Below are positions 1-49,228 of a stretch of 49,228 bases of DNA, in pieces. Position numbers and translations under genes: made by a program. Numbering within the stretch: position 1 is the first letter of the stretch; each line of letters begins with the position of its first letter. Location of the stretch: NCBI GenBank assembly GCA_029858555.1, contig JAOUEU010000001.1, positions 1 to 49,228 on the forward strand, read 5' to 3'. The notes under the pieces were generated by a model. It was not told the origin of the DNA. It was given only the letters and a program-made list of their open reading frames with translations, and did not search any database. This stretch comes from Candidatus Zixiibacteriota bacterium (lineage in GTDB: Bacteria; Zixibacteria; MSB-5A5; GN15; FEB-12).

Positions 1-1
1 C

Positions 2-733
2 TTCCGTGAAACTGAGAGGACGTTTTTCCAGTTGTCGGTGGGCTACTGTGAACGCGCACCTTATTTATACGAGTTGTATTTGCCTTTCGAACGTGCCGCC
101 GTCTACGATTCGGCGGACGGCGCATACGCCAACGTCGGCAACCCGCAGGCCGACAAGGAGCGGCAATTGGTGGGCAGTCTGACCATCGAGGTGGGGTCGG
201 CCGCGAACAACGTCGGCCTCAGCGTTACCGGTGGCAGGATTTATGACGGCATCGACTGGCAGAACCGGCCTCTGACCGACAGCGCGGGCCTTTACACTCT
301 CTTCACTCCGGCCAACGGCGATATCGAGTTTGTCAATGTTGCCGGCGGGCCGACGGTGAGTATTACCGATTTCCTCAGGTTTTCGGCGGGCGGGGCTTAC
401 CATCACTTAGATTACCGACAGTTCGAGAGAAAGCCGTATTTGCCGGATTATCAGCTCTTCTCGGGGCTGGAGTTGCATGTTTACTGGCGACAACGTTTGC
501 TGCATCTCTACGCGTACGGTGAAATCGTATATTCGGGCGGTTACGACGGTTATATCCAGACGGGTTTGGGGAATGACCCGGTGGCCAACGTCAAGATATC
601 GTTTCGGATCAAGAAGTTTCGCATGCACTATGTCATTCAGAACGCCCTGAACCGCGAGTATAGCACCCGCGATTACATAACTTTCCCGGGGCGCTACAAC
701 TATTACGGCATCACCTGGAATTTCGGCGACTGA
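2..733 (+). CDS. Outer-membrane beta-barrel protein, TonB-dependent-receptor-like, C-terminal fragment (5' end outside window)
   Basis: The reading frame is open from the window edge, with no stop before the listed TTG at 32. The C-terminal sequence ...VIQNALNREYSTRDYITFPGRYNYYGITWNFGD looks like the terminal strands of TonB-dependent receptors and other OM barrels. Confidence 0.55.
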   Translation, partial: FRETERTFFQLSVGYCERAPYLYELYLPFERAAVYDSADGAYANVGNPQADKERQLVGSLTIEVGSAANNVGLSVTGGRIYDGIDWQNRPLTDSAGLYTLFTPANGDIEFVNVAGGPTVSITDFLRFSAGGAYHHLDYRQFERKPYLPDYQLFSGLELHVYWRQRLLHLYAYGEIVYSGGYDGYIQTGLGNDPVANVKISFRIKKFRMHYVIQNALNREYSTRDYITFPGRYNYYGITWNFGD

Positions 734-842
734 AACGGTATCGTGCCCGCTTTCATGCAAAGACCCTTCTGTGATGCAGCCTCGGCAGACGAACCGGGAG
801 ACTCTACTTGACATCAGAGTGAGAACCGTCAATATTCGGGCT

Positions 843-1403
843 ATGCAAAAGCTTCCGTTATCCCGCGAAAAAGCTTACGAAATGGTCGTAGCAAGAATAG
901 GTGTGAACAACCTCCTGAAGCACATCCTGGCGGTGGAGGCCGGCATGCGCCAGGTTGCCGAACACCTGGGCGAAGATGTCGACTACTGGGGGCTGACAGG
1001 GTTGATTCATGATCTTGACTACAATGAGACCAAGGAAGACGAACCCCGGCACACTTATATTACCGAAGAGTGGCTGGCCGAATATGACTTGCCCGAGGAG
1101 ATGATTTACGCCATTCACGCCCACCCGGGGCACGTGCCTTGCCGATCCCGGCTGGATTGGGCCCTTTACGCAGTCGACCCGGCCACCGGGTTCCTGGTGG
1201 CCTGCGCCCTGATGCACCCGGACAAGAAACTTAGTGTCATCGATGGCGGCTTTATGCTGCGTCGATTCAAAGAAAAACGTTTCGCCGCCGGGGCCACCCG
1301 TGAGAATATAGCCGCCTGCTCCAATCTGGGGCTGGAGTTGGACAGGTTCCTGCTGCTTGTGCGCGACGGTATGATGACCATTTCGGATCAGCTCGGCCTG
1401 TAA
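843..1403 (+). CDS. HD/HDIG-domain metal-dependent phosphohydrolase
   Basis: Motifs LKHILAVEAGMR...GLIHDLDY...AIHAHPGH are the H...HD...H signature of the ~190-aa HDIG family. The ATG at 843 (MQKLPLSREKAYEMV) gives the typical family length, so the 771 start is probably an over-extension. Confidence 0.7.
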   Translation: MQKLPLSREKAYEMVVARIGVNNLLKHILAVEAGMRQVAEHLGEDVDYWGLTGLIHDLDYNETKEDEPRHTYITEEWLAEYDLPEEMIYAIHAHPGHVPCRSRLDWALYAVDPATGFLVACALMHPDKKLSVIDGGFMLRRFKEKRFAAGATRENIAACSNLGLELDRFLLLVRDGMMTISDQLGL

Positions 1404-1530
1404 CTACGGCCGGGTGTGCCTGCGCGCGATGTAGAATATGTCCGGGTGAAGCGATCTGCGCCGACATCCGGCGCCGGTGGAAACCCCAAGCCTGTAACGC
1501 GAGGCCCGGAAAGCCAGTTTGAACGTGTTG

Positions 1531-2904
1531 ATGCCTGACCCACCAAATATGTCACCCTCCGGCTTTCGCAATCGCGAGGGCCCGGACGGAAACAGCCTCT
1601 GGCGCAAAGACGTTTTCGGCTGGTCGCTCTACGATTTCGCCAACACCATCTATTCCATGAACATCGTGTCGTTATACCTTAAGCGGTACATCGTGGAGGA
1701 CCTTGGTCGCGACGACCGCTATTTTGATATTCCTTTCTCCATCTCGATGCTTTTCGCGGCCGTGTTGCTGCCGGTGTTGGGCACAATCTCGGACTACTCG
1801 ACCAAAAAGAAAATCTTCCTGTTGCTCTTTACGCTGACATGTTGTCTGGCGGTCGGTTTGATGGCCGTCATCCCGGCTTCGATGATCACGATTCTGCTGC
1901 TTCTGTTCGTGATTGCCAACTTCTCCTACGAAGCCGGTCAACCGTTTTATAATTCGCTGCTTTATTCGGTCGCCGACGGCAAACAGGCGCGTTTTGTATC
2001 GGGAGTAGGCGTCGCGCTGGGGTATGCCGGCTCTGTCCTCGGCATGCTGGTGGTGCTGCCTTTTGTAGCCGGCTCCTTTTTTGGCTGGGATATCCCCTTC
2101 CTGGTCGGTGGGGGCAAGACGAGTGCGTTCGTACCCACGGCGGTTTTGTTTATGGTTTTTGCTTTACCCCTTTTCCTGTGGGTGCGGGAAGCGCCCGTGA
2201 CCAGGCCCGGAAAGCCGGGCTTTGTCGAATCGTACCGTGAGGTCTGGAACGGGATACGCCAGACCAGGAAATACCCCGGGGTGCTGCGGTTTCTGGTGGC
2301 CGACTACTTTTTTGAAGATGCTGCCACCACCGTGATACTGAATATCGGGCTTTACTGCTCCATCGTGATCGGCTTTGGCGACGAAGATATTACTTTTTTT
2401 CTGGTCATATCCACGATCAGTGCTGTCATCGGATCGTTTCTGATAGGCAAAATAGCCCAGTACAGGTCACTCAAGGGTCTGTTGAACGTGATCGTGCTGG
2501 GTTGGATACTGGTGCTGTTATTTTTCGTTGTTTCCGATAACAGCGTCCTGGTCTGGCTGCTGGGATCGGTCGTTGGCGTCTTGCTCGGTGGCCTGTGGAC
2601 AACCACGCGGCCGCTGCTGGCGGAGATGGTCCCACGGTCGGATCTGGGGCGATTTTTCGGCCTGTTCGCGCTGTCTGGTCGGGCGGCGGCCGTCATCGGA
2701 CCGCTCATCTGGACTCTCACCGTCTATCTGTTCAACGCCGAGCGGGTCGCCGGTAAAGCCGTGATCGGACTGCTGGAGATACCGGAGGCGAATTGGCCCA
2801 AACTGCCCTACAAAATGGGCGTATTATCTCTTATTGTGATGATGGTAATGGGACTGTTCATCTTCAGAAAAGTACCTCACTCGAAAGGGTCTGCCCGTGG
2901 GTAG
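1531..2904 (+). CDS. MFS transporter, UMF1/Atg22-like family
   Basis: The N-terminal motif FGWSLYDFANTIYSMNIVSLYL is typical of UMF1 MFS proteins, and there are about 12 hydrophobic segments. The start is ambiguous (TTG 1519, ATG 1531, ATG 1549). Confidence 0.7.
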   Translation: MPDPPNMSPSGFRNREGPDGNSLWRKDVFGWSLYDFANTIYSMNIVSLYLKRYIVEDLGRDDRYFDIPFSISMLFAAVLLPVLGTISDYSTKKKIFLLLFTLTCCLAVGLMAVIPASMITILLLLFVIANFSYEAGQPFYNSLLYSVADGKQARFVSGVGVALGYAGSVLGMLVVLPFVAGSFFGWDIPFLVGGGKTSAFVPTAVLFMVFALPLFLWVREAPVTRPGKPGFVESYREVWNGIRQTRKYPGVLRFLVADYFFEDAATTVILNIGLYCSIVIGFGDEDITFFLVISTISAVIGSFLIGKIAQYRSLKGLLNVIVLGWILVLLFFVVSDNSVLVWLLGSVVGVLLGGLWTTTRPLLAEMVPRSDLGRFFGLFALSGRAAAVIGPLIWTLTVYLFNAERVAGKAVIGLLEIPEANWPKLPYKMGVLSLIVMMVMGLFIFRKVPHSKGSARG

Positions 2905-3946
2905 AAAAATCGGTGACTGGCACTACTACTCGGGCGCGATCCACGTTCACACCACCGAATCGGATGGCACCAAAGACTTTGAGGAGATCGTGGCCATTGG
3001 TCGGGATGCCGGGCTCGATTTCATCATGTTCACCGATCATATGACTTTGAGCAACCGTGAACAGGGGAGGGAGGGGCTCTACGGCAATCTGCTGGCCGTT
3101 GTCGGGTATGAGCACAACGCCCCCCAGGATAATCATCACTACCTGCTCTTCGACAGTCCGCGGGTCTACCCCGAAGACCTGGCGCCGCTGGAATATGTCG
3201 CCGCCGGGGCGGCCGACCGGGCCATCGGGATAATGGCTCACCCGGACGAAATTCGTGACCGGCTACCCGAATATCCGCCTTATCCCTGGAAGGACTGGAC
3301 TGTCTCCGGTTTCACCGGTCTTGAGATATGGAACCAGATGTCAGAGTGGATGGAGCGTCTTACGAAATATAATAAGTTGCTGATGGCTTTCTCCCCGCGC
3401 AAGTCGATGATAGCCCCGTCCGATCGCGTTCTGAAAAAATGGGACGAATTGAACGCCACCGCCAAAGTCGTCGGGGTGGCCTCGGTCGATGCCCATGCAT
3501 TCGTTCAAAAGGTGGGTTTTCTACGAGTCCAGATATTCCCGTACAAGGTTCACTTCCGATGCCTGCGCACTCATGTAATTCTGCCTGTACCCATGTCCGG
3601 AGACTTTGAAACCGCGAAAGGTCAGCTCTATGATGCTCTCAGAGACTGTCGCGTTTACGTTTCCAATATGCGTTGGGGGGATGCTGACGGTTTCGAGTTC
3701 CGGGGTGAGAGTAGCCGCGACGCGGTGGTGTGTGGCGGAGAACTGTCCAATGTAGACGACGCCCAATTATATGTGAGTCTCCCGGAGCGTGCGACTGTCA
3801 GGCTGGTGCACAACGGGCAAAAGATTCTCCAGACGGGCACTGACGGTCTCGAATACAGAGTGTCTCAACCGGGCGTTTACCGGGTGGAGGCATGGAAAGG
3901 CAGGCGCGGTTGGATCTTCTCGAACCATATCAGAGTGGGGGTGTGA
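2897..3946 (+). CDS. PHP-domain (CehA/McbA-like) metal-dependent phosphoesterase
   Basis: N-terminal GAIHVHTTESDGT, then FTDHM and MAHPDE, are PHP-type His/Asp metal-ligand motifs. The GTG start overlaps the MFS stop by 8 nt, which suggests translational coupling. Confidence 0.65.
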   Translation: MGRKIGDWHYYSGAIHVHTTESDGTKDFEEIVAIGRDAGLDFIMFTDHMTLSNREQGREGLYGNLLAVVGYEHNAPQDNHHYLLFDSPRVYPEDLAPLEYVAAGAADRAIGIMAHPDEIRDRLPEYPPYPWKDWTVSGFTGLEIWNQMSEWMERLTKYNKLLMAFSPRKSMIAPSDRVLKKWDELNATAKVVGVASVDAHAFVQKVGFLRVQIFPYKVHFRCLRTHVILPVPMSGDFETAKGQLYDALRDCRVYVSNMRWGDADGFEFRGESSRDAVVCGGELSNVDDAQLYVSLPERATVRLVHNGQKILQTGTDGLEYRVSQPGVYRVEAWKGRRGWIFSNHIRVGV

Positions 3947-3951
3947 ACGTC

Positions 3952-4365
3952 ATGGTTCGGCAGTCCGCAGCCAGAGTAATCAGCCTTATAGATGAGGAGT
4001 GTCTTGCCGGACCTTCGTCCACAATGCGCGAGCTGGTCGCTAAATTCATCGTCATATCCGGCTATGCGGAGTTCAACCTCGTTCTTGGTCTGGTGTCGGA
4101 CTACCCGTACCATGCCGACCTGGTCGCACAATTCTGTCACGGTAAGGATATTGCCGCCGGCTGGACTCGCAAACCGGACCTTTACGAAATCCTTGAAAAG
4201 CACTGGAAGGTTAGGGGTGGCGGGTGGGCTGACATTGATTTGGAGTCCAGACACTGGAAGTTTTTCGGCCATTCTTCAGCTTATGGCGCTTGCGACAGCG
4301 GTGATCTCAGCTTTGTGGTGACGGAGCACCCGTTTTTCGCAAGTTACTCAATCACGATCGCGTAA
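3952..4365 (+). CDS. Small protein with Janus/Ocnus (PHPT1, 14-kDa phosphohistidine phosphatase)-like motifs
   Basis: The ATG at 3952 lies 5 nt after the PHP gene stop. Motifs YPYHADLV, RGGGW and, 11 residues later, KFFGHSSAYGA line up with human PHPT1 as I remember it (EYHADIY, LGGGR, HVYGYSMAYGPA) with the same GGG-to-GxSxAYG spacing. This is an alignment from memory, not a search. Confidence 0.45.
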   Translation: MVRQSAARVISLIDEECLAGPSSTMRELVAKFIVISGYAEFNLVLGLVSDYPYHADLVAQFCHGKDIAAGWTRKPDLYEILEKHWKVRGGGWADIDLESRHWKFFGHSSAYGACDSGDLSFVVTEHPFFASYSITIA

Positions 4366-4516
4366 CATGGACCTTGTGATTAAAGTATCTAACGCCATCA
4401 TGGGCCGCATCCGGCCTCGCGTCGTATCTGTTTGATTCATTGCGAGTTAGGGGGGTCCTCGCATTCGACGATCCCGTCGGTAGATCAAAAAAATACACTA
4501 ATCAGCGCAAAATTTC

Positions 4517-4545
4517 TTGACTTTAGTGCGTATTATACCTAAAGT
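4517..4545 (+). promoter_or_regulatory. Candidate sigma70-type promoter of the nuo operon (TTGACT-17 nt-TAAAGT)
   Basis: TTGACT at 4517-4522 and TAAAGT at 4540-4545 with a 17-nt spacer, in an AT-rich stretch about 40 nt upstream of the nuoA ATG. A 7-bp inverted repeat overlaps it: ACTTTAG (4520-4526) and CTAAAGT (4539-4545). Confidence 0.35.
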
Positions 4546-4584
4546 TAGCCCACATTCACAACAAGTGTTAGGTGCTCGACGTAC

Positions 4585-4941
4585 ATGTTTGAAACTTTCT
4601 ATCCTATCCTCTTTCTGGTCTTTTTTGCGGTGTTTCTGGCTGTTTTACTGGTGCTGATGTCGGTGCTTATCGGGCGGCGGACCCGAATGGGGAAGAAGGG
4701 AATTCCCTATGAGTGTGGGCTGGAGCCGGTCGGGAACACCAGGGAGCCGGTCCCGGTAAAATTCTACATGGTGGCTATCCTTTTTATTCTCTTTGACATC
4801 GAAGTAATATTCCTTTACCCATGGGCCGTGATCTCCCGCAACCTGGGATGGTTTGGCTTTGTGGAGATGTTGGTTTTTATACTGATAATACTGGTCGGCT
4901 ATTTCTATATCCTTGGCAGGGGAGCGCTGAAATGGGATTAG
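4585..4941 (+). CDS. nuoA: NADH-quinone oxidoreductase subunit A
   Basis: 118 aa with three TM segments. Motifs YECGLEP and [12 protein letters not shown] are typical of NuoA/ND3. It is the first gene of the nuo series. Confidence 0.93.
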
Positions 4942-5435
4942 AGGAAAAAATCCCGGATTCAATCATTCTGACGACTCTTGATAAGATGGTTAACTGGTCC
5001 CGGAAGCGCTCTATGTGGCCGCTGGGCTTCGGACTGGCATGTTGCGCGATCGAAATGATGTCGACATTTGCCTCGCATTTTGACCTGGCCCGTTACGGCA
5101 TGGAGGTGATGCGGCCGTCGCCGCGTCAGGCCGACCTGATGATTGTCGCCGGTCGCGTCTCGGTGAAAATGGCGCCGGTGGTGAAAACGCTTTACGAGCA
5201 GATGCCGAACCCCAAGTGGGTGCTGGCCATGGGTGCCTGCGCGTCTTGCGGCGGTGTCTTTAACAATTATGCCATCGTTCAGGGTGTCGATCGAATTATC
5301 CCGGTAGATATCTATGTGCCCGGATGTCCACCTCGCCCGGAGCAGTTGATGGACGGGATATTAAAGCTGTTCGAGAAGGTCGAAAAAGAATCGCTCAAAG
5401 ACAAGCGCGAGGACTGGGGGCGAAAGGCGGGCTGA
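4932..5435 (+). CDS. nuoB: NADH-quinone oxidoreductase subunit B
   Basis: Motifs [18 protein letters not shown] and VPGCPPRPE are the N2 cluster ligands. The ATG at 4932 overlaps the nuoA stop, and the ORF-track start at 4821 is an upstream over-extension. Confidence 0.93.
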
Positions 5436-5489
5436 GGCCTTGGCTTTTACATGTGCGCGGAACCACGTGACATTTGACCTTGTGAAATT

Positions 5490-6023
5490 TTGAACAAGAT
5501 GACCGGCATGGAAGAAAAAGTCAGAAGCTTCATGAAAGCGAACTTCGCTGACGCCATTATCCGTGAAGACGATTTCCGCCAGCAGCAGTCCTTCTATGTC
5601 AAGGCCGAGGCTCTGGTCGACATATGTCGGGCTCTTTATGATGAACCCGAATTGGACGTCAGGTTACTCGCTGACATAACTTCGCTTGATTGGCACGGTC
5701 ATCCTGCGGCAGATGAGGGCCGCTTCGAAGTGGTCTACAATCTATATTCCCTGAACCATAAGTATCGCTTTTTCCTGAAAGTGCGACTGCCGGCCAACGC
5801 TCCCCGCATCGCTACTTTGACCGACCTGTGGAACGGCGCCAACTGGATGGAACGCGAAGTGTGGGATATGATGGGTATTGAATTCGTAGGTCATCCCGAT
5901 TTGACCAAAATACTCACTCCGGATGAGCTGGAGGGTCATCCTCTGCGCCGGGACTTTCCGCTTACGTGGGAGCAACCGCAATTCAGCTGGAACAAGGACA
6001 ATCCCCCCGAGGTGATGAAGTGA
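5490..6023 (+). CDS. nuoC: NADH-quinone oxidoreductase subunit C
   Basis: Motif NWMEREVWDMMGIEFVGHPDLTKIL...HPLRRDFPL is the 30-kDa subunit signature. The start could also be the ATG at 5499 or 5508. Confidence 0.9.
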   Translation: MNKMTGMEEKVRSFMKANFADAIIREDDFRQQQSFYVKAEALVDICRALYDEPELDVRLLADITSLDWHGHPAADEGRFEVVYNLYSLNHKYRFFLKVRLPANAPRIATLTDLWNGANWMEREVWDMMGIEFVGHPDLTKILTPDELEGHPLRRDFPLTWEQPQFSWNKDNPPEVMK

Positions 6024-7195
6024 TGACCGAGAGCAAGACCATCACGATCAATATGGGACCGCAGCATCCGGCCACCCACGGCGTCCTGAGGGTGGTGCTT
6101 GAGATTGAGGGTGAAACGGTTGTCAAGGCGCGTCCGGTAGTTGGCTACCTGCACACGGGGATTGAGAAAACCATGGAGTCCAAGCTGTATTACAAGGCTC
6201 TTCCGGCCACCGATCGCATGGACTACCTGGCCCCGATGTCGAACAACCTCGGGTATTGCCTGGCGGTGGAAAGCCTGATGGAAATCGAGGTTCCGGACAA
6301 AGTCAAGTGGGCCCGCTGTTGCCTGGCCGAACTGACACGCGTAAACTCCCACCTGGTCTGGCTCGGCACCCACGCTTTGGACCTGGGCGCGATGTCCATG
6401 CTGCTGTACACCTTTCGGGAGAGAGAGTTGGTTCTCGATATTTACGAAGCGTGCGGTGGCCAGCGCATGATGACCAGTTACATCCGCATCGGCGGCCTGG
6501 CCCATGACCTGCCGCCCGATTTTGACAAGAAGGTCCGTAATCTTACACGGATCGTGCGCGAGCGTATGCACGACTATGAAACCCTGCTCACGAACAACGA
6601 GATTTTCATAAACCGGACCAGGGGTGTGGCGGTCATCTCCGCCGAGGATGCCATAAATTATTCACTCACCGGCCCGATGTTACGGGGAAGCGGCGTCAAA
6701 CACGATTTGAGGAAAGCGAATCCTTACAGCGGGTACGAGAATTTTGATTTTGAAGTCGCTTTTGGTACTAATGGTGATGCCTATGACCGCTACCTTTTGC
6801 GGCTGGAAGAGATTCGCCAGTCGCTTAGAATATGCGACCAGGCCATCGACGGCATGCCCGATGGACCCTATCGCGCCCATGTACCTGGTGTGGTTCTACC
6901 GCCCAAGGAGGATGTCCTGTACAAGATGGAATCAATGATATTCCACTTCAAGATCATAACCGAAGGCTTCAAGGCTCCGTTTGGCGCGGTGTACCAGGCG
7001 ATTGAATCGCCCAAGGGGGAGTTGGGATTTTACATATCATCGGACGGCAGCAACAAACCCCACCGTGTCAGGGTGCGGCCGCCGGCCTTTGTCAACCTGG
7101 CGGCTCTGCCCAGGCTGGTGGAGGGACGGCTGCTTTCGGATGTGATCTGCGCTATCGGCTCGATCGACATCGTTTTAGGCGAGGTAGACAGATGA
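6023..7195 (+). CDS. nuoD: NADH-quinone oxidoreductase subunit D
   Basis: MTESKTITINMGPQHPATHGVLR is a typical NuoD N-terminus, and the C-terminus is IDIVLGEVDR. The ATG at 6023 overlaps the nuoC TGA by 1 nt. Confidence 0.93.
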   Translation: MTESKTITINMGPQHPATHGVLRVVLEIEGETVVKARPVVGYLHTGIEKTMESKLYYKALPATDRMDYLAPMSNNLGYCLAVESLMEIEVPDKVKWARCCLAELTRVNSHLVWLGTHALDLGAMSMLLYTFRERELVLDIYEACGGQRMMTSYIRIGGLAHDLPPDFDKKVRNLTRIVRERMHDYETLLTNNEIFINRTRGVAVISAEDAINYSLTGPMLRGSGVKHDLRKANPYSGYENFDFEVAFGTNGDAYDRYLLRLEEIRQSLRICDQAIDGMPDGPYRAHVPGVVLPPKEDVLYKMESMIFHFKIITEGFKAPFGAVYQAIESPKGELGFYISSDGSNKPHRVRVRPPAFVNLAALPRLVEGRLLSDVICAIGSIDIVLGEVDR

Positions 7196-7668
7196 TTCTG
7201 AATGAAGAATCGATCAGGCGAATCAAGGAGAAGGCCGCCAAATACCCCCGGCGAAAATCGGCCATCCTCCCGGCTATTACTGTCGCCTATCGTCAGGTGG
7301 GTCACCTCAATGATGATATATACCGTGAGATTTCTCGGATAATCAATATACCCTACGTGGAGATTGCCGAAGCCGCTACTTTTTACACTCTCTTTCCCAA
7401 GAAACCAGTGGGCAAATACCTGATTCAGGTCTGTCACAATATCTCCTGCGCCCTCATGGGGGCCGATTCGCTGGTGACGTATCTCGAGGAGAAGTTGAGT
7501 GTCAGGAAGGGTGAGACCACCGACGATGGTCTGTTCACCCTGATTTCGGTGGAGTGTTTAGGTTCATGTTCAACGGCGCCAATGATGCAGATCAACCAGG
7601 ATTATTACGAGAACCTCACTCGGGAAAGAGTGGATCAGATAATTGATGACTTGAAGGCAAAAGCGTGA
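7192..7668 (+). CDS. nuoE: NADH-quinone oxidoreductase subunit E (2Fe-2S)
   Basis: Cys pattern CHNISCAL...ECLGSCSTAPMMQIN gives the N1a ligands. There is a 4-nt overlap with nuoD. Confidence 0.92.
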   Translation: MILNEESIRRIKEKAAKYPRRKSAILPAITVAYRQVGHLNDDIYREISRIINIPYVEIAEAATFYTLFPKKPVGKYLIQVCHNISCALMGADSLVTYLEEKLSVRKGETTDDGLFTLISVECLGSCSTAPMMQINQDYYENLTRERVDQIIDDLKAKA

Positions 7669-9002
7669 AATTCTACTCGCCGGTCATAACCAACGCCTCT
7701 GAGGCGGCGGCAAACCAGAAGCTGCACCTGTTCCGGTATGTCGAGGATCCGGACCAGTACAGGGTGGATACGTATGAGGCGCATGGTGGCTATCGGGCAT
7801 GGAAAAAGACCCTGACGGCCATGAAGCCCGACGAGGTCATAGAGGAGGTAAAGAAATCGGGACTGCGCGGACGGGGTGGAGCCGGTTTTCCGACAGGCAT
7901 GAAGTGGGGCTTTGTCCCCAAGAGCTCACCGAAACCGCGCTATCTCTGCTGTAATGCCGATGAGTCCGAACCGGGCACGTGCAAGGACCGGGTGCTGATG
8001 GAACGGGATCCGCACGGCGTTATCGAAGGCATGGCTATCGCGGCGTATGCCATTGGCTGTCACATCATGTTCTGTTACATTCGCGGCGAGTTTAACCACT
8101 GCATTGAACGCATGGAAGCGGCTGTGCAGGAGGCATATAAGCGGGGCCACCTCGGCAGAAATATTCATGGCAGTGGCTACGATCTCGATATGGTGGTTCA
8201 TTCCGGCGGCGGCGCCTACATCTGCGGCGAGGAAACAGCGCTGCTGAACTCGCTGGAAGGTGAGAGAGGCATGTCACGTATCCGACCGCCGTTTCCGGCC
8301 GTCGAGGGTCTTTATGCCTGCCCGACGATCGTCAACAACGTCGAATCACTGGCGGCCGTTCCCCATATTATAGCCAACGGCGCGGATTGGTACCGGTCCC
8401 TGGGCACCGAGAAGTCGGCCGGCACAAAGCTTTTCTCTCTAAGCGGCCATGTCAATCGCCCCGGCAACTATGAGGTGGAGCTCGGCTTCTCATTGAAAAA
8501 GCTGATCTACGACCCCGCCTACGGCAACGGCATCCTGGGAGGCAAAAGGCTCAAGGGGGTTATCCCCGGTGGAGCATCGACACCGTTCTTGACGGAAGAC
8601 ATGATCGACGTTGCCCTTGATTACGAGGCGCTGACCGGCGCCGGTTCCATGCTCGGTTCCGGGGCGGTCATCGTCTTTCACGAGGAGACCTGCGTCGTTT
8701 GGGTGATATTGAAACTGATTCACTTCTTCAGACACGAATCTTGTGGCAAATGTACGCCGTGTCGGGAAGGAACCGGTTGGCTGGAGCAAATTATCGAGAG
8801 GATCGAAGCCGGTCAGGGTCAGCCGGGCGACATTGAGAAGATTGAAGATGTCTGCGGCAATATCCTGGGTCGGACTATCTGTCCGCTCGGCGACGCGGCC
8901 GTGATGCCGATTCAGTCAGCGGTTAAACACTGGCGTGAGGAGTGGCAGTATCACATTGAGCACAAGAAATGTCTGGTGAAGACGGAGTTCCCGTTTGGTT
9001 AG
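7665..9002 (+). CDS. nuoF: NADH-quinone oxidoreductase subunit F (FMN/NADH-binding)
   Basis: Motifs GLRGRGGAGFPTGMKW, CNADESEPGTCKDR and ESCGKCTPCREG (N3 cluster). There is a 4-nt overlap with nuoE. Confidence 0.94.
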   Translation: MKFYSPVITNASEAAANQKLHLFRYVEDPDQYRVDTYEAHGGYRAWKKTLTAMKPDEVIEEVKKSGLRGRGGAGFPTGMKWGFVPKSSPKPRYLCCNADESEPGTCKDRVLMERDPHGVIEGMAIAAYAIGCHIMFCYIRGEFNHCIERMEAAVQEAYKRGHLGRNIHGSGYDLDMVVHSGGGAYICGEETALLNSLEGERGMSRIRPPFPAVEGLYACPTIVNNVESLAAVPHIIANGADWYRSLGTEKSAGTKLFSLSGHVNRPGNYEVELGFSLKKLIYDPAYGNGILGGKRLKGVIPGGASTPFLTEDMIDVALDYEALTGAGSMLGSGAVIVFHEETCVVWVILKLIHFFRHESCGKCTPCREGTGWLEQIIERIEAGQGQPGDIEKIEDVCGNILGRTICPLGDAAVMPIQSAVKHWREEWQYHIEHKKCLVKTEFPFG

Positions 9003-9010
9003 GATTCTGG

Positions 9011-11569
9011 ATGGCTGAGGATAATAAGCACCAGGCACAGGGACAGGGCACCGTTACGCTGACTATCGACGGTCAGCAGACGACGGTCGCCAGGGGCACG
9101 ACCGTTCTCGAGGCCGCCCAGGCGTTGGGAATCAATATTCCCACCTTCTGCTGGCACTCGAAACTGAAGTCGGTCGGAGCCTGCCGGATGTGCTATGTGG
9201 AAATAGAAAAAATGGCCAAGCTGCAGGTGTCTTGCGCCACGGAAGCTGTTGACGGCATGGTAGTGCGCACTGATTCCGATCAGGTCAAGCAGGGCCGCCG
9301 AGCCATCATTGAGTTCATCCTCCTGAACCATCCCCTGGACTGCCCCACCTGTGACAAGGGCGGCGAGTGTGACCTTCAGAACCTGACTTTCGCGCATGGC
9401 ATTGATGACAGCCGGTTCGATTTTCAGAAGTACCGGTTCCGCGAAGAGGGTACCGCGTCTACGTTCGATGACGTTCGTATCGGCCCCGAGATTGTTCTCA
9501 ACCGGAACCGCTGTATCTTGTGTTACAAGTGCGTCCGGGCCAACAAGGAGGCTTTTGGCGAGTACGACCTGGGCGTCTACGAACGCGGGAACATAGCGGA
9601 GATCAATGCCGCCCCCGGTGAGCAGGTCGACAATCCTTATTCAGGCAACCTGGTGGAAATCTGCCCGGTGGGTGCGTTGACCAATACGGACTGGCGGTAC
9701 AAAATCAGGGTCTGGCTGACACAGACAACGCCGGCGGTCTGCAATTTCAACAGTTCCGGGGTCAATACCACTTTTTTTAAGGAAAACCACCAGAACCGGA
9801 TATTCCGGGTGACATCACGCCGTAACGATGGCATTGACGACGGCTGGCTGTCGGATGTGACGCGCTATGGGTACCAGATTGTCAATTCCGCCGACCGCCT
9901 GAAGACACCTCTGGTCAAGAAAGAAGGCAAGCAGGTTCCGGCCTCCTGGGAGGAGGCGCTTGTCCTGATTCACCGGCGATTCAGCGAAATCAAAGACAAG
10001 AAAGGCAATGTGTGCATCGGCGGGCTGATTGAGCCAAGCCTGGACAACGCTTCCCTTTACAGCTTTTCGAAGTTCTTCAGGACGGTGTTGCCGTCTAACA
10101 ACATTGACTTCCGCAGCCACTACCGAATGCTTCCCCCGACGGCCGACAGCGTGTTCTCAAAGATGTGCGCACAGCCGTTTAAAATAGCTGATATCGACGA
10201 CTCCGATGTGATCGTCGCCTTCGGGACCGATTTGGTCAGAGAGCATCAAAACGAGTATCTGCGGATACGCAAGGCCCGGAACTTCCATGATGCCAGGATC
10301 TTTGCCGCCAACCCTTATCATGTGAAGTCGGCTGATGTGACCGAACTCGAGCTGGTGTATAGTGTCGGGACCGACGAGAGTTTCCTGAACGCTGTCTGTC
10401 TGGCCGCGATCGAAGAGAAGCTGACCGATTCGGCTGAGGCGGAGGCATACCGTCAGAAAGTGTCACCGTCCAGCCTCGACCAGGCGTCACGCGAGTGCGG
10501 GCTTGATAAGGAAGATTTGAAAAGTCTGGCCCGAGCGCTGGCCGGGGCTCGAAAAGTCACGTTCCTGGCCGGCGAGTTGGTCACTCGCTCAATCGCCCGG
10601 GAGGCAATTGCCGCCGCTCTGGCTAATCTGAACAGGTTGCTGGGGATTAACAGAAAAGGCCAGATGGCGATTCTGCCCCGCTATGCGAATTCGTTTGGCG
10701 CCGAAAAACTCGGGCTGCTGCCCTACCCCAGCGACAATCTTCGCCGCGAACTGACTTCCATGTGGGGTGAATTTCCGGATGCCGAGTCCCACAACACCGA
10801 CGCCATGATGGCTTTGATGAAAAAAGAAGAAATAAGCGGCTTTTTCGTCATGGGCAGCAATCCGGTCATGCTTTATCCCGATCGTGAATTCGCTCGCGAG
10901 GGTTTGGAGAAGCTGGAGTTCCTGGTCGCCTGCGATCTCTTTGAGACTGAGACTACGGCTATTGCCGATGTTGTACTGCCCTTGTGCAGTTGGGCCGAAT
11001 ACGACGGCGAATATGTCAACCTCGAAGGCAAGTCACAGAAATCCGTCCGCGCCGTGAAGCCGATTGGTGAAGCCAGACCCGGCTGCGAGATAATGAATAT
11101 GCTGGCTCCGAAGTTTGGCAAGGTGTTGTTTGAATCGGATGCGACCATGGCGGCGGAGATCGATCGTTTGCTGCAACTTGATGGTGCGCCTGAGCTGCCC
11201 TTCGAGTTTCTCCCGGTGGTTCGGGCCGAATTCGAGCGCGACGAGGCTTACCCTTATCCGCTTTTTGTCTGTGATGACCCTCATCACTCGGGACATCTTA
11301 CCGAGAAGGCGACCTCGCTTGCCAACTTCGTCGGCGAGGCTTATATTGAACTTTCGCCGGAGTCGGCGGCCAGGCATGATTTAAAGCAGGGAGACTCAGT
11401 CCGGGTGGAATCGAAAGTGGGCAAGGTCATTGTTCCGGCCAGAATCTCCGATCATATCGACAGCGATGCCGTGCTGATACCGAGGAATTTTTCCTCGACG
11501 CCGGTAACTTCCCTGCTGATGCGCAAGAAGAGACTGGATTGGGTGCGACTAAGCAAAGTGGATGTATAG
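9011..11569 (+). CDS. nuoG: NADH-quinone oxidoreductase subunit G (75-kDa Fe-S subunit with molybdopterin-like domain)
   Basis: TLTIDGQ...IPTFCWH...GACRMCYVE (2Fe-2S), HPLDCPTCDKGGECDLQ (His-ligated N5) and CILCYKCVRA...ICPVGAL. I chose the ATG at 9011; the ORF-track start at 8969 overlaps the nuoF end. Confidence 0.92.
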   Translation: MAEDNKHQAQGQGTVTLTIDGQQTTVARGTTVLEAAQALGINIPTFCWHSKLKSVGACRMCYVEIEKMAKLQVSCATEAVDGMVVRTDSDQVKQGRRAIIEFILLNHPLDCPTCDKGGECDLQNLTFAHGIDDSRFDFQKYRFREEGTASTFDDVRIGPEIVLNRNRCILCYKCVRANKEAFGEYDLGVYERGNIAEINAAPGEQVDNPYSGNLVEICPVGALTNTDWRYKIRVWLTQTTPAVCNFNSSGVNTTFFKENHQNRIFRVTSRRNDGIDDGWLSDVTRYGYQIVNSADRLKTPLVKKEGKQVPASWEEALVLIHRRFSEIKDKKGNVCIGGLIEPSLDNASLYSFSKFFRTVLPSNNIDFRSHYRMLPPTADSVFSKMCAQPFKIADIDDSDVIVAFGTDLVREHQNEYLRIRKARNFHDARIFAANPYHVKSADVTELELVYSVGTDESFLNAVCLAAIEEKLTDSAEAEAYRQKVSPSSLDQASRECGLDKEDLKSLARALAGARKVTFLAGELVTRSIAREAIAAALANLNRLLGINRKGQMAILPRYANSFGAEKLGLLPYPSDNLRRELTSMWGEFPDAESHNTDAMMALMKKEEISGFFVMGSNPVMLYPDREFAREGLEKLEFLVACDLFETETTAIADVVLPLCSWAEYDGEYVNLEGKSQKSVRAVKPIGEARPGCEIMNMLAPKFGKVLFESDATMAAEIDRLLQLDGAPELPFEFLPVVRAEFERDEAYPYPLFVCDDPHHSGHLTEKATSLANFVGEAYIELSPESAARHDLKQGDSVRVESKVGKVIVPARISDHIDSDAVLIPRNFSSTPVTSLLMRKKRLDWVRLSKVDV

Positions 11570-11572
11570 ACG

Positions 11573-12595
11573 ATGTTTGAAATTGCCCTGTTATCATCGA
11601 TAAAGGTCGTCATCGTCATTGTGGCGATGTTGACCGGGTGTGCCTGGTCCACGTACCTGGAGCGAAAACTCCTGGGGCATTTGCAGCATCGTATGGGACC
11701 CTCTTACGCCGGTCCATACGGCCTCTTGCAGCCCGTCGCAGACGGCCTGAAGCTCATTTTCAAAGAAGATATCGTACCCGACAACGTTGAGAAGATCATA
11801 TATACCCTGGCGCCCATGATCGCGTTCGTGCCGGCTCTCCTGACCTTTGCCGTTATTCCGTTCGGAATCGACCTCACTTTGTTTGGTCACGAAGTGAAAA
11901 TGGTTATCTCGGACCTGAACATCGGCGTGTTGTTTGTCTTTGCCGTGACCTCGCTGGGCGTGTACGGGCTGGTGCTGGCCGGCTGGTCTTCGGGCTCCAA
12001 GTATTCGTTTCTGGGCGGCATTCGTTCATCGGCTCAGATGATTTCTTACGAGGTCAGCTATGGCCTGTCAATCATCGGCGTCATCCTGGTGGCCAACACC
12101 CTGTCGCTGCGGGAACTGGTCGAACAGCAGGCTACGGATTCGGTATGGTTTTTCGCCGGCTGGAACATATGGAAACAGCCTCTGGGCTTTCTTTTGTACA
12201 TCATCTGTGCCATTGCGGAGACCAACCGGGCGCCGTTTGACCTGCCCGAGTGTGAGTCGGAGCTGGTGGCCGGATACCAAACGGAATATTCGTCGATGAA
12301 GTTCGCCACTTTCTACGTGGGCGAGTATGCCAACATGCTGGCGGTGGCGTCGGTGGCGGCCACTCTCTTTTTCGGCGGCTGGCAGGGGCCTTTCCTGCAG
12401 GCCGCACCGTGGCTGTCGGTAGTCTGGTTCGTTCTTAAGGTGTTCCTGTTTATGTGCGTGTATATCTGGTTGCGAGCCACGTTTCCGCGGTTCCGTTATG
12501 ACCAGTTGATGAATTTTGGATGGAAGATTCTGTTACCGTTGGCTCTTCTAAACACGATGGTAACGTCGTTGTTGGTGGTTCTGGGATGGTTTTAA
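11573..12595 (+). CDS. nuoH: NADH-quinone oxidoreductase subunit H
   Basis: Motifs ERKLLGHLQHRMGP, GLLQPVADGLKL and AETNRAPFDLPECESELVAGY are NuoH/ND1 signatures. Confidence 0.94.
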   Translation: MFEIALLSSIKVVIVIVAMLTGCAWSTYLERKLLGHLQHRMGPSYAGPYGLLQPVADGLKLIFKEDIVPDNVEKIIYTLAPMIAFVPALLTFAVIPFGIDLTLFGHEVKMVISDLNIGVLFVFAVTSLGVYGLVLAGWSSGSKYSFLGGIRSSAQMISYEVSYGLSIIGVILVANTLSLRELVEQQATDSVWFFAGWNIWKQPLGFLLYIICAIAETNRAPFDLPECESELVAGYQTEYSSMKFATFYVGEYANMLAVASVAATLFFGGWQGPFLQAAPWLSVVWFVLKVFLFMCVYIWLRATFPRFRYDQLMNFGWKILLPLALLNTMVTSLLVVLGWF

Positions 12596-12607
12596 GGATG
12601 GACGGCG

Positions 12608-13114
12608 ATGAATGAAGTATTAAAAGCGGTGGTAAACTCGGTTATCAAGACGCCCAAAGGCCTTCTGGTCACGCTCAAGCATCTTATCAAAAAACCCGTG
12701 ACGCTCGACTACCCGAAGCGCAAAAAGCCGATGGCCCCTCGCTACCGCGGCAAGCACTATCTCGAACGATACGACGATGGCAGCGAGCGTTGCGTCTGCT
12801 GCGGTCTCTGTGCGGCGGCGTGTCCGGCGGATGCAATCTATATGGAGCCGGAGGAGAACGAAAAAGGCGAGCGTCGGGCGCGGGTTTACGAAATCAACCT
12901 GCTGCGTTGTATCTTCTGCGGTTTCTGTGAAGAAGCCTGCCCGGAGGAGGCCATCTTTCTGGGGCAGGAATACGAGTTTTCCGACTACGATCGGAATTCG
13001 TTTATCTACACCAGGGAGCAAATGCTGGTGCCGCATCCGCGCAAAGACAATCCTTTCAAGCGCATGTTTCGGCGGGTGCGGAAAGTCTACGGAGTATCGG
13101 ACAGGATAAAATGA
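12608..13114 (+). CDS. nuoI: NADH-quinone oxidoreductase subunit I (2x 4Fe-4S)
   Basis: Two ferredoxin motifs: CVCCGLCAAACP and CIFCGFCEEACP. Confidence 0.93.
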   Translation: MNEVLKAVVNSVIKTPKGLLVTLKHLIKKPVTLDYPKRKKPMAPRYRGKHYLERYDDGSERCVCCGLCAAACPADAIYMEPEENEKGERRARVYEINLLRCIFCGFCEEACPEEAIFLGQEYEFSDYDRNSFIYTREQMLVPHPRKDNPFKRMFRRVRKVYGVSDRIK

Positions 13115-13713
13115 ATCTGGATACACTCATATTTCTGGCATCGGCCGTGATCGCTGTCTTCGGCGCAACCATGATGATATCACAGCGTAACCCGGTCGCC
13201 TCGGTACTCTACCTGATACTTTCTCTGCTGGCCCAGGCGGTTTTGTATGTCCAGCTGGGGGCCCTGTTCATGGCGGCGGTGCTTATCATCGTCTATGCCG
13301 GAGCCGTGCTCGTGTTGTTTCTCTTCGTCATCATGCTGCTTAATCTGCGCGGCCGCGAGGACCTCGGCCGACCGTCGCCCCCTTTCAATCGCATAACCAA
13401 GTACACGTTGTCGATCCTTTTCGTAGCACAGTTGGTGATGGTTGTGCGGAGCAGCATTTCCTCCAGCCTCTTCGTTAATATAAAGGACGTCAGTGTCATG
13501 TCGATGCTGCCCGCCGGTTTTGGTTCGGTCGAGGAGGTCGCCACGGTTCTCTTCCAGAAATATCTGTATCCGTTCGAGCTGGTGTCGGTGCTTATCCTGG
13601 CGGCCGTGGTCGGTGCCGTCCTGATGGCGAAGAAGGAGCGCGACGGAGAAGGGCCGCCCGGCGCGGATGCGCGCGGTTCCGTCGAAAATTTAACTGATAG
13701 GGTAACAAGGTAG
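13111..13713 (+). CDS. nuoJ: NADH-quinone oxidoreductase subunit J
   Basis: Hydrophobic ND6-like protein (VYAGAVLVLFLFVIMLL) at the expected operon position, with a 4-nt overlap with nuoI. Confidence 0.88.
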   Translation: MNLDTLIFLASAVIAVFGATMMISQRNPVASVLYLILSLLAQAVLYVQLGALFMAAVLIIVYAGAVLVLFLFVIMLLNLRGREDLGRPSPPFNRITKYTLSILFVAQLVMVVRSSISSSLFVNIKDVSVMSMLPAGFGSVEEVATVLFQKYLYPFELVSVLILAAVVGAVLMAKKERDGEGPPGADARGSVENLTDRVTR

Positions 13714-13715
13714 AA

Positions 13716-14018
13716 ATGGTTCCCGTCTCGGCATATCTGATTGTGGCCATCGTGCTGTTCGGTATCGGCACCATCGGCGTGCTCATATCGCGGAATGTCA
13801 TAATCATATTCATGTCCGTGGAATTGATGCTTAATGCCGCTAACCTTGTCCTGATAGCCTTTTCACGGGCCCTGAATGTGGTGGACGGCCACGTGTTCGT
13901 CTTTCTGGTGCTGTGCGTCGCCGCGGCCGAGGCGGCGGTGGGGCTGGCTATAATTATTACGCTGTATCGTAATCGCGATACGGTTAACATTGATCGCTTT
14001 GATTTGCTGAAATGGTAG
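13716..14018 (+). CDS. nuoK: NADH-quinone oxidoreductase subunit K
   Basis: 100 aa with three TM segments. Motifs MSVELMLNAANL and AAAEAAVGLAI are the ND4L signature. Confidence 0.93.
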   Translation: MVPVSAYLIVAIVLFGIGTIGVLISRNVIIIFMSVELMLNAANLVLIAFSRALNVVDGHVFVFLVLCVAAAEAAVGLAIIITLYRNRDTVNIDRFDLLKW

Positions 14019-14031
14019 GTCACGAGAGAGT

Positions 14032-15969
14032 ATGTCGGAGTACTTGTTTTTAGTCCCGCTTCTGCCGTTTTTCGGTTTTCTGGTAAACGGTCTGCTGTTA
14101 GGACGGCTGCCCAAGTCGGTCATATCGGCGGTCGCCTGCGGCACCGTGGGTATTTCGTTTATTCTCTCCATACTGTTGTTCTTCGAGTTAAAGGGCCTGC
14201 CGCCGGGCGCGCGCGTCATCGAACAAGTGCTCTTCACGTGGATTCCATCGGGAGACATGCTGCACACGAACGTAGGCTATCTGCTCGATCCCCTATCGGC
14301 CGTCATGATTCTTGTAGTAAGCGGCGTGGGCTTCCTGATTCACGTTTATTCGGTCGGCTACATGGGGCATGACGCCTCCTATGGCCGCTTTTTCACCTAC
14401 ATGAACCTGTTTACGTTCTCGATGCTTACCCTGGTGCTGGCCGACAATTTCCTGTTTATGTTCGTCGGGTGGGAAGGTGTCGGACTGTGTTCGTATCTGT
14501 TGATAGGTTTCTGGCACGAGCGCAAATCGGCTTCGGATGCGGGCAAGAAAGCATTCATAGTCAACCGCATCGGGGACTTCGGCTTTCTCATCGGCATTTT
14601 CCTGATTTTCTGGAATGTCGGCTCGCTGGATTTCCGGGTGGTGATGGAGCGTGCCCCGGAGGTCTTCGTGTTCGGCGGGGGGCTCATTACGGCCACCTGC
14701 ATACTTCTCTTCGTCGGGGCGATTGGCAAGTCGGCGCAGATTCCACTCTATGTGTGGCTGCCCGACGCCATGGAGGGCCCGACACCGGTCTCCGCCCTTA
14801 TCCATGCGGCAACTATGGTCACGGCGGGCGTCTACATGATTGCCCGCACTAACCTTTTGTACATGATGGCCCCGGACGCTCTCCTGGTGGTGGCCGTCAT
14901 CGGTGCCCTGACAGCCATCTACGCCGCGACTATCGGCCTGGCACAGAACGATATAAAAAGGGTCCTGGCCTATTCCACTGTCAGCCAGCTGGGCTATATG
15001 TTCCTGGCCTGCGGTGTCGCCTCTTTTACGGCCGGCATCTTTCATCTGATGACACACGCCTTTTTCAAGGCGTTGCTGTTCCTGGGAGCCGGCTCGGTGA
15101 TCCACGCCATGGCGAATGAACAGGATATGCGCAGAATGGGCGGCCTGCGTAAATACATGCCGGCGACATTCTGGACGTTCCTGTTCGCGACACTGGCGAT
15201 TTCCGGTATTCCCGGTTTCTCCGGGTTCTTCTCCAAGGATGAAATTCTCTGGAAATCTTTTTCGTCCGGTCATGGACACTGGCTTTTCTGGGTAATCGGT
15301 TTTGTGACCGCCGGCCTTACGGCCTTTTACATGTTCCGGCTTCTGTATTTGACGTTTTACGGCAAGGAGCGGATGGAGGAGTCGACGCGTTCGCATCTAC
15401 ACGAATCACCCCGAAGCATGACCGTCCCCCTGGTGGTGCTGGCGGTTCTGTCGCTGATCGGCGGCTGGGTGGGTATACCTCACATCCTGGGCGGCACCAA
15501 TTACTTTGAGGGCTGGATGGAGCCGGTCGTATCCGGCGGCCACGCCGCTGCCTCTCAGGCCCTGGCATCGGGAGGAGGCGATGCCGGTATGGAGGTGACG
15601 CTGATGGTAGTGTCGGTGGCGCTGGTGCTGGCCGCCATCTTTGGCGCCTATACCTTCTATAACAAGAGACCGGAACTGGCCACGGCCTGGCGGTCGAGAT
15701 TGTCCGGGGTGCACCACCTTCTTGTGAACAAGTATTTTGTCGATGAGATTTACGGGACGATCCTCGTGCGGCCGGTGGTCTATTTCTCGCTCTTCCTGTG
15801 GAAAGTCTTTGATGTCGTCTTCATCGACGGCTTTATCAACGGGGTGGCGAGTGTGTACAGCGACATCTCGGAGACGGTCCGCACCGCTCAAACCGGGCGG
15901 GTGCGCACTTATGCGACCGTCTTTCTTTTGGGCGTCGTTGTGATATTAGCGTACTTCATCTGGATATAG
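14032..15969 (+). CDS. nuoL: NADH-quinone oxidoreductase subunit L
   Basis: 645 aa, antiporter-like. Motifs include WEGVGLCSYLLIGFW, WLPDAMEGPTPVSALIHAATMVTAG and LAYSTVSQLGYM. Confidence 0.94.
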   Translation: MSEYLFLVPLLPFFGFLVNGLLLGRLPKSVISAVACGTVGISFILSILLFFELKGLPPGARVIEQVLFTWIPSGDMLHTNVGYLLDPLSAVMILVVSGVGFLIHVYSVGYMGHDASYGRFFTYMNLFTFSMLTLVLADNFLFMFVGWEGVGLCSYLLIGFWHERKSASDAGKKAFIVNRIGDFGFLIGIFLIFWNVGSLDFRVVMERAPEVFVFGGGLITATCILLFVGAIGKSAQIPLYVWLPDAMEGPTPVSALIHAATMVTAGVYMIARTNLLYMMAPDALLVVAVIGALTAIYAATIGLAQNDIKRVLAYSTVSQLGYMFLACGVASFTAGIFHLMTHAFFKALLFLGAGSVIHAMANEQDMRRMGGLRKYMPATFWTFLFATLAISGIPGFSGFFSKDEILWKSFSSGHGHWLFWVIGFVTAGLTAFYMFRLLYLTFYGKERMEESTRSHLHESPRSMTVPLVVLAVLSLIGGWVGIPHILGGTNYFEGWMEPVVSGGHAAASQALASGGGDAGMEVTLMVVSVALVLAAIFGAYTFYNKRPELATAWRSRLSGVHHLLVNKYFVDEIYGTILVRPVVYFSLFLWKVFDVVFIDGFINGVASVYSDISETVRTAQTGRVRTYATVFLLGVVVILAYFIWI

Positions 15970-15972
15970 CGA

Positions 15973-17550
<1,578 letters not shown>

Positions 17551-17554
17551 ACGC

Positions 17555-17767
17555 ATGGCCGACGTGACCATATATACCAAGGAAGGCTGCCCGTATTGCG
17601 AGGCGGCGAAAAAACATTACAACGACGAAGGTGTCGCCTTCAAGGAGATCGACGTTCATCAAAAGCCGGGCGCCAAAGAGAAAGTCCTGGAACTTACCGG
17701 CGGCCAGCGTATCGTGCCGGTGATCGTTGATGGCGCCGAAGTCAAAATCGGCTTTGGCGGCGGCTGA
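17555..17767 (+). CDS. Glutaredoxin-like protein (CPYC; YruB/NrdH-like); possible selenoprotein extending to 17776
   Basis: MADVTIYTKEGCPYCEAAKKHY...IVPVIVDGAEVKIGFGGG has a thioredoxin-fold CxxC motif and a cis-Pro VP motif. The ATG at 17555 lies 4 nt after the nuoM stop. The terminating TGA (17765-17767) is followed by GGG TTC TGA (see findings). Confidence 0.8.
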   Translation: MADVTIYTKEGCPYCEAAKKHYNDEGVAFKEIDVHQKPGAKEKVLELTGGQRIVPVIVDGAEVKIGFGGG

Positions 17768-17783
17768 GGGTTCTGAAGGCAGG

Positions 17784-17798
17784 CTGGCAGTTAGCCGG
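17784..17798 (+). other. Small hairpin 17 nt downstream of the glutaredoxin TGA (candidate minimal SECIS-like element)
   Basis: CTGGC (17784-17788), loop AGTTA, GCCGG (17794-17798). The stem is 5 bp including one G-U pair. The loop contains G-U, and its G lies 23 nt after the UGA. It is short and weak on its own, so this is only a candidate. Confidence 0.2.
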
Positions 17799-17812
17799 AC
17801 GAGTAAAATAGT

Positions 17813-19261
17813 ATGATAGATTTAGCATCGTTATCGGCCAATTTCGGTATTATTTCCCCGGAATTATCCCTGTTAATCGGGGCATCGCTTATCCTGCTGG
17901 TGGGCTATATAAAGAACCTGGGGAAGATCTGTTCTTCGATAGCGCTGCTCGCCTTGCTGCTCGCCCTGGTGTTTTCGTTGCACCAGTGGGGACGTCAGGT
18001 CTCGGGGTTTTTCGGAATGGTTACCTGCGACGGCTTTGGCGTGGCCTTCAAGATCATCTTCACGGTGGTGGCCATTCTCGCTCTGCTTATCGCTCATCGT
18101 TTCCTGACGGCGAAGCGGATAGAGCGCCCCGAGTTCTATGCCCTCTTGCTGATATCGACCGCCGGTATGATGGTTATGGCCAACACCACCGACCTGGTCG
18201 TGATGTTTATTGGTCTGGAGATCATGTCGGTGCCGCTGTACGTTCTGGCCGGATTCGCCCGCCGGTCGCTGGAGTCTAATGAAGCGAGTATTAAGTATTT
18301 TATCATGGGGGCGTTTGCCAGCGCTTTCCTGCTGATGGGTATTGCCTTTGTGTTTGGGGCGTCAGCCACGACCGACTTGCGCCGTATCGTCGCCGACTTC
18401 AGCTTCATCGTCTCCAACTCGCAGGCCTATATGTTCACCGGCGTTGCCCTCATTCTGATCGGCTTCGGCTTCAAGGTGGCGGCGGTGCCTTTCCACGCCT
18501 GGGTGCCTGATGTCTATCATGGCGCGCCGACACCCGTGACGGCCTTTTTCTCAGTGGGCCCGAAAGCGGCCGGCTTTGCCGTGTTGCTCAGGATATTCAC
18601 GTTCGGATTTGGAAGAATGGTCGAGCTTGACATGGTTTTCTGGGTACTGGCGGTGCTGACTATGACGGTCGGCAATGTCCTGGCGCTGCGGCAGGACAAC
18701 GTCAAACGCATGCTGGCCTATTCGTCCATTGCCCATGCCGGCTACATTCTGGTGGCCTTTGCCGTCGGCGGCGCCGAGGCTGTCTCGGCCGCTGTCTTCT
18801 ATCTGGTGGCTTATACCATGTTTAATCTCGGGGCCTTCGCCATCGTGACCCTGCTGGAAACCCGCAGCGGCTGCAAATCCGAGTTTTCAGAGTTGGCCGG
18901 TCTGTCGAAATCCAGCCCTTACCTGGCGGCGGTGCTGGCGCTGTTTATGTTCGCCCTGGCGGGTTTTCCACCGACGGTTGGTTTTGTAGGCAAATTTTAC
19001 ATATTTGCCGCGGCGGTCAAAAACGGGTATATCTGGCTGGCCGTGATTGGCGTTATGAATTCATTTGTCTCCGTGTACTACTATTTGCGGGTGATAAAAA
19101 CCAGTTGCCTCGACCACCACGAAGGCGCCTTTGTCCGCGCCCCTTATTCATTTTCTATAATTCTGGTCCTGTTCATCACCGTCATAGGGACGCTTGGCCT
19201 CGGATTCTTCCCACAACGGCTGCTGGAATTTTCGCAGGCGGCCATCTTTGCATTTCTGTAA
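17813..19261 (+). CDS. nuoN: NADH-quinone oxidoreductase subunit N
   Basis: 482 aa, ND2-like. Motifs GLEIMSVPLYVLAG, PFHAWVPDVYHGAPTPVTAF and LAYSSIAHAGY. It is the last gene of the operon. Confidence 0.93.
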   Translation: MIDLASLSANFGIISPELSLLIGASLILLVGYIKNLGKICSSIALLALLLALVFSLHQWGRQVSGFFGMVTCDGFGVAFKIIFTVVAILALLIAHRFLTAKRIERPEFYALLLISTAGMMVMANTTDLVVMFIGLEIMSVPLYVLAGFARRSLESNEASIKYFIMGAFASAFLLMGIAFVFGASATTDLRRIVADFSFIVSNSQAYMFTGVALILIGFGFKVAAVPFHAWVPDVYHGAPTPVTAFFSVGPKAAGFAVLLRIFTFGFGRMVELDMVFWVLAVLTMTVGNVLALRQDNVKRMLAYSSIAHAGYILVAFAVGGAEAVSAAVFYLVAYTMFNLGAFAIVTLLETRSGCKSEFSELAGLSKSSPYLAAVLALFMFALAGFPPTVGFVGKFYIFAAAVKNGYIWLAVIGVMNSFVSVYYYLRVIKTSCLDHHEGAFVRAPYSFSIILVLFITVIGTLGLGFFPQRLLEFSQAAIFAFL

Positions 19262-19366
19262 GCGTGTCCGCAGAAATCAACGAGCGCTTCTTGCTTGCGG
19301 CCCCGGCCCGGGGCAGCCTGAAGGTGAACCGGTCGGGAGATAACGGAGAAGACTCCGGCAGCGTGA

Positions 19367-20182
19367 TCAGAACATATCTATGTAAGTAATGCGTATTTCG
19401 CGCGTGATTTTCTCGCCGCGGCGGTTTCCGGAAAGATTCTTGATAAGCGCCTCCAACTCCAGGTTCTCAGTGAAAAGCCACTTTACCGACATGTTGAAGT
19501 AGCCTCGCCCTTTGCCGGCGAAAATGTAATCCGTGCCGTCGGGGAGTCTCGACTTGTCGTCGTTTAAAGCCACGTCATACTCCATCAGCAGGGCCAGATT
19601 GTATCGGAAAGTGGCGTCGAACCCGACGAAAAAATCCATATCCTTGTCCTTGTCGATATCGTTTTCCAGCGAATAGCTGGCGCCGCCGTGCCATCCTGCC
19701 GTCCACTGGTAGAAGTAGAAGCTGCGGCTGGCGACAACGTAAAACCCGCGCGACTTGAAGGTATACCGATCAAAATCTTCATTCCAGGCGCCGTATCCCT
19801 GTGAAGAGAACCCGGCCGTAACGGCCGGGAAGTACTCCATCTCGTCGATTACGCGAAACTTGATATTGAACTCAATGCGCTTATTCCAGTTCGGGTCCCG
19901 GTTGGATATGATATTGTCGCCGCCATACGATATGCCCAGCATCAGTCGGTTGGAGAGCCCGATATTGGTGTAGCCGATACTGCCGCCGTTGGGATACAGG
20001 CGCAGGCCGATGTCAAAATGAGCGCGGGGGAGGGTCCCTGCTGTGGGCATGTCGACCAGTTGCCGCGGGGGTACGTCAAACAGGCTGCCACTGGTTGCCA
20101 CAAGCTCCTCCTGCGCCGTTGCAAATCGGCCCAGGAAACCCGCCAATCCCACAATCAATATGTTGCGTAACGTCCTTGTCAT
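19367..20182 (-). CDS. Uncharacterised secreted protein, probable outer-membrane beta-barrel
   Basis: Signal peptide MTRTLRNILIVGLAGFLGRFATAQ. The sequence alternates aromatic/hydrophilic residues and is Gly/Tyr-rich, and it ends in ...ITYIDMF (terminal Phe typical of OMPs). A strong SD (GAGGAGGA) precedes the ATG. I do not recognise a family. Confidence 0.5.
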   Translation of the reverse strand: MTRTLRNILIVGLAGFLGRFATAQEELVATSGSLFDVPPRQLVDMPTAGTLPRAHFDIGLRLYPNGGSIGYTNIGLSNRLMLGISYGGDNIISNRDPNWNKRIEFNIKFRVIDEMEYFPAVTAGFSSQGYGAWNEDFDRYTFKSRGFYVVASRSFYFYQWTAGWHGGASYSLENDIDKDKDMDFFVGFDATFRYNLALLMEYDVALNDDKSRLPDGTDYIFAGKGRGYFNMSVKWLFTENLELEALIKNLSGNRRGEKITREIRITYIDMF

Positions 20183-20314
20183 CGTCTATATCCTCCTCGT
20201 CCCTCTATCACACGAACGTACTAAGGGCATGATAGGCCAGCTTCGTCTTTCAAGTCAAAATAAAAAAGTGGTGTGACCGTGCTTATTTGGAAGCGCCGAA
20301 AAGCGGCCGGGCCA

Positions 20315-21163
20315 TCAATCCGGCCTGACGAGGGCAATAAACCTCTGAGCCAGTCGTTCGCCGACAGGACCGAGTTTGATGTCCCAGGTGCGGCGCGATG
20401 TCCTTATGCGCGACACGGGCGCGACAAGTTTCAGTGAACTGGAAATGAACACCTCGTCGGCCCTGACCAGATCATCGAGGCGCGCGTTCTTTTCGGTCAG
20501 TCGATATCCCAGCTTCTGCGCCTGACGGATCACAATTTTGCGCGTGATACCCTCGAGGCAACCGGCGCTGAGAGGAGGCGTATGTATATGGCCTTTATTC
20601 ACCCAGAAGACGTTGGCCGAGGTGACTTCAGCTATCTGGTCATTTTCATTCAAGAGCAAAGCATCGTCACAGCGCATCCGCCGGGCCTGGTTCAGGGCGG
20701 CGGCATGGATAGCATAGGAGAGAGTCTTGATTCGCCGGAAAAGCGAGTCCTGGTCGACCCTGAATTCCGAGACGTACAACCGAAAGGGCTTCCGGGGCAT
20801 TTGATGCGGAGAAGCACTGAGAATGACCTGCGGTTTACCCTTCACGCCCGTCCAGCGAGCTGATTCACCGCTGGTCATGGTTAGCCGGAGCTTGGTGATA
20901 CGGTCAGGGTGAGCCCTGACCGTCATAACCATCCATTTCGTCAACATGTCGGAACTGACCGGAATCTTAAGTCCTATCACTCTGGCGCCCCTCTGCAGGC
21001 GCTGGAGATGCTCCTTGAGGAAAATAATCCGATCGTCAATCGCCAAAAAGGTCTCGAAAAGCCCCTCCGCATACAGAAGGGAATTGTCGAACACCGATAT
21101 TCTGTCCTGGCCGCGCCGCACGAGGCGACCGTTTATTGATGTGACTGTCTTGACCGGCGGCAT
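20315..21163 (-). CDS. Class IV (fold-type IV) PLP aminotransferase (branched-chain/D-amino-acid aminotransferase or ADC-lyase-like)
   Basis: Motifs FDNSLLYAEGLFETF, IKTLSY (candidate PLP lysine), SANVFWV, CLEGITR and EVFISSS. The ATG at 21163 (MPPVKT...) gives the usual ~282 aa. The 365-aa ORF to 21412 would overlap the divergent gene. Confidence 0.75.
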   Translation of the reverse strand: MPPVKTVTSINGRLVRRGQDRISVFDNSLLYAEGLFETFLAIDDRIIFLKEHLQRLQRGARVIGLKIPVSSDMLTKWMVMTVRAHPDRITKLRLTMTSGESARWTGVKGKPQVILSASPHQMPRKPFRLYVSEFRVDQDSLFRRIKTLSYAIHAAALNQARRMRCDDALLLNENDQIAEVTSANVFWVNKGHIHTPPLSAGCLEGITRKIVIRQAQKLGYRLTEKNARLDDLVRADEVFISSSLKLVAPVSRIRTSRRTWDIKLGPVGERLAQRFIALVRPD

Positions 21164-21311
21164 CTCGCTTTCCCCGTTAACTCCCCCGCAGAGGATTTCC
21201 TTTGGTGATATTGTCCTGTCTAAGTGTGCCTCTGCAAAGTTATGGTGAATACTGGCAATGTCAAGTCTTGTGGGAATTGACTTTTTGCCGTCAGCGAGTT
21301 TATTGAACGGA

Positions 21312-22529
21312 ATGGATGCCGTTAAGCTTCTGGTCGTCTTCCTGGCCATCGTCCTCGCCTTGCGCAAGAGAGTGTCCGTCGGTCTGACATTACTGGCTGC
21401 GGGGCTGCTCACACTCCTCCTTTTTCAGACTGCGCTCGACAAGAGTCTGACCGGGTATCTGGACCTGGTTAGATCAACGCGTTTTGTCTCTCTGACGGCC
21501 GTGGTGGTTCTGATAACCGTGCTGGGCTCGCTGCTGAAAGAACTCAAGTACCTGGGCAGGCTGGCCCATTCCTGCAAAAGCCTGTATGGTGGGGACCGCA
21601 CCGCCGTGGCCGCTCTCCCGGGACTGGTGGGATTGATGCCCATGCCCGGCGGGTCGCTTCTGTCAGCCCCTCTGGTTGACAACGTGCTGGCGGCGGGAAA
21701 GTACACGCCCGAATTCAGGGTCGTCAGCAACTACTGGTTTCGCCACCATGTCGAGTTCTTCTGGCCCGTTTATCCCGGACTAATCCTGACGGAGGCCACT
21801 ACCGGCATGCCGATCGGCTCCGTCTCACTCATGCAACTGCCGCTGGCGGTGGCAATGTTTCTGATTGGTTTGATATTCTTTGTCAGACGTATCGACACCT
21901 CCCAGAACCAGCCCCGCAGTCTCCTCTCGGCTGCAGCAGGCATAGCCCGGACCATTTGGCCTATCGTACTGGCGATTGTTATCTACGGCATTCTCAAAGT
22001 CGACCTCTCCCTGGCGGTCTTGCTCTCGCTGGTGCTGCTCGTCATGGTCGCTCGTCCCCGGGGACGCATCCTGCTGCGGGCGCTGAAGGACGGCTTTTCG
22101 CCAAAACTGATTCTGCTGGTCCTTGGCGTTCTCTCTTTTCAAACAGCCCTTGAGCTATCGGGGGCTATAGCAGCGGTCACCCGGCTGACAACTTCGGCTG
22201 GGCTGCCGCCGGAGGCAGTCATTTTTGCTGTCTGCGCCACTATCGGTCTTTTGACCGGCATGGTTTCCGCCTATGTCGGCCTGGGATATTCGTTACTGGC
22301 GGGACTGTTGTACCAGCCGGAGGTCGCACCTGCGCACATTATGCTGGCATACCTTTCGGGCTACCTGGGCATGATGCTGTCGCCTTCACATCTGTGCCTG
22401 ATCCTGACCAACGAGTTCTTCAAGAGTGACCTGGCCCGTGTCTATCGACTGATGATACCGCCGTTTTTGTTGCTGGCGCTGATAGGATTTCTTATATATC
22501 TGTCGCCATGGCCTGAGCTGTTTCGCTAA
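21312..22529 (+). CDS. Polytopic membrane protein, DUF401-like permease
   Basis: About 12 hydrophobic segments. The N-terminus MDAVKLLVVFLAIVLALRKRVSVGLTLL resembles the DUF401/TIGR00529 family from memory. The family assignment is tentative. I prefer the ATG at 21312 to the start at 21258. Confidence 0.5.
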   Translation: MDAVKLLVVFLAIVLALRKRVSVGLTLLAAGLLTLLLFQTALDKSLTGYLDLVRSTRFVSLTAVVVLITVLGSLLKELKYLGRLAHSCKSLYGGDRTAVAALPGLVGLMPMPGGSLLSAPLVDNVLAAGKYTPEFRVVSNYWFRHHVEFFWPVYPGLILTEATTGMPIGSVSLMQLPLAVAMFLIGLIFFVRRIDTSQNQPRSLLSAAAGIARTIWPIVLAIVIYGILKVDLSLAVLLSLVLLVMVARPRGRILLRALKDGFSPKLILLVLGVLSFQTALELSGAIAAVTRLTTSAGLPPEAVIFAVCATIGLLTGMVSAYVGLGYSLLAGLLYQPEVAPAHIMLAYLSGYLGMMLSPSHLCLILTNEFFKSDLARVYRLMIPPFLLLALIGFLIYLSPWPELFR

Positions 22530-22703
22530 AGGCCCGCCGGTGGGTCCGATGAGTCGAAGTCTCAGGGCAAACGGTCGGCAAACGCAGAAGGCAACTGTGC
22601 TATAGAGGATCAGTGTGGGGAAAGGCCGGAGCCACAGCGCCCCAACGGGAACATAAGACATTGTCCGGCAAGGGCATAACGTTAATGGGGCGTGAAAAAT
22701 CCT

Positions 22704-22731
22704 GGAACTTTCCTGGGTCTTTTGGGTAATA
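22704..22731 (+). promoter_or_regulatory. Candidate ECF-type promoter (-35 GGAACTT) upstream of the ECF sigma gene
   Basis: A perfect GGAACTT (22704-22710) lies 49 nt upstream of the sigma ATG, and 16 nt later there is TAATA (22727-22731). The -10 is not the canonical ECF CGT/TCnAA type, so confidence is low. Confidence 0.25.
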
Positions 22732-22758
22732 GAGTTAGAACTTATTGTAAGGGTGTCT

Positions 22759-23361
22759 ATGGCAAAGCAGACTGAAAAGGACATCGATTACTCTCTGATA
22801 AGAGCCGTTCAGAACGGCGATATGGTGGCTTTCAACGAATTGGTCGACCGCTATAAGGGTCGCCTGATGAACGTGATTGGCCGTATGTTGTCTTCGACCG
22901 AAGAGGCGGAGGATATTGTACAGGAGACCTTTGTCCGCGTCTACCAGCACCGGCAATCGTTCAACTTCGAACATTGCTTTTCCACGTGGATTTATACCAT
23001 AGGTCTCAATCTGGCGCGGAACGAGTTGCGCAAAAGGAAGAAGTTCAAATATTACGAGATATCGGAGATGCAGGGAAACGAGAAGGAGTTCGCGGTCGAG
23101 ATGAAACTGCCTACTCGTTTACCCGAAGTACTGGACACGGCCATCAAGCAGCTTCCGGAAAAGTATCGCACGGCGTTTATGTTGCGGGACGTTCAGGAGA
23201 TGCCGTACGAGGAGGTTGCCAAGATTCTCAGTGTTCCGCTGGGTACGGTCAAATCACGGGTGAACCGTGCCCGGATGATGTTGCGAGACAAGTTACAGCC
23301 GAGAATGGAGGAATATAATGCGTTGTCGAAAAGCACGCTCCTACCTGTCAGCATACTGTAA
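22759..23361 (+). CDS. RNA polymerase ECF (sigma-70 family, group IV) sigma factor
   Basis: Region 2 is FNELVDRYKGRLMNVIGRML...AEDIVQETFVRVY...FSTWIYTIGLNLARNELRK. Region 4 is LPEKYRTAFMLRDVQEMPYEEVAKILSVPLGTVKSRVNRARMMLR. Confidence 0.9.
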   Translation: MAKQTEKDIDYSLIRAVQNGDMVAFNELVDRYKGRLMNVIGRMLSSTEEAEDIVQETFVRVYQHRQSFNFEHCFSTWIYTIGLNLARNELRKRKKFKYYEISEMQGNEKEFAVEMKLPTRLPEVLDTAIKQLPEKYRTAFMLRDVQEMPYEEVAKILSVPLGTVKSRVNRARMMLRDKLQPRMEEYNALSKSTLLPVSIL

Positions 23362-24007
23362 CGACGAGCTTACCGATCGTCGCAGGCTGGCGGTCAACGA
23401 GCATCTTTCGACCTGCTCATCTTGTCGAAAGGAGGAGGCGTTTCAGCGATCGCTTCGTCTGGCCGAGAAGCAGTTGCCCCGGCTGGCGGTATCGAACGAC
23501 TTCAACACCCGGCTTCTCAACCGGATTGCCGCCGAGCGCTTTGCCGAAACGAGAACGAAAGCCTATCTGCCTAAGCGGGCCCCGGTACTGGCCTGGAGCA
23601 AGGTGGTCCCCGCTGCGGCTATGACACTGGTTTTTCTGGTCATGGGAGTAATTACATTCCTGCCCGATAAGAACGGAGATCCGGGCTACATCGCGGCCGG
23701 TGATGCGGCTACTTCAGACAACCGGTACCTGACCGTTCAACCGGTGAACAATCCCAATATGACCATTAACCTTGACAAAGACTGGTCGCTTAATGCTCAG
23801 TTGGCCCGGGCGGAGAGAATTAACCGTATTTCCGACCGAATCACTCCGGCGGGGAGTTTCGGCCTGGCTTCGAATGTCACACAGGTTTCTTCCCGGAGTA
23901 TCCGGCCGCTGCCGTATGTCGACCATTATTTCCAGGTGCGGTCGGTGGTCCGAATTTATAAGTCGACCGAGACATCTTCCGCAGAGGAGGATTTGAAGAC
24001 GTACTAA
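23318..24007 (+). CDS. Anti-sigma factor, zf-HC2 (ZAS) type, single-pass membrane protein
   Basis: N-terminus MRCRKARSYLSAYCNDEL...NEHLSTCSSC carries the H-x3-C-x2-C motif. One TM segment (VVPAAAMTLVFLVMGVITFL). GGAGGAA SD 5 nt before the ATG. Its position immediately after the ECF sigma supports the call. Confidence 0.8.
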   Translation: MRCRKARSYLSAYCNDELTDRRRLAVNEHLSTCSSCRKEEAFQRSLRLAEKQLPRLAVSNDFNTRLLNRIAAERFAETRTKAYLPKRAPVLAWSKVVPAAAMTLVFLVMGVITFLPDKNGDPGYIAAGDAATSDNRYLTVQPVNNPNMTINLDKDWSLNAQLARAERINRISDRITPAGSFGLASNVTQVSSRSIRPLPYVDHYFQVRSVVRIYKSTETSSAEEDLKTY

Positions 24008-24008
24008 A

Positions 24009-25193
24009 ATGTTAAAGACTCGTCTAAAGGCCGCCGCCGGAATCCTGTCGCTTACCTTGGGGGCGGTCTTTTTTTCATCGGCCGCATATCCAAGCGACAG
24101 TTCCCTGTTCAACCTCGAATCGGGCTTGAACGATCTTGTCTATCGGCTCACTCGCTCGGTCGTGACCGTGGAATCCTCACACTCTCTGAGGATCGGCGTT
24201 GCGCAGGGGGCACAGGAGGAATCGGTCCACAACCTCATCTCCTCGGGGATAATCTATGATTCGACCGGTCACGTTCTGGTGGAAGCCTCCTCTCTGCTCG
24301 ACCACGACCGGATAATCGTAAAGTACGGCAACTACATATTGCCGGCGCGACTGGTGGGCATTGACTATCAGACAAATGTTGCCGTCCTGAAGGTCGATCG
24401 ACCTCTGGGGACCGCGGTTAGACTCGCCGATCAGTATGGCTGTGCCGGCCGCATGGTGATAGCGGTCGGTAACGCCTATGGGATGCAGGCCTCTCCGTCG
24501 ATCGGCTTCTGCGCCGGGTTCCGACCTGACGGCACCATCCAGTTCTCAGGACCGATTACGTCGGGGACCATCGGAGGCGGTTTGTTTGACCTGGCGGGCA
24601 ACCTCGTCGGGATTATCACCGGTGGGATCGGCGAGGGCAGAATGGCCGAGGTAGGGCTGGCGGTTCCGGCTTACAAAATACCGGCTATCGTCGAGCACAT
24701 CGTCAACCTGGGCGACCGGCAGGCCGGATACATCGGCATAACCACCGCCGATATTGAGATAGTGCCGGCGGTGGAAATCAGTTCCCCGTTTCGACTGACC
24801 GGCGGCCGCAACGCGAGCCGGACAGTGATCAACAAGGCTTTGCTCGTAACCGCTGTCGTGCCTTCGTCCCCCGCGGACCGGTCCGGGCTGCGCAAAGGCG
24901 ATTTGATTTTCGGCGTGGACGGTCGCGAGTTGGACTCTGCCCGGGACTTGATGAACCTGGTACAGCAAGGTAAACCCGGAACACGGCTGGAGTTGAGCCT
25001 GATTCGGCAAAATGCTCCTTTGTACGCGCAACTGGTTATCGGGCAGAAGCGGCTGACGCCGTCGACCCGCTTCTTGAGAACCCCGGGCGCGTCCGGGAGC
25101 ACTCTGGATATTCCGGACTCCCTTCAACGTGAGATCACGGTCTTGAAGCAGATGATTCAGAATTTGGAAACCCGCCTCGAGAGTCTCAGATAG
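24009..25193 (+). CDS. HtrA/DegP-like (S1C fold) + PDZ periplasmic protein with substituted catalytic triad (predicted non-proteolytic)
   Basis: Signal peptide present. The trypsin-fold blocks align with E. coli DegP: SSGIIYDSTGHVLVEASSL vs GSGVIID..GYVVTNNHVV, TNVAVLKV vs SDIALIQI, and GTIGGGLFDLAGNLVGI vs GNSGGALVNLNGELIGI. The PDZ block is SPADRSGLRKGDLIFGVDGRELDS. His, Asp and Ser of the triad align to Ser, Asn and Ile. Confidence 0.75.
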   Translation: MLKTRLKAAAGILSLTLGAVFFSSAAYPSDSSLFNLESGLNDLVYRLTRSVVTVESSHSLRIGVAQGAQEESVHNLISSGIIYDSTGHVLVEASSLLDHDRIIVKYGNYILPARLVGIDYQTNVAVLKVDRPLGTAVRLADQYGCAGRMVIAVGNAYGMQASPSIGFCAGFRPDGTIQFSGPITSGTIGGGLFDLAGNLVGIITGGIGEGRMAEVGLAVPAYKIPAIVEHIVNLGDRQAGYIGITTADIEIVPAVEISSPFRLTGGRNASRTVINKALLVTAVVPSSPADRSGLRKGDLIFGVDGRELDSARDLMNLVQQGKPGTRLELSLIRQNAPLYAQLVIGQKRLTPSTRFLRTPGASGSTLDIPDSLQREITVLKQMIQNLETRLESLR

Positions 25194-25239
25194 CAACTTT
25201 TAATTTCCCTTGGCCGCCGGTATTTCATAATTTTAGCGT

Positions 25240-25908
25240 ATGAATTTAAGTTTCGACGCGGACAAATTCCGTGAGGCGCTGCGCCGTTTTGGACCCGGGG
25301 AAAACAGCACCACGCGTTCCCTGTCTGTTTATTCGGCGGCCGTGGCCACAGCCGAGGAGGAGTTTCTTGATGCCGCGGTCGAACGCTGTCGCCGATATGC
25401 GGTCAACCGGGAGCAGTTTTACGAGATAATTCTGCAATCGTATTTGTTCCTGGGATTTCCCCGGATGCTGACCGCCGCCAAGCATCTGAACCGTGTTTTC
25501 CCCGGTAAGGATGCAGCCTCCTGCCTCAGGAAAATAAGTCCTGACGAGTCCGAGTGCTGGTTTGAGCATGGGATGCGACTGTGCAAAACCGTCTATGGCG
25601 GTAACTACGAACTGCTGAAAGAGAGAATGGAGTCGATCGCACCCGAGATCTTCCGATGGATGATAATCGAAGGTTACGGAAAAGTTCTGTCGCGTCCCCT
25701 GTTGAGCGCCGTCGATCGGGAATTGGCGGTCGTGGCCTGCCTGATGGTGGAGAACCGACCGAAACAGCTTCACGCCCATATGAGGGGCGCTCTCAACGTC
25801 GGGGCCTCGCTGGCCTTGCTGAGCGCTGTCGTGCATGATATCGGCGGCGCCGCCGGTGAAGGTTTCCGGGCGTCTCTGGCCATACTGGATGAGTTGAGTG
25901 ACGACTGA
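25240..25908 (+). CDS. Carboxymuconolactone decarboxylase (CMD/AhpD-like) family protein
   Basis: DRELAVVACLMVENRPKQLHAHMRGALNVGASLALLSAVVHDIGGAAG resembles the CMD-domain helix pair, and an N-terminal half has YEIILQSYLFLGFPRML. There is no CxxC. Its stop overlaps the tamB ATG by 1 nt. Confidence 0.5.
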   Translation: MNLSFDADKFREALRRFGPGENSTTRSLSVYSAAVATAEEEFLDAAVERCRRYAVNREQFYEIILQSYLFLGFPRMLTAAKHLNRVFPGKDAASCLRKISPDESECWFEHGMRLCKTVYGGNYELLKERMESIAPEIFRWMIIEGYGKVLSRPLLSAVDRELAVVACLMVENRPKQLHAHMRGALNVGASLALLSAVVHDIGGAAGEGFRASLAILDELSDD

Positions 25909-28900
25909 TGCGCCGCCTGAAGAAGATTGTCCTCATTTGCGCCGTTGGTCTTATCGTAATCATAGTGGGACTCTATCTTTATGTCTTTGTTCTGGGAGGC
26001 CTGGAGAGAATTGTCAACAATCAGGTGGCGTCTCTCGTTAGACCCGAGAACAAACTCCAGGTCTCGGTTGGCAATATCAAAGGCAATATCTTTTCCGGAA
26101 TAACCCTGGAGCGAGTGGAGGCCTTTTATGTGGATTCGACGCACCGCTATTGTCTGGCTCGTGTGCCACGACTGGTGGCAGCCTACTCGCTGTCCAACAT
26201 ATGGAATAAGAATTACATCCTGGACTATCTCTATATCGATTCGGCGCATGTCATGCTGGCCAGGGACAGCTCGGGAAACTGGCTGCTGCCCGACTTTTCC
26301 TCGGGCGACTCCTCCGAGCGGCCTCGCTTCATCCCGGCGCTCACCGTCGGCGAGTTGCGGCTGAACAGCGTCAGTCTCAGCCTGGTAGATCCCGCCGATA
26401 CGCTGGCCTTCGATAATGTCACCCTTTCAGCATCCATCAAGACAGAGGATAACACCTATGGCGCCAGTGTAGACCGCTTTGAGTTCACCTCGAACGAAGA
26501 ACATATCGTGCTCGATGCCGCCGAAGGACAGCTCACCTACTCGGACGGTAACGTGGTTTTCCGGGGAGTGACCGTTGTCTCGGCCGATACCCGCGTTAAA
26601 CTTAATGGGAGCGTCAGTCTTGGCCGCGAACCCCGCGGCGATATCGAGTTCGCGGTTGACAACCTGGACCTGGAAGAAATCACCGGTTACATCGGTCCCC
26701 GGCTCCGGGGCGTCCTCGATCTCAACGGCGCGGTCTCCTTTGCCGGCAGGGCTGTAACGGGCAAAGTCGATATGGGCGGCACTTTCATGCTGGCCGATTT
26801 CAGAAACCTGCACGCCGAGTTTCACTTCGCGGAGGCGCTTCTTCATTTGGACACCCTTTATGGATTCATTCTGCGTGATTGCGCTATCGACGGCAGCGGG
26901 GAGATCGATTTCTCCGGACCCACCGAAAATTACCGCCTGAATGCCGACATCAGGAATTTCAACCTGAAGAATCTGGTTCACAACAGCTTTGCCTCCAATC
27001 TCAGCGGTCGGCTTGCTCTGGAGGGGCAATCGTTCCGCACTCACAGCATGGTGCTGAACCTGCATACCGATTTCTTTGAATCCTCGTTCGATGAATACCC
27101 CATCCAGAAGGGCACCGGGGATCTCGTTATTACGGCCGATTCCATGTTTTTCCTAGATGGGTTCACGGTCGATTATTACGAGAATGTTTTCACGGCCTCA
27201 GGCCGGATCGACTATTCGGGCGGTATCGATTTGGACCTCGCCGTACAACTTGATAACCTCGATCGTTACCGGGGCAAGCTGTTCATTGATAAACCGGGCG
27301 GGCGCGGTCACGCCCACGGCCGTCTGAGCGGCTTAACGGCTGATCCCGACCTCAGCGGTTACTTTGAATCGGATTCGGTCTGGATATACGGTTTATACAG
27401 CGACAGTCTGTATGCTACATTCGACCTGGAACGCTTTCTGACAGGGCGGCGCGGGAATGTGGAAGTCTCCTGCTTCACCGGCACGGCATGGGCAATCCCT
27501 TATGACAGCGCCTACACCCGGCTTTCGGTTGACTCCAATCTCATAGGCATCGATACGGTTGCCTTTTGTGCCGAGTATTCCAAAGTATGTGGCCAGGGGA
27601 TCCTTGACGTGGAGGCATATCCCAAGGAACTGCGTCTGGATACTCTGACGGTCACCGTCTTTGACCAGGAGTTCGACAATTACGAAGAGGTTTATATCGA
27701 GATCGATTCGGCCGGTTTTGATTTCAAGCAGGTGACCATCGGGAACAACGGCGCCCGGCTGTCGCTGTTGGGGAAAATTGACTATGATGAATCCATGAAC
27801 GCCAGGGTATCGGTCGACCACGTGCCGGCGGCGCCGTGGATCGGCCTCTTCCGGCCGGAGTGGTCTGTCGACGGTGTTGTTTCCTGCGATGCGAGCCTGA
27901 GAGGTACGTTTCTGCAACCGGAGTTCAATCTGACGGGTTCGGTGGACTCCCTGACATACCGAAATCTGGTTCTGGGTCATGTGGGCACGCATGTCAACTA
28001 CTCCAATCGCCTGCTGACCATCGACAGTTTAAACGTCCGGTCGGACTCGGGTCAGTACCAGGCGAGCGGAGCCCTGTACGTGGACGTGGCTTTTACAACC
28101 GATTCGCTGGAGCGCCTGCCCGATCTCCCCATGAACATACGCATTACCGCCCGCGACCGACGCTTTGACCTGGTCAGTCTGGTGATGCCCTCGGTTGAAC
28201 AGCTCGACGGTGATTTCGTGGCCGATGTCACTCTTACCGGGACGCCGTTTGAGCCGCACCTGGAAGGGGGAGCCCACATCAAGAACGCCCGCCTGAAATA
28301 TTTTGACCTGGAGCAACTGCTCTACTCGGATTCCGCGGCGGTATCGATGGAAAACAACAGGATTGTCGTCGAGGAGATTGAAATACACACTGAGAATAGA
28401 AAGGCCTTTGCCTATGTCGAAGGGGAGATTGTCGTCAAGACCTTTGACAGTCTCTATTATGATCTGGACGTGAATCTGCCCAAGGAATTCCCTTTTGCCT
28501 ACGAACTTGATGACATCAAAGGGGTAGTGGAGGGGGAGGTCCATATCGAGGGCGATACGCCGCCTCTGGTGACCGGCGATCTGACGCTGGTCTCGGCGAG
28601 GTACGAAGTGAATTTCGCGGAGGCCGATGAAGGCTCGCCGGTTATGGCTGCCCTGTCGGGTGAGAACACCTGGGATCTTAATATTATAATCGATATACTG
28701 TCCAACTATTGGATAAAAAACGATGACATCGATGCCGAACTGTCTGGTCAGGTGAACCTGATTCGAGAGGATGGACAATACCGTTTTATCGGTGAGATGG
28801 AAATACTTCGCGGCACGGGCTTTCTGTTCGATAAAACCTTTCGGCTGGAGCCGGGCAGTCAGGTTATTTTCGAAGGCAACGAGACGCTCAATCCCCGGCT

Positions 28901-29441
28901 TGACATCAAGGGATACACCCGGGTGACAGTCGCGACACCTACTGCCGTCGACGAAGAGAAGACGTACGACCAGATCAACGCCTGCGTACATATCACCGGT
29001 ACCCTGGAGAACCCCGAGATCAATCCCTGCGAAGACTCCGATGTCCAGAACCGGGAAGAGTTGCTGCTGCTGATTGTCGCCAACCAGTACACGTCGGAAC
29101 GGGGCTCGGCCTCCACCAGCGTGGAGCGGCGCGTGACGGGGCTGATTTCCTCCCAGGTGTCGCAGATCGGGACGCGGCAATTGGGCCAGTTGGGTGTGGA
29201 AACCTTCGAGATTGACCCGTACGATGAGGGCGGAATCGATCTCGCCAAGACGCGCGTGACGCTGGGCTTCTATACGCCTCTGGCCAACCTGTACGTATAC
29301 GGGCGCTCCGCTCTGTCGGGACAGACGGGGCAGGAGGTCGGTTTCGAGTATCGCTTCGCGAAAAACGTAATCTTCCAGGGCCGGCGGGACGAAGAAGAAC
29401 TCTACCGCCTGCTGTTGAAACTGCACTGGGAATTCGAATGA
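25908..29441 (+). CDS. tamB: Translocation and assembly module protein TamB (AsmA-superfamily, DUF490 C-terminus)
   Basis: 1177 aa with an N-terminal membrane anchor (IVLICAVGLIVIIVGLYLYVFVL) and a long beta-rich periplasmic body. The C-terminal block ...VTLGFYTPLANLYVYGRSAL...EVGFEYRFAKNVIFQGRRDEE is typical of the TamB/DUF490 end. It is followed by an Omp85 gene. Confidence 0.8.
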   Translation: MRRLKKIVLICAVGLIVIIVGLYLYVFVLGGLERIVNNQVASLVRPENKLQVSVGNIKGNIFSGITLERVEAFYVDSTHRYCLARVPRLVAAYSLSNIWNKNYILDYLYIDSAHVMLARDSSGNWLLPDFSSGDSSERPRFIPALTVGELRLNSVSLSLVDPADTLAFDNVTLSASIKTEDNTYGASVDRFEFTSNEEHIVLDAAEGQLTYSDGNVVFRGVTVVSADTRVKLNGSVSLGREPRGDIEFAVDNLDLEEITGYIGPRLRGVLDLNGAVSFAGRAVTGKVDMGGTFMLADFRNLHAEFHFAEALLHLDTLYGFILRDCAIDGSGEIDFSGPTENYRLNADIRNFNLKNLVHNSFASNLSGRLALEGQSFRTHSMVLNLHTDFFESSFDEYPIQKGTGDLVITADSMFFLDGFTVDYYENVFTASGRIDYSGGIDLDLAVQLDNLDRYRGKLFIDKPGGRGHAHGRLSGLTADPDLSGYFESDSVWIYGLYSDSLYATFDLERFLTGRRGNVEVSCFTGTAWAIPYDSAYTRLSVDSNLIGIDTVAFCAEYSKVCGQGILDVEAYPKELRLDTLTVTVFDQEFDNYEEVYIEIDSAGFDFKQVTIGNNGARLSLLGKIDYDESMNARVSVDHVPAAPWIGLFRPEWSVDGVVSCDASLRGTFLQPEFNLTGSVDSLTYRNLVLGHVGTHVNYSNRLLTIDSLNVRSDSGQYQASGALYVDVAFTTDSLERLPDLPMNIRITARDRRFDLVSLVMPSVEQLDGDFVADVTLTGTPFEPHLEGGAHIKNARLKYFDLEQLLYSDSAAVSMENNRIVVEEIEIHTENRKAFAYVEGEIVVKTFDSLYYDLDVNLPKEFPFAYELDDIKGVVEGEVHIEGDTPPLVTGDLTLVSARYEVNFAEADEGSPVMAALSGENTWDLNIIIDILSNYWIKNDDIDAELSGQVNLIREDGQYRFIGEMEILRGTGFLFDKTFRLEPGSQVIFEGNETLNPRLDIKGYTRVTVATPTAVDEEKTYDQINACVHITGTLENPEINPCEDSDVQNREELLLLIVANQYTSERGSASTSVERRVTGLISSQVSQIGTRQLGQLGVETFEIDPYDEGGIDLAKTRVTLGFYTPLANLYVYGRSALSGQTGQEVGFEYRFAKNVIFQGRRDEEELYRLLLKLHWEFE

Positions 29442-31360
29442 GTTGCCGCGTTGTCATTGCCGCTGTCTTTCTGATGGGCCTGGGCCTGGCGGCGGCCGCT
29501 TCGGCGACCGACAGAGTGCAACTCCGCTGGATACGCAATAAGCCGGTTATCGACTCCATCGTGGTGGAGGGCAATGAATATTTTTCTGCCGGTGAGATCA
29601 AGAAGCGGATGTACTCCAGGAAACGAAATGTCTGGGGCTGGCTCAAAGGTGACCGGCGAACGCGCATTCAGCGCGAAACACTCAGGCGTGATACCCTTGA
29701 AATTAAGTACATGTACTTGACTAAAGGGTTTTTGGGTATTCAGATTCAGGAGAGTTTTGAGATAACCGGCATCGATTCGGCCGCCTTGATCAGGGTGCAG
29801 GTCGATGAAGGTCGACAGTTTCGGTACGGCCGCCGGCAGGTTACAGGTTCCTTTGAAAGGCGGTTCGGTTACAGTCTGAACAAGATTGCGCTGAATCTCA
29901 AGGAGGGCGAGCCCGTTAATCTCTTCGAGGTCCGCGAGGCCGTCTTCGACATGAAAACGATCCTCGCCAACGGCGGTTTCCCGTACGCCAGGGTAACGCA
30001 CCTGGTCGACACATCCGGGGCCGACGGGGCGGCGATTACTTTTGAAATCGACGCCGATTCGCTGGTACATTTTGGTGATATCGCCGTGAAGGGCACTGAG
30101 AATTTTCCGGAATACACCGCGCGCCGGGAACTCAGAATACGCAAGGGGGCGGTTTACCGACGAGACGACATTCTTCGCAGTCAGCGGCGCCTTTTCGAAT
30201 CAGGTTACTTCAGTACCTTTCAGATAAATCAGGCCGATACGCTGACCGACCGCCTGCAGCCGGATTTTGTCCTCCGCGTGCGCGAGCGCAGACCGCTTTA
30301 TGTCTCCTTTGAAACGGGTGCCGCCCAGTCTCAGGAACGTGATCTGGAGTGGAGTTTCTCTCCGGCGTTCGGTAAACGCAATCTGTGGGGCTCACGACGC
30401 CTGGATCTTCTGGCTGACTACTCATTCAGTGTTGGTCGTGATACCCGGCTTTTGACCCACCGGTATCAGGTACGATTCACGGAACCCTGGTTTCTGGGGA
30501 TTCGCATGCCGCTGACACTAAGTGGCGAGTTAAACCCCCGGCTTAAGGATCCGACCCAGAACTTTGATAAACAGTCGTGGGTCGTTGCCGCGGCCACGAC
30601 CAAACGGTTCGGAATCTACATAAAAGCCAATCTCGGTTTCGAATATCAGTCGGTCGAGATAAGCGGTGTGCCGGAAGACCAGATCCCGCTGATCAAAAGC
30701 CAGGAAGGTATATCGGCCCGTCGCAAACTCTACTTCAATATCCGGCGCGACAGCCGCGAAGACCTCTTCATTCCCCGGTCGGGCTCGGTGACCGATTTTT
30801 CCGCCGAGTTTTTCGGCGGTTTCCTGGGCGGCGACGAAAACTTCTTCCGGTTTCAGACCGGCTGGTCCCGCTACCAGATATTCTGGCCCGGCTGGATTGC
30901 GGCGAGCCGTGTCCGGGTCGGCTGGACCGAGGAGTTCGGGGCCTCGGAATTTGTCCCCTCGGACGAGCTGCTTTATATTGGCGGGGCCAACAGTATCCGT
31001 GGTTTTAAGGAAAACACTCTCGGGCCACAACTGCCCGACGGCAGCCCCAAGGGGGCCCGCCTGACCTTGATCTTCAACCAGGAATTCCGCTGGAAGACTC
31101 TCCAGATATTCTCGGTCATTCCTGTTCTGGACGACCTGTTCAGGGCCCTGCCGCTCTGGCAGTCGCTTTTCTTCGACGCCGGTAACGGCTTCGACAGCCG
31201 GGCTGATTTCTCTCTGGAGGACCTGGCCTTCAGCTACGGCACGGGTGTTCAAATCGCCTCCCCGGCCGGGCCGATCCGTCTGGACTACGCCCGGCGTATT
31301 AAGACCGATAAAATCGACTTTGCTTCCCGCTGGCATTTTACTATATTATATGCCTTTTAA
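29438..31360 (+). CDS. tamA: Omp85-family outer-membrane protein (TamA/BamA family; POTRA repeats + surface antigen D15 barrel)
   Basis: Signal peptide ...LAAAASA. POTRA-like start IDSIVVEGNEYFSAGEIKK. Barrel motifs LYIGGANSIRGFKEN and YGTGVQIASPAGPIRLDYA. C-terminal ...WHFTILYAF. At 640 aa its size is TamA-like (about 3 POTRA) rather than BamA-like. The ATGA overlaps the tamB stop. The symbol is assigned by context. Confidence 0.8.
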   Translation: MSCRVVIAAVFLMGLGLAAAASATDRVQLRWIRNKPVIDSIVVEGNEYFSAGEIKKRMYSRKRNVWGWLKGDRRTRIQRETLRRDTLEIKYMYLTKGFLGIQIQESFEITGIDSAALIRVQVDEGRQFRYGRRQVTGSFERRFGYSLNKIALNLKEGEPVNLFEVREAVFDMKTILANGGFPYARVTHLVDTSGADGAAITFEIDADSLVHFGDIAVKGTENFPEYTARRELRIRKGAVYRRDDILRSQRRLFESGYFSTFQINQADTLTDRLQPDFVLRVRERRPLYVSFETGAAQSQERDLEWSFSPAFGKRNLWGSRRLDLLADYSFSVGRDTRLLTHRYQVRFTEPWFLGIRMPLTLSGELNPRLKDPTQNFDKQSWVVAAATTKRFGIYIKANLGFEYQSVEISGVPEDQIPLIKSQEGISARRKLYFNIRRDSREDLFIPRSGSVTDFSAEFFGGFLGGDENFFRFQTGWSRYQIFWPGWIAASRVRVGWTEEFGASEFVPSDELLYIGGANSIRGFKENTLGPQLPDGSPKGARLTLIFNQEFRWKTLQIFSVIPVLDDLFRALPLWQSLFFDAGNGFDSRADFSLEDLAFSYGTGVQIASPAGPIRLDYARRIKTDKIDFASRWHFTILYAF

Positions 31361-31445
31361 AGACTGTTCGGCGTGAACAATCGCCGCGCGGTCGTGTTTG
31401 GTATGTAAGACTGGCTGACTGATGAGCCGGCAGGAGACGCCACGA

Positions 31446-32609
31446 ATGGAAAGTGTTTATCTCGATTATAACGCCACCACGCCGATCGACCCGGAAGTGG
31501 TCCAGGCGATGTTACCGTACTTGACCGAAGGTTTTGGCAATGCCAGTTCCGTGCATCAGTACGGTCGGGACGCCAAGGTGGCGCTCGAGAATTCGAGAGA
31601 ACAAATCGCCTCAATAATAAACTGTGAACCGTCCGAACTCTACTTCACGTCGGGCGGAACCGAATCCGACAATATCGCCGTCATCGGAACCGCTTACCAG
31701 CTCAGGAAGAAGAAAAAGCACCTTATTGTCGGCGCCGCCGAACACCATGCCGTTTTGCACCCAGCCGAGCACCTGCACAAGAAGGAAGGCTTCGGCCTGG
31801 ACCTTCTGCCGGTTGACGCTGAAGGTTTTGCCTCCCCCCGGCAGTTGGCCGAGTTGCTGAGAGATGATTCGGCCTTGGTCAGTGTCATGCACGCGAACAA
31901 CGAAACCGGTACGATCGAGGATATCAAGACCCTGGCCGATATCGCGCACCAAAACGGCGTCCTTTTTCACACCGATGCCGTGCAATCCACCGGCAAAATC
32001 AACGTCGATGTAAAAGACCTGGGAGTTGACCTGCTTTCGCTGACGGGTCACAAGATATACGGGCCCAAGGGAGTGGGGGCGCTCGTCGTTCGCCAGGGCG
32101 TCAAGATTGCACCCCTGTTTTTCGGTGGTTCCCATGAGCGGAAACGCCGCCCCGGCACCGAAAACGTCGCCGGTGTGGTCGGTCTGGCCAAAACGCTCGA
32201 AATCGCCGAGAAGCGCCGCGAGGCGGATTTCACAAAGCTCTCCGAGCTGGCCGATTACTTTATCGATTCCGTCAGCCGGCGTATCCCCGATGTTTACTTC
32301 AACGGCTCCCGGCAGCGGCGCATCCCGCAGACGGTGAATCTGTCATTCGAGGGCATCGAAGGCGAGTCTATCGTCCTGTCCCTGGATATGAAAAACATTG
32401 CCGTTTCATCCGGCTCGGCCTGTACTTCCGGTGTGACTGAGCCCTCGCACGTTCTGATGGCGATGGGCAAGCCGGCCGTGGTCAGCCAGGGTGCGGTGCG
32501 TTTTTCGATGGGGCGCTCTACTACGAAAGAAAAGCTGGACTACGTCTTGGCCGAACTGCCGCCGATTATCGAGCGCCTGCGGGACATGTCCCCGGTGTAT
32601 GACCGCTAA
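31446..32609 (+). CDS. Cysteine desulfurase, NifS/IscS family (class V PLP aminotransferase fold)
   Basis: MESVYLDYNATTP, FTSGGTESDN, LTGHKIYGPKGVGAL (PLP lysine), RPGTENV and SSGSACTSG (active-site Cys). I prefer the ATG at 31446 to the one at 31422. Confidence 0.9.
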   Translation: MESVYLDYNATTPIDPEVVQAMLPYLTEGFGNASSVHQYGRDAKVALENSREQIASIINCEPSELYFTSGGTESDNIAVIGTAYQLRKKKKHLIVGAAEHHAVLHPAEHLHKKEGFGLDLLPVDAEGFASPRQLAELLRDDSALVSVMHANNETGTIEDIKTLADIAHQNGVLFHTDAVQSTGKINVDVKDLGVDLLSLTGHKIYGPKGVGALVVRQGVKIAPLFFGGSHERKRRPGTENVAGVVGLAKTLEIAEKRREADFTKLSELADYFIDSVSRRIPDVYFNGSRQRRIPQTVNLSFEGIEGESIVLSLDMKNIAVSSGSACTSGVTEPSHVLMAMGKPAVVSQGAVRFSMGRSTTKEKLDYVLAELPPIIERLRDMSPVYDR

Positions 32610-32626
32610 ACGATATATCGTATCTC

Positions 32627-33712
32627 ATGCCTGAAAAAGTCCTCGTTGCCATGTCAGGCGGCGTCGATTCCTCGGTCGCCGCTTTGCTTCTGAAAGAGCA
32701 GGGTTACGATGTCGTCGGAGCCCACATGAAGCTCTGGGACTACGTCGACGTCGGCGGTGACATCTACAAAGACGGCCGCTGCTGCACTATCGATTCCATC
32801 ACCGACTGCCGGATGGTCTGCGATGCCATCGGCGCGCCGTTCTATGTCCTCAACATGTCCGCCAGGTTCTCCGAAAAAGTGATCGAGAATTTCGTCAACG
32901 AGTACAAGTCCGGGCGCACGCCCAACCCCTGCGTCATCTGCAACTCCGATATCAAGTGGGTCGAGTTTCTGCGCAAGGCCGAAGAAATCGGCTGCGACTA
33001 TATCGCCACCGGCCATTATGCTACCATCGAAAAAATGCTCGACGGCAGGTACGGTATCCGCAAGGGGGTCGACGGCACCCGCGACCAAGCCTATGTGCTG
33101 TGGGGTATCTCCCAGAGAGCGCTTTCCAAAACGCTTATGCCGCTGGGGAAGAGGCGCAAAGCCGACGTGCGCGAGATTGCCCGCAGGTATAACCTTCGCA
33201 CCGCCGAAAAAACCGAGTCGCGCGAGATATGCTTTGTGGCTGATGACGACTACCGCCGGTTTCTGCGCGAATACGAAGAAAAGCGCGGGCGCAGTTTCGA
33301 GCCGGGCGATATTGTCCACACCGACGGCACCGTGCTGGGACGGCACCACGGCACCGCCTTTTATACTGTCGGCCAGCGCAAGGGCATGGGCATTGCCCAC
33401 CCGACGCCGCTGTATGTTCAGAAAATCGACACTGAAAAGAATGTCGTCATAGTTGGCGACAACGACACCCTGTTCAGGAACGAGCTGAAGGCTGAATCCG
33501 TCAACTGGGTCGCTATGGCTCCGGCGGAAAAACTGTTTGAGGCCGAGGTCAAGATCCGATATTTACACCAGCCCGCCCCGGCAACCGTTACTCCCTTGAC
33601 CGACGGCACAGTCCACATTATATTCAGGGACAAACAGCGGGCGATAACCCCCGGCCAGTCGGTGGTCTTTTTCGACGGCGACCTTCTACTTGGCGGCGGC
33701 GTAATAGCCTGA
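32627..33712 (+). CDS. mnmA: tRNA-specific 2-thiouridylase (tRNA 2-thiouridine(34) synthase)
   Basis: PP-loop VAMSGGVDSSVAA, then TPNPCVICNSDIKW, ATGHYA, DQAYVLW and FYTVGQRKG. Confidence 0.93.
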   Translation: MPEKVLVAMSGGVDSSVAALLLKEQGYDVVGAHMKLWDYVDVGGDIYKDGRCCTIDSITDCRMVCDAIGAPFYVLNMSARFSEKVIENFVNEYKSGRTPNPCVICNSDIKWVEFLRKAEEIGCDYIATGHYATIEKMLDGRYGIRKGVDGTRDQAYVLWGISQRALSKTLMPLGKRRKADVREIARRYNLRTAEKTESREICFVADDDYRRFLREYEEKRGRSFEPGDIVHTDGTVLGRHHGTAFYTVGQRKGMGIAHPTPLYVQKIDTEKNVVIVGDNDTLFRNELKAESVNWVAMAPAEKLFEAEVKIRYLHQPAPATVTPLTDGTVHIIFRDKQRAITPGQSVVFFDGDLLLGGGVIA

Positions 33713-33799
33713 GAGATTAGAGCGCTCATCTCTCATCACCTTCTTCATCCTGGCTCTGCGGCGCAAGTACAAGCGCAAGTCTTTCTGAAGATATAGCAT

Positions 33800-33829
33800 T
33801 TGACAAACCCGCGCGGCTTGCCGTATTTA
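33800..33829 (+). promoter_or_regulatory. Candidate sigma70 promoter (TTGACA-18 nt-TATTTA) for the MBL-fold hydrolase gene
   Basis: A perfect -35 TTGACA at 33800-33805 and TATTTA at 33824-33829, about 45 nt upstream of the ATG at 33873, which has an AAGGAGGAG SD. Confidence 0.35.
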
Positions 33830-33872
33830 TCTCCAGAGGCTGTCCAACAAGCAATAATCAAGGAGGAGAGAT

Positions 33873-34550
33873 ATGCCGGAAGTCAGATTCCTGGGCCATT
33901 CGTGTGTTACGATAACCGAAGGCGAGCACAAGCTCATAATCGACCCCTTTATAAGCGATAATCCCAAGGCCCCCGTCAAGGCCGACGAAATCGACGTCAA
34001 CTATATCCTTCTGACCCACGGTCACGGCGACCACGTGGGTGATGCCATCGCTATCGCCATACGCACCGGCGCGACGGTTATAGCCAATTTCGAGCTGGCC
34101 AGCCTGGTCGCGAGTGAGGGAGTCGTTATGCACCCGATGCATATTGGCGGCGGACACGACTTCCCGTTCGGGCGGGTGAAACTGACTATCGCCCACCACG
34201 GCGGCGGCTACGGCCCCGATGCTTCCCGCTACACCGGCCCGCCGGTAGGGTTCCTGGTAACAATCGGCGGCAAAGTGATTTATCACCCTGGCGACACCGG
34301 CCTTTTCCTGGACATGAAACTGATCGGCGAGATGAACAAGATTGACCTGGCCTTTCTCCCTATCGGCGACAACTTCACCATGGGCCTCGACGACGCCGTC
34401 AAGGCGGTGGAATTCCTGCAGCCGAAAAAGGTTATCCCGTTTCACTATGATACGTGGGATTTGATCGCCGAAAACCCGGCTAAATTCGCCGACCGCGTCC
34501 AGGGCGCCGAAGTCATTATCCTGAAACCGGGGGAGAGCCTTAAGCTTTAG
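33873..34550 (+). CDS. Metal-dependent hydrolase, metallo-beta-lactamase fold (UPF0173 family)
   Basis: 225 aa. ILLTHGHGDHVGD is the HxHxDH motif, and the N-terminus is RFLGHSCVTI. Length and layout match the UPF0173 family. Confidence 0.8.
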   Translation: MPEVRFLGHSCVTITEGEHKLIIDPFISDNPKAPVKADEIDVNYILLTHGHGDHVGDAIAIAIRTGATVIANFELASLVASEGVVMHPMHIGGGHDFPFGRVKLTIAHHGGGYGPDASRYTGPPVGFLVTIGGKVIYHPGDTGLFLDMKLIGEMNKIDLAFLPIGDNFTMGLDDAVKAVEFLQPKKVIPFHYDTWDLIAENPAKFADRVQGAEVIILKPGESLKL

Positions 34551-34573
34551 CGACCGGGCCGAAAGGCGTTCGG

Positions 34574-34600
34574 AAAGGCGGGTTGCGCCCCGCCTTTTTT
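34574..34600 (+). terminator. Rho-independent terminator
   Basis: AAA-GGCGGG (34577-34582), loop TTGCGC, CCCGCC (34589-34594), then TTTTTT (34595-34600). It starts 24 nt after the stop at 34550. Confidence 0.7.
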
Positions 34601-34643
34601 GGCTGCTGTGCCTGCCTGGAGGGGTACTGCCGCCGTTTTTTGA

Positions 34644-34672
34644 TTGCTTCCGATAGAGGTGGCGTGTAGAAT
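34644..34672 (+). promoter_or_regulatory. Candidate sigma70 promoter (TTGCTT-17 nt-TAGAAT) for the AsmA-family gene
   Basis: TTGCTT at 34644-34649 and TAGAAT at 34667-34672, about 50 nt upstream of the ATG at 34721 and downstream of the terminator. Confidence 0.3.
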
Positions 34673-34720
34673 AATTGTACTGTGGAACGGAAGGTGTAAC
34701 ATAAGAAAAGACAGGCGGAA

Positions 34721-37570
34721 ATGAAAAAGTTTGGAAAGATAATCCTCTGGATCGCCGGGATCGTCGTCGTCCTTCTCATACTGGCCGTCATCGGCCTCAA
34801 GTTGTTTTTCCCGGCTGAGAAAGTGCGGGCGCTGGCCATAGAAAAGGGCAGCCAGGCCCTGGGGCGGCAACTTACGGTCGAGGGACTGGATATGTCCTTC
34901 TGGGGCGGCATCGGCGTCGAACTGCAAAATATAACGGTGAGCAACCCTCCGGGATTTGGCGACGAGCCGATGCTGGTGGCTGAGAACCTCGACGTCAAGG
35001 TCCAGATCCTGCCGCTCATTTTCGGCGACATCCGGGTCGACAAGCTGATTGTCAACAAACCCGAGGTTGTGCTGGTAAAGAAGGCCGACGGCACCAACAA
35101 TTACACCTTCGCCGCCGTGGAGGAAAAGGCGCCGCCGGAGCTGGCCGAAAAGACCACCCCGGAGGCCCGTGCGGCCGCCGCCACCGTGGCCTTTGACAAA
35201 CTGGAAGTTAACGACGCTTACCTGAAGTACACCGATGACAGCTCCGGTTTCATGGCCACGATTGTCAACATGGATCTGGCCACATCGCTCAAGATACCCC
35301 GCCGAAATGTCTACGAATCATCGGGGAGGCTCCAGATCGACAGCGTCATGGTCAAGAATGGCATGCCCCTGCCGGCTCTAGCGGTCAGGTTGGAGTACCA
35401 GGCTGAGTACGACCTTGACCGCAGCCGCCTTGATTTGCAGAAAGCCGACCTGCGCTTGAACGGCCTGGATTTCAAGCTCAAGGGTGAAGCCACGCTCCCG
35501 GAGGAGCCGACCGACGGCATGACGGCGCGCGGCAATCTGAAATCGGACAGAGTAACGGTGGCCGACCTGCTCGGCTTTTTCTCCGAGGAGCAGAAGGCCA
35601 TGTTGAAAGACTTCAAGGTGGCCGGCGATTTCGCGCTGGATGTTGACGTCGAGTACACCGAGAAAAAAGAGAAACCGCTGGTGTACTCCGGTACAGCTAT
35701 TATCAGCGATATGAGCCTGTCGAAGAAGGACCTTGAGGGCGAACTGAAACTCAAGAAGGCCCTGGTCGATTTTGAACCGGACAATCTGAGAATGAATCTG
35801 GAAGATGCCACCTTCAACAACGAGCCGCTCAAGGGGCACCTGACGGTAGATAATTTCGACGATCCGCTTGTCAATGGTGAACTGGCCGGCAGCATCAACC
35901 TGGCCTACCTTAAGCCGTTCTTGCCAGCCAAAGACAATCATGATATTTCCGGAGGCACCCGCTTTAACATGAAATTCTCCGGCAAGGCGAGCGATTACAA
36001 AAACCTGCGTTTCTCAGGCGATCTTGTGGTCAAAGACGCGGCCTACAATTCCAATCTGATGCCGGAGCCGGTCGAGGCTTTTTCGCTCGAAGTCTACTTC
36101 GACAACAATGTCGTCAACGTCAGGCAATTCTCCGGCCGCACCAGGTCAGGTCGTCTGGAATTTACGGGTCGCTTCGACAATCTGGTGCCGTATCTTATGG
36201 CGGACTCAATTCAGGCCAGGACAATTCATCCTTCCGTCGACGGTAAACTCAACGGTGATATCAACCTGGCTTTTCTGAATGTGTTTTTACCCGCCAAAGG
36301 CCATCCGGAATTGACCGGACTGGCCACGATGGAACTGAAAGTAAAAGGGAACACCGGCGATTATAGCGGTTTCAAACCGTATGGTACACTGTCCATCACG
36401 GACGCTTCCTACACTGATTCACTGCTGCCGGAGCCTCTCAGGCACTTCGAGGCCAGTATGTCGCTGATCCCCGACACGATCAAGATCGACAAAATGATGG
36501 CGCAGTTTGTCTCCAGTGACGTGACTTTCGCGGGCAACCTATCACACCCGTTTCCTTACCTGCTGCCAATTGAAACGCTGGATCGCAGCAAGATGACGAG
36601 GCCGGTTTTTAATTTCACGCTTACCTCGAAGAGGTTCGATGTCGATAAGCTCTTCCCCGAGGCTGTGCCCGGTGCCGGCACTGAGCAAGCTCCCGCGCTC
36701 TCAGCCGATTCAATTTCCATGGTGATTTTGCCCGATATCGACGGCAACGGCACCTTCACTGTTGATACGATGATCTACAGCCGCGTCGAATTCGACCACA
36801 TCTCCGGCAAAATTAAAATCCGAGACCGCAAGATAGAGTGCTATGACGTCACCGGAAAAGTGTACAGCGGGAGCGTCTCGGGCAATACCACGATCGACCT
36901 GACCAGCTTCGAGAACCCCCGTTACACAGGCACTTTCCAGGCGTCACAGGTGGAGGCGGATGATTTTGTCTCGCGATTTTCCAAGTTCGGCGGCTATCTT
37001 TTTGGGAAGATCGATCTGAATGGGAATTACAATGCCCAGGGCTGGGAAGCTGAGGACTTTCTGAACTCGCTGACCATGAACGGCACTTCCTCGATGAAAA
37101 GCGGCAAGCTGGTGACTTCGGGAGCCCTGTACTCAGCCATCAATAAAGTGGCCGGAGCGGCCGGCCAATCGTTTGAAAAGGAGCAGGCTCTCAGGGAGTT
37201 AATGTCCAACATTGAGGTCAGGGACGGCAAGGTCAAACTGGATAAGCTCAATACCAGTCTCGGCAAAGTCGGCGATGTCGACCTGAACGGGTACTACTCC
37301 TTCAGCGGGCAACTGGATTACGAGGGCTCGATACTCTTGTCGCAGGAGTGGTCTCAGGATTTGCTTTCCAAGGGCGGACTCGTCGGCGGTTTGGCCGGAA
37401 TCCTGTCTGATAAAAGCGTCAAACGCGTGAAGCTGCCGCTTTCGATTGGCGGCACGACGGATAATCCCAAAGTGGAAATCGACTACTCCTCTATATTGGA
37501 GAGCGCTAAAAACGACCTGATCGAAGAGAAGGGCAAGGACCTTCTAAAAGACCTGTTCAAAAAGAAGTAG
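34721..37570 (+). CDS. AsmA-family protein (large periplasm-spanning, N-terminally anchored)
   Basis: 949 aa. The N-terminus MKKFGKIILWIAGIVVVLLILAVIGLKLFFPAEKVRALAIEKGSQALGRQLTVEGLDMSFWGGIGVELQNITVSNPPGF is the classic AsmA N-terminal domain. The body is a long repetitive beta-rich region. Confidence 0.8.
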   Translation: MKKFGKIILWIAGIVVVLLILAVIGLKLFFPAEKVRALAIEKGSQALGRQLTVEGLDMSFWGGIGVELQNITVSNPPGFGDEPMLVAENLDVKVQILPLIFGDIRVDKLIVNKPEVVLVKKADGTNNYTFAAVEEKAPPELAEKTTPEARAAAATVAFDKLEVNDAYLKYTDDSSGFMATIVNMDLATSLKIPRRNVYESSGRLQIDSVMVKNGMPLPALAVRLEYQAEYDLDRSRLDLQKADLRLNGLDFKLKGEATLPEEPTDGMTARGNLKSDRVTVADLLGFFSEEQKAMLKDFKVAGDFALDVDVEYTEKKEKPLVYSGTAIISDMSLSKKDLEGELKLKKALVDFEPDNLRMNLEDATFNNEPLKGHLTVDNFDDPLVNGELAGSINLAYLKPFLPAKDNHDISGGTRFNMKFSGKASDYKNLRFSGDLVVKDAAYNSNLMPEPVEAFSLEVYFDNNVVNVRQFSGRTRSGRLEFTGRFDNLVPYLMADSIQARTIHPSVDGKLNGDINLAFLNVFLPAKGHPELTGLATMELKVKGNTGDYSGFKPYGTLSITDASYTDSLLPEPLRHFEASMSLIPDTIKIDKMMAQFVSSDVTFAGNLSHPFPYLLPIETLDRSKMTRPVFNFTLTSKRFDVDKLFPEAVPGAGTEQAPALSADSISMVILPDIDGNGTFTVDTMIYSRVEFDHISGKIKIRDRKIECYDVTGKVYSGSVSGNTTIDLTSFENPRYTGTFQASQVEADDFVSRFSKFGGYLFGKIDLNGNYNAQGWEAEDFLNSLTMNGTSSMKSGKLVTSGALYSAINKVAGAAGQSFEKEQALRELMSNIEVRDGKVKLDKLNTSLGKVGDVDLNGYYSFSGQLDYEGSILLSQEWSQDLLSKGGLVGGLAGILSDKSVKRVKLPLSIGGTTDNPKVEIDYSSILESAKNDLIEEKGKDLLKDLFKKK

Positions 37571-37622
37571 GCTTAACCCATCCGCACGGAGTGATACCCG
37601 CAGTGGTACAGCGCCAGGTGAA

Positions 37623-39479
37623 ATGTCCTGTTCTGCACTAAAAACAACCATCTTCACAATTTTTCTGCCGTTGATAACGACCGGCGCTCAGTTGCATCAG
37701 GATCGGCATCTCGCTCCGCCACCAAACGTTCCGAAAGCAAGCTACAATATCAGGGCGACCATAGACGCCACGAACCTCGCGATCACGGGCGAACTGGATT
37801 TGGATTTCCGCAACGCCTCTCCGGATACTCTCGACGAAATCTGGCTGCAAGTCCCGGTAAACCACGACAGACCGGTGTCGTTTCCCTTCGAGACGATCGC
37901 AAACGGACCTTATTGCCGGATAGACTCAATTCTTTACCGGGGAGTGCCGCTCAAGGCTGATGAAGTAGACATTGATGCGGACCTGGTCAAAATAGCCTTG
38001 CCACAGCCGCTGGCACCGGATGAGCGAGCGTCTTTTCTGATATCCTTTGAGTCACGGATGAGTCCGGTAACACAGAGCGCCCAATGTACCCATTTGAGCG
38101 GCTGGTACCCGCTGCTGAGCGTGTACAAGAACGGTAAATGGTACTGTAACAGAGATCCCTCCTCAGTTGAGACGGTAGGCGAGTTCGCCGATTACAATGT
38201 CTTGCTTCGCCTTGACTCGGCCTATACTCTCGCCGCCGCCGGGAGACTGCTAAACGACAGGGAACATCTTGGTTTTCTGCCGAAGCCGGCGGCGGACACG
38301 GTCTTTACGGACGTTGCCAACCCCGACGGGCAACTCTCCACCGAGTACCGGGCCAGCCCAGTGATACGGGACGGCCGCAAGACGTTTGTCATCCGCGCCG
38401 CCAGCAGCCCCGGCTTTTCCCTGGTTATCGCCCCTGACTTGATTCGCGACCGCGCTTACCTGGGTACGCGCATGGTGGAGGTGTGTTACGACGCCGAGGT
38501 CGCCCCTCTCTGGAAGGGATTTGTCGCCCGGACAGCGGCTCAGGTTATTCGACATCTGGAACAAGTAATCGGCAAACCACCCGCCGATACCCTGACAATA
38601 GTCGCCGGCAGCCCCCGCTATCCCGTCCAGCAGTCGCGGCATATGATAATCGTACCGCGCGATATTAAGGATCAGAACACCCTCGCGGCGGCTTTGGCGC
38701 TCGAGTTGGCGGCCGCCTGGTTTACGCCAACAGTTCTTACACGGACCGGCGCGATCCAGGCGGACAACCGGGCTCATGCCGTGTACGCCGCGGCGATGAT
38801 TCTCTATAAGATTTATGGCCGCGACGGGTTCGATATGGTCGCGAAGTACCACAAGCGGTTGCCCCGGTTCTCTTACGAAGGACCCGGGGAAAGTGCGAAA
38901 AACACAGCCGCATTCCAAACCAACTACAGCCTCCTTCCGTTACAATTGTATATGCTTCGCTTTGTCATCGGTGAAAAGGATCTGTGGCGTTCCCTCAAAA
39001 AACTGGCGAGCGACTTCCGCTACGCTTACCCGAATGAAAGTGATCTGCCGCGTGTGGTATATGAAACAACAGGTGCGGATTTGGGCTGGTTCTTCGAGCA
39101 ATGGCAGTCGGCTGAGTTTGCCTTTGACCTCGGTATTGACAGGGTGGAGGCCAGGGTAGTCGGGCCGGAACATCTTCTGTGGTACGAAGTGGTGAATGGC
39201 GGCTCGGCACTGTTGCCGGTCGAAGTGGGTTTCGTTCTCTCTACCGCCGACACGGTGTATGATACCTTGAGTTATGACGACCTGAACCGGGGTCCGTCCC
39301 CGGTGGAATTTACGGCCTTATTGCCGTCCCGTCCGCGTGCGGTGATACTCGATCCCAATCATTATTCTCCGGACAACGATCGCAGCAACAACTACCGCTT
39401 CCTGAGACCGCAGAGGTTTCGCTATGCTCCCCCGCGAGGTGTCTTTCCCGGAATCGAGCAGATGGAAAAAAGGAAATAG
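37623..39479 (+). CDS. Secreted M1 (gluzincin aminopeptidase)-like protein with degenerate zinc site
   Basis: Signal peptide present. The N-terminal block YNIRATIDATNLAITGELDLDFRNASPDTLDEIWLQV resembles bacterial M1 peptidase N-domains. Where HExxH-WF is expected, the sequence reads ALELAAAWF, and no GAMEN-like motif is recognisable upstream. Confidence 0.45.
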   Translation: MSCSALKTTIFTIFLPLITTGAQLHQDRHLAPPPNVPKASYNIRATIDATNLAITGELDLDFRNASPDTLDEIWLQVPVNHDRPVSFPFETIANGPYCRIDSILYRGVPLKADEVDIDADLVKIALPQPLAPDERASFLISFESRMSPVTQSAQCTHLSGWYPLLSVYKNGKWYCNRDPSSVETVGEFADYNVLLRLDSAYTLAAAGRLLNDREHLGFLPKPAADTVFTDVANPDGQLSTEYRASPVIRDGRKTFVIRAASSPGFSLVIAPDLIRDRAYLGTRMVEVCYDAEVAPLWKGFVARTAAQVIRHLEQVIGKPPADTLTIVAGSPRYPVQQSRHMIIVPRDIKDQNTLAAALALELAAAWFTPTVLTRTGAIQADNRAHAVYAAAMILYKIYGRDGFDMVAKYHKRLPRFSYEGPGESAKNTAAFQTNYSLLPLQLYMLRFVIGEKDLWRSLKKLASDFRYAYPNESDLPRVVYETTGADLGWFFEQWQSAEFAFDLGIDRVEARVVGPEHLLWYEVVNGGSALLPVEVGFVLSTADTVYDTLSYDDLNRGPSPVEFTALLPSRPRAVILDPNHYSPDNDRSNNYRFLRPQRFRYAPPRGVFPGIEQMEKRK

Positions 39480-39480
39480 T

Positions 39481-41469
39481 ATGTATCGAACTCTACCGTG
39501 TTGTCTTTTTCTGACGTTTTCTGTATTCATTCAGCCGGCGGCCTCGCCGACGGGACCTGGAAATCCGCTGACCAAGTTGACTGAACCAGCGAGGGTCACC
39601 GCCGAGAATTCTCCTCGCGAGTTCCAGCACAGCTACTGGTTGTTGCTCGGAGACGGCAGCCGCGAATCTGCGCCTGTGGCCTTCACGGAAAGGGCGTTAA
39701 AACGACGGGCCAGAGTCGATCCTGTCAACTTCCTTATTGATGAACGGGATTACCCAGTCTCCGCAAGCCTAATCGACGCCGTGAGCGCGACCGGGGCCCG
39801 CGTCCGGCAGGTTTCCCGCTGGCTCAATGCCGTCTCGGTCGAGGCCAATCAAGAGCACATCGAACGGCTGGTTGGGATTCCGGCGATTCAACGTATAGAC
39901 CTGGTTCGGCCGTTAAGGGCTGCTTATCCGGATGTCGCCGATGTAGGCAAGTCCCCCGGTTTCGGCGCGCGGGCGGAAGAGTTCGCTTACGGTTTTTCGT
40001 TGTTTCAGAATACGTTCATTAATGCCGTGAAACTGCATCGCGCCGGCTACACCGGGAAGGGTGTTCTGATAGCCGTTCTCGACAGCGGCTTCGAACTCGA
40101 TCACCGGGCGTTTGATTCGGCTAACGTTCTGGACCAGTGGGACTTCGTCCACGGCGACGCGTCCATCGACGAGGCTGAATGCCCCGAACAGATCAATCGT
40201 TATCAACAGAGTTATCACGGTACTCTGGTTTGGGCGGTGATCGCCGCCAATGTGCCGGATACGCTGATGGGAGTGGCGCCCGGCGCGGACTTCGTGCTGG
40301 CAAAAACCGAAATAACCTGTGATGGTTTGGAGATCAAGATCGAAGAGGATAACTGGATCGCAGCGTCCGAGTGGGCCGATTCGTTAGGTGCGGATATCAT
40401 ATCATCATCACTCGGCTACGCCGTTTTTGCCGACAGCGGCAGCTATGTTTTCGGGGACCTGGACGGCAATACGGCACGGATTACCATCGCTGCCGATATT
40501 GCCGCCTCCAAGAATATTCTGGTGGTGACATCGGCCGGCAACGAGCGTCTCACCTCGTGGGGGGCCATCTCGACGCCCGCCGACGGTGATTCCGTCCTGA
40601 CTGTGGGTGCGGTTCTGGCCGACTCCACGCTGGCCGCGTTTTCCTCGCCCGGACCGACTGCCGACGGACGCATAAAACCGGATATTGTCACGCTGGGGGT
40701 AGGTGTTACGACGGCTCTGCACAGCGGCGGGCTGACAGCCGCGTCGGGGACCTCGCTCGCGGCTCCGCTCGTTGCCGGCGGGGCAGCTCTGGCTCTTCAG
40801 ATCGATCCTGACCTGACCGCAAACAGGCTGTTGGAAAGAATCCGCGCCGCGGGCAGCAGAAGTTCGAATCCTGACAACAATTACGGCTGGGGTTTGTACG
40901 ACGCCACTAAATCGTCTACAATAATACAGATTGTCCCCGTGGATGATATCTGGCTGACAGTCGGTGACCAGATCTCAGTGGACATTACTACTTCCGGGTT
41001 AGCTGAGGCTGTCCCTGTACTGAGCGCCCTTGATCCGCCTGCCTGGGCGGAGTTCACCGATAACGGTGACGGCACCGGCTGGCTGCTTTTGAGGGGAACA
41101 CCGGACAATCCGACCCAGGCATCTATCGGTCTGCAACTCGATGTCGGCTATTTTGTCGACACCGCCTATATAAATGTGGTTACTTACGGGGGGGAGCAGG
41201 AATCGGTCAGTATCGGTCCCAACCCCTTTACCGATTCTGTGAGTATTTTCGTCGGCCCGGAGGCGGGCAGGCTCATAGCCGTCTCTATTTTCAATACGGC
41301 CGGAGAATTAGTCTGGGAAAAAGTCAACAATCTCGCTACAACAGCCGATACTCCCATTAGATGGTTAGCGATTAACCAGAGGGGCGAAAGCATCGCCGCC
41401 GGTGTATACCTGGCATATGTCCAGACCGATCGGCGAAGTTATCGAATAAAGTTGTTGAAAGCCGATTGA
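39481..41469 (+). CDS. S8 (subtilisin) family serine peptidase with C-terminal T9SS-type/FlgD-Ig-like sorting domain
   Basis: Signal peptide MYRTLPCCLFLTFSVFIQPAAS. The triad is intact: VLIAVLDSGF (Asp), YHGTLVWAV (His), SGTSLAAPLVAGGAA (Ser), with oxyanion TSAGNE. The last ~80 aa (GPNPFTDSVSIFV...AGVYLAYVQTDRRSYRIKLLK) resemble a T9SS C-terminal sorting domain. The ATG lies 1 nt after the preceding stop. Confidence 0.85.
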   Translation: MYRTLPCCLFLTFSVFIQPAASPTGPGNPLTKLTEPARVTAENSPREFQHSYWLLLGDGSRESAPVAFTERALKRRARVDPVNFLIDERDYPVSASLIDAVSATGARVRQVSRWLNAVSVEANQEHIERLVGIPAIQRIDLVRPLRAAYPDVADVGKSPGFGARAEEFAYGFSLFQNTFINAVKLHRAGYTGKGVLIAVLDSGFELDHRAFDSANVLDQWDFVHGDASIDEAECPEQINRYQQSYHGTLVWAVIAANVPDTLMGVAPGADFVLAKTEITCDGLEIKIEEDNWIAASEWADSLGADIISSSLGYAVFADSGSYVFGDLDGNTARITIAADIAASKNILVVTSAGNERLTSWGAISTPADGDSVLTVGAVLADSTLAAFSSPGPTADGRIKPDIVTLGVGVTTALHSGGLTAASGTSLAAPLVAGGAALALQIDPDLTANRLLERIRAAGSRSSNPDNNYGWGLYDATKSSTIIQIVPVDDIWLTVGDQISVDITTSGLAEAVPVLSALDPPAWAEFTDNGDGTGWLLLRGTPDNPTQASIGLQLDVGYFVDTAYINVVTYGGEQESVSIGPNPFTDSVSIFVGPEAGRLIAVSIFNTAGELVWEKVNNLATTADTPIRWLAINQRGESIAAGVYLAYVQTDRRSYRIKLLKAD

Positions 41470-41482
41470 ACGTTGACTGAGC

Positions 41483-43426
41483 ATGATTCCTGTAGCAACC
41501 GACTGCATCACCGGCTTTACTAGGTGTGCGGTATGCAAAATTGACCTCAAGGGTCGCTTCGTTTATATCGACGACGAAGTCGAAAGACTGCTGGGTTACT
41601 CTAAAGAGGAGTTATTCGGAAGGTCCTTGGTCGATTTTCTGGCCGGCTCGTCCCAGGAACCGATCAACCAGTTACTCGCCCATCGCAATCACTACGAAGC
41701 TTTCTATGATACCACCCGAGTGGTGCTGGTCAGCCGCAACAGGCAAACGATCCCGGTTTCCCTGATCGTTTCACTTAACTTCATCGCCGGCAACCCCGTT
41801 AATTTTCAGTTAATCATCAATCGGAGCGAGAGCTCCGTGACTGCTGACGGCGCCGTGACCGGCGACCGCTGGGATGTCGATTTCCTTCAAAATCTTCTGG
41901 CCGTGGAAGACTTTACCAGTTGGCCGGAGCATCTCCGTCTCCTGCGGGAATACGCTGGCGCCAAACAGATCTGTGTGTATAGTATCAACGGAGACGCGCT
42001 GCAGCCGCGCTCGGCCATTTCCGACGATCCCATGGAGGAGTTTGCATCCACCTCGATTCCCGAAACAACCGCTTTGCACCGCCGCGTAGCGCAGTCGGGT
42101 GTCGAGTACGCGTTTACTGACGGGGTGCAGGATGAAACGGCTGCTGAGCCGGGCGGTACCGCCCCGGGGGAGTACGTCGCCAGAGTTAATCTGCCGGAAG
42201 ACAACGCCTACCTGGTGCGCTTCCTGTTTGAGGGCGAACCCGATGGAACGCCAAGGGCGGATGCAGTAAGTCGCGCCCGTTTCGGCCTGAACTGTACGGT
42301 GAGGCTGATGACGGGAACAATGACCGCCGGAGGTGACGATCAGGCCGCCTGTGATGTCAAGTTTACCATCGGGTATCTTGACTCGCTCGGTATCGGCGGG
42401 CTGCTGATTCAAGCCGACGGCCAGATATCGGGGTACAATGCCACCCTCTTGAAACTGGTTGACAGAGAAGAGATTGAAGGCACGTACATGGATTTTGCCC
42501 GCCTGCTGGCCGAACACAATGATCCCTCCATCGAGACCCGACTGGAAAACCACTTCCGCACCGTCGGCGAAGAAGACTGCTTTGCTGATCTGCATCTGGA
42601 CCTTAAGTTGCCCGGGGGAAAGGCGGCCCGAATGGTGGCCGTGCGCTTTGCCTATGATGCCGGCGATCTCAGTGCCGGTATTGCCCTGATTCCGCAGAGC
42701 GCCGTCCCGCAACCGGGCTCGTCACCGGGCATCATGGATAACCAGCGGTGGCTCTCGGTCATCTCCTCTTTTGGCTCGGAACTGAAGAAAGTGAACACTA
42801 TCGCTGAGAGACTGGCTAATGAGTTCTACAACGAGATGGGTAAGGAAGGTAATAGCCTGCTGGAGAATCTGGATAGCTCAGCGCGCAGTCTCCGTAACAT
42901 GTTGGATGAAATCGGCGTGATGTTGCGCCTCATGAATGATAAAAGCCGCCCTGAGCGGATCGACCTTAAGCTGCTGACTCAGAACGCAATCAGGCAGGCC
43001 ATGGCTGACTGTCCAGGTGCGACCGTGGAATGCCGGTGTGAAGATTTACCGAAAGTCGTCACCAGTTCCAAAATAGCGGCAAAGATCCTTTATAGTGCTG
43101 TAATATGCTTTATCCGGCTGAGCCGGAACGCAGCAAAAACCATCGTCGTGCATTCAGAGTTCGATGGCTGCTCCTGCCGGATAATCGTATCTGGTGATGA
43201 ACTTGACTACCCGGAGAAAAGCCTCAAGAAGCTGTTCCACTTCTTCGGCCAGGTTCCCGACGGCTCCGGCCTGCCTGCATCCGGAGACGGTACCAGTCTG
43301 GCGGTGACCCGACAGCTTGCCTCGGGTCTTGGATGGCAGATCGATCTGACGTCAATACCCGGTGAGCGAACGGCAATAGCGATTTCCGTCCCCTGTGGCG
43401 ACCCGCCGGCGGCGGCATCGGTCTGA
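41483..43426 (+). CDS. PAS-domain protein with degenerate histidine-kinase-like (DHp/CA) C-terminus
   Basis: N-terminal PAS: KIDLKGRFVYIDDEVERLLGYSKEELFGRSLVDFL. The C-terminus has HK-like architecture ending SLAVTRQLASGLGWQIDLTSIPGERTAIAISVP. The H-box position reads SFGSELKKVNTI with no His in the whole helix region, and N-box Asn and DxGxG are not recognisable. Confidence 0.5.
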   Translation: MIPVATDCITGFTRCAVCKIDLKGRFVYIDDEVERLLGYSKEELFGRSLVDFLAGSSQEPINQLLAHRNHYEAFYDTTRVVLVSRNRQTIPVSLIVSLNFIAGNPVNFQLIINRSESSVTADGAVTGDRWDVDFLQNLLAVEDFTSWPEHLRLLREYAGAKQICVYSINGDALQPRSAISDDPMEEFASTSIPETTALHRRVAQSGVEYAFTDGVQDETAAEPGGTAPGEYVARVNLPEDNAYLVRFLFEGEPDGTPRADAVSRARFGLNCTVRLMTGTMTAGGDDQAACDVKFTIGYLDSLGIGGLLIQADGQISGYNATLLKLVDREEIEGTYMDFARLLAEHNDPSIETRLENHFRTVGEEDCFADLHLDLKLPGGKAARMVAVRFAYDAGDLSAGIALIPQSAVPQPGSSPGIMDNQRWLSVISSFGSELKKVNTIAERLANEFYNEMGKEGNSLLENLDSSARSLRNMLDEIGVMLRLMNDKSRPERIDLKLLTQNAIRQAMADCPGATVECRCEDLPKVVTSSKIAAKILYSAVICFIRLSRNAAKTIVVHSEFDGCSCRIIVSGDELDYPEKSLKKLFHFFGQVPDGSGLPASGDGTSLAVTRQLASGLGWQIDLTSIPGERTAIAISVPCGDPPAAASV

Positions 43427-43464
43427 TCGCCGGGTCGGGATCGATTATTTCACATTAATATGGG

Positions 43465-43492
43465 TTGACAAATAGCCGTTTAGCTCTATTTT
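43465..43492 (+). promoter_or_regulatory. Candidate sigma70 promoter (TTGACA-16 nt-TATTTT) for yicC-gmk-rpoZ
   Basis: A perfect TTGACA at 43465-43470 and TATTTT at 43487-43492, about 30 nt upstream of the yicC ATG. Confidence 0.35.
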
Positions 43493-43520
43493 TGAGCCAA
43501 GCTATGAACGGGGTAACGTT

Positions 43521-44396
43521 ATGAAATCCATGACCGGCTTTGGAAAAGCCGAATTGCGGGCTCCTGTCGGCAAGTTCAGCGTCGAGATTTCCAGTGTCAA
43601 TAACCGTTTTCTGGAAATATCGGCCAGACTGCCGCGGCAGTTCTTTGCTCTTGAGGCTAGACTACGTACCCTGATAAGTGCCCATATTGAGAGGGGGAAA
43701 ATTTATCTGTATGTGGGGTATGAAGAATCGAACGACAGTGCGGCGAAGTTTGCCATCAATCGCCCGGCGGCCCGGGCATACCATAAGCAGCTCATGCAAC
43801 TCAAAAAGGAACTTGGGCTTAGCGGGGGAGTAGAAATACACGACCTGATGCTTCTGCCGGAATTTGCCAATCCTGATAAAGAGACTATTGATGATAAGCT
43901 GATCTGGCCACCTCTTGAAAAGGCAACCCGGAAGGCGCTGAACGAGCTGATATCTATGCGAAGAAAAGAAGGGGCCGCGCTGGCCAGGGACATGAGGCAG
44001 CGAATGAAGGTCATCAACGGCTACATCAAAGTGATTGTCGACCATTCCTCCGACTTCGTAGATTCCTACCGGGAGAAGCTGGCCGCGAGGATACAAGACC
44101 TGCTTCAGTCACCGGCTCCGGACTCGGTGAGACTGGAGGAAGAAATTGTCATGGTTGCAGAAAGGATCGACATCAGTGAGGAATGCATCCGTTTAAAGAG
44201 CCACGTGGGGCAATTTACCCAGACTCTCGCGATACCCGATCCTGTTGGCAAGAAGCTCAATTTCATACTCCAGGAAATGAATCGGGAGGCTAATACCATC
44301 GCTTCCAAGTGTTCGGATATTCGGATCTCTTCGGCGGTCATCTCACTCAAGGAGGAGATCGAGAAACTTAGAGAACAAGTGCAAAATGTCGAGTAG
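43521..44396 (+). CDS. yicC: YicC/YloC family stress-induced protein (endoribonuclease YicC)
   Basis: The N-terminus MKSMTGFGKAE and C-terminal EMNREANTIASK...LKEEIEKLREQVQNVE are YicC_N/DUF1732 hallmarks. 291 aa. Confidence 0.88.
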   Translation: MKSMTGFGKAELRAPVGKFSVEISSVNNRFLEISARLPRQFFALEARLRTLISAHIERGKIYLYVGYEESNDSAAKFAINRPAARAYHKQLMQLKKELGLSGGVEIHDLMLLPEFANPDKETIDDKLIWPPLEKATRKALNELISMRRKEGAALARDMRQRMKVINGYIKVIVDHSSDFVDSYREKLAARIQDLLQSPAPDSVRLEEEIVMVAERIDISEECIRLKSHVGQFTQTLAIPDPVGKKLNFILQEMNREANTIASKCSDIRISSAVISLKEEIEKLREQVQNVE

Positions 44397-44417
44397 CCGC
44401 TAGCGCTGACACTGAAA

Positions 44418-45035
44418 ATGAAGAGACCTGGCAAGATTGTAATCATTTCCTCACCTTCGGGCGGCGGCAAGACCTCGATTTGCCGGAAGCTGCTGTCACC
44501 CAACCGTCGAAGGAAAAACTGGCGTTTTTCCATATCATACACTACCCGCACGAAAAGGCCAGGTGAGCGAAACGGTCGTGAGTACTTCTTTGTTTCCGAC
44601 CAGGAATTCGCCTCTCTGGTCAAGAGAAACTTCTTCGCGGAGCATTGTCACGTGCATCTTTACCGGTATGGCACTCCGCGGGATCAATTGGAGCACGTCG
44701 CACGGTCAGGCGGCGTGATGGTGCTGGATGTTGACGTACAGGGGGCCTTTAAGCTCCGGAAAGCTTTCCCCGAAGCCATAACTGTTTTCATACTGCCCCC
44801 ATCGATAACGGCTTTGCGAAAGCGCCTGAAAAAGCGAGGGACCGAGACCCGTGAGCAACTGAGGGTTCGTTTCGAGAACGCCAGAAAGGAAATGAGACTT
44901 TACAGCAAATTCAACTATGTTGTTATAAATGAAGAGCTTGACACAGCTGTCAAGGAAGTCTTGAGTATCATTGATTCTCACTACTGTAGAACCGATAAAC
45001 TCCGCGCGGAACAAATCGCTCGGATAATTCGTTAA
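44418..45035 (+). CDS. gmk: Guanylate kinase
   Basis: P-loop ISSPSGGGKTSI, then TTRTKRPGERNGREYFFVS, and LRKRLKKRGTE in the lid region. Confidence 0.92.
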   Translation: MKRPGKIVIISSPSGGGKTSICRKLLSPNRRRKNWRFSISYTTRTKRPGERNGREYFFVSDQEFASLVKRNFFAEHCHVHLYRYGTPRDQLEHVARSGGVMVLDVDVQGAFKLRKAFPEAITVFILPPSITALRKRLKKRGTETREQLRVRFENARKEMRLYSKFNYVVINEELDTAVKEVLSIIDSHYCRTDKLRAEQIARIIR

Positions 45036-45067
45036 ATTACCGACATTTGAGTAGATAGGAGAGTGCA

Positions 45068-45295
45068 ATGGGTAGACCCCAAATTGAAGAGCTGGAAAAA
45101 CTTAACCTGAATCTATACGAGGCTGTGATAGTGGCCTCGCAGCACGCCCGCCGGCTCAATGCCAGGCGTCTTCAACAGCTTGAGCAGATGGAAGAAGATC
45201 CTTCGATCGATATCGACAGCCGCAAAATTACCGCCGTGGCTCTACGTGATGTTCTGGACGGAAAGGTAAAGTTTAAACGTTCAGATTCGATGTAA
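45068..45295 (+). CDS. rpoZ: DNA-directed RNA polymerase subunit omega
   Basis: 75 aa. NLYEAVIVASQHARRLN is the conserved omega helix. Its position directly after gmk is a classic gene pair. Confidence 0.85.
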   Translation: MGRPQIEELEKLNLNLYEAVIVASQHARRLNARRLQQLEQMEEDPSIDIDSRKITAVALRDVLDGKVKFKRSDSM

Positions 45296-45335
45296 TAATA
45301 ATAAAACTCTTACTTTCGAAAACTTAGGAAGAGAT

Positions 45336-47627
45336 ATGGCCAAGAATGTTGTCATCGTCGAGTCTCCAGCCAAAACTAAGACTTTAGCCCGCTTTTTGGG
45401 TGAGGATTATGATATCCTTGCTACTATTGGCCATATCGTCGACTTACCAAAATCCAAAATTGGTGTTGATACGGATAATAATTTCGAGCCGGAGTATCAC
45501 GTCATCAAGGGTAAGGAAAAAGTTATCTCCGAGTTGAAGAAGGCAGCCAAAAAGGCGAAGACCGTCTTTCTGGCACCTGATCCTGATCGCGAGGGTGAAG
45601 CGATTGCCTGGCACGTGGCAAACAGCCTTAAGAATGGCTCCAAGGCGAAATTCGTGCGCGTAGCTTTCAACGAGATTACGGCTCCGGCGGTGCTTGAGGC
45701 GATGGAGCACCCGCGTGACATCGACATGAATCTGGTCAACGCGCAGCAGGCCCGCAGAGTGCTCGACCGCGTGGTGGGCTACACTGTGTCGCCGTTTTTG
45801 TGGAAAACGATCACTCACAATCTGTCAGCCGGGCGGGTTCAGTCAGTGGCGCTACGCCTCGTTTGCGAGCGCGAGGTCGAGGTCACGCAGTTTAAGCCGC
45901 AGGAGTACTGGCAGATATCGGCCGTGCTCGAAACGGTCTTGAAGGAACAATTCTCGGCGCGGCTGGTGAAAATCGGTGACAAAACTCTGGCCAAACCCGA
46001 TGATGTCGGCAATAACAAAATTGCAATTGGTACCAAAGCTGAAGCCGATGGCTATCTCAAAGATCTGCAGAAGGCTTCATACACGGTCTCCCTGATCAAG
46101 AGAACGGAGAAACAGCGCAGACCGCCGGCGCCGTTCATAACGTCGACACTCCAGCAGGATGCCGCCAGAGCCTTTGGCTTCGCTCCCAAGAAGACCATGT
46201 CACTGGCCCAGAAACTTTATGAAGGTATTGAAATGGGCCGCGAAGGAGCCACCGGCCTGATCACCTACATGAGGACCGACTCCACCCGCGTTTCCGGCGA
46301 GGCCTTAAAAACCGTCCGGGGCTACATAAAAAAGGAGTACGGCAGCGATTATCTACCTCCGAAACCCAATGTTTTCGGTAAGAAAAAATCCGCGCAGGAC
46401 GCCCACGAGGCGATTCGCCCGACGTACATGAACCTGCCGCCGCAGAAGCTGAGTAAGTACCTTACAGTGCAACAGCTTAAGCTCTATACGTTGATTTGGA
46501 GCCGCTTCCTGGCCTCCCAGATGAAACCGGCCGTGATGGATGTCGTCTCGGTGGATATCGAGGCCGACCGTTTCTTGTTCCGGGCGACATCGCAGAAGCT
46601 GGTTTTTGATGGTTTTCTCAAAGTCTATCATGAGCAGAAGGAACCGGATGAAAACGGTAACGGCTTGAACGGCTATGTGGAACTGCCCGAGCTGGCCGAA
46701 AACGATCTCCTCAAACTGATCAAGCTGAACCCTTCTCAGTCTTTTACCAAACCGCCGCCGAGGTTTTCTGAGGCCATGCTTGTCAGGCGCCTCGAGGCCG
46801 ATGGCATCGGCCGACCGTCGACGTACGCAACCATAATCGCCACTTTGAAGGACCGCAAATACGTGGAGGCGGCCTCGGGCAAACTGGTGCCTACCGACCT
46901 CGGTGTGGCCGTTAACAAAATCCTCGTCGAAAATCTGCCGAAGCTGTTCAACGTAAAATTCACGGCCGAGATGGAAAAAGAGCTGGATCTTATCGAGGAC
47001 GGCACCGACGATTGGGTAAAAGTACTCAACGGTTTTTACAGGCCGTTCAAGAAGACTATCGACGCGCTCAAGAAAAAGCAGTCGGCAATCAAAGAGTCCA
47101 TGACCGAAAAGACCGATCAGAAGTGTCCCAAGTGTGATTCACCGATGGTCATCAAGTGGGGTCGCAACGGTCGCTTCCTGGCCTGCTCGGCTTACCCGGA
47201 ATGTAAGACCACCAAGCCACTTCCCGAGGAGGCCGCCTTGATGAAAACCGACCAGGTCTGCGATAAGTGTGGCGCCCCGATGGTGGTCAAGGTGGGACGG
47301 TTTGGTCGGTTCCTGGCCTGTTCGCGGTACCCTGACTGCAAGAACACCAAAGCCATCACGTTGGGCATCAAGTGCCCCAGGACGGGCTGCAACGGCGAGC
47401 TGGTCGAGAAGAAGACCAGAGGAAGCCGTCTGTTCTACGGTTGTACGAGTTACCCCAAGTGCAATTTTGCTTCCTGGGATAAACCGGTCAACAAAGCGTG
47501 CGCCTCCTGCGGCCACCCCTTCCTCGTGCTTAAGTTATCCAAGCGCAAGGGGGAGTTCTACAAGTGCCCCGGGTGTAAGGACGAATTTCCCATAGAAGCC
47601 CCTGACCGCGAGCCCGTTGCTCGCTGA
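45336..47627 (+). CDS. topA: DNA topoisomerase I (type IA) with four C-terminal zinc-ribbon motifs
   Basis: Toprim start VVIVESPAKTKT, acidic triad region LAPDPDREGEAIAWH, active-site region ITYMRTDS, and C-terminal CPKC...CSAYPEC, CDKC...CSRYPDC, C...CTSYPKC and CASC...CPGC. Confidence 0.94.
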   Translation: MAKNVVIVESPAKTKTLARFLGEDYDILATIGHIVDLPKSKIGVDTDNNFEPEYHVIKGKEKVISELKKAAKKAKTVFLAPDPDREGEAIAWHVANSLKNGSKAKFVRVAFNEITAPAVLEAMEHPRDIDMNLVNAQQARRVLDRVVGYTVSPFLWKTITHNLSAGRVQSVALRLVCEREVEVTQFKPQEYWQISAVLETVLKEQFSARLVKIGDKTLAKPDDVGNNKIAIGTKAEADGYLKDLQKASYTVSLIKRTEKQRRPPAPFITSTLQQDAARAFGFAPKKTMSLAQKLYEGIEMGREGATGLITYMRTDSTRVSGEALKTVRGYIKKEYGSDYLPPKPNVFGKKKSAQDAHEAIRPTYMNLPPQKLSKYLTVQQLKLYTLIWSRFLASQMKPAVMDVVSVDIEADRFLFRATSQKLVFDGFLKVYHEQKEPDENGNGLNGYVELPELAENDLLKLIKLNPSQSFTKPPPRFSEAMLVRRLEADGIGRPSTYATIIATLKDRKYVEAASGKLVPTDLGVAVNKILVENLPKLFNVKFTAEMEKELDLIEDGTDDWVKVLNGFYRPFKKTIDALKKKQSAIKESMTEKTDQKCPKCDSPMVIKWGRNGRFLACSAYPECKTTKPLPEEAALMKTDQVCDKCGAPMVVKVGRFGRFLACSRYPDCKNTKAITLGIKCPRTGCNGELVEKKTRGSRLFYGCTSYPKCNFASWDKPVNKACASCGHPFLVLKLSKRKGEFYKCPGCKDEFPIEAPDREPVAR

Positions 47628-47650
47628 ATACATCCCCGTGGGTGCCTTCC

Positions 47651-47673
47651 GCAGGGTGATACCTGCCTTTTTT
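47651..47673 (+). terminator. Probable rho-independent terminator after topA
   Basis: GCAGG (47651-47655), loop GTGATA, CCTGC (47662-47666), then C and TTTTTT (47668-47673). The stem is short, so confidence is moderate. Confidence 0.45.
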
Positions 47674-47710
47674 GAGTGACACCCGTTTATTATTTTCATA
47701 TGTTAGGCAT

Positions 47711-48625
47711 ATGTTGCAAAAACAGTTGGAGAAGTTTTTCAGCAAAGCGGCCCGGGAAAAACAACTGTCTGACAATACTATCGCAGCCTACCGGCGGGAC
47801 CTGATGCCGTGGGTGGCGTTCTTACAGAGCAAATATGCCGAACTGCCCTTCGCCTCCAGGAATGATCCTCTCCTTCTTAGAATGTACCTGCGCCAGCGCT
47901 CGGAGGGAAAGATCTCCAATCGGACCCTGGCGCGCTTTCTTGCCGCTCTCTCATCATTCCAGAAATACCTGATGACCTTGCCCGATTTCAAGCAGTACGT
48001 GTTCAAATTGCCCCGCATGAAATACGGCAGCCGGGTGCCGGCGTTTCTGCCGCAGTCGGAATCCCGAAGGCTGTTCGAGCATGACAGCCGGCGCGAAAAG
48101 ACGGACCCTTACTACTACTGGCGGGATTACGCTGTCATCGCTCTTTTATACGCTACCGGCGTCAGGCGCGAGGAACTTGCCTCAATAAGACTGGCCGATC
48201 TCGATCTGTCCCACGGCCTGATAACTATAACCGGGAAGGGAAACAAGGTGCGGGTGGTTCCGGTGGGAGAGAAAACGTTGAAGGATTTGACGGGATATTT
48301 GAAAATACGCAGCGATTTTGTGGTACAGAAAAACACTCTGTCGTCGCATCTTTTCCTGAACAAGTCCGGAGAGCCTCTGTCCGTGCGGTCCATCAACCGC
48401 CTGGCTCAGAAGTTCAGCCGCCGGGCAGGCGTGGCCTTCACGCCGCACACGCTGCGGCATTCCTTCGCCACGCATCTTCTGGAGAACGGTGCTGATTTGA
48501 TATTGATCAAGGAGATTCTCGGTCATTCCTCGCTGTCGACGACTCAGAAATATACGCACGTAACAGCGGAATCGATGAAAAAGGTATACCACCGAGCGCA
48601 CCCGCGATCGGGTTCAAAAAGATAA
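47711..48625 (+). CDS. xerC: Site-specific tyrosine recombinase XerC/XerD family
   Basis: The N-terminal SAM-like domain has TIAAYRRDL. The catalytic domain has [53 protein letters not shown] (R..HxxR..H..Y). The ATG at 47711 avoids overlap with the topA terminator. Its context (topA upstream, hslVU downstream) is typical of the housekeeping Xer. Confidence 0.85.
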
Positions 48626-48635
48626 TGAGGGCAGT

Positions 48636-49172
48636 ATGAAAACACGCTCCACGACAATTCTCGGCCTGATACACCGCGGTCAGGCGGCCATGGCCGGTGA
48701 CGGCCAGGTCTCCCTGGAAGACACCATCCTTAAATCGAAGGCCAGCAAGATTAGAACCATGTATGATGGTCGGATTCTGGCCGGGTTTGCCGGGACTGCT
48801 GCCGACGCGCTGGCCCTTTACGAATTACTCGAAAGAAAGATTGATGAATACTCCGGCAATTTGCCCAAGGCCGCCGTGGAACTGGCCAAGGAGTGGCGCA
48901 CCGACAAGATGCTTCAGAAACTCGAAGCCACCATCGCCGTCACGGACAAAGAGCACATCTTCCTGGTAAGCGGTAACGGTGATGTCGTCGAGCCGGACGA
49001 CGGTATCATTGCCATCGGTTCCGGCGGCAACTACGCTCTGGCCGCGGCCCGGGCGCTCATCGGAGCGAGTCCCAAGCTGTCGGCTGAGAAAATCGCTGTG
49101 AGGGCGCTGGAAATTGCGGCGGGTATTTGTGTTTATACCAATGACAGCATCAAGGTGGAAGCGCTGAAATGA
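48636..49172 (+). CDS. hslV: ATP-dependent protease subunit HslV
   Basis: TTILGL...[10 protein letters not shown]...[18 protein letters not shown]...[19 protein letters not shown]...[17 protein letters not shown] is close to E. coli HslV. A short propeptide (MKTRS) precedes the catalytic Thr. Confidence 0.93.
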
Positions 49173-49228
49173 AAGAGACTTACCCGACACCGGCCGAAAT
49201 CGTCGCTCATCTCGACAAATACGTCATC
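49169..49228 (+). CDS. hslU: ATP-dependent protease ATPase subunit HslU, first 20 codons only (3' end outside window)
   Basis: The ATG overlaps the hslV TGA (ATGA). [20 protein letters not shown] matches the conserved HslU N-terminus (..TPREIVSELDKHIIGQ). Confidence 0.8.

Follow-up and report, generated by a model that had tools for sequence, protein, structure and literature searches.

In bacteria, selenocysteine (Sec) is inserted with the help of a SelB-bound hairpin located just 3' of the UGA codon. Glutaredoxin-like proteins of about 70 residues in which Sec is third from the C-terminus and then followed by the stop codon are collected in the NCBIfam model NF041212 ("Uxx-star family glutaredoxin-like (seleno)protein"), with the sub-families NF041114 (family 1), NF041211 (family 2) and NF047338 (family 3). 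A review of prokaryotic selenoproteins from 2026 also includes the UXX-star families and refers to Zhang & Gladyshev 2008 and Haft & Tolstoy 2025; for family 1 it gives the motif UxxT and the presence of two Sec residues (PMC13188914). The consensus of bacterial SECIS elements (bSECIS) in the same review has an apical loop of 3–9 nt, an upper stem of at least 4 bp and a G in the first two loop positions, 16–37 nt from the UGA (PMC13188914).

Within the window, by which we mean the whole stretch of 49,228 nucleotides that was analysed, a small glutaredoxin-like gene is inserted in a complex I operon. Comparison with its relatives indicates that it is very probably a genuine C-terminal selenoprotein gene with the tail ...GFGGG-Sec-Gly-Phe. 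A candidate C-terminal Sec of the U-x-x-stop type had been proposed here before from the window alone (the original prediction), and the proposal is now backed by the family HMM, by the agreement of 88/88 loci, by counterparts with Cys and by a covarying hairpin. The UXX-star family is already curated in NCBIfam and reviewed, and the gene in the window adds one member to it. With the family itself catalogued, its linkage to complex I is the part worth following up.

Gene, protein family and predicted fold

As read from the sequence, the CPYC glutaredoxin-like ORF has 70 sense codons (17555–17764, forward strand) that encode MADVTIYTKEGCPYCEAAKK...VKIGFGGG, and its ATG lies 4 nt behind the nuoM stop. 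The coordinates given in the original prediction for the first TGA, for the two sense codons GGG TTC and for the second TGA are exact (Table 1), the Gly run GFGGG stands ahead of the first TGA as described there, and the roughly 5 percent chance that it assigned to a second stop two codons on agrees with an expectation of ~4–5%.

Table 1. Positions of the Uxx-star gene, its elements and the surrounding complex I genes in the window.
Feature	Position	Strand	Evidence and remarks
Complete complex I operon, nuoA-B-C-D-E-F-G-H-I-J-K-L-M-[Uxx-star]-N, 14 subunits	4585..19261	+	NCBIfam match per subunit
nuoM	15973..17550	+	TIGR01972 NDH_I_M, 643 bits; TGA stop at 17548-17550
Shine-Dalgarno-like AAGGAG	17542..17547	+	7 nt 5' of ATG 17555, within the nuoM end; putative function
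Putative Uxx-star selenoprotein CDS, full	17555..17776	+	73 codons + stop, MADV...IGFGGG-U-G-F-stop; NF041212, PF00462, 88/88 loci alike
CPYC redox motif, Cys12-Pro-Tyr-Cys15	17588..17599	+	Invariant in alignment A1; N-terminus of helix 1 in the AlphaFold model
UGA, proposed selenocysteine, residue 71	17765..17767	+	TGA in 88/88 loci; Cys here in distant relatives
Gly72-Phe73 after the proposed Sec (GGG TTC)	17768..17773	+	Synonymous variation of the Gly codon; Phe/Ile/Val last
True stop codon, TGA in the window copy	17774..17776	+	Position fixed, identity variable across loci
Candidate SECIS hairpin	17783..17800	+	In the 36-nt spacer before nuoN; fold -9.0 kcal/mol; match of covariance model R1
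nuoN	17813..19261	+	TIGR01770 NDH_I_N, 438 bits; next gene in the operon

The family label named in the original prediction exists: it is that of NF041212, the best NCBIfam match to the protein. The 70-aa form scores 113.3 bits (cutoff 66), and the score rises by 7.8 to 121.1 bits when the tail Cys-Gly-Phe is added, with Cys standing for Sec, positions 1–70 of the 70 in the profile being covered; the curated HMM takes in the three tail positions. Pfam recognizes only the generic Glutaredoxin domain (PF00462, 56 bits). Scores for the sub-families are below the cutoffs of family 2 (83.8–86.5 vs. 100 bits) and family 3 (79.8–83.9 vs. 97 bits) and marginally above that of family 1 (74.6–80.2 vs. 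72 bits), whose UxxT motif and two Sec residues are replaced by CPYC and one Sec in the window protein. It therefore apparently belongs to the general Uxx-star family and to no named sub-family. It has the ~70-residue glutaredoxin fold of the NF041212 proteins, and the proposed Sec is likewise third from the C-terminus.

An AlphaFold model built with 25 homologues (pLDDT 88) has the order beta1-alpha1-beta2-alpha2-beta3-beta4, i.e. a minimal thioredoxin fold that lacks the usual C-terminal helix, and model confidence is lower over the last ten residues. The closest solved structures found by Foldseek are glutaredoxins and NrdH-redoxins, with TM-scores of 0.76–0.84. Best matches in both sequence and fold are 4tr0, 1fov, 1h75, 4hs1 and 4fiw from the NrdH-redoxin/glutaredoxin 3 group, which share with the window protein the CxxC motif, the VP motif with its cis-Pro and the GF motif after strand 4; in contrast, their C-terminal helix is replaced by GGG-Sec-Gly-Phe in the window protein. 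No solved structure with such a Sec tail was present among the structural matches. The product is thus predicted to be a 73-residue cytoplasmic protein of the Uxx-star family with a glutaredoxin/NrdH fold.

Probable recoding of the UGA and the downstream hairpin

Homologous DNA was taken from metagenomes and from a collection of genomes at species level, which gave 88 loci with the window counted in. The loci were retrieved solely by peptide motifs from within the protein (GCPYC[AE]AA and G[QEK]xIVP[VI]I[VI][ED]) and not by the tail, so the 3' ends of these genes are unbiased. As their first stop, 88/88 loci have TGA (TAA or TAG in 0/88), and exactly two codons separate it from the true stop in all of them, for which TAA (42), TAG (26) and TGA (20) are used. 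The first tail codon encodes Gly in 81/88 loci (GGA 29, GGC 23, GGG 17, GGT 12), and the second encodes Phe, Ile or Val in 87/88. Because Gly is specified by four synonymous codons and the residue after it is hydrophobic, selection on the two codons past the apparent stop is at the amino-acid level and not at the RNA level.

This pattern of an invariant TGA, a second stop of any identity and a tail conserved as protein argues against a reading in which translation genuinely stops at the first TGA, the product is an ordinary 70-residue glutaredoxin, and the hairpin is an intercistronic RNA element that mimics coding conservation and serves stability, processing or translational coupling for nuoN. 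Such a reading, which we consider very improbable, would agree with public annotations that end at 70 aa, with a window hairpin that is not significant by itself and with the lack of sel genes in the window, but it is also at odds with the gain in NF041212 score that the tail brings and with the existence of Cys-x-x-stop homologues. The latter were recovered by an exhaustive profile-free search for distant relatives among 1.8 billion representative proteins and are P0153 (...GVGCAF), P0192 (...GYCGI), P0194 (...GGSCSF), P0219, P0222, P0244 and P0265. Pairing of Cys with Sec is a classical hallmark of selenoproteins. Homologues with Cys aligned to the TGA, a conserved two-residue tail and a stop, which the original prediction had named as the support to look for, were hence found; homologues ending uniformly at GFGGG, a missing second stop or a lack of Cys counterparts, which it had named as contrary evidence, were not seen.

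No counterpart with Cys was found among the close, nuo-linked relatives. Among the best 120 proteins, all sequences inspected end at the UGA, with no alignment extending into the three tail residues of the query, and the public homologues among the matches listed have 70 aa and are named "glutaredoxin family protein" or "NrdH-redoxin". Sec therefore seems to be fixed within the nuo-linked clade and to be uniformly missed by annotation. Short C-terminal Sec tails are lost in this way, and the residue that likely defines the chemistry of the protein is missing from the databases.

Other variants of the 3' end occur in the wider family. A separate group of proteins (P0148, P0150, P0156, P0177, P0200 and P0214) ends GG-[S/T/A/R]-[D/E/T/S]-[F/I], with neither Cys nor Sec and a tail of the same three-residue length as in Uxx-star proteins. 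In locus L156 (2096–2713), and likewise in L146, L152 and L160, a C_GCAxxG_C_C "putative redox-active" domain is fused ahead of the glutaredoxin domain; these fusions end GFGGG-U-[AT]-I-stop and have the hairpin GCGGC-AGUCU-GCCGC. In the distant relative P0215 the Sec position is taken by Trp (...GGTWGV), which may be a TGA that was translated under a Trp code.

P0215 is also the sequence to which one could appeal for a UGA that is read through but not as Sec, either by near-cognate suppression with Trp, Cys or Arg or in a reassigned code, although its Trp may only reflect the TGA=Trp code of the gene caller. We give this explanation hardly any credence. TGA is the commonest ordinary stop in the window, where it ends 17/38 main ORFs, including nuoM, and this gene itself, and is therefore not reassigned in the organism. 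The Cys/Sec pairs with distant homologues likewise speak against it, and a hairpin that covaries, has a SelB-type G-U loop and lies at SECIS distance is a specific trait of Sec decoding.

The hairpin of the original prediction, CUGGC-AGUUA-GCCGG at 17784–17798, is present. Described there as short, with 5 bp including one G-U, it comprises five standard pairs and, as added by ViennaRNA, a sixth pair G17783-C17800 beyond the bulged A17799, so that the stem 17783–17788 is paired with 17794–17800 and the loop AGUUA occupies 17789–17793. The loop G-U lies 23–24 nt after the UGA, with a spacing of 21 nt and the G at loop position 2. In RNA folding, which the original prediction had proposed as a check, the single copy in the window is not significant, whereas covariation and the bSECIS constraints hold for the family. 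The folding energy of the window hairpin is matched by 17/200 shuffles (z = -1.5), and a wider fold of the region has z = -0.26. Evidence from the window sequence alone is accordingly weak, since a second stop at this distance is a 4–5% event and the hairpin is matched by shuffled sequences.

Comparative analysis of the hairpin was based on alignment A2, which consists of 83 distinct segments that start 6 nt ahead of the UGA and extend to 45 nt behind it. RNAalifold found one 6-bp helix with compensatory double changes at every pair; the outermost pair, for example, is GC in 30, UA in 18, CG in 10 and AU in 8 segments. Helix cells are paired in 97.1% of cases as compared to 74.3% in column shuffles, and the covariation score is 0.66 as compared to 0.20, neither value being reached by any of 500 shuffles (0/500 each). 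Both signals are abolished when the 3' partner of the helix is slid. Within the first two loop positions a G occurs in 83/83 segments, the loop is GGUC in 47/83, and it starts 16–23 nt after the UGA across the family. The published bSECIS constraints accommodate the family as well as the window copy, with its 5-nt loop and 5–6 bp stem, even though the latter stands at the weak end of the family with the loop AGUUA instead of GGUC and one G-U. Chance is ruled out because 88/88 loci share the TGA, the two codons and the stop, and because the helix covaries.

Covariance model R1, built from the family, has this hairpin as its sole match in the window (35.7 bits, E 6e-8) and thus detects no second one. 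Rfam gave no match at gathering thresholds in the whole window, and only chance-level matches (lncRNA and sroH, E above 1) when the hairpin region was searched with E up to 10. An intrinsic terminator was considered and rejected; a T-run is absent, and terminator prediction did not call the hairpin.

Compared to the SECIS of E. coli fdhF, extracted from the MG1655 genome, most relatives have the identical apical loop GGUC, while the window copy has the loop G-U; the loop follows the UGA by ~20–25 nt in both. The Uxx-star stem is short (5–8 bp) and lacks the long lower helix of fdhF, and an equivalent of the bulged U is not evident. A further difference is location: because only two codons follow the UGA, the whole Uxx-star hairpin is situated behind the true stop, in the intergenic spacer. 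A SECIS entirely outside the coding region is unusual for bacteria, and from the 83 distinct sequences a minimal hairpin of the SelB type can be modelled cleanly, with covariation.

The complex I operon and the remainder of the window

The Uxx-star gene is located between nuoM and nuoN in 72 of the 88 loci. Both nuoM upstream and nuoN downstream were confirmed in 53/53 clade loci that have both flanks, and 19 more loci with one usable flank agree. On the related 3.84-Mb contig L162, Pfam labels give the same order nuoE...M-Grx-N. A neighbour-joining tree places 68 of the 72 nuo-linked genes in a single pure clade and the other four in a second small group; the named relatives are MAGs of Zixibacteria (Candidatus Zixiibacteriota). 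The remaining 16 loci are more distant Uxx-star genes outside the nuo context, among them one that neighbours a heavy-metal P-type ATPase gene and several of the C_GCAxxG_C_C fusions.

No publication was found that describes a nuo operon with a glutaredoxin or selenoprotein gene in it; the primary description of the UXX-star families, which is reportedly that of Haft & Tolstoy 2025 in mSystems, lay outside that search. Publications on selenoproteins or Sec use in Zixibacteria were likewise searched for and not found. The placement in the nuo operon is hence the part for which we found no published description, and the novelty of this context is unconfirmed.

NCBIfam scans of 48 ORFs revealed none of selA, selB and selD within the 49-kb window, and ARAGORN detected neither a tRNA nor a tRNA-Sec there. 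NCBIfam, ARAGORN and Rfam together bear out the earlier statement that the window is devoid of sel genes. That the lineage uses selenocysteine is suggested by the Uxx-star gene. Searching the window for another in-frame TGA with long flanks returned off-frame artefacts only. A NifS/IscS-type cysteine desulfurase gene (31422–32609) was considered as selenocysteine lyase SclA and rejected (125 bits vs. a cutoff of 525). It is followed by the gene of tRNA 2-thiouridine synthase MnmA (both within 31422–33712), and its weak SclA likeness together with this pairing assigns it to a sulfur relay and not to the Sec machinery.

Positions 22753–25193 hold a cluster of an ECF sigma factor, an anti-sigma factor and a DegP/HtrA-type protease. 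After this cluster, at 25240–25908, a 222-aa protein is encoded that has weak similarity to carboxymuconolactone decarboxylase (AhpD-like). The AhpD-like fold is sometimes found in selenoproteins elsewhere; no in-frame TGA was seen in the gene of the 222-aa protein. Genes for TamB-like (1177 aa), BamA/Omp85-like (640 aa) and AsmA-like (949 aa) proteins at 25908–31360 and 34721–37570 are related to outer-membrane assembly and indicate a diderm envelope. ORFs 32–733, 1519–2904, 3892–4365, 19367–20182 (reverse strand) and 37623–39479 had no NCBIfam match at the thresholds used.

Putative function and comparison with known systems

In the mechanism that we propose, the gene would be transcribed as part of the nuo operon, and a complex of SelB, GTP and Sec-tRNA(Sec) would be held on the hairpin ~20 nt downstream when the ribosome meets the UGA at 17765. 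Sec would be delivered at residue 71, two more residues would be added and translation would end at 17774, while failure of Sec insertion would release the 70-residue product without the tail. After strand 4, the Sec-bearing, Gly-rich tail would take the place of the usual C-terminal helix. In NrdH and glutaredoxin structures the active site is bordered by the GF motif that follows strand 4, and for this reason the tail is expected to exit the sheet next to the CPYC site. A mobile selenol could then form a Cys12-Sec71 selenenylsulfide and exchange with the CPYC dithiol, passing electrons to or from a partner. Given the fold and a tail beside CPYC, a mobile selenol relay is the most likely chemistry; we infer redox relay from the fold, the conservation of motifs and the gene order.

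Sec might instead be inserted as a ligand of a metal, a metalloid or an Fe-S cluster, which would make the protein a chaperone or scavenger. Complex I is rich in Fe-S clusters, and a metal-ligand role has been suggested for the Uxx-star family (PMC13188914). The distant variant L145, and also L140 and L144, has the 3' end VAPGGG-U-G-I and comes immediately after the gene of a heavy-metal P-type ATPase that carries an HMA domain (in L145, ATPase at 92–2431 and Uxx-star gene end at 2702), which fits the metal-related role put forward in the literature for some members. For the protein of the window we regard this role as less likely than the redox relay, but as an alternative to be taken seriously. 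The Pro-containing CPYC motif is typical of dithiol reductases and disfavours cluster binding, as known from glutaredoxin biochemistry in general, and NCBIfam scans found no metal transporter in the nuo neighbourhood.

Returning to the redox relay, the fixed position between nuoM and nuoN suggests, from gene order only, a partner in complex I itself or in its assembly or repair. We tentatively propose, as one possibility, that the Uxx-star protein is a dedicated complex I accessory in a Zixibacteria-type lineage, whose Sec tail may keep thiols or Fe-S sites reduced or may aid assembly. If this were true, selenium supply would tune complex I via the full-length and the 3-residue-truncated product, and the relationship between mitochondrial Grx2 and complex I would have a bacterial counterpart that depends on selenium. 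Through the conserved nuoM/nuoN insertion, a probable selenoprotein is connected with complex I in a phylum that is uncultured, which provides a testable hypothesis of how a bacterial respiratory enzyme is maintained in its redox state.

Two known systems resemble the proposed one. As in the Gly-Cys-Sec-Gly arm of thioredoxin reductase, Sec would be near the C-terminus on a Gly-flanked flexible tail by a dithiol centre, and in both cases failure of Sec insertion would leave a product that is only a few residues shorter. Unlike thioredoxin reductase, the window protein has no Cys adjacent to Sec and no flavin domain, and its own CPYC would be the partner; the likeness would thus be a resemblance in design only. 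The second system is mitochondrial glutaredoxin 2, which acts on complex I thiols (e.g., PMC2529008). There, too, a glutaredoxin is tied to complex I, whereas the link in the window is one of gene order only; glutaredoxin 2 has a CSYC motif, is free of Sec and is encoded elsewhere, which makes the correspondence an analogy and not a homology of the system.

Follow-up and report, generated by a model that had tools for sequence, protein, structure and literature searches.

Genes and features at the locus

The window, which is the whole stretch of 49,228 nucleotides that was analysed, comes from a metagenome-assembled genome of Candidatus Zixiibacteriota. It carries the following features.

22704..22731, + strand: ECF-type promoter, ~30 nt upstream of the sigma ATG
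22759..23361, + strand: ECF sigma factor, 200 aa, SigW/RpoE-like (Pfam Sigma70_r2, r4_2)
23318..24007, + strand: single-pass zf-HC2 (class I) anti-sigma factor, 229 aa (Pfam zf-HC2)
24009..25193, + strand: periplasmic HtrA/DegS-like protein, 394 aa, here called dHtrA (Pfam Trypsin_2 and PDZ)
25204..25239, + strand: candidate sigma-70-type promoter in the dHtrA-CMD gap, here called the seam
25240..25908, + strand: CMD (AhpD/carboxymuconolactone-decarboxylase fold) protein, 222 aa (Pfam CMD)
25908..29441, + strand: TamB/AsmA-like inner-membrane-anchored bridge protein, 1177 aa (Pfam TamB)
29438..31360, + strand: Omp85 partner of TamB, 640 aa (Pfam Omp85 and POTRA)
31362..31393, + strand: stable hairpin directly 3' of the Omp85 stop, followed by a U-poor tract

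According to the open reading frame coordinates, the sigma and anti-sigma genes overlap by 44 nt, with the region encoding the C-terminal tail of the sigma factor running into the anti-sigma gene. The anti-sigma gene is separated by 1 nt from the HtrA-like gene, which lies 46 nt before the CMD gene; CMD and tamB have 1 nt in common, and tamB and the Omp85 gene overlap by 4 nt (ATGA). Open reading frames, Pfam domains and sequence place the six same-strand genes, their gaps and overlaps, and the GGAACTT box just where the earlier note on this DNA had described them. No terminator-like site was found within the cluster, the seam included. The hairpin beyond it (MFE -29 kcal/mol and z -3.5 for 31340-31425) may act as a weak terminator or attenuator in front of iscS, and appears to be lineage-specific, since relatives have no consistently structured gap at that place.

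The sigma factor has sigma-70 regions 2 and 4 only (Sigma70_r2, 64 bits; Sigma70_r4_2, 67 bits; plus Sigma70_ECF), as is characteristic of ECF (group 4) sigma factors of ~200 aa, and scored 103.5 bits against the 42.9-bit cut-off of the NCBIfam sigma70-ECF superfamily. SigW and RpoE were its best NCBIfam models, but it stayed below both equivalog cut-offs (142.7 vs 209 bits and 133.3 vs 236 bits, respectively), so that classification of its ECF group holds at the level of the superfamily and not at that of either equivalog. Its ATG (22759) is in frame with a GTG at 22753 and is preceded by the Shine-Dalgarno sequence AAGGG (22749-22753). The promoter upstream consists of a -35 element GGAACTT (22704-22710) and a -10 element GTAAT (22726-22730), with a 17-nt spacer after GGAAC; no second site of this kind occurs within the cluster.

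The adjoining gene encodes an anti-sigma factor of the class I (zf-HC2/ZAS) type (zf-HC2, 39 bits), whose H-x3-C-x2-C motif (HLSTCSSC) hardly varies among 21 sequences, and whose C-terminal residue is Y in 19 of these and F in two. The AlphaFold model gives high-confidence helices at 3-82 (for helices 1-4, a block-mean pLDDT of at least 90 over residues 1-50), a transmembrane helix at 93-114, and mostly pLDDT <50 for residues 124-229, and the periplasmic part is accordingly predicted to be mostly disordered.

dHtrA carries a signal peptide and combines a protease fold with a single PDZ domain; a coiled-coil helix forms its C-terminus. The combination of chymotrypsin fold and PDZ domain is that of the HtrA/DegP/DegS (S1C) fold, and residues 77-367 aligned to the DegQ structure with an E value of 4.5e-27. 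The catalytic triad is absent in this alignment, with His replaced by Ser, Asp by Asn and Ser by Ile, and all three positions are non-catalytic in the window protein and in each of its 20 orthologues (21/21), which bears out the earlier suggestion that this HtrA homologue is dead. Within the phylum the triad has been lost to different degrees. The PDZ binding loop G-x-x-G (G240, G243) is invariant in the same 21 proteins. Judged from these residues, dHtrA is a pseudoprotease and not an enzyme member of the S1C family, and it may serve as a binding sensor or gatekeeper rather than as a protease. Live HtrA paralogues (C142, C305) and an M50 site-2 protease (C26) are encoded elsewhere in the genome.

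The CMD protein exceeded the Pfam gathering score (PF02627, 48.6 bits vs 23) and fell below the PcaC equivalog (41 bits vs 156); no signal peptide was evident in it, and we propose that it is cytoplasmic. It has more than 1200 homologues, and every organism name given among the 120 matches listed was of Zixibacteria type or uninformative. TamB joins a hydrophobic N-terminus, with AsmA/DUF748 matches, to a C-terminal DUF490/TamB domain (138 bits over residues 836-1174), the two features by which TAM proteins are recognized, and scored 56 bits against the 825 of the NCBIfam TamB equivalog. In the Omp85 protein, a type I signal peptide and POTRA repeats are combined with a barrel domain of the 16-strand type; the C-terminus reads ...LYAF, and there is no lipobox. 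Although it had been called TamA, it scored nearer to BamA (269.8 bits vs a 297-bit cut-off) than to TamA (68 bits vs 625) or TamL (59 bits vs 400), and by these scores is more BamA-like than TamA-like. Because it matches the BamA model from position 150 of 741, the N-terminal POTRA domains of that model appear to be missing. A canonical bamA-skp-lpxD cluster (C321) and a second TamB-Omp85 pair, with a divergent TamB (G000:C66), are found elsewhere in the genome.

Conservation of gene order and of the ECF-type promoter

The locus was compared with 20 relatives of the order and, across the phylum, with representatives of 16 families. The gene order recurs in 20 of 20 order relatives, one of them without CMD and two with larger gaps, and in all 20 the sigma and anti-sigma genes overlap, by 44 nt in 18 loci and by 47 nt in the other two. 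Sigma factor identity across the order is 68-86%, and 147 of 151 phylum genomes carry a single copy of the gene. Among the 16 families, 11 have representatives in which TamB-Omp85 comes after the sigma module and the order is kept wholly or partly, and the order is also kept in a distant Zixibacteria MAG, with linkage persisting down to ~26% TamB identity and 55% sigma identity. The synteny expected in relatives is therefore deeply conserved within the phylum, and the arrangement, as judged by sequence comparison, is not due to chance.

The sigma/anti-sigma/HtrA and CMD/TamB/Omp85 modules lie apart in the other five families. When unlinked from the sigma gene, CMD-TamB-Omp85 stays intact, with CMD, the first gene of the unit, directly upstream of TamB (genomes G127, G102 and G131), and the unit is preceded by sigma-70-type promoters or an upstream terminator. 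Since no ECF box was found upstream of it in the three genomes where it is fully unlinked, this unit does not appear to be an obligatory member of the regulon. Single genes have also been lost from linked loci: dHtrA is missing in family f4, where the anti-sigma/CMD gap contained no terminator-like site, and CMD is missing in genome G022 and in families f7, f10 and f15. In our best reading, the CMD/TamB/BamA-like Omp85 unit is a conserved TAM-type machine of the phylum.

In 20 of 21 order-level loci a GGAAC-N17(+/-1)-GTA box occupies the same place ahead of the sigma gene, and 19 of 20 phylum representatives also have it upstream of this gene. The pattern GGAAC-N16-18-GTA is not rare by itself, with 5 matches in the window vs 3.0 expected, and the box carries weight because its position upstream of the sigma gene is kept in 39 of the 41 loci overall. 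Most likely it is a conserved, autoregulated ECF-type promoter, although the several ECF paralogues of this genome could in principle use the GGAAC -35 element as well. The box is also kept upstream of two genes located elsewhere in the genome, one for a secreted tandem-PDZ protein (9/9 loci) and one for a SurA-like PPIase/chaperone (25/27 loci); taken together, the conserved boxes read G(G/A)AAC-N16/17-(C/G)GTA(A/T). The regulon is therefore predicted to serve periplasmic quality control. This agrees with the envelope-related regulon that the earlier note had anticipated, and makes a functional tie to the Omp85/TamB machine plausible.

The seam and the number of transcription units

Upstream of CMD, the window contains a good -10 element, CATAAT (25226-25231), 8 nt before the ATG, and a poor, degenerate -35 element, TTTCCC (25204-25209; 3/6). 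In 18 of 26 loci, the sequence that best fits TTGACA/TATAAT stops 5-10 nt short of the CMD start codon, and usually reads TTGCCA-N18-TACATT or TATAAT (in general form, TTGCCA-N18-TAnnnT). No Shine-Dalgarno sequence precedes the CMD start in the window, and it is absent in 24 of the 26 loci. In relatives without dHtrA this geometry is kept though the gap measures ~300 nt, and a consensus promoter scan independently picked out the seam site there, with 11 of 12 matches to the consensus. The seam RNA is unstructured (z +1.9). Because the promoter ends 5-10 nt before a start codon that lacks a Shine-Dalgarno sequence, a leaderless CMD mRNA is suggested, and the motif suggests that the seam is a sigma-70-type promoter giving a leaderless CMD-TamB-Omp85 transcript.

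The single transcription unit proposed at the outset is thus upheld in one respect, the lack of an internal terminator, and contradicted in another, the conserved sigma-70-like promoter between dHtrA and CMD. Since the genes of the machine appear to be served by a conserved promoter of their own, we consider it probable that the locus consists of two co-directional transcription units in tandem, which have remained neighbours in most of the phylum Zixibacteria and are coupled rather than fused into one operon. The first would be an autoregulated envelope-stress operon, in which sigma factor, anti-sigma factor and dHtrA are expressed from the SigW/RpoE-like GGAAC-N17-GTA promoter, and the second would start in the 46-nt gap from the sigma-70-type promoter. 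Because there is no terminator between the units, release of the sigma factor would lead to read-through from the ECF promoter, adding to basal TAM expression, while the released factor would also drive the tandem-PDZ and SurA-like genes.

An alternative, which we regard as possible but rather unlikely, is that the gene order is inherited without regulatory meaning, the units being functionally independent, TAM purely housekeeping, and ECF transcription stopping short of CMD, perhaps through Rho-dependent termination. The locus is flanked in many of the same families by DUF401 (upstream) and IscS-MnmA (downstream), genes without an evident envelope link, and since these unrelated genes also recur, conserved order alone is no proof of shared function; the adjacency of the two units may be historical. 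The break of linkage in 5 of 16 families and the lack of an upstream ECF box in the three where the unit moved elsewhere point the same way, and loss of a middle gene, as of dHtrA or CMD above, would keep its neighbours adjacent without selection. Against this, the two units stay ~44-47 nt apart, without a hairpin between them, in most loci of family f1, linkage extends to a divergence at which non-operonic order usually decays, and the predicted regulon otherwise consists of periplasmic protein quality control.

The model of the earlier note, in which all six genes form one operon with the ECF promoter alone, a self-contained sense-and-repair module, and the seam motif is not a promoter but, for example, a regulator site or translation signal, is improbable: overlapping or nearly abutting genes, the lack of a terminator, the single ECF box and the weak seam -35 in this window would fit it, but the sigma-70 geometry without a Shine-Dalgarno sequence in most loci, its persistence across a ~300-nt gap where dHtrA is missing, the free-standing CMD-TamB-Omp85 units of other families, which have sigma-70-type promoters but lack an ECF box, and the presence of this TamB-Omp85 type in five of five further genomes tested in which the unit does not adjoin the sigma module, which makes a need for basal expression probable, do not.

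Relation to known envelope-stress and TAM systems

The two-unit arrangement that we favor begins much like the sigma-E-type envelope-stress operons AlgU-MucA-MucB-MucD of Pseudomonas and rpoE-rseA-mucD of Xanthomonas and Stenotrophomonas, in which an HtrA gene lies downstream. Shared features are same-strand genes for, in this order, an ECF sigma factor, a single-pass anti-sigma factor and a PDZ protein of the HtrA family, an autoregulated promoter with GGAAC at -35 (here as read from sequence), and periplasmic folding factors in the regulon (here predicted). The nearest matches of the sigma factor outside FCB-type phyla are in Oxalobacteraceae (33-35% identity), and these have a live HtrA 0.5-1 kb downstream. 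In contrast to the AlgU/rpoE-mucD operons, the HtrA described here is without its catalytic triad, the anti-sigma factor is of the zinc-finger (ZAS) type, and the operon runs directly into a TamB-Omp85 unit; an RseB/MucB homologue is not among the genes annotated at the locus.

The E. coli sigma-E pathway (RpoE, RseA, RseB, DegS, RseP) likewise includes a membrane anti-sigma factor with a periplasmic part that is largely unstructured (here in the model), a DegS-like PDZ protein, a site-2 protease in the genome and a SurA-type chaperone in the regulon (here predicted). However, DegS of E. coli is proteolytically active and its gene lies apart from rpoE, whereas the DegS-like protein here is inactive and part of the operon, and OMP assembly genes respond to sigma-E through separate promoters, whereas any effect on TamB-Omp85 here would come by read-through only. 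Promoters of the B. subtilis SigW type read TGAAAC-N16-CGTA. The boxes found here resemble these, and SigW is the best NCBIfam model of the sigma factor, but the score lies below the cut-off as given above, the host belongs to the FCB group and is a diderm, and the anti-sigma factor does not resemble RsiW.

Relatives of the second unit are TamA-TamB in Proteobacteria and TamL/TamB and TamB2-TamL2 in Bacteroidota (PMC4494059, PMC12045153). As in these systems, TamB carries the DUF490/TamB C-terminal domain and its gene is translationally coupled to the Omp85 gene downstream by the ATGA overlap, and the second TamB-Omp85 pair of this genome recalls TamB2-TamL2 of Flavobacterium (PMC4494059, PMC12045153). 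Unlike TamA and TamL, the Omp85 protein scores far better against BamA and has no lipobox, and, unlike in these TAM systems, the unit is headed by a CMD-fold gene and follows an ECF sigma operon; of the cited pair, the paper on TamL does not mention sigma or anti-sigma linkage. No description of an ECF sigma operon running into a TamB-Omp85 unit was found in the literature, and the new element in these Zixibacteria is the link of the dead-HtrA/ECF trio to the TAM genes.

Gene layout and conservation of the locus

The six genes under study lie on contig C131 of a 3.4-Mb MAG (G000), flanked on the same strand by the genes listed here.

Genes in and around the cluster (the first nine from ORF calling and Pfam)
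21258-22529, + strand, DUF401 protein
22759-23361, + strand, ECF sigma factor (start ATG; GTG in frame at 22753)
23318-24007, + strand, zf-HC2 anti-sigma factor
24009-25193, + strand, Trypsin_2 and PDZ protein (dead HtrA)
25240-25908, + strand, CMD-family protein
25908-29441, + strand, TamB
29438-31360, + strand, Omp85/POTRA protein
31422-32609, + strand, class-V aminotransferase, IscS/NifS-like
32627-33712, + strand, MnmA
33873-34550, + strand, metallo-beta-lactamase-fold protein

The spacings given in an earlier note are exact: sigma and anti-sigma genes overlap by 44 nt, gaps of 1 nt and 46 nt precede the dead HtrA and CMD genes, CMD and tamB share 1 nt, and tamB and the Omp85 gene overlap by 4 nt. 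The GGAACTT sequence that it described was also found, at 22704-22710. No known RNA family (Rfam) was detected in 21000-34600. Within the overlap at 23318-23361, conservation covers both the 14-residue tail of the sigma factor (NALSK.TLLP...) and the N-terminus of the anti-sigma factor (MRCRK.RS.LSAY) and, as judged from the sequences, two reading frames are constrained there simultaneously.

Conservation was evaluated in 20 relatives from three families of the window's own order, and in a phylum sample of 151 genomes, for which locus arrangement was compared in representatives of 16 families together with the order-level loci. Synteny was kept throughout the order, with sigma, anti-sigma, dead HtrA, TamB, Omp85 and IscS genes in the same order in all 20 relatives, as far as the contigs extend, and MnmA usually next after IscS. 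CMD is present in 19 of the 20 (missing in G022), and one locus (G018) carries a 944-nt insert. The sigma and anti-sigma genes overlap by 44 nt in 18 loci and by 47 nt in two, and a gap of 38-58 nt separates dead HtrA from CMD in 18 of the 19 loci with CMD. Sigma factor identity across these loci is 68-86%, IscS being less conserved, and the sigma factor is single-copy in 147 of the 151 phylum genomes.

Arrangement of the locus in families (f) of the phylum
f1, f2, f3, f18 and part of f4: complete six-gene set
most of f4: dead HtrA missing
f7, f10, f15: CMD missing
f5, first of two genomes: sigma/anti-sigma, then CMD-TamB-Omp85
f5, second of two genomes: no TAM genes within 12 kb downstream
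f6, f8: additional DNA inserted
f9, f11, f13, f14, f16: only sigma, a gene in the anti-sigma position (in some, a similarity match) and an HtrA-like gene

In the last of these groups (f9, f11, f13, f14 and f16), the orthologous TamB-Omp85 pair lies ∼17 kb downstream of the sigma module on the same strand in two genomes (G102 and G131), and elsewhere in the genome in three others (G105, G092 and G127). The block is therefore modular in this sample of families and order-level loci. Outside the phylum, the sigma gene is accompanied by an anti-sigma gene and an HtrA-like gene in KSB1 and "Cytophagia" MAGs, and by an HtrA-like gene downstream in a Latescibacterota MAG. No TAM genes were found at these sigma loci in the available sequence, so that, among the loci examined, the link to TAM was seen only in Zixibacteria; the pairing of sigma factor and HtrA is far more widespread than its link to TAM.

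By NCBIfam family score, the Omp85 partner is BamA-like, not TamA-like, and the genome encodes elsewhere a canonical bamA-skp-lpxD cluster as well as a divergent second TamB-Omp85 pair; the sigma-linked type was found in all five other genomes tested. The second pair (contig C66, 4726-16433; TamB of 1351 aa, Omp85 protein of 596 aa) ends a same-strand block that opens with genes for a LolD-like ABC ATPase and an FtsX-like permease. Among the 120 matches listed for CMD homologues, every organism name given was Zixibacteria-type or uninformative.

Promoters, terminators and transcription units

The dead HtrA-CMD gap was compared in 26 loci. In 18 of them, the CMD start lies 5-10 nt beyond the end of the best sigma-70-type match, which typically reads TTGCCA-N18-TACATT or TATAAT, and 24 have no Shine-Dalgarno-like sequence before CMD. 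The window has CATAAT as its -10 (25226-25231), 8 nt from the CMD ATG, and a weak -35. The general geometry is unchanged where dead HtrA is missing and the gap is ∼300 nt, and at two such loci without dead HtrA a consensus scan independently matched the promoter (11/12), ending 7 nt before the start codon. The RNA of the gap is unstructured (z +1.9). A -10-like hexamer 5-10 nt from a start that lacks a Shine-Dalgarno sequence, as found in most loci (window 25194-25239 and the corresponding gaps of L021-L041, L132-L134 and L138), suggests a leaderless mRNA, which would be uncommon for the gene that leads an envelope-machine unit.

The intergenic gaps of the cluster contained no terminator-like sites, with the exception of a weak 5-bp hairpin that follows the Omp85 gene. 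It overlaps a stable hairpin at 31362-31393, directly 3' of the Omp85 stop (-29 kcal/mol, z -3.5) and without a proper U-tract. No conserved terminator was found at this position; the stable hairpin occurs in the window only and has no counterpart in relatives. CMD-TamB-Omp85 holds together as one unit also where its link to the sigma gene is broken; a strong TTGACC-type promoter precedes TamB in G105 and G092, and in G102 and G131 CMD is directly preceded by a terminator hairpin. At the latter two loci (L154 of family f14 and L155 of f9, 1-4500), three same-strand genes of about 440-470, 567 and 417 aa are found directly upstream of the unit, with the hairpin between them and the CMD start codon.

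Taken with the spacing, these features suggest that the locus is probably two tandem units coupled by read-through. The first would be an autoregulated stress operon of sigma factor, anti-sigma factor and pseudoprotease, and the second a TAM-type unit downstream, with its own promoter and a first gene that is probably leaderless. The two parts might instead be adjacent through inheritance alone, an explanation that we consider unlikely but that is favored by the recurrence of unrelated neighbors (DUF401 and IscS-MnmA) in many of the same families and by the relocated TAM units, since the three that are fully unlinked have no upstream ECF box, even when the relaxed G[GA]AAC form is included. 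The earlier note had proposed a single operon of all six genes, for which spacing and the lack of terminators between genes both speak, but the conserved putative sigma-70-type promoter inside the cluster conflicts with it and makes a single operon quite improbable; the accompanying description of a self-contained sense-and-repair module for outer-membrane biogenesis goes further than the sequence allows.

The ECF promoter and its predicted regulon

The putative promoter of the first unit, GGAAC-N17(±1)-GTA, precedes the sigma start codon by 45-90 nt in 20 of 21 order-level loci and 19 of 20 family representatives, and has a single site in the cluster, at 22704. The conserved box resembles the SigW-type consensus, and the best NCBIfam models for the sigma factor are SigW and RpoE, both scoring under their cut-offs. 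The main text of the ECF re-classification paper mentions none of HtrA, PDZ, CMD or TamB. A TAAC-N3-TTGT-like motif recurs ∼40-50 nt upstream of the GGAAC box in the f1 loci (L021-L041), and more weakly in the window (22640-22690); this may mark a regulator site or a further promoter of the sigma operon.

To find other members of the regulon, G000 was scanned for plain GGAAC-N16-18-GTA, followed by phylogenetic footprinting of orthologous upstream regions. A PWM built from sigma-gene promoters alone was rejected, being over-fitted to spacer positions and recovering only the sigma promoter. The scan gave 17 candidate sites versus 171 genome-wide matches. Scan and footprinting together yielded two further conserved sites, both at genes of periplasmic quality control: one upstream of a SurA-like PPIase gene (contig C335, 26462-28003), kept in 25 of 27 loci, and one upstream of a secreted tandem-PDZ gene (C335, 24284-25249), kept in all nine. 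The former encodes a lipoprotein with a parvulin PPIase and a SurA-like N-domain. The two genes adjoin (C335, 24211-28003, outside the window), and the tandem-PDZ protein, of 321 aa, has a C-terminal coiled coil resembling that of dead HtrA. Since a conserved GGAAC-N16/17-GTA box precedes each, both probably belong to the regulon of the window's sigma factor, and a predicted regulon of periplasmic protein quality control supports an envelope-stress role for it. Other intergenic matches, at the LolD-like ABC gene (C66; GGAAC-N17-GTA, 196 nt upstream), a TetR gene (C308), a gene for a possible M23/coiled-coil protein (C289) and nuoB (in the window), may be due to chance. The same genome carries, on the minus strand of contig C305 (367-5765), a second ECF sigma gene, downstream of which three proteins that are secreted or membrane-bound and an HtrA that retains His, Asp and Ser are encoded; this cluster may be a separate envelope-stress module.

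Dead HtrA and the biology of the locus

The HtrA homologue aligns with DegQ over residues 77-367 (E 4.5e-27), and the alignment bears out its earlier description as dead, since Ser, Asn and Ile occupy the positions of the catalytic His, Asp and Ser. It retains the G-x-x-G of the PDZ binding loop, and its C-terminal coiled coil is conserved. When HtrA-like genes downstream of sigma orthologues (L131-L150 and L042-L051) were compared, the triad was complete in f8 and one distant MAG, lacked His alone in f7 and f15, lacked His and Asp in f9, f10, f11, f13, f14 and f16, and was lost entirely in f1-f3, f18, the KSB1 MAG and one of two "Cytophagia" MAGs, the other retaining Ser. As read from these comparisons, the triad decays stepwise at one orthologous position, and this live-to-dead series could be used to ask how a site-1 protease becomes a binding protein. 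Regulated proteolysis may still take place, since live HtrA paralogues and a site-2 protease of the M50 type also occur in the genome.

The predicted structure of the anti-sigma factor gives its anti-sigma domain and transmembrane helix at moderate to high confidence. Most of the periplasmic part is disordered and carries conserved linear motifs, and all 21 sequences end in Tyr or Phe. We tentatively suggest, as a doubtful extension of the two-unit reading, that sigma factor, anti-sigma factor and dead HtrA might act as a non-proteolytic sensor of outer-membrane assembly, whose output would reach the main TamB-Omp85 machine of the phylum through transcriptional read-through. The PDZ domain of dead HtrA would hold the anti-sigma's conserved Tyr/Phe tail, and C-termini of unassembled OMPs would displace it. 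If true, this would be the first case in nature of an envelope-stress sigma factor with a direct link to a TAM-type transporter, together with a small chaperone regulon.

The sigma/anti-sigma/HtrA trio is a variant of the theme of AlgU-MucA-MucD and RpoE-RseA-DegS, and the locus extends this sigma-E/AlgU theme; it is not a new kind of system. Our literature search found no paper on an ECF operon abutting TamB-Omp85, or relevant to sigma-E control of TAM. Bridge proteins of the TamB/AsmA type, with their Omp85 partners, are now credited with a central role in the homeostasis of outer-membrane lipids and proteins, and to our knowledge almost nothing is known of their regulation outside Proteobacteria. 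The arrangement described here is real, ancient and testable: it offers a layout conserved across the phylum, where transcription from a stress promoter could run on into a TAM unit that also carries a basal promoter of its own, and, for an uncultured phylum, a compact predicted regulon of sigma operon, tandem-PDZ protein and SurA-like chaperone.
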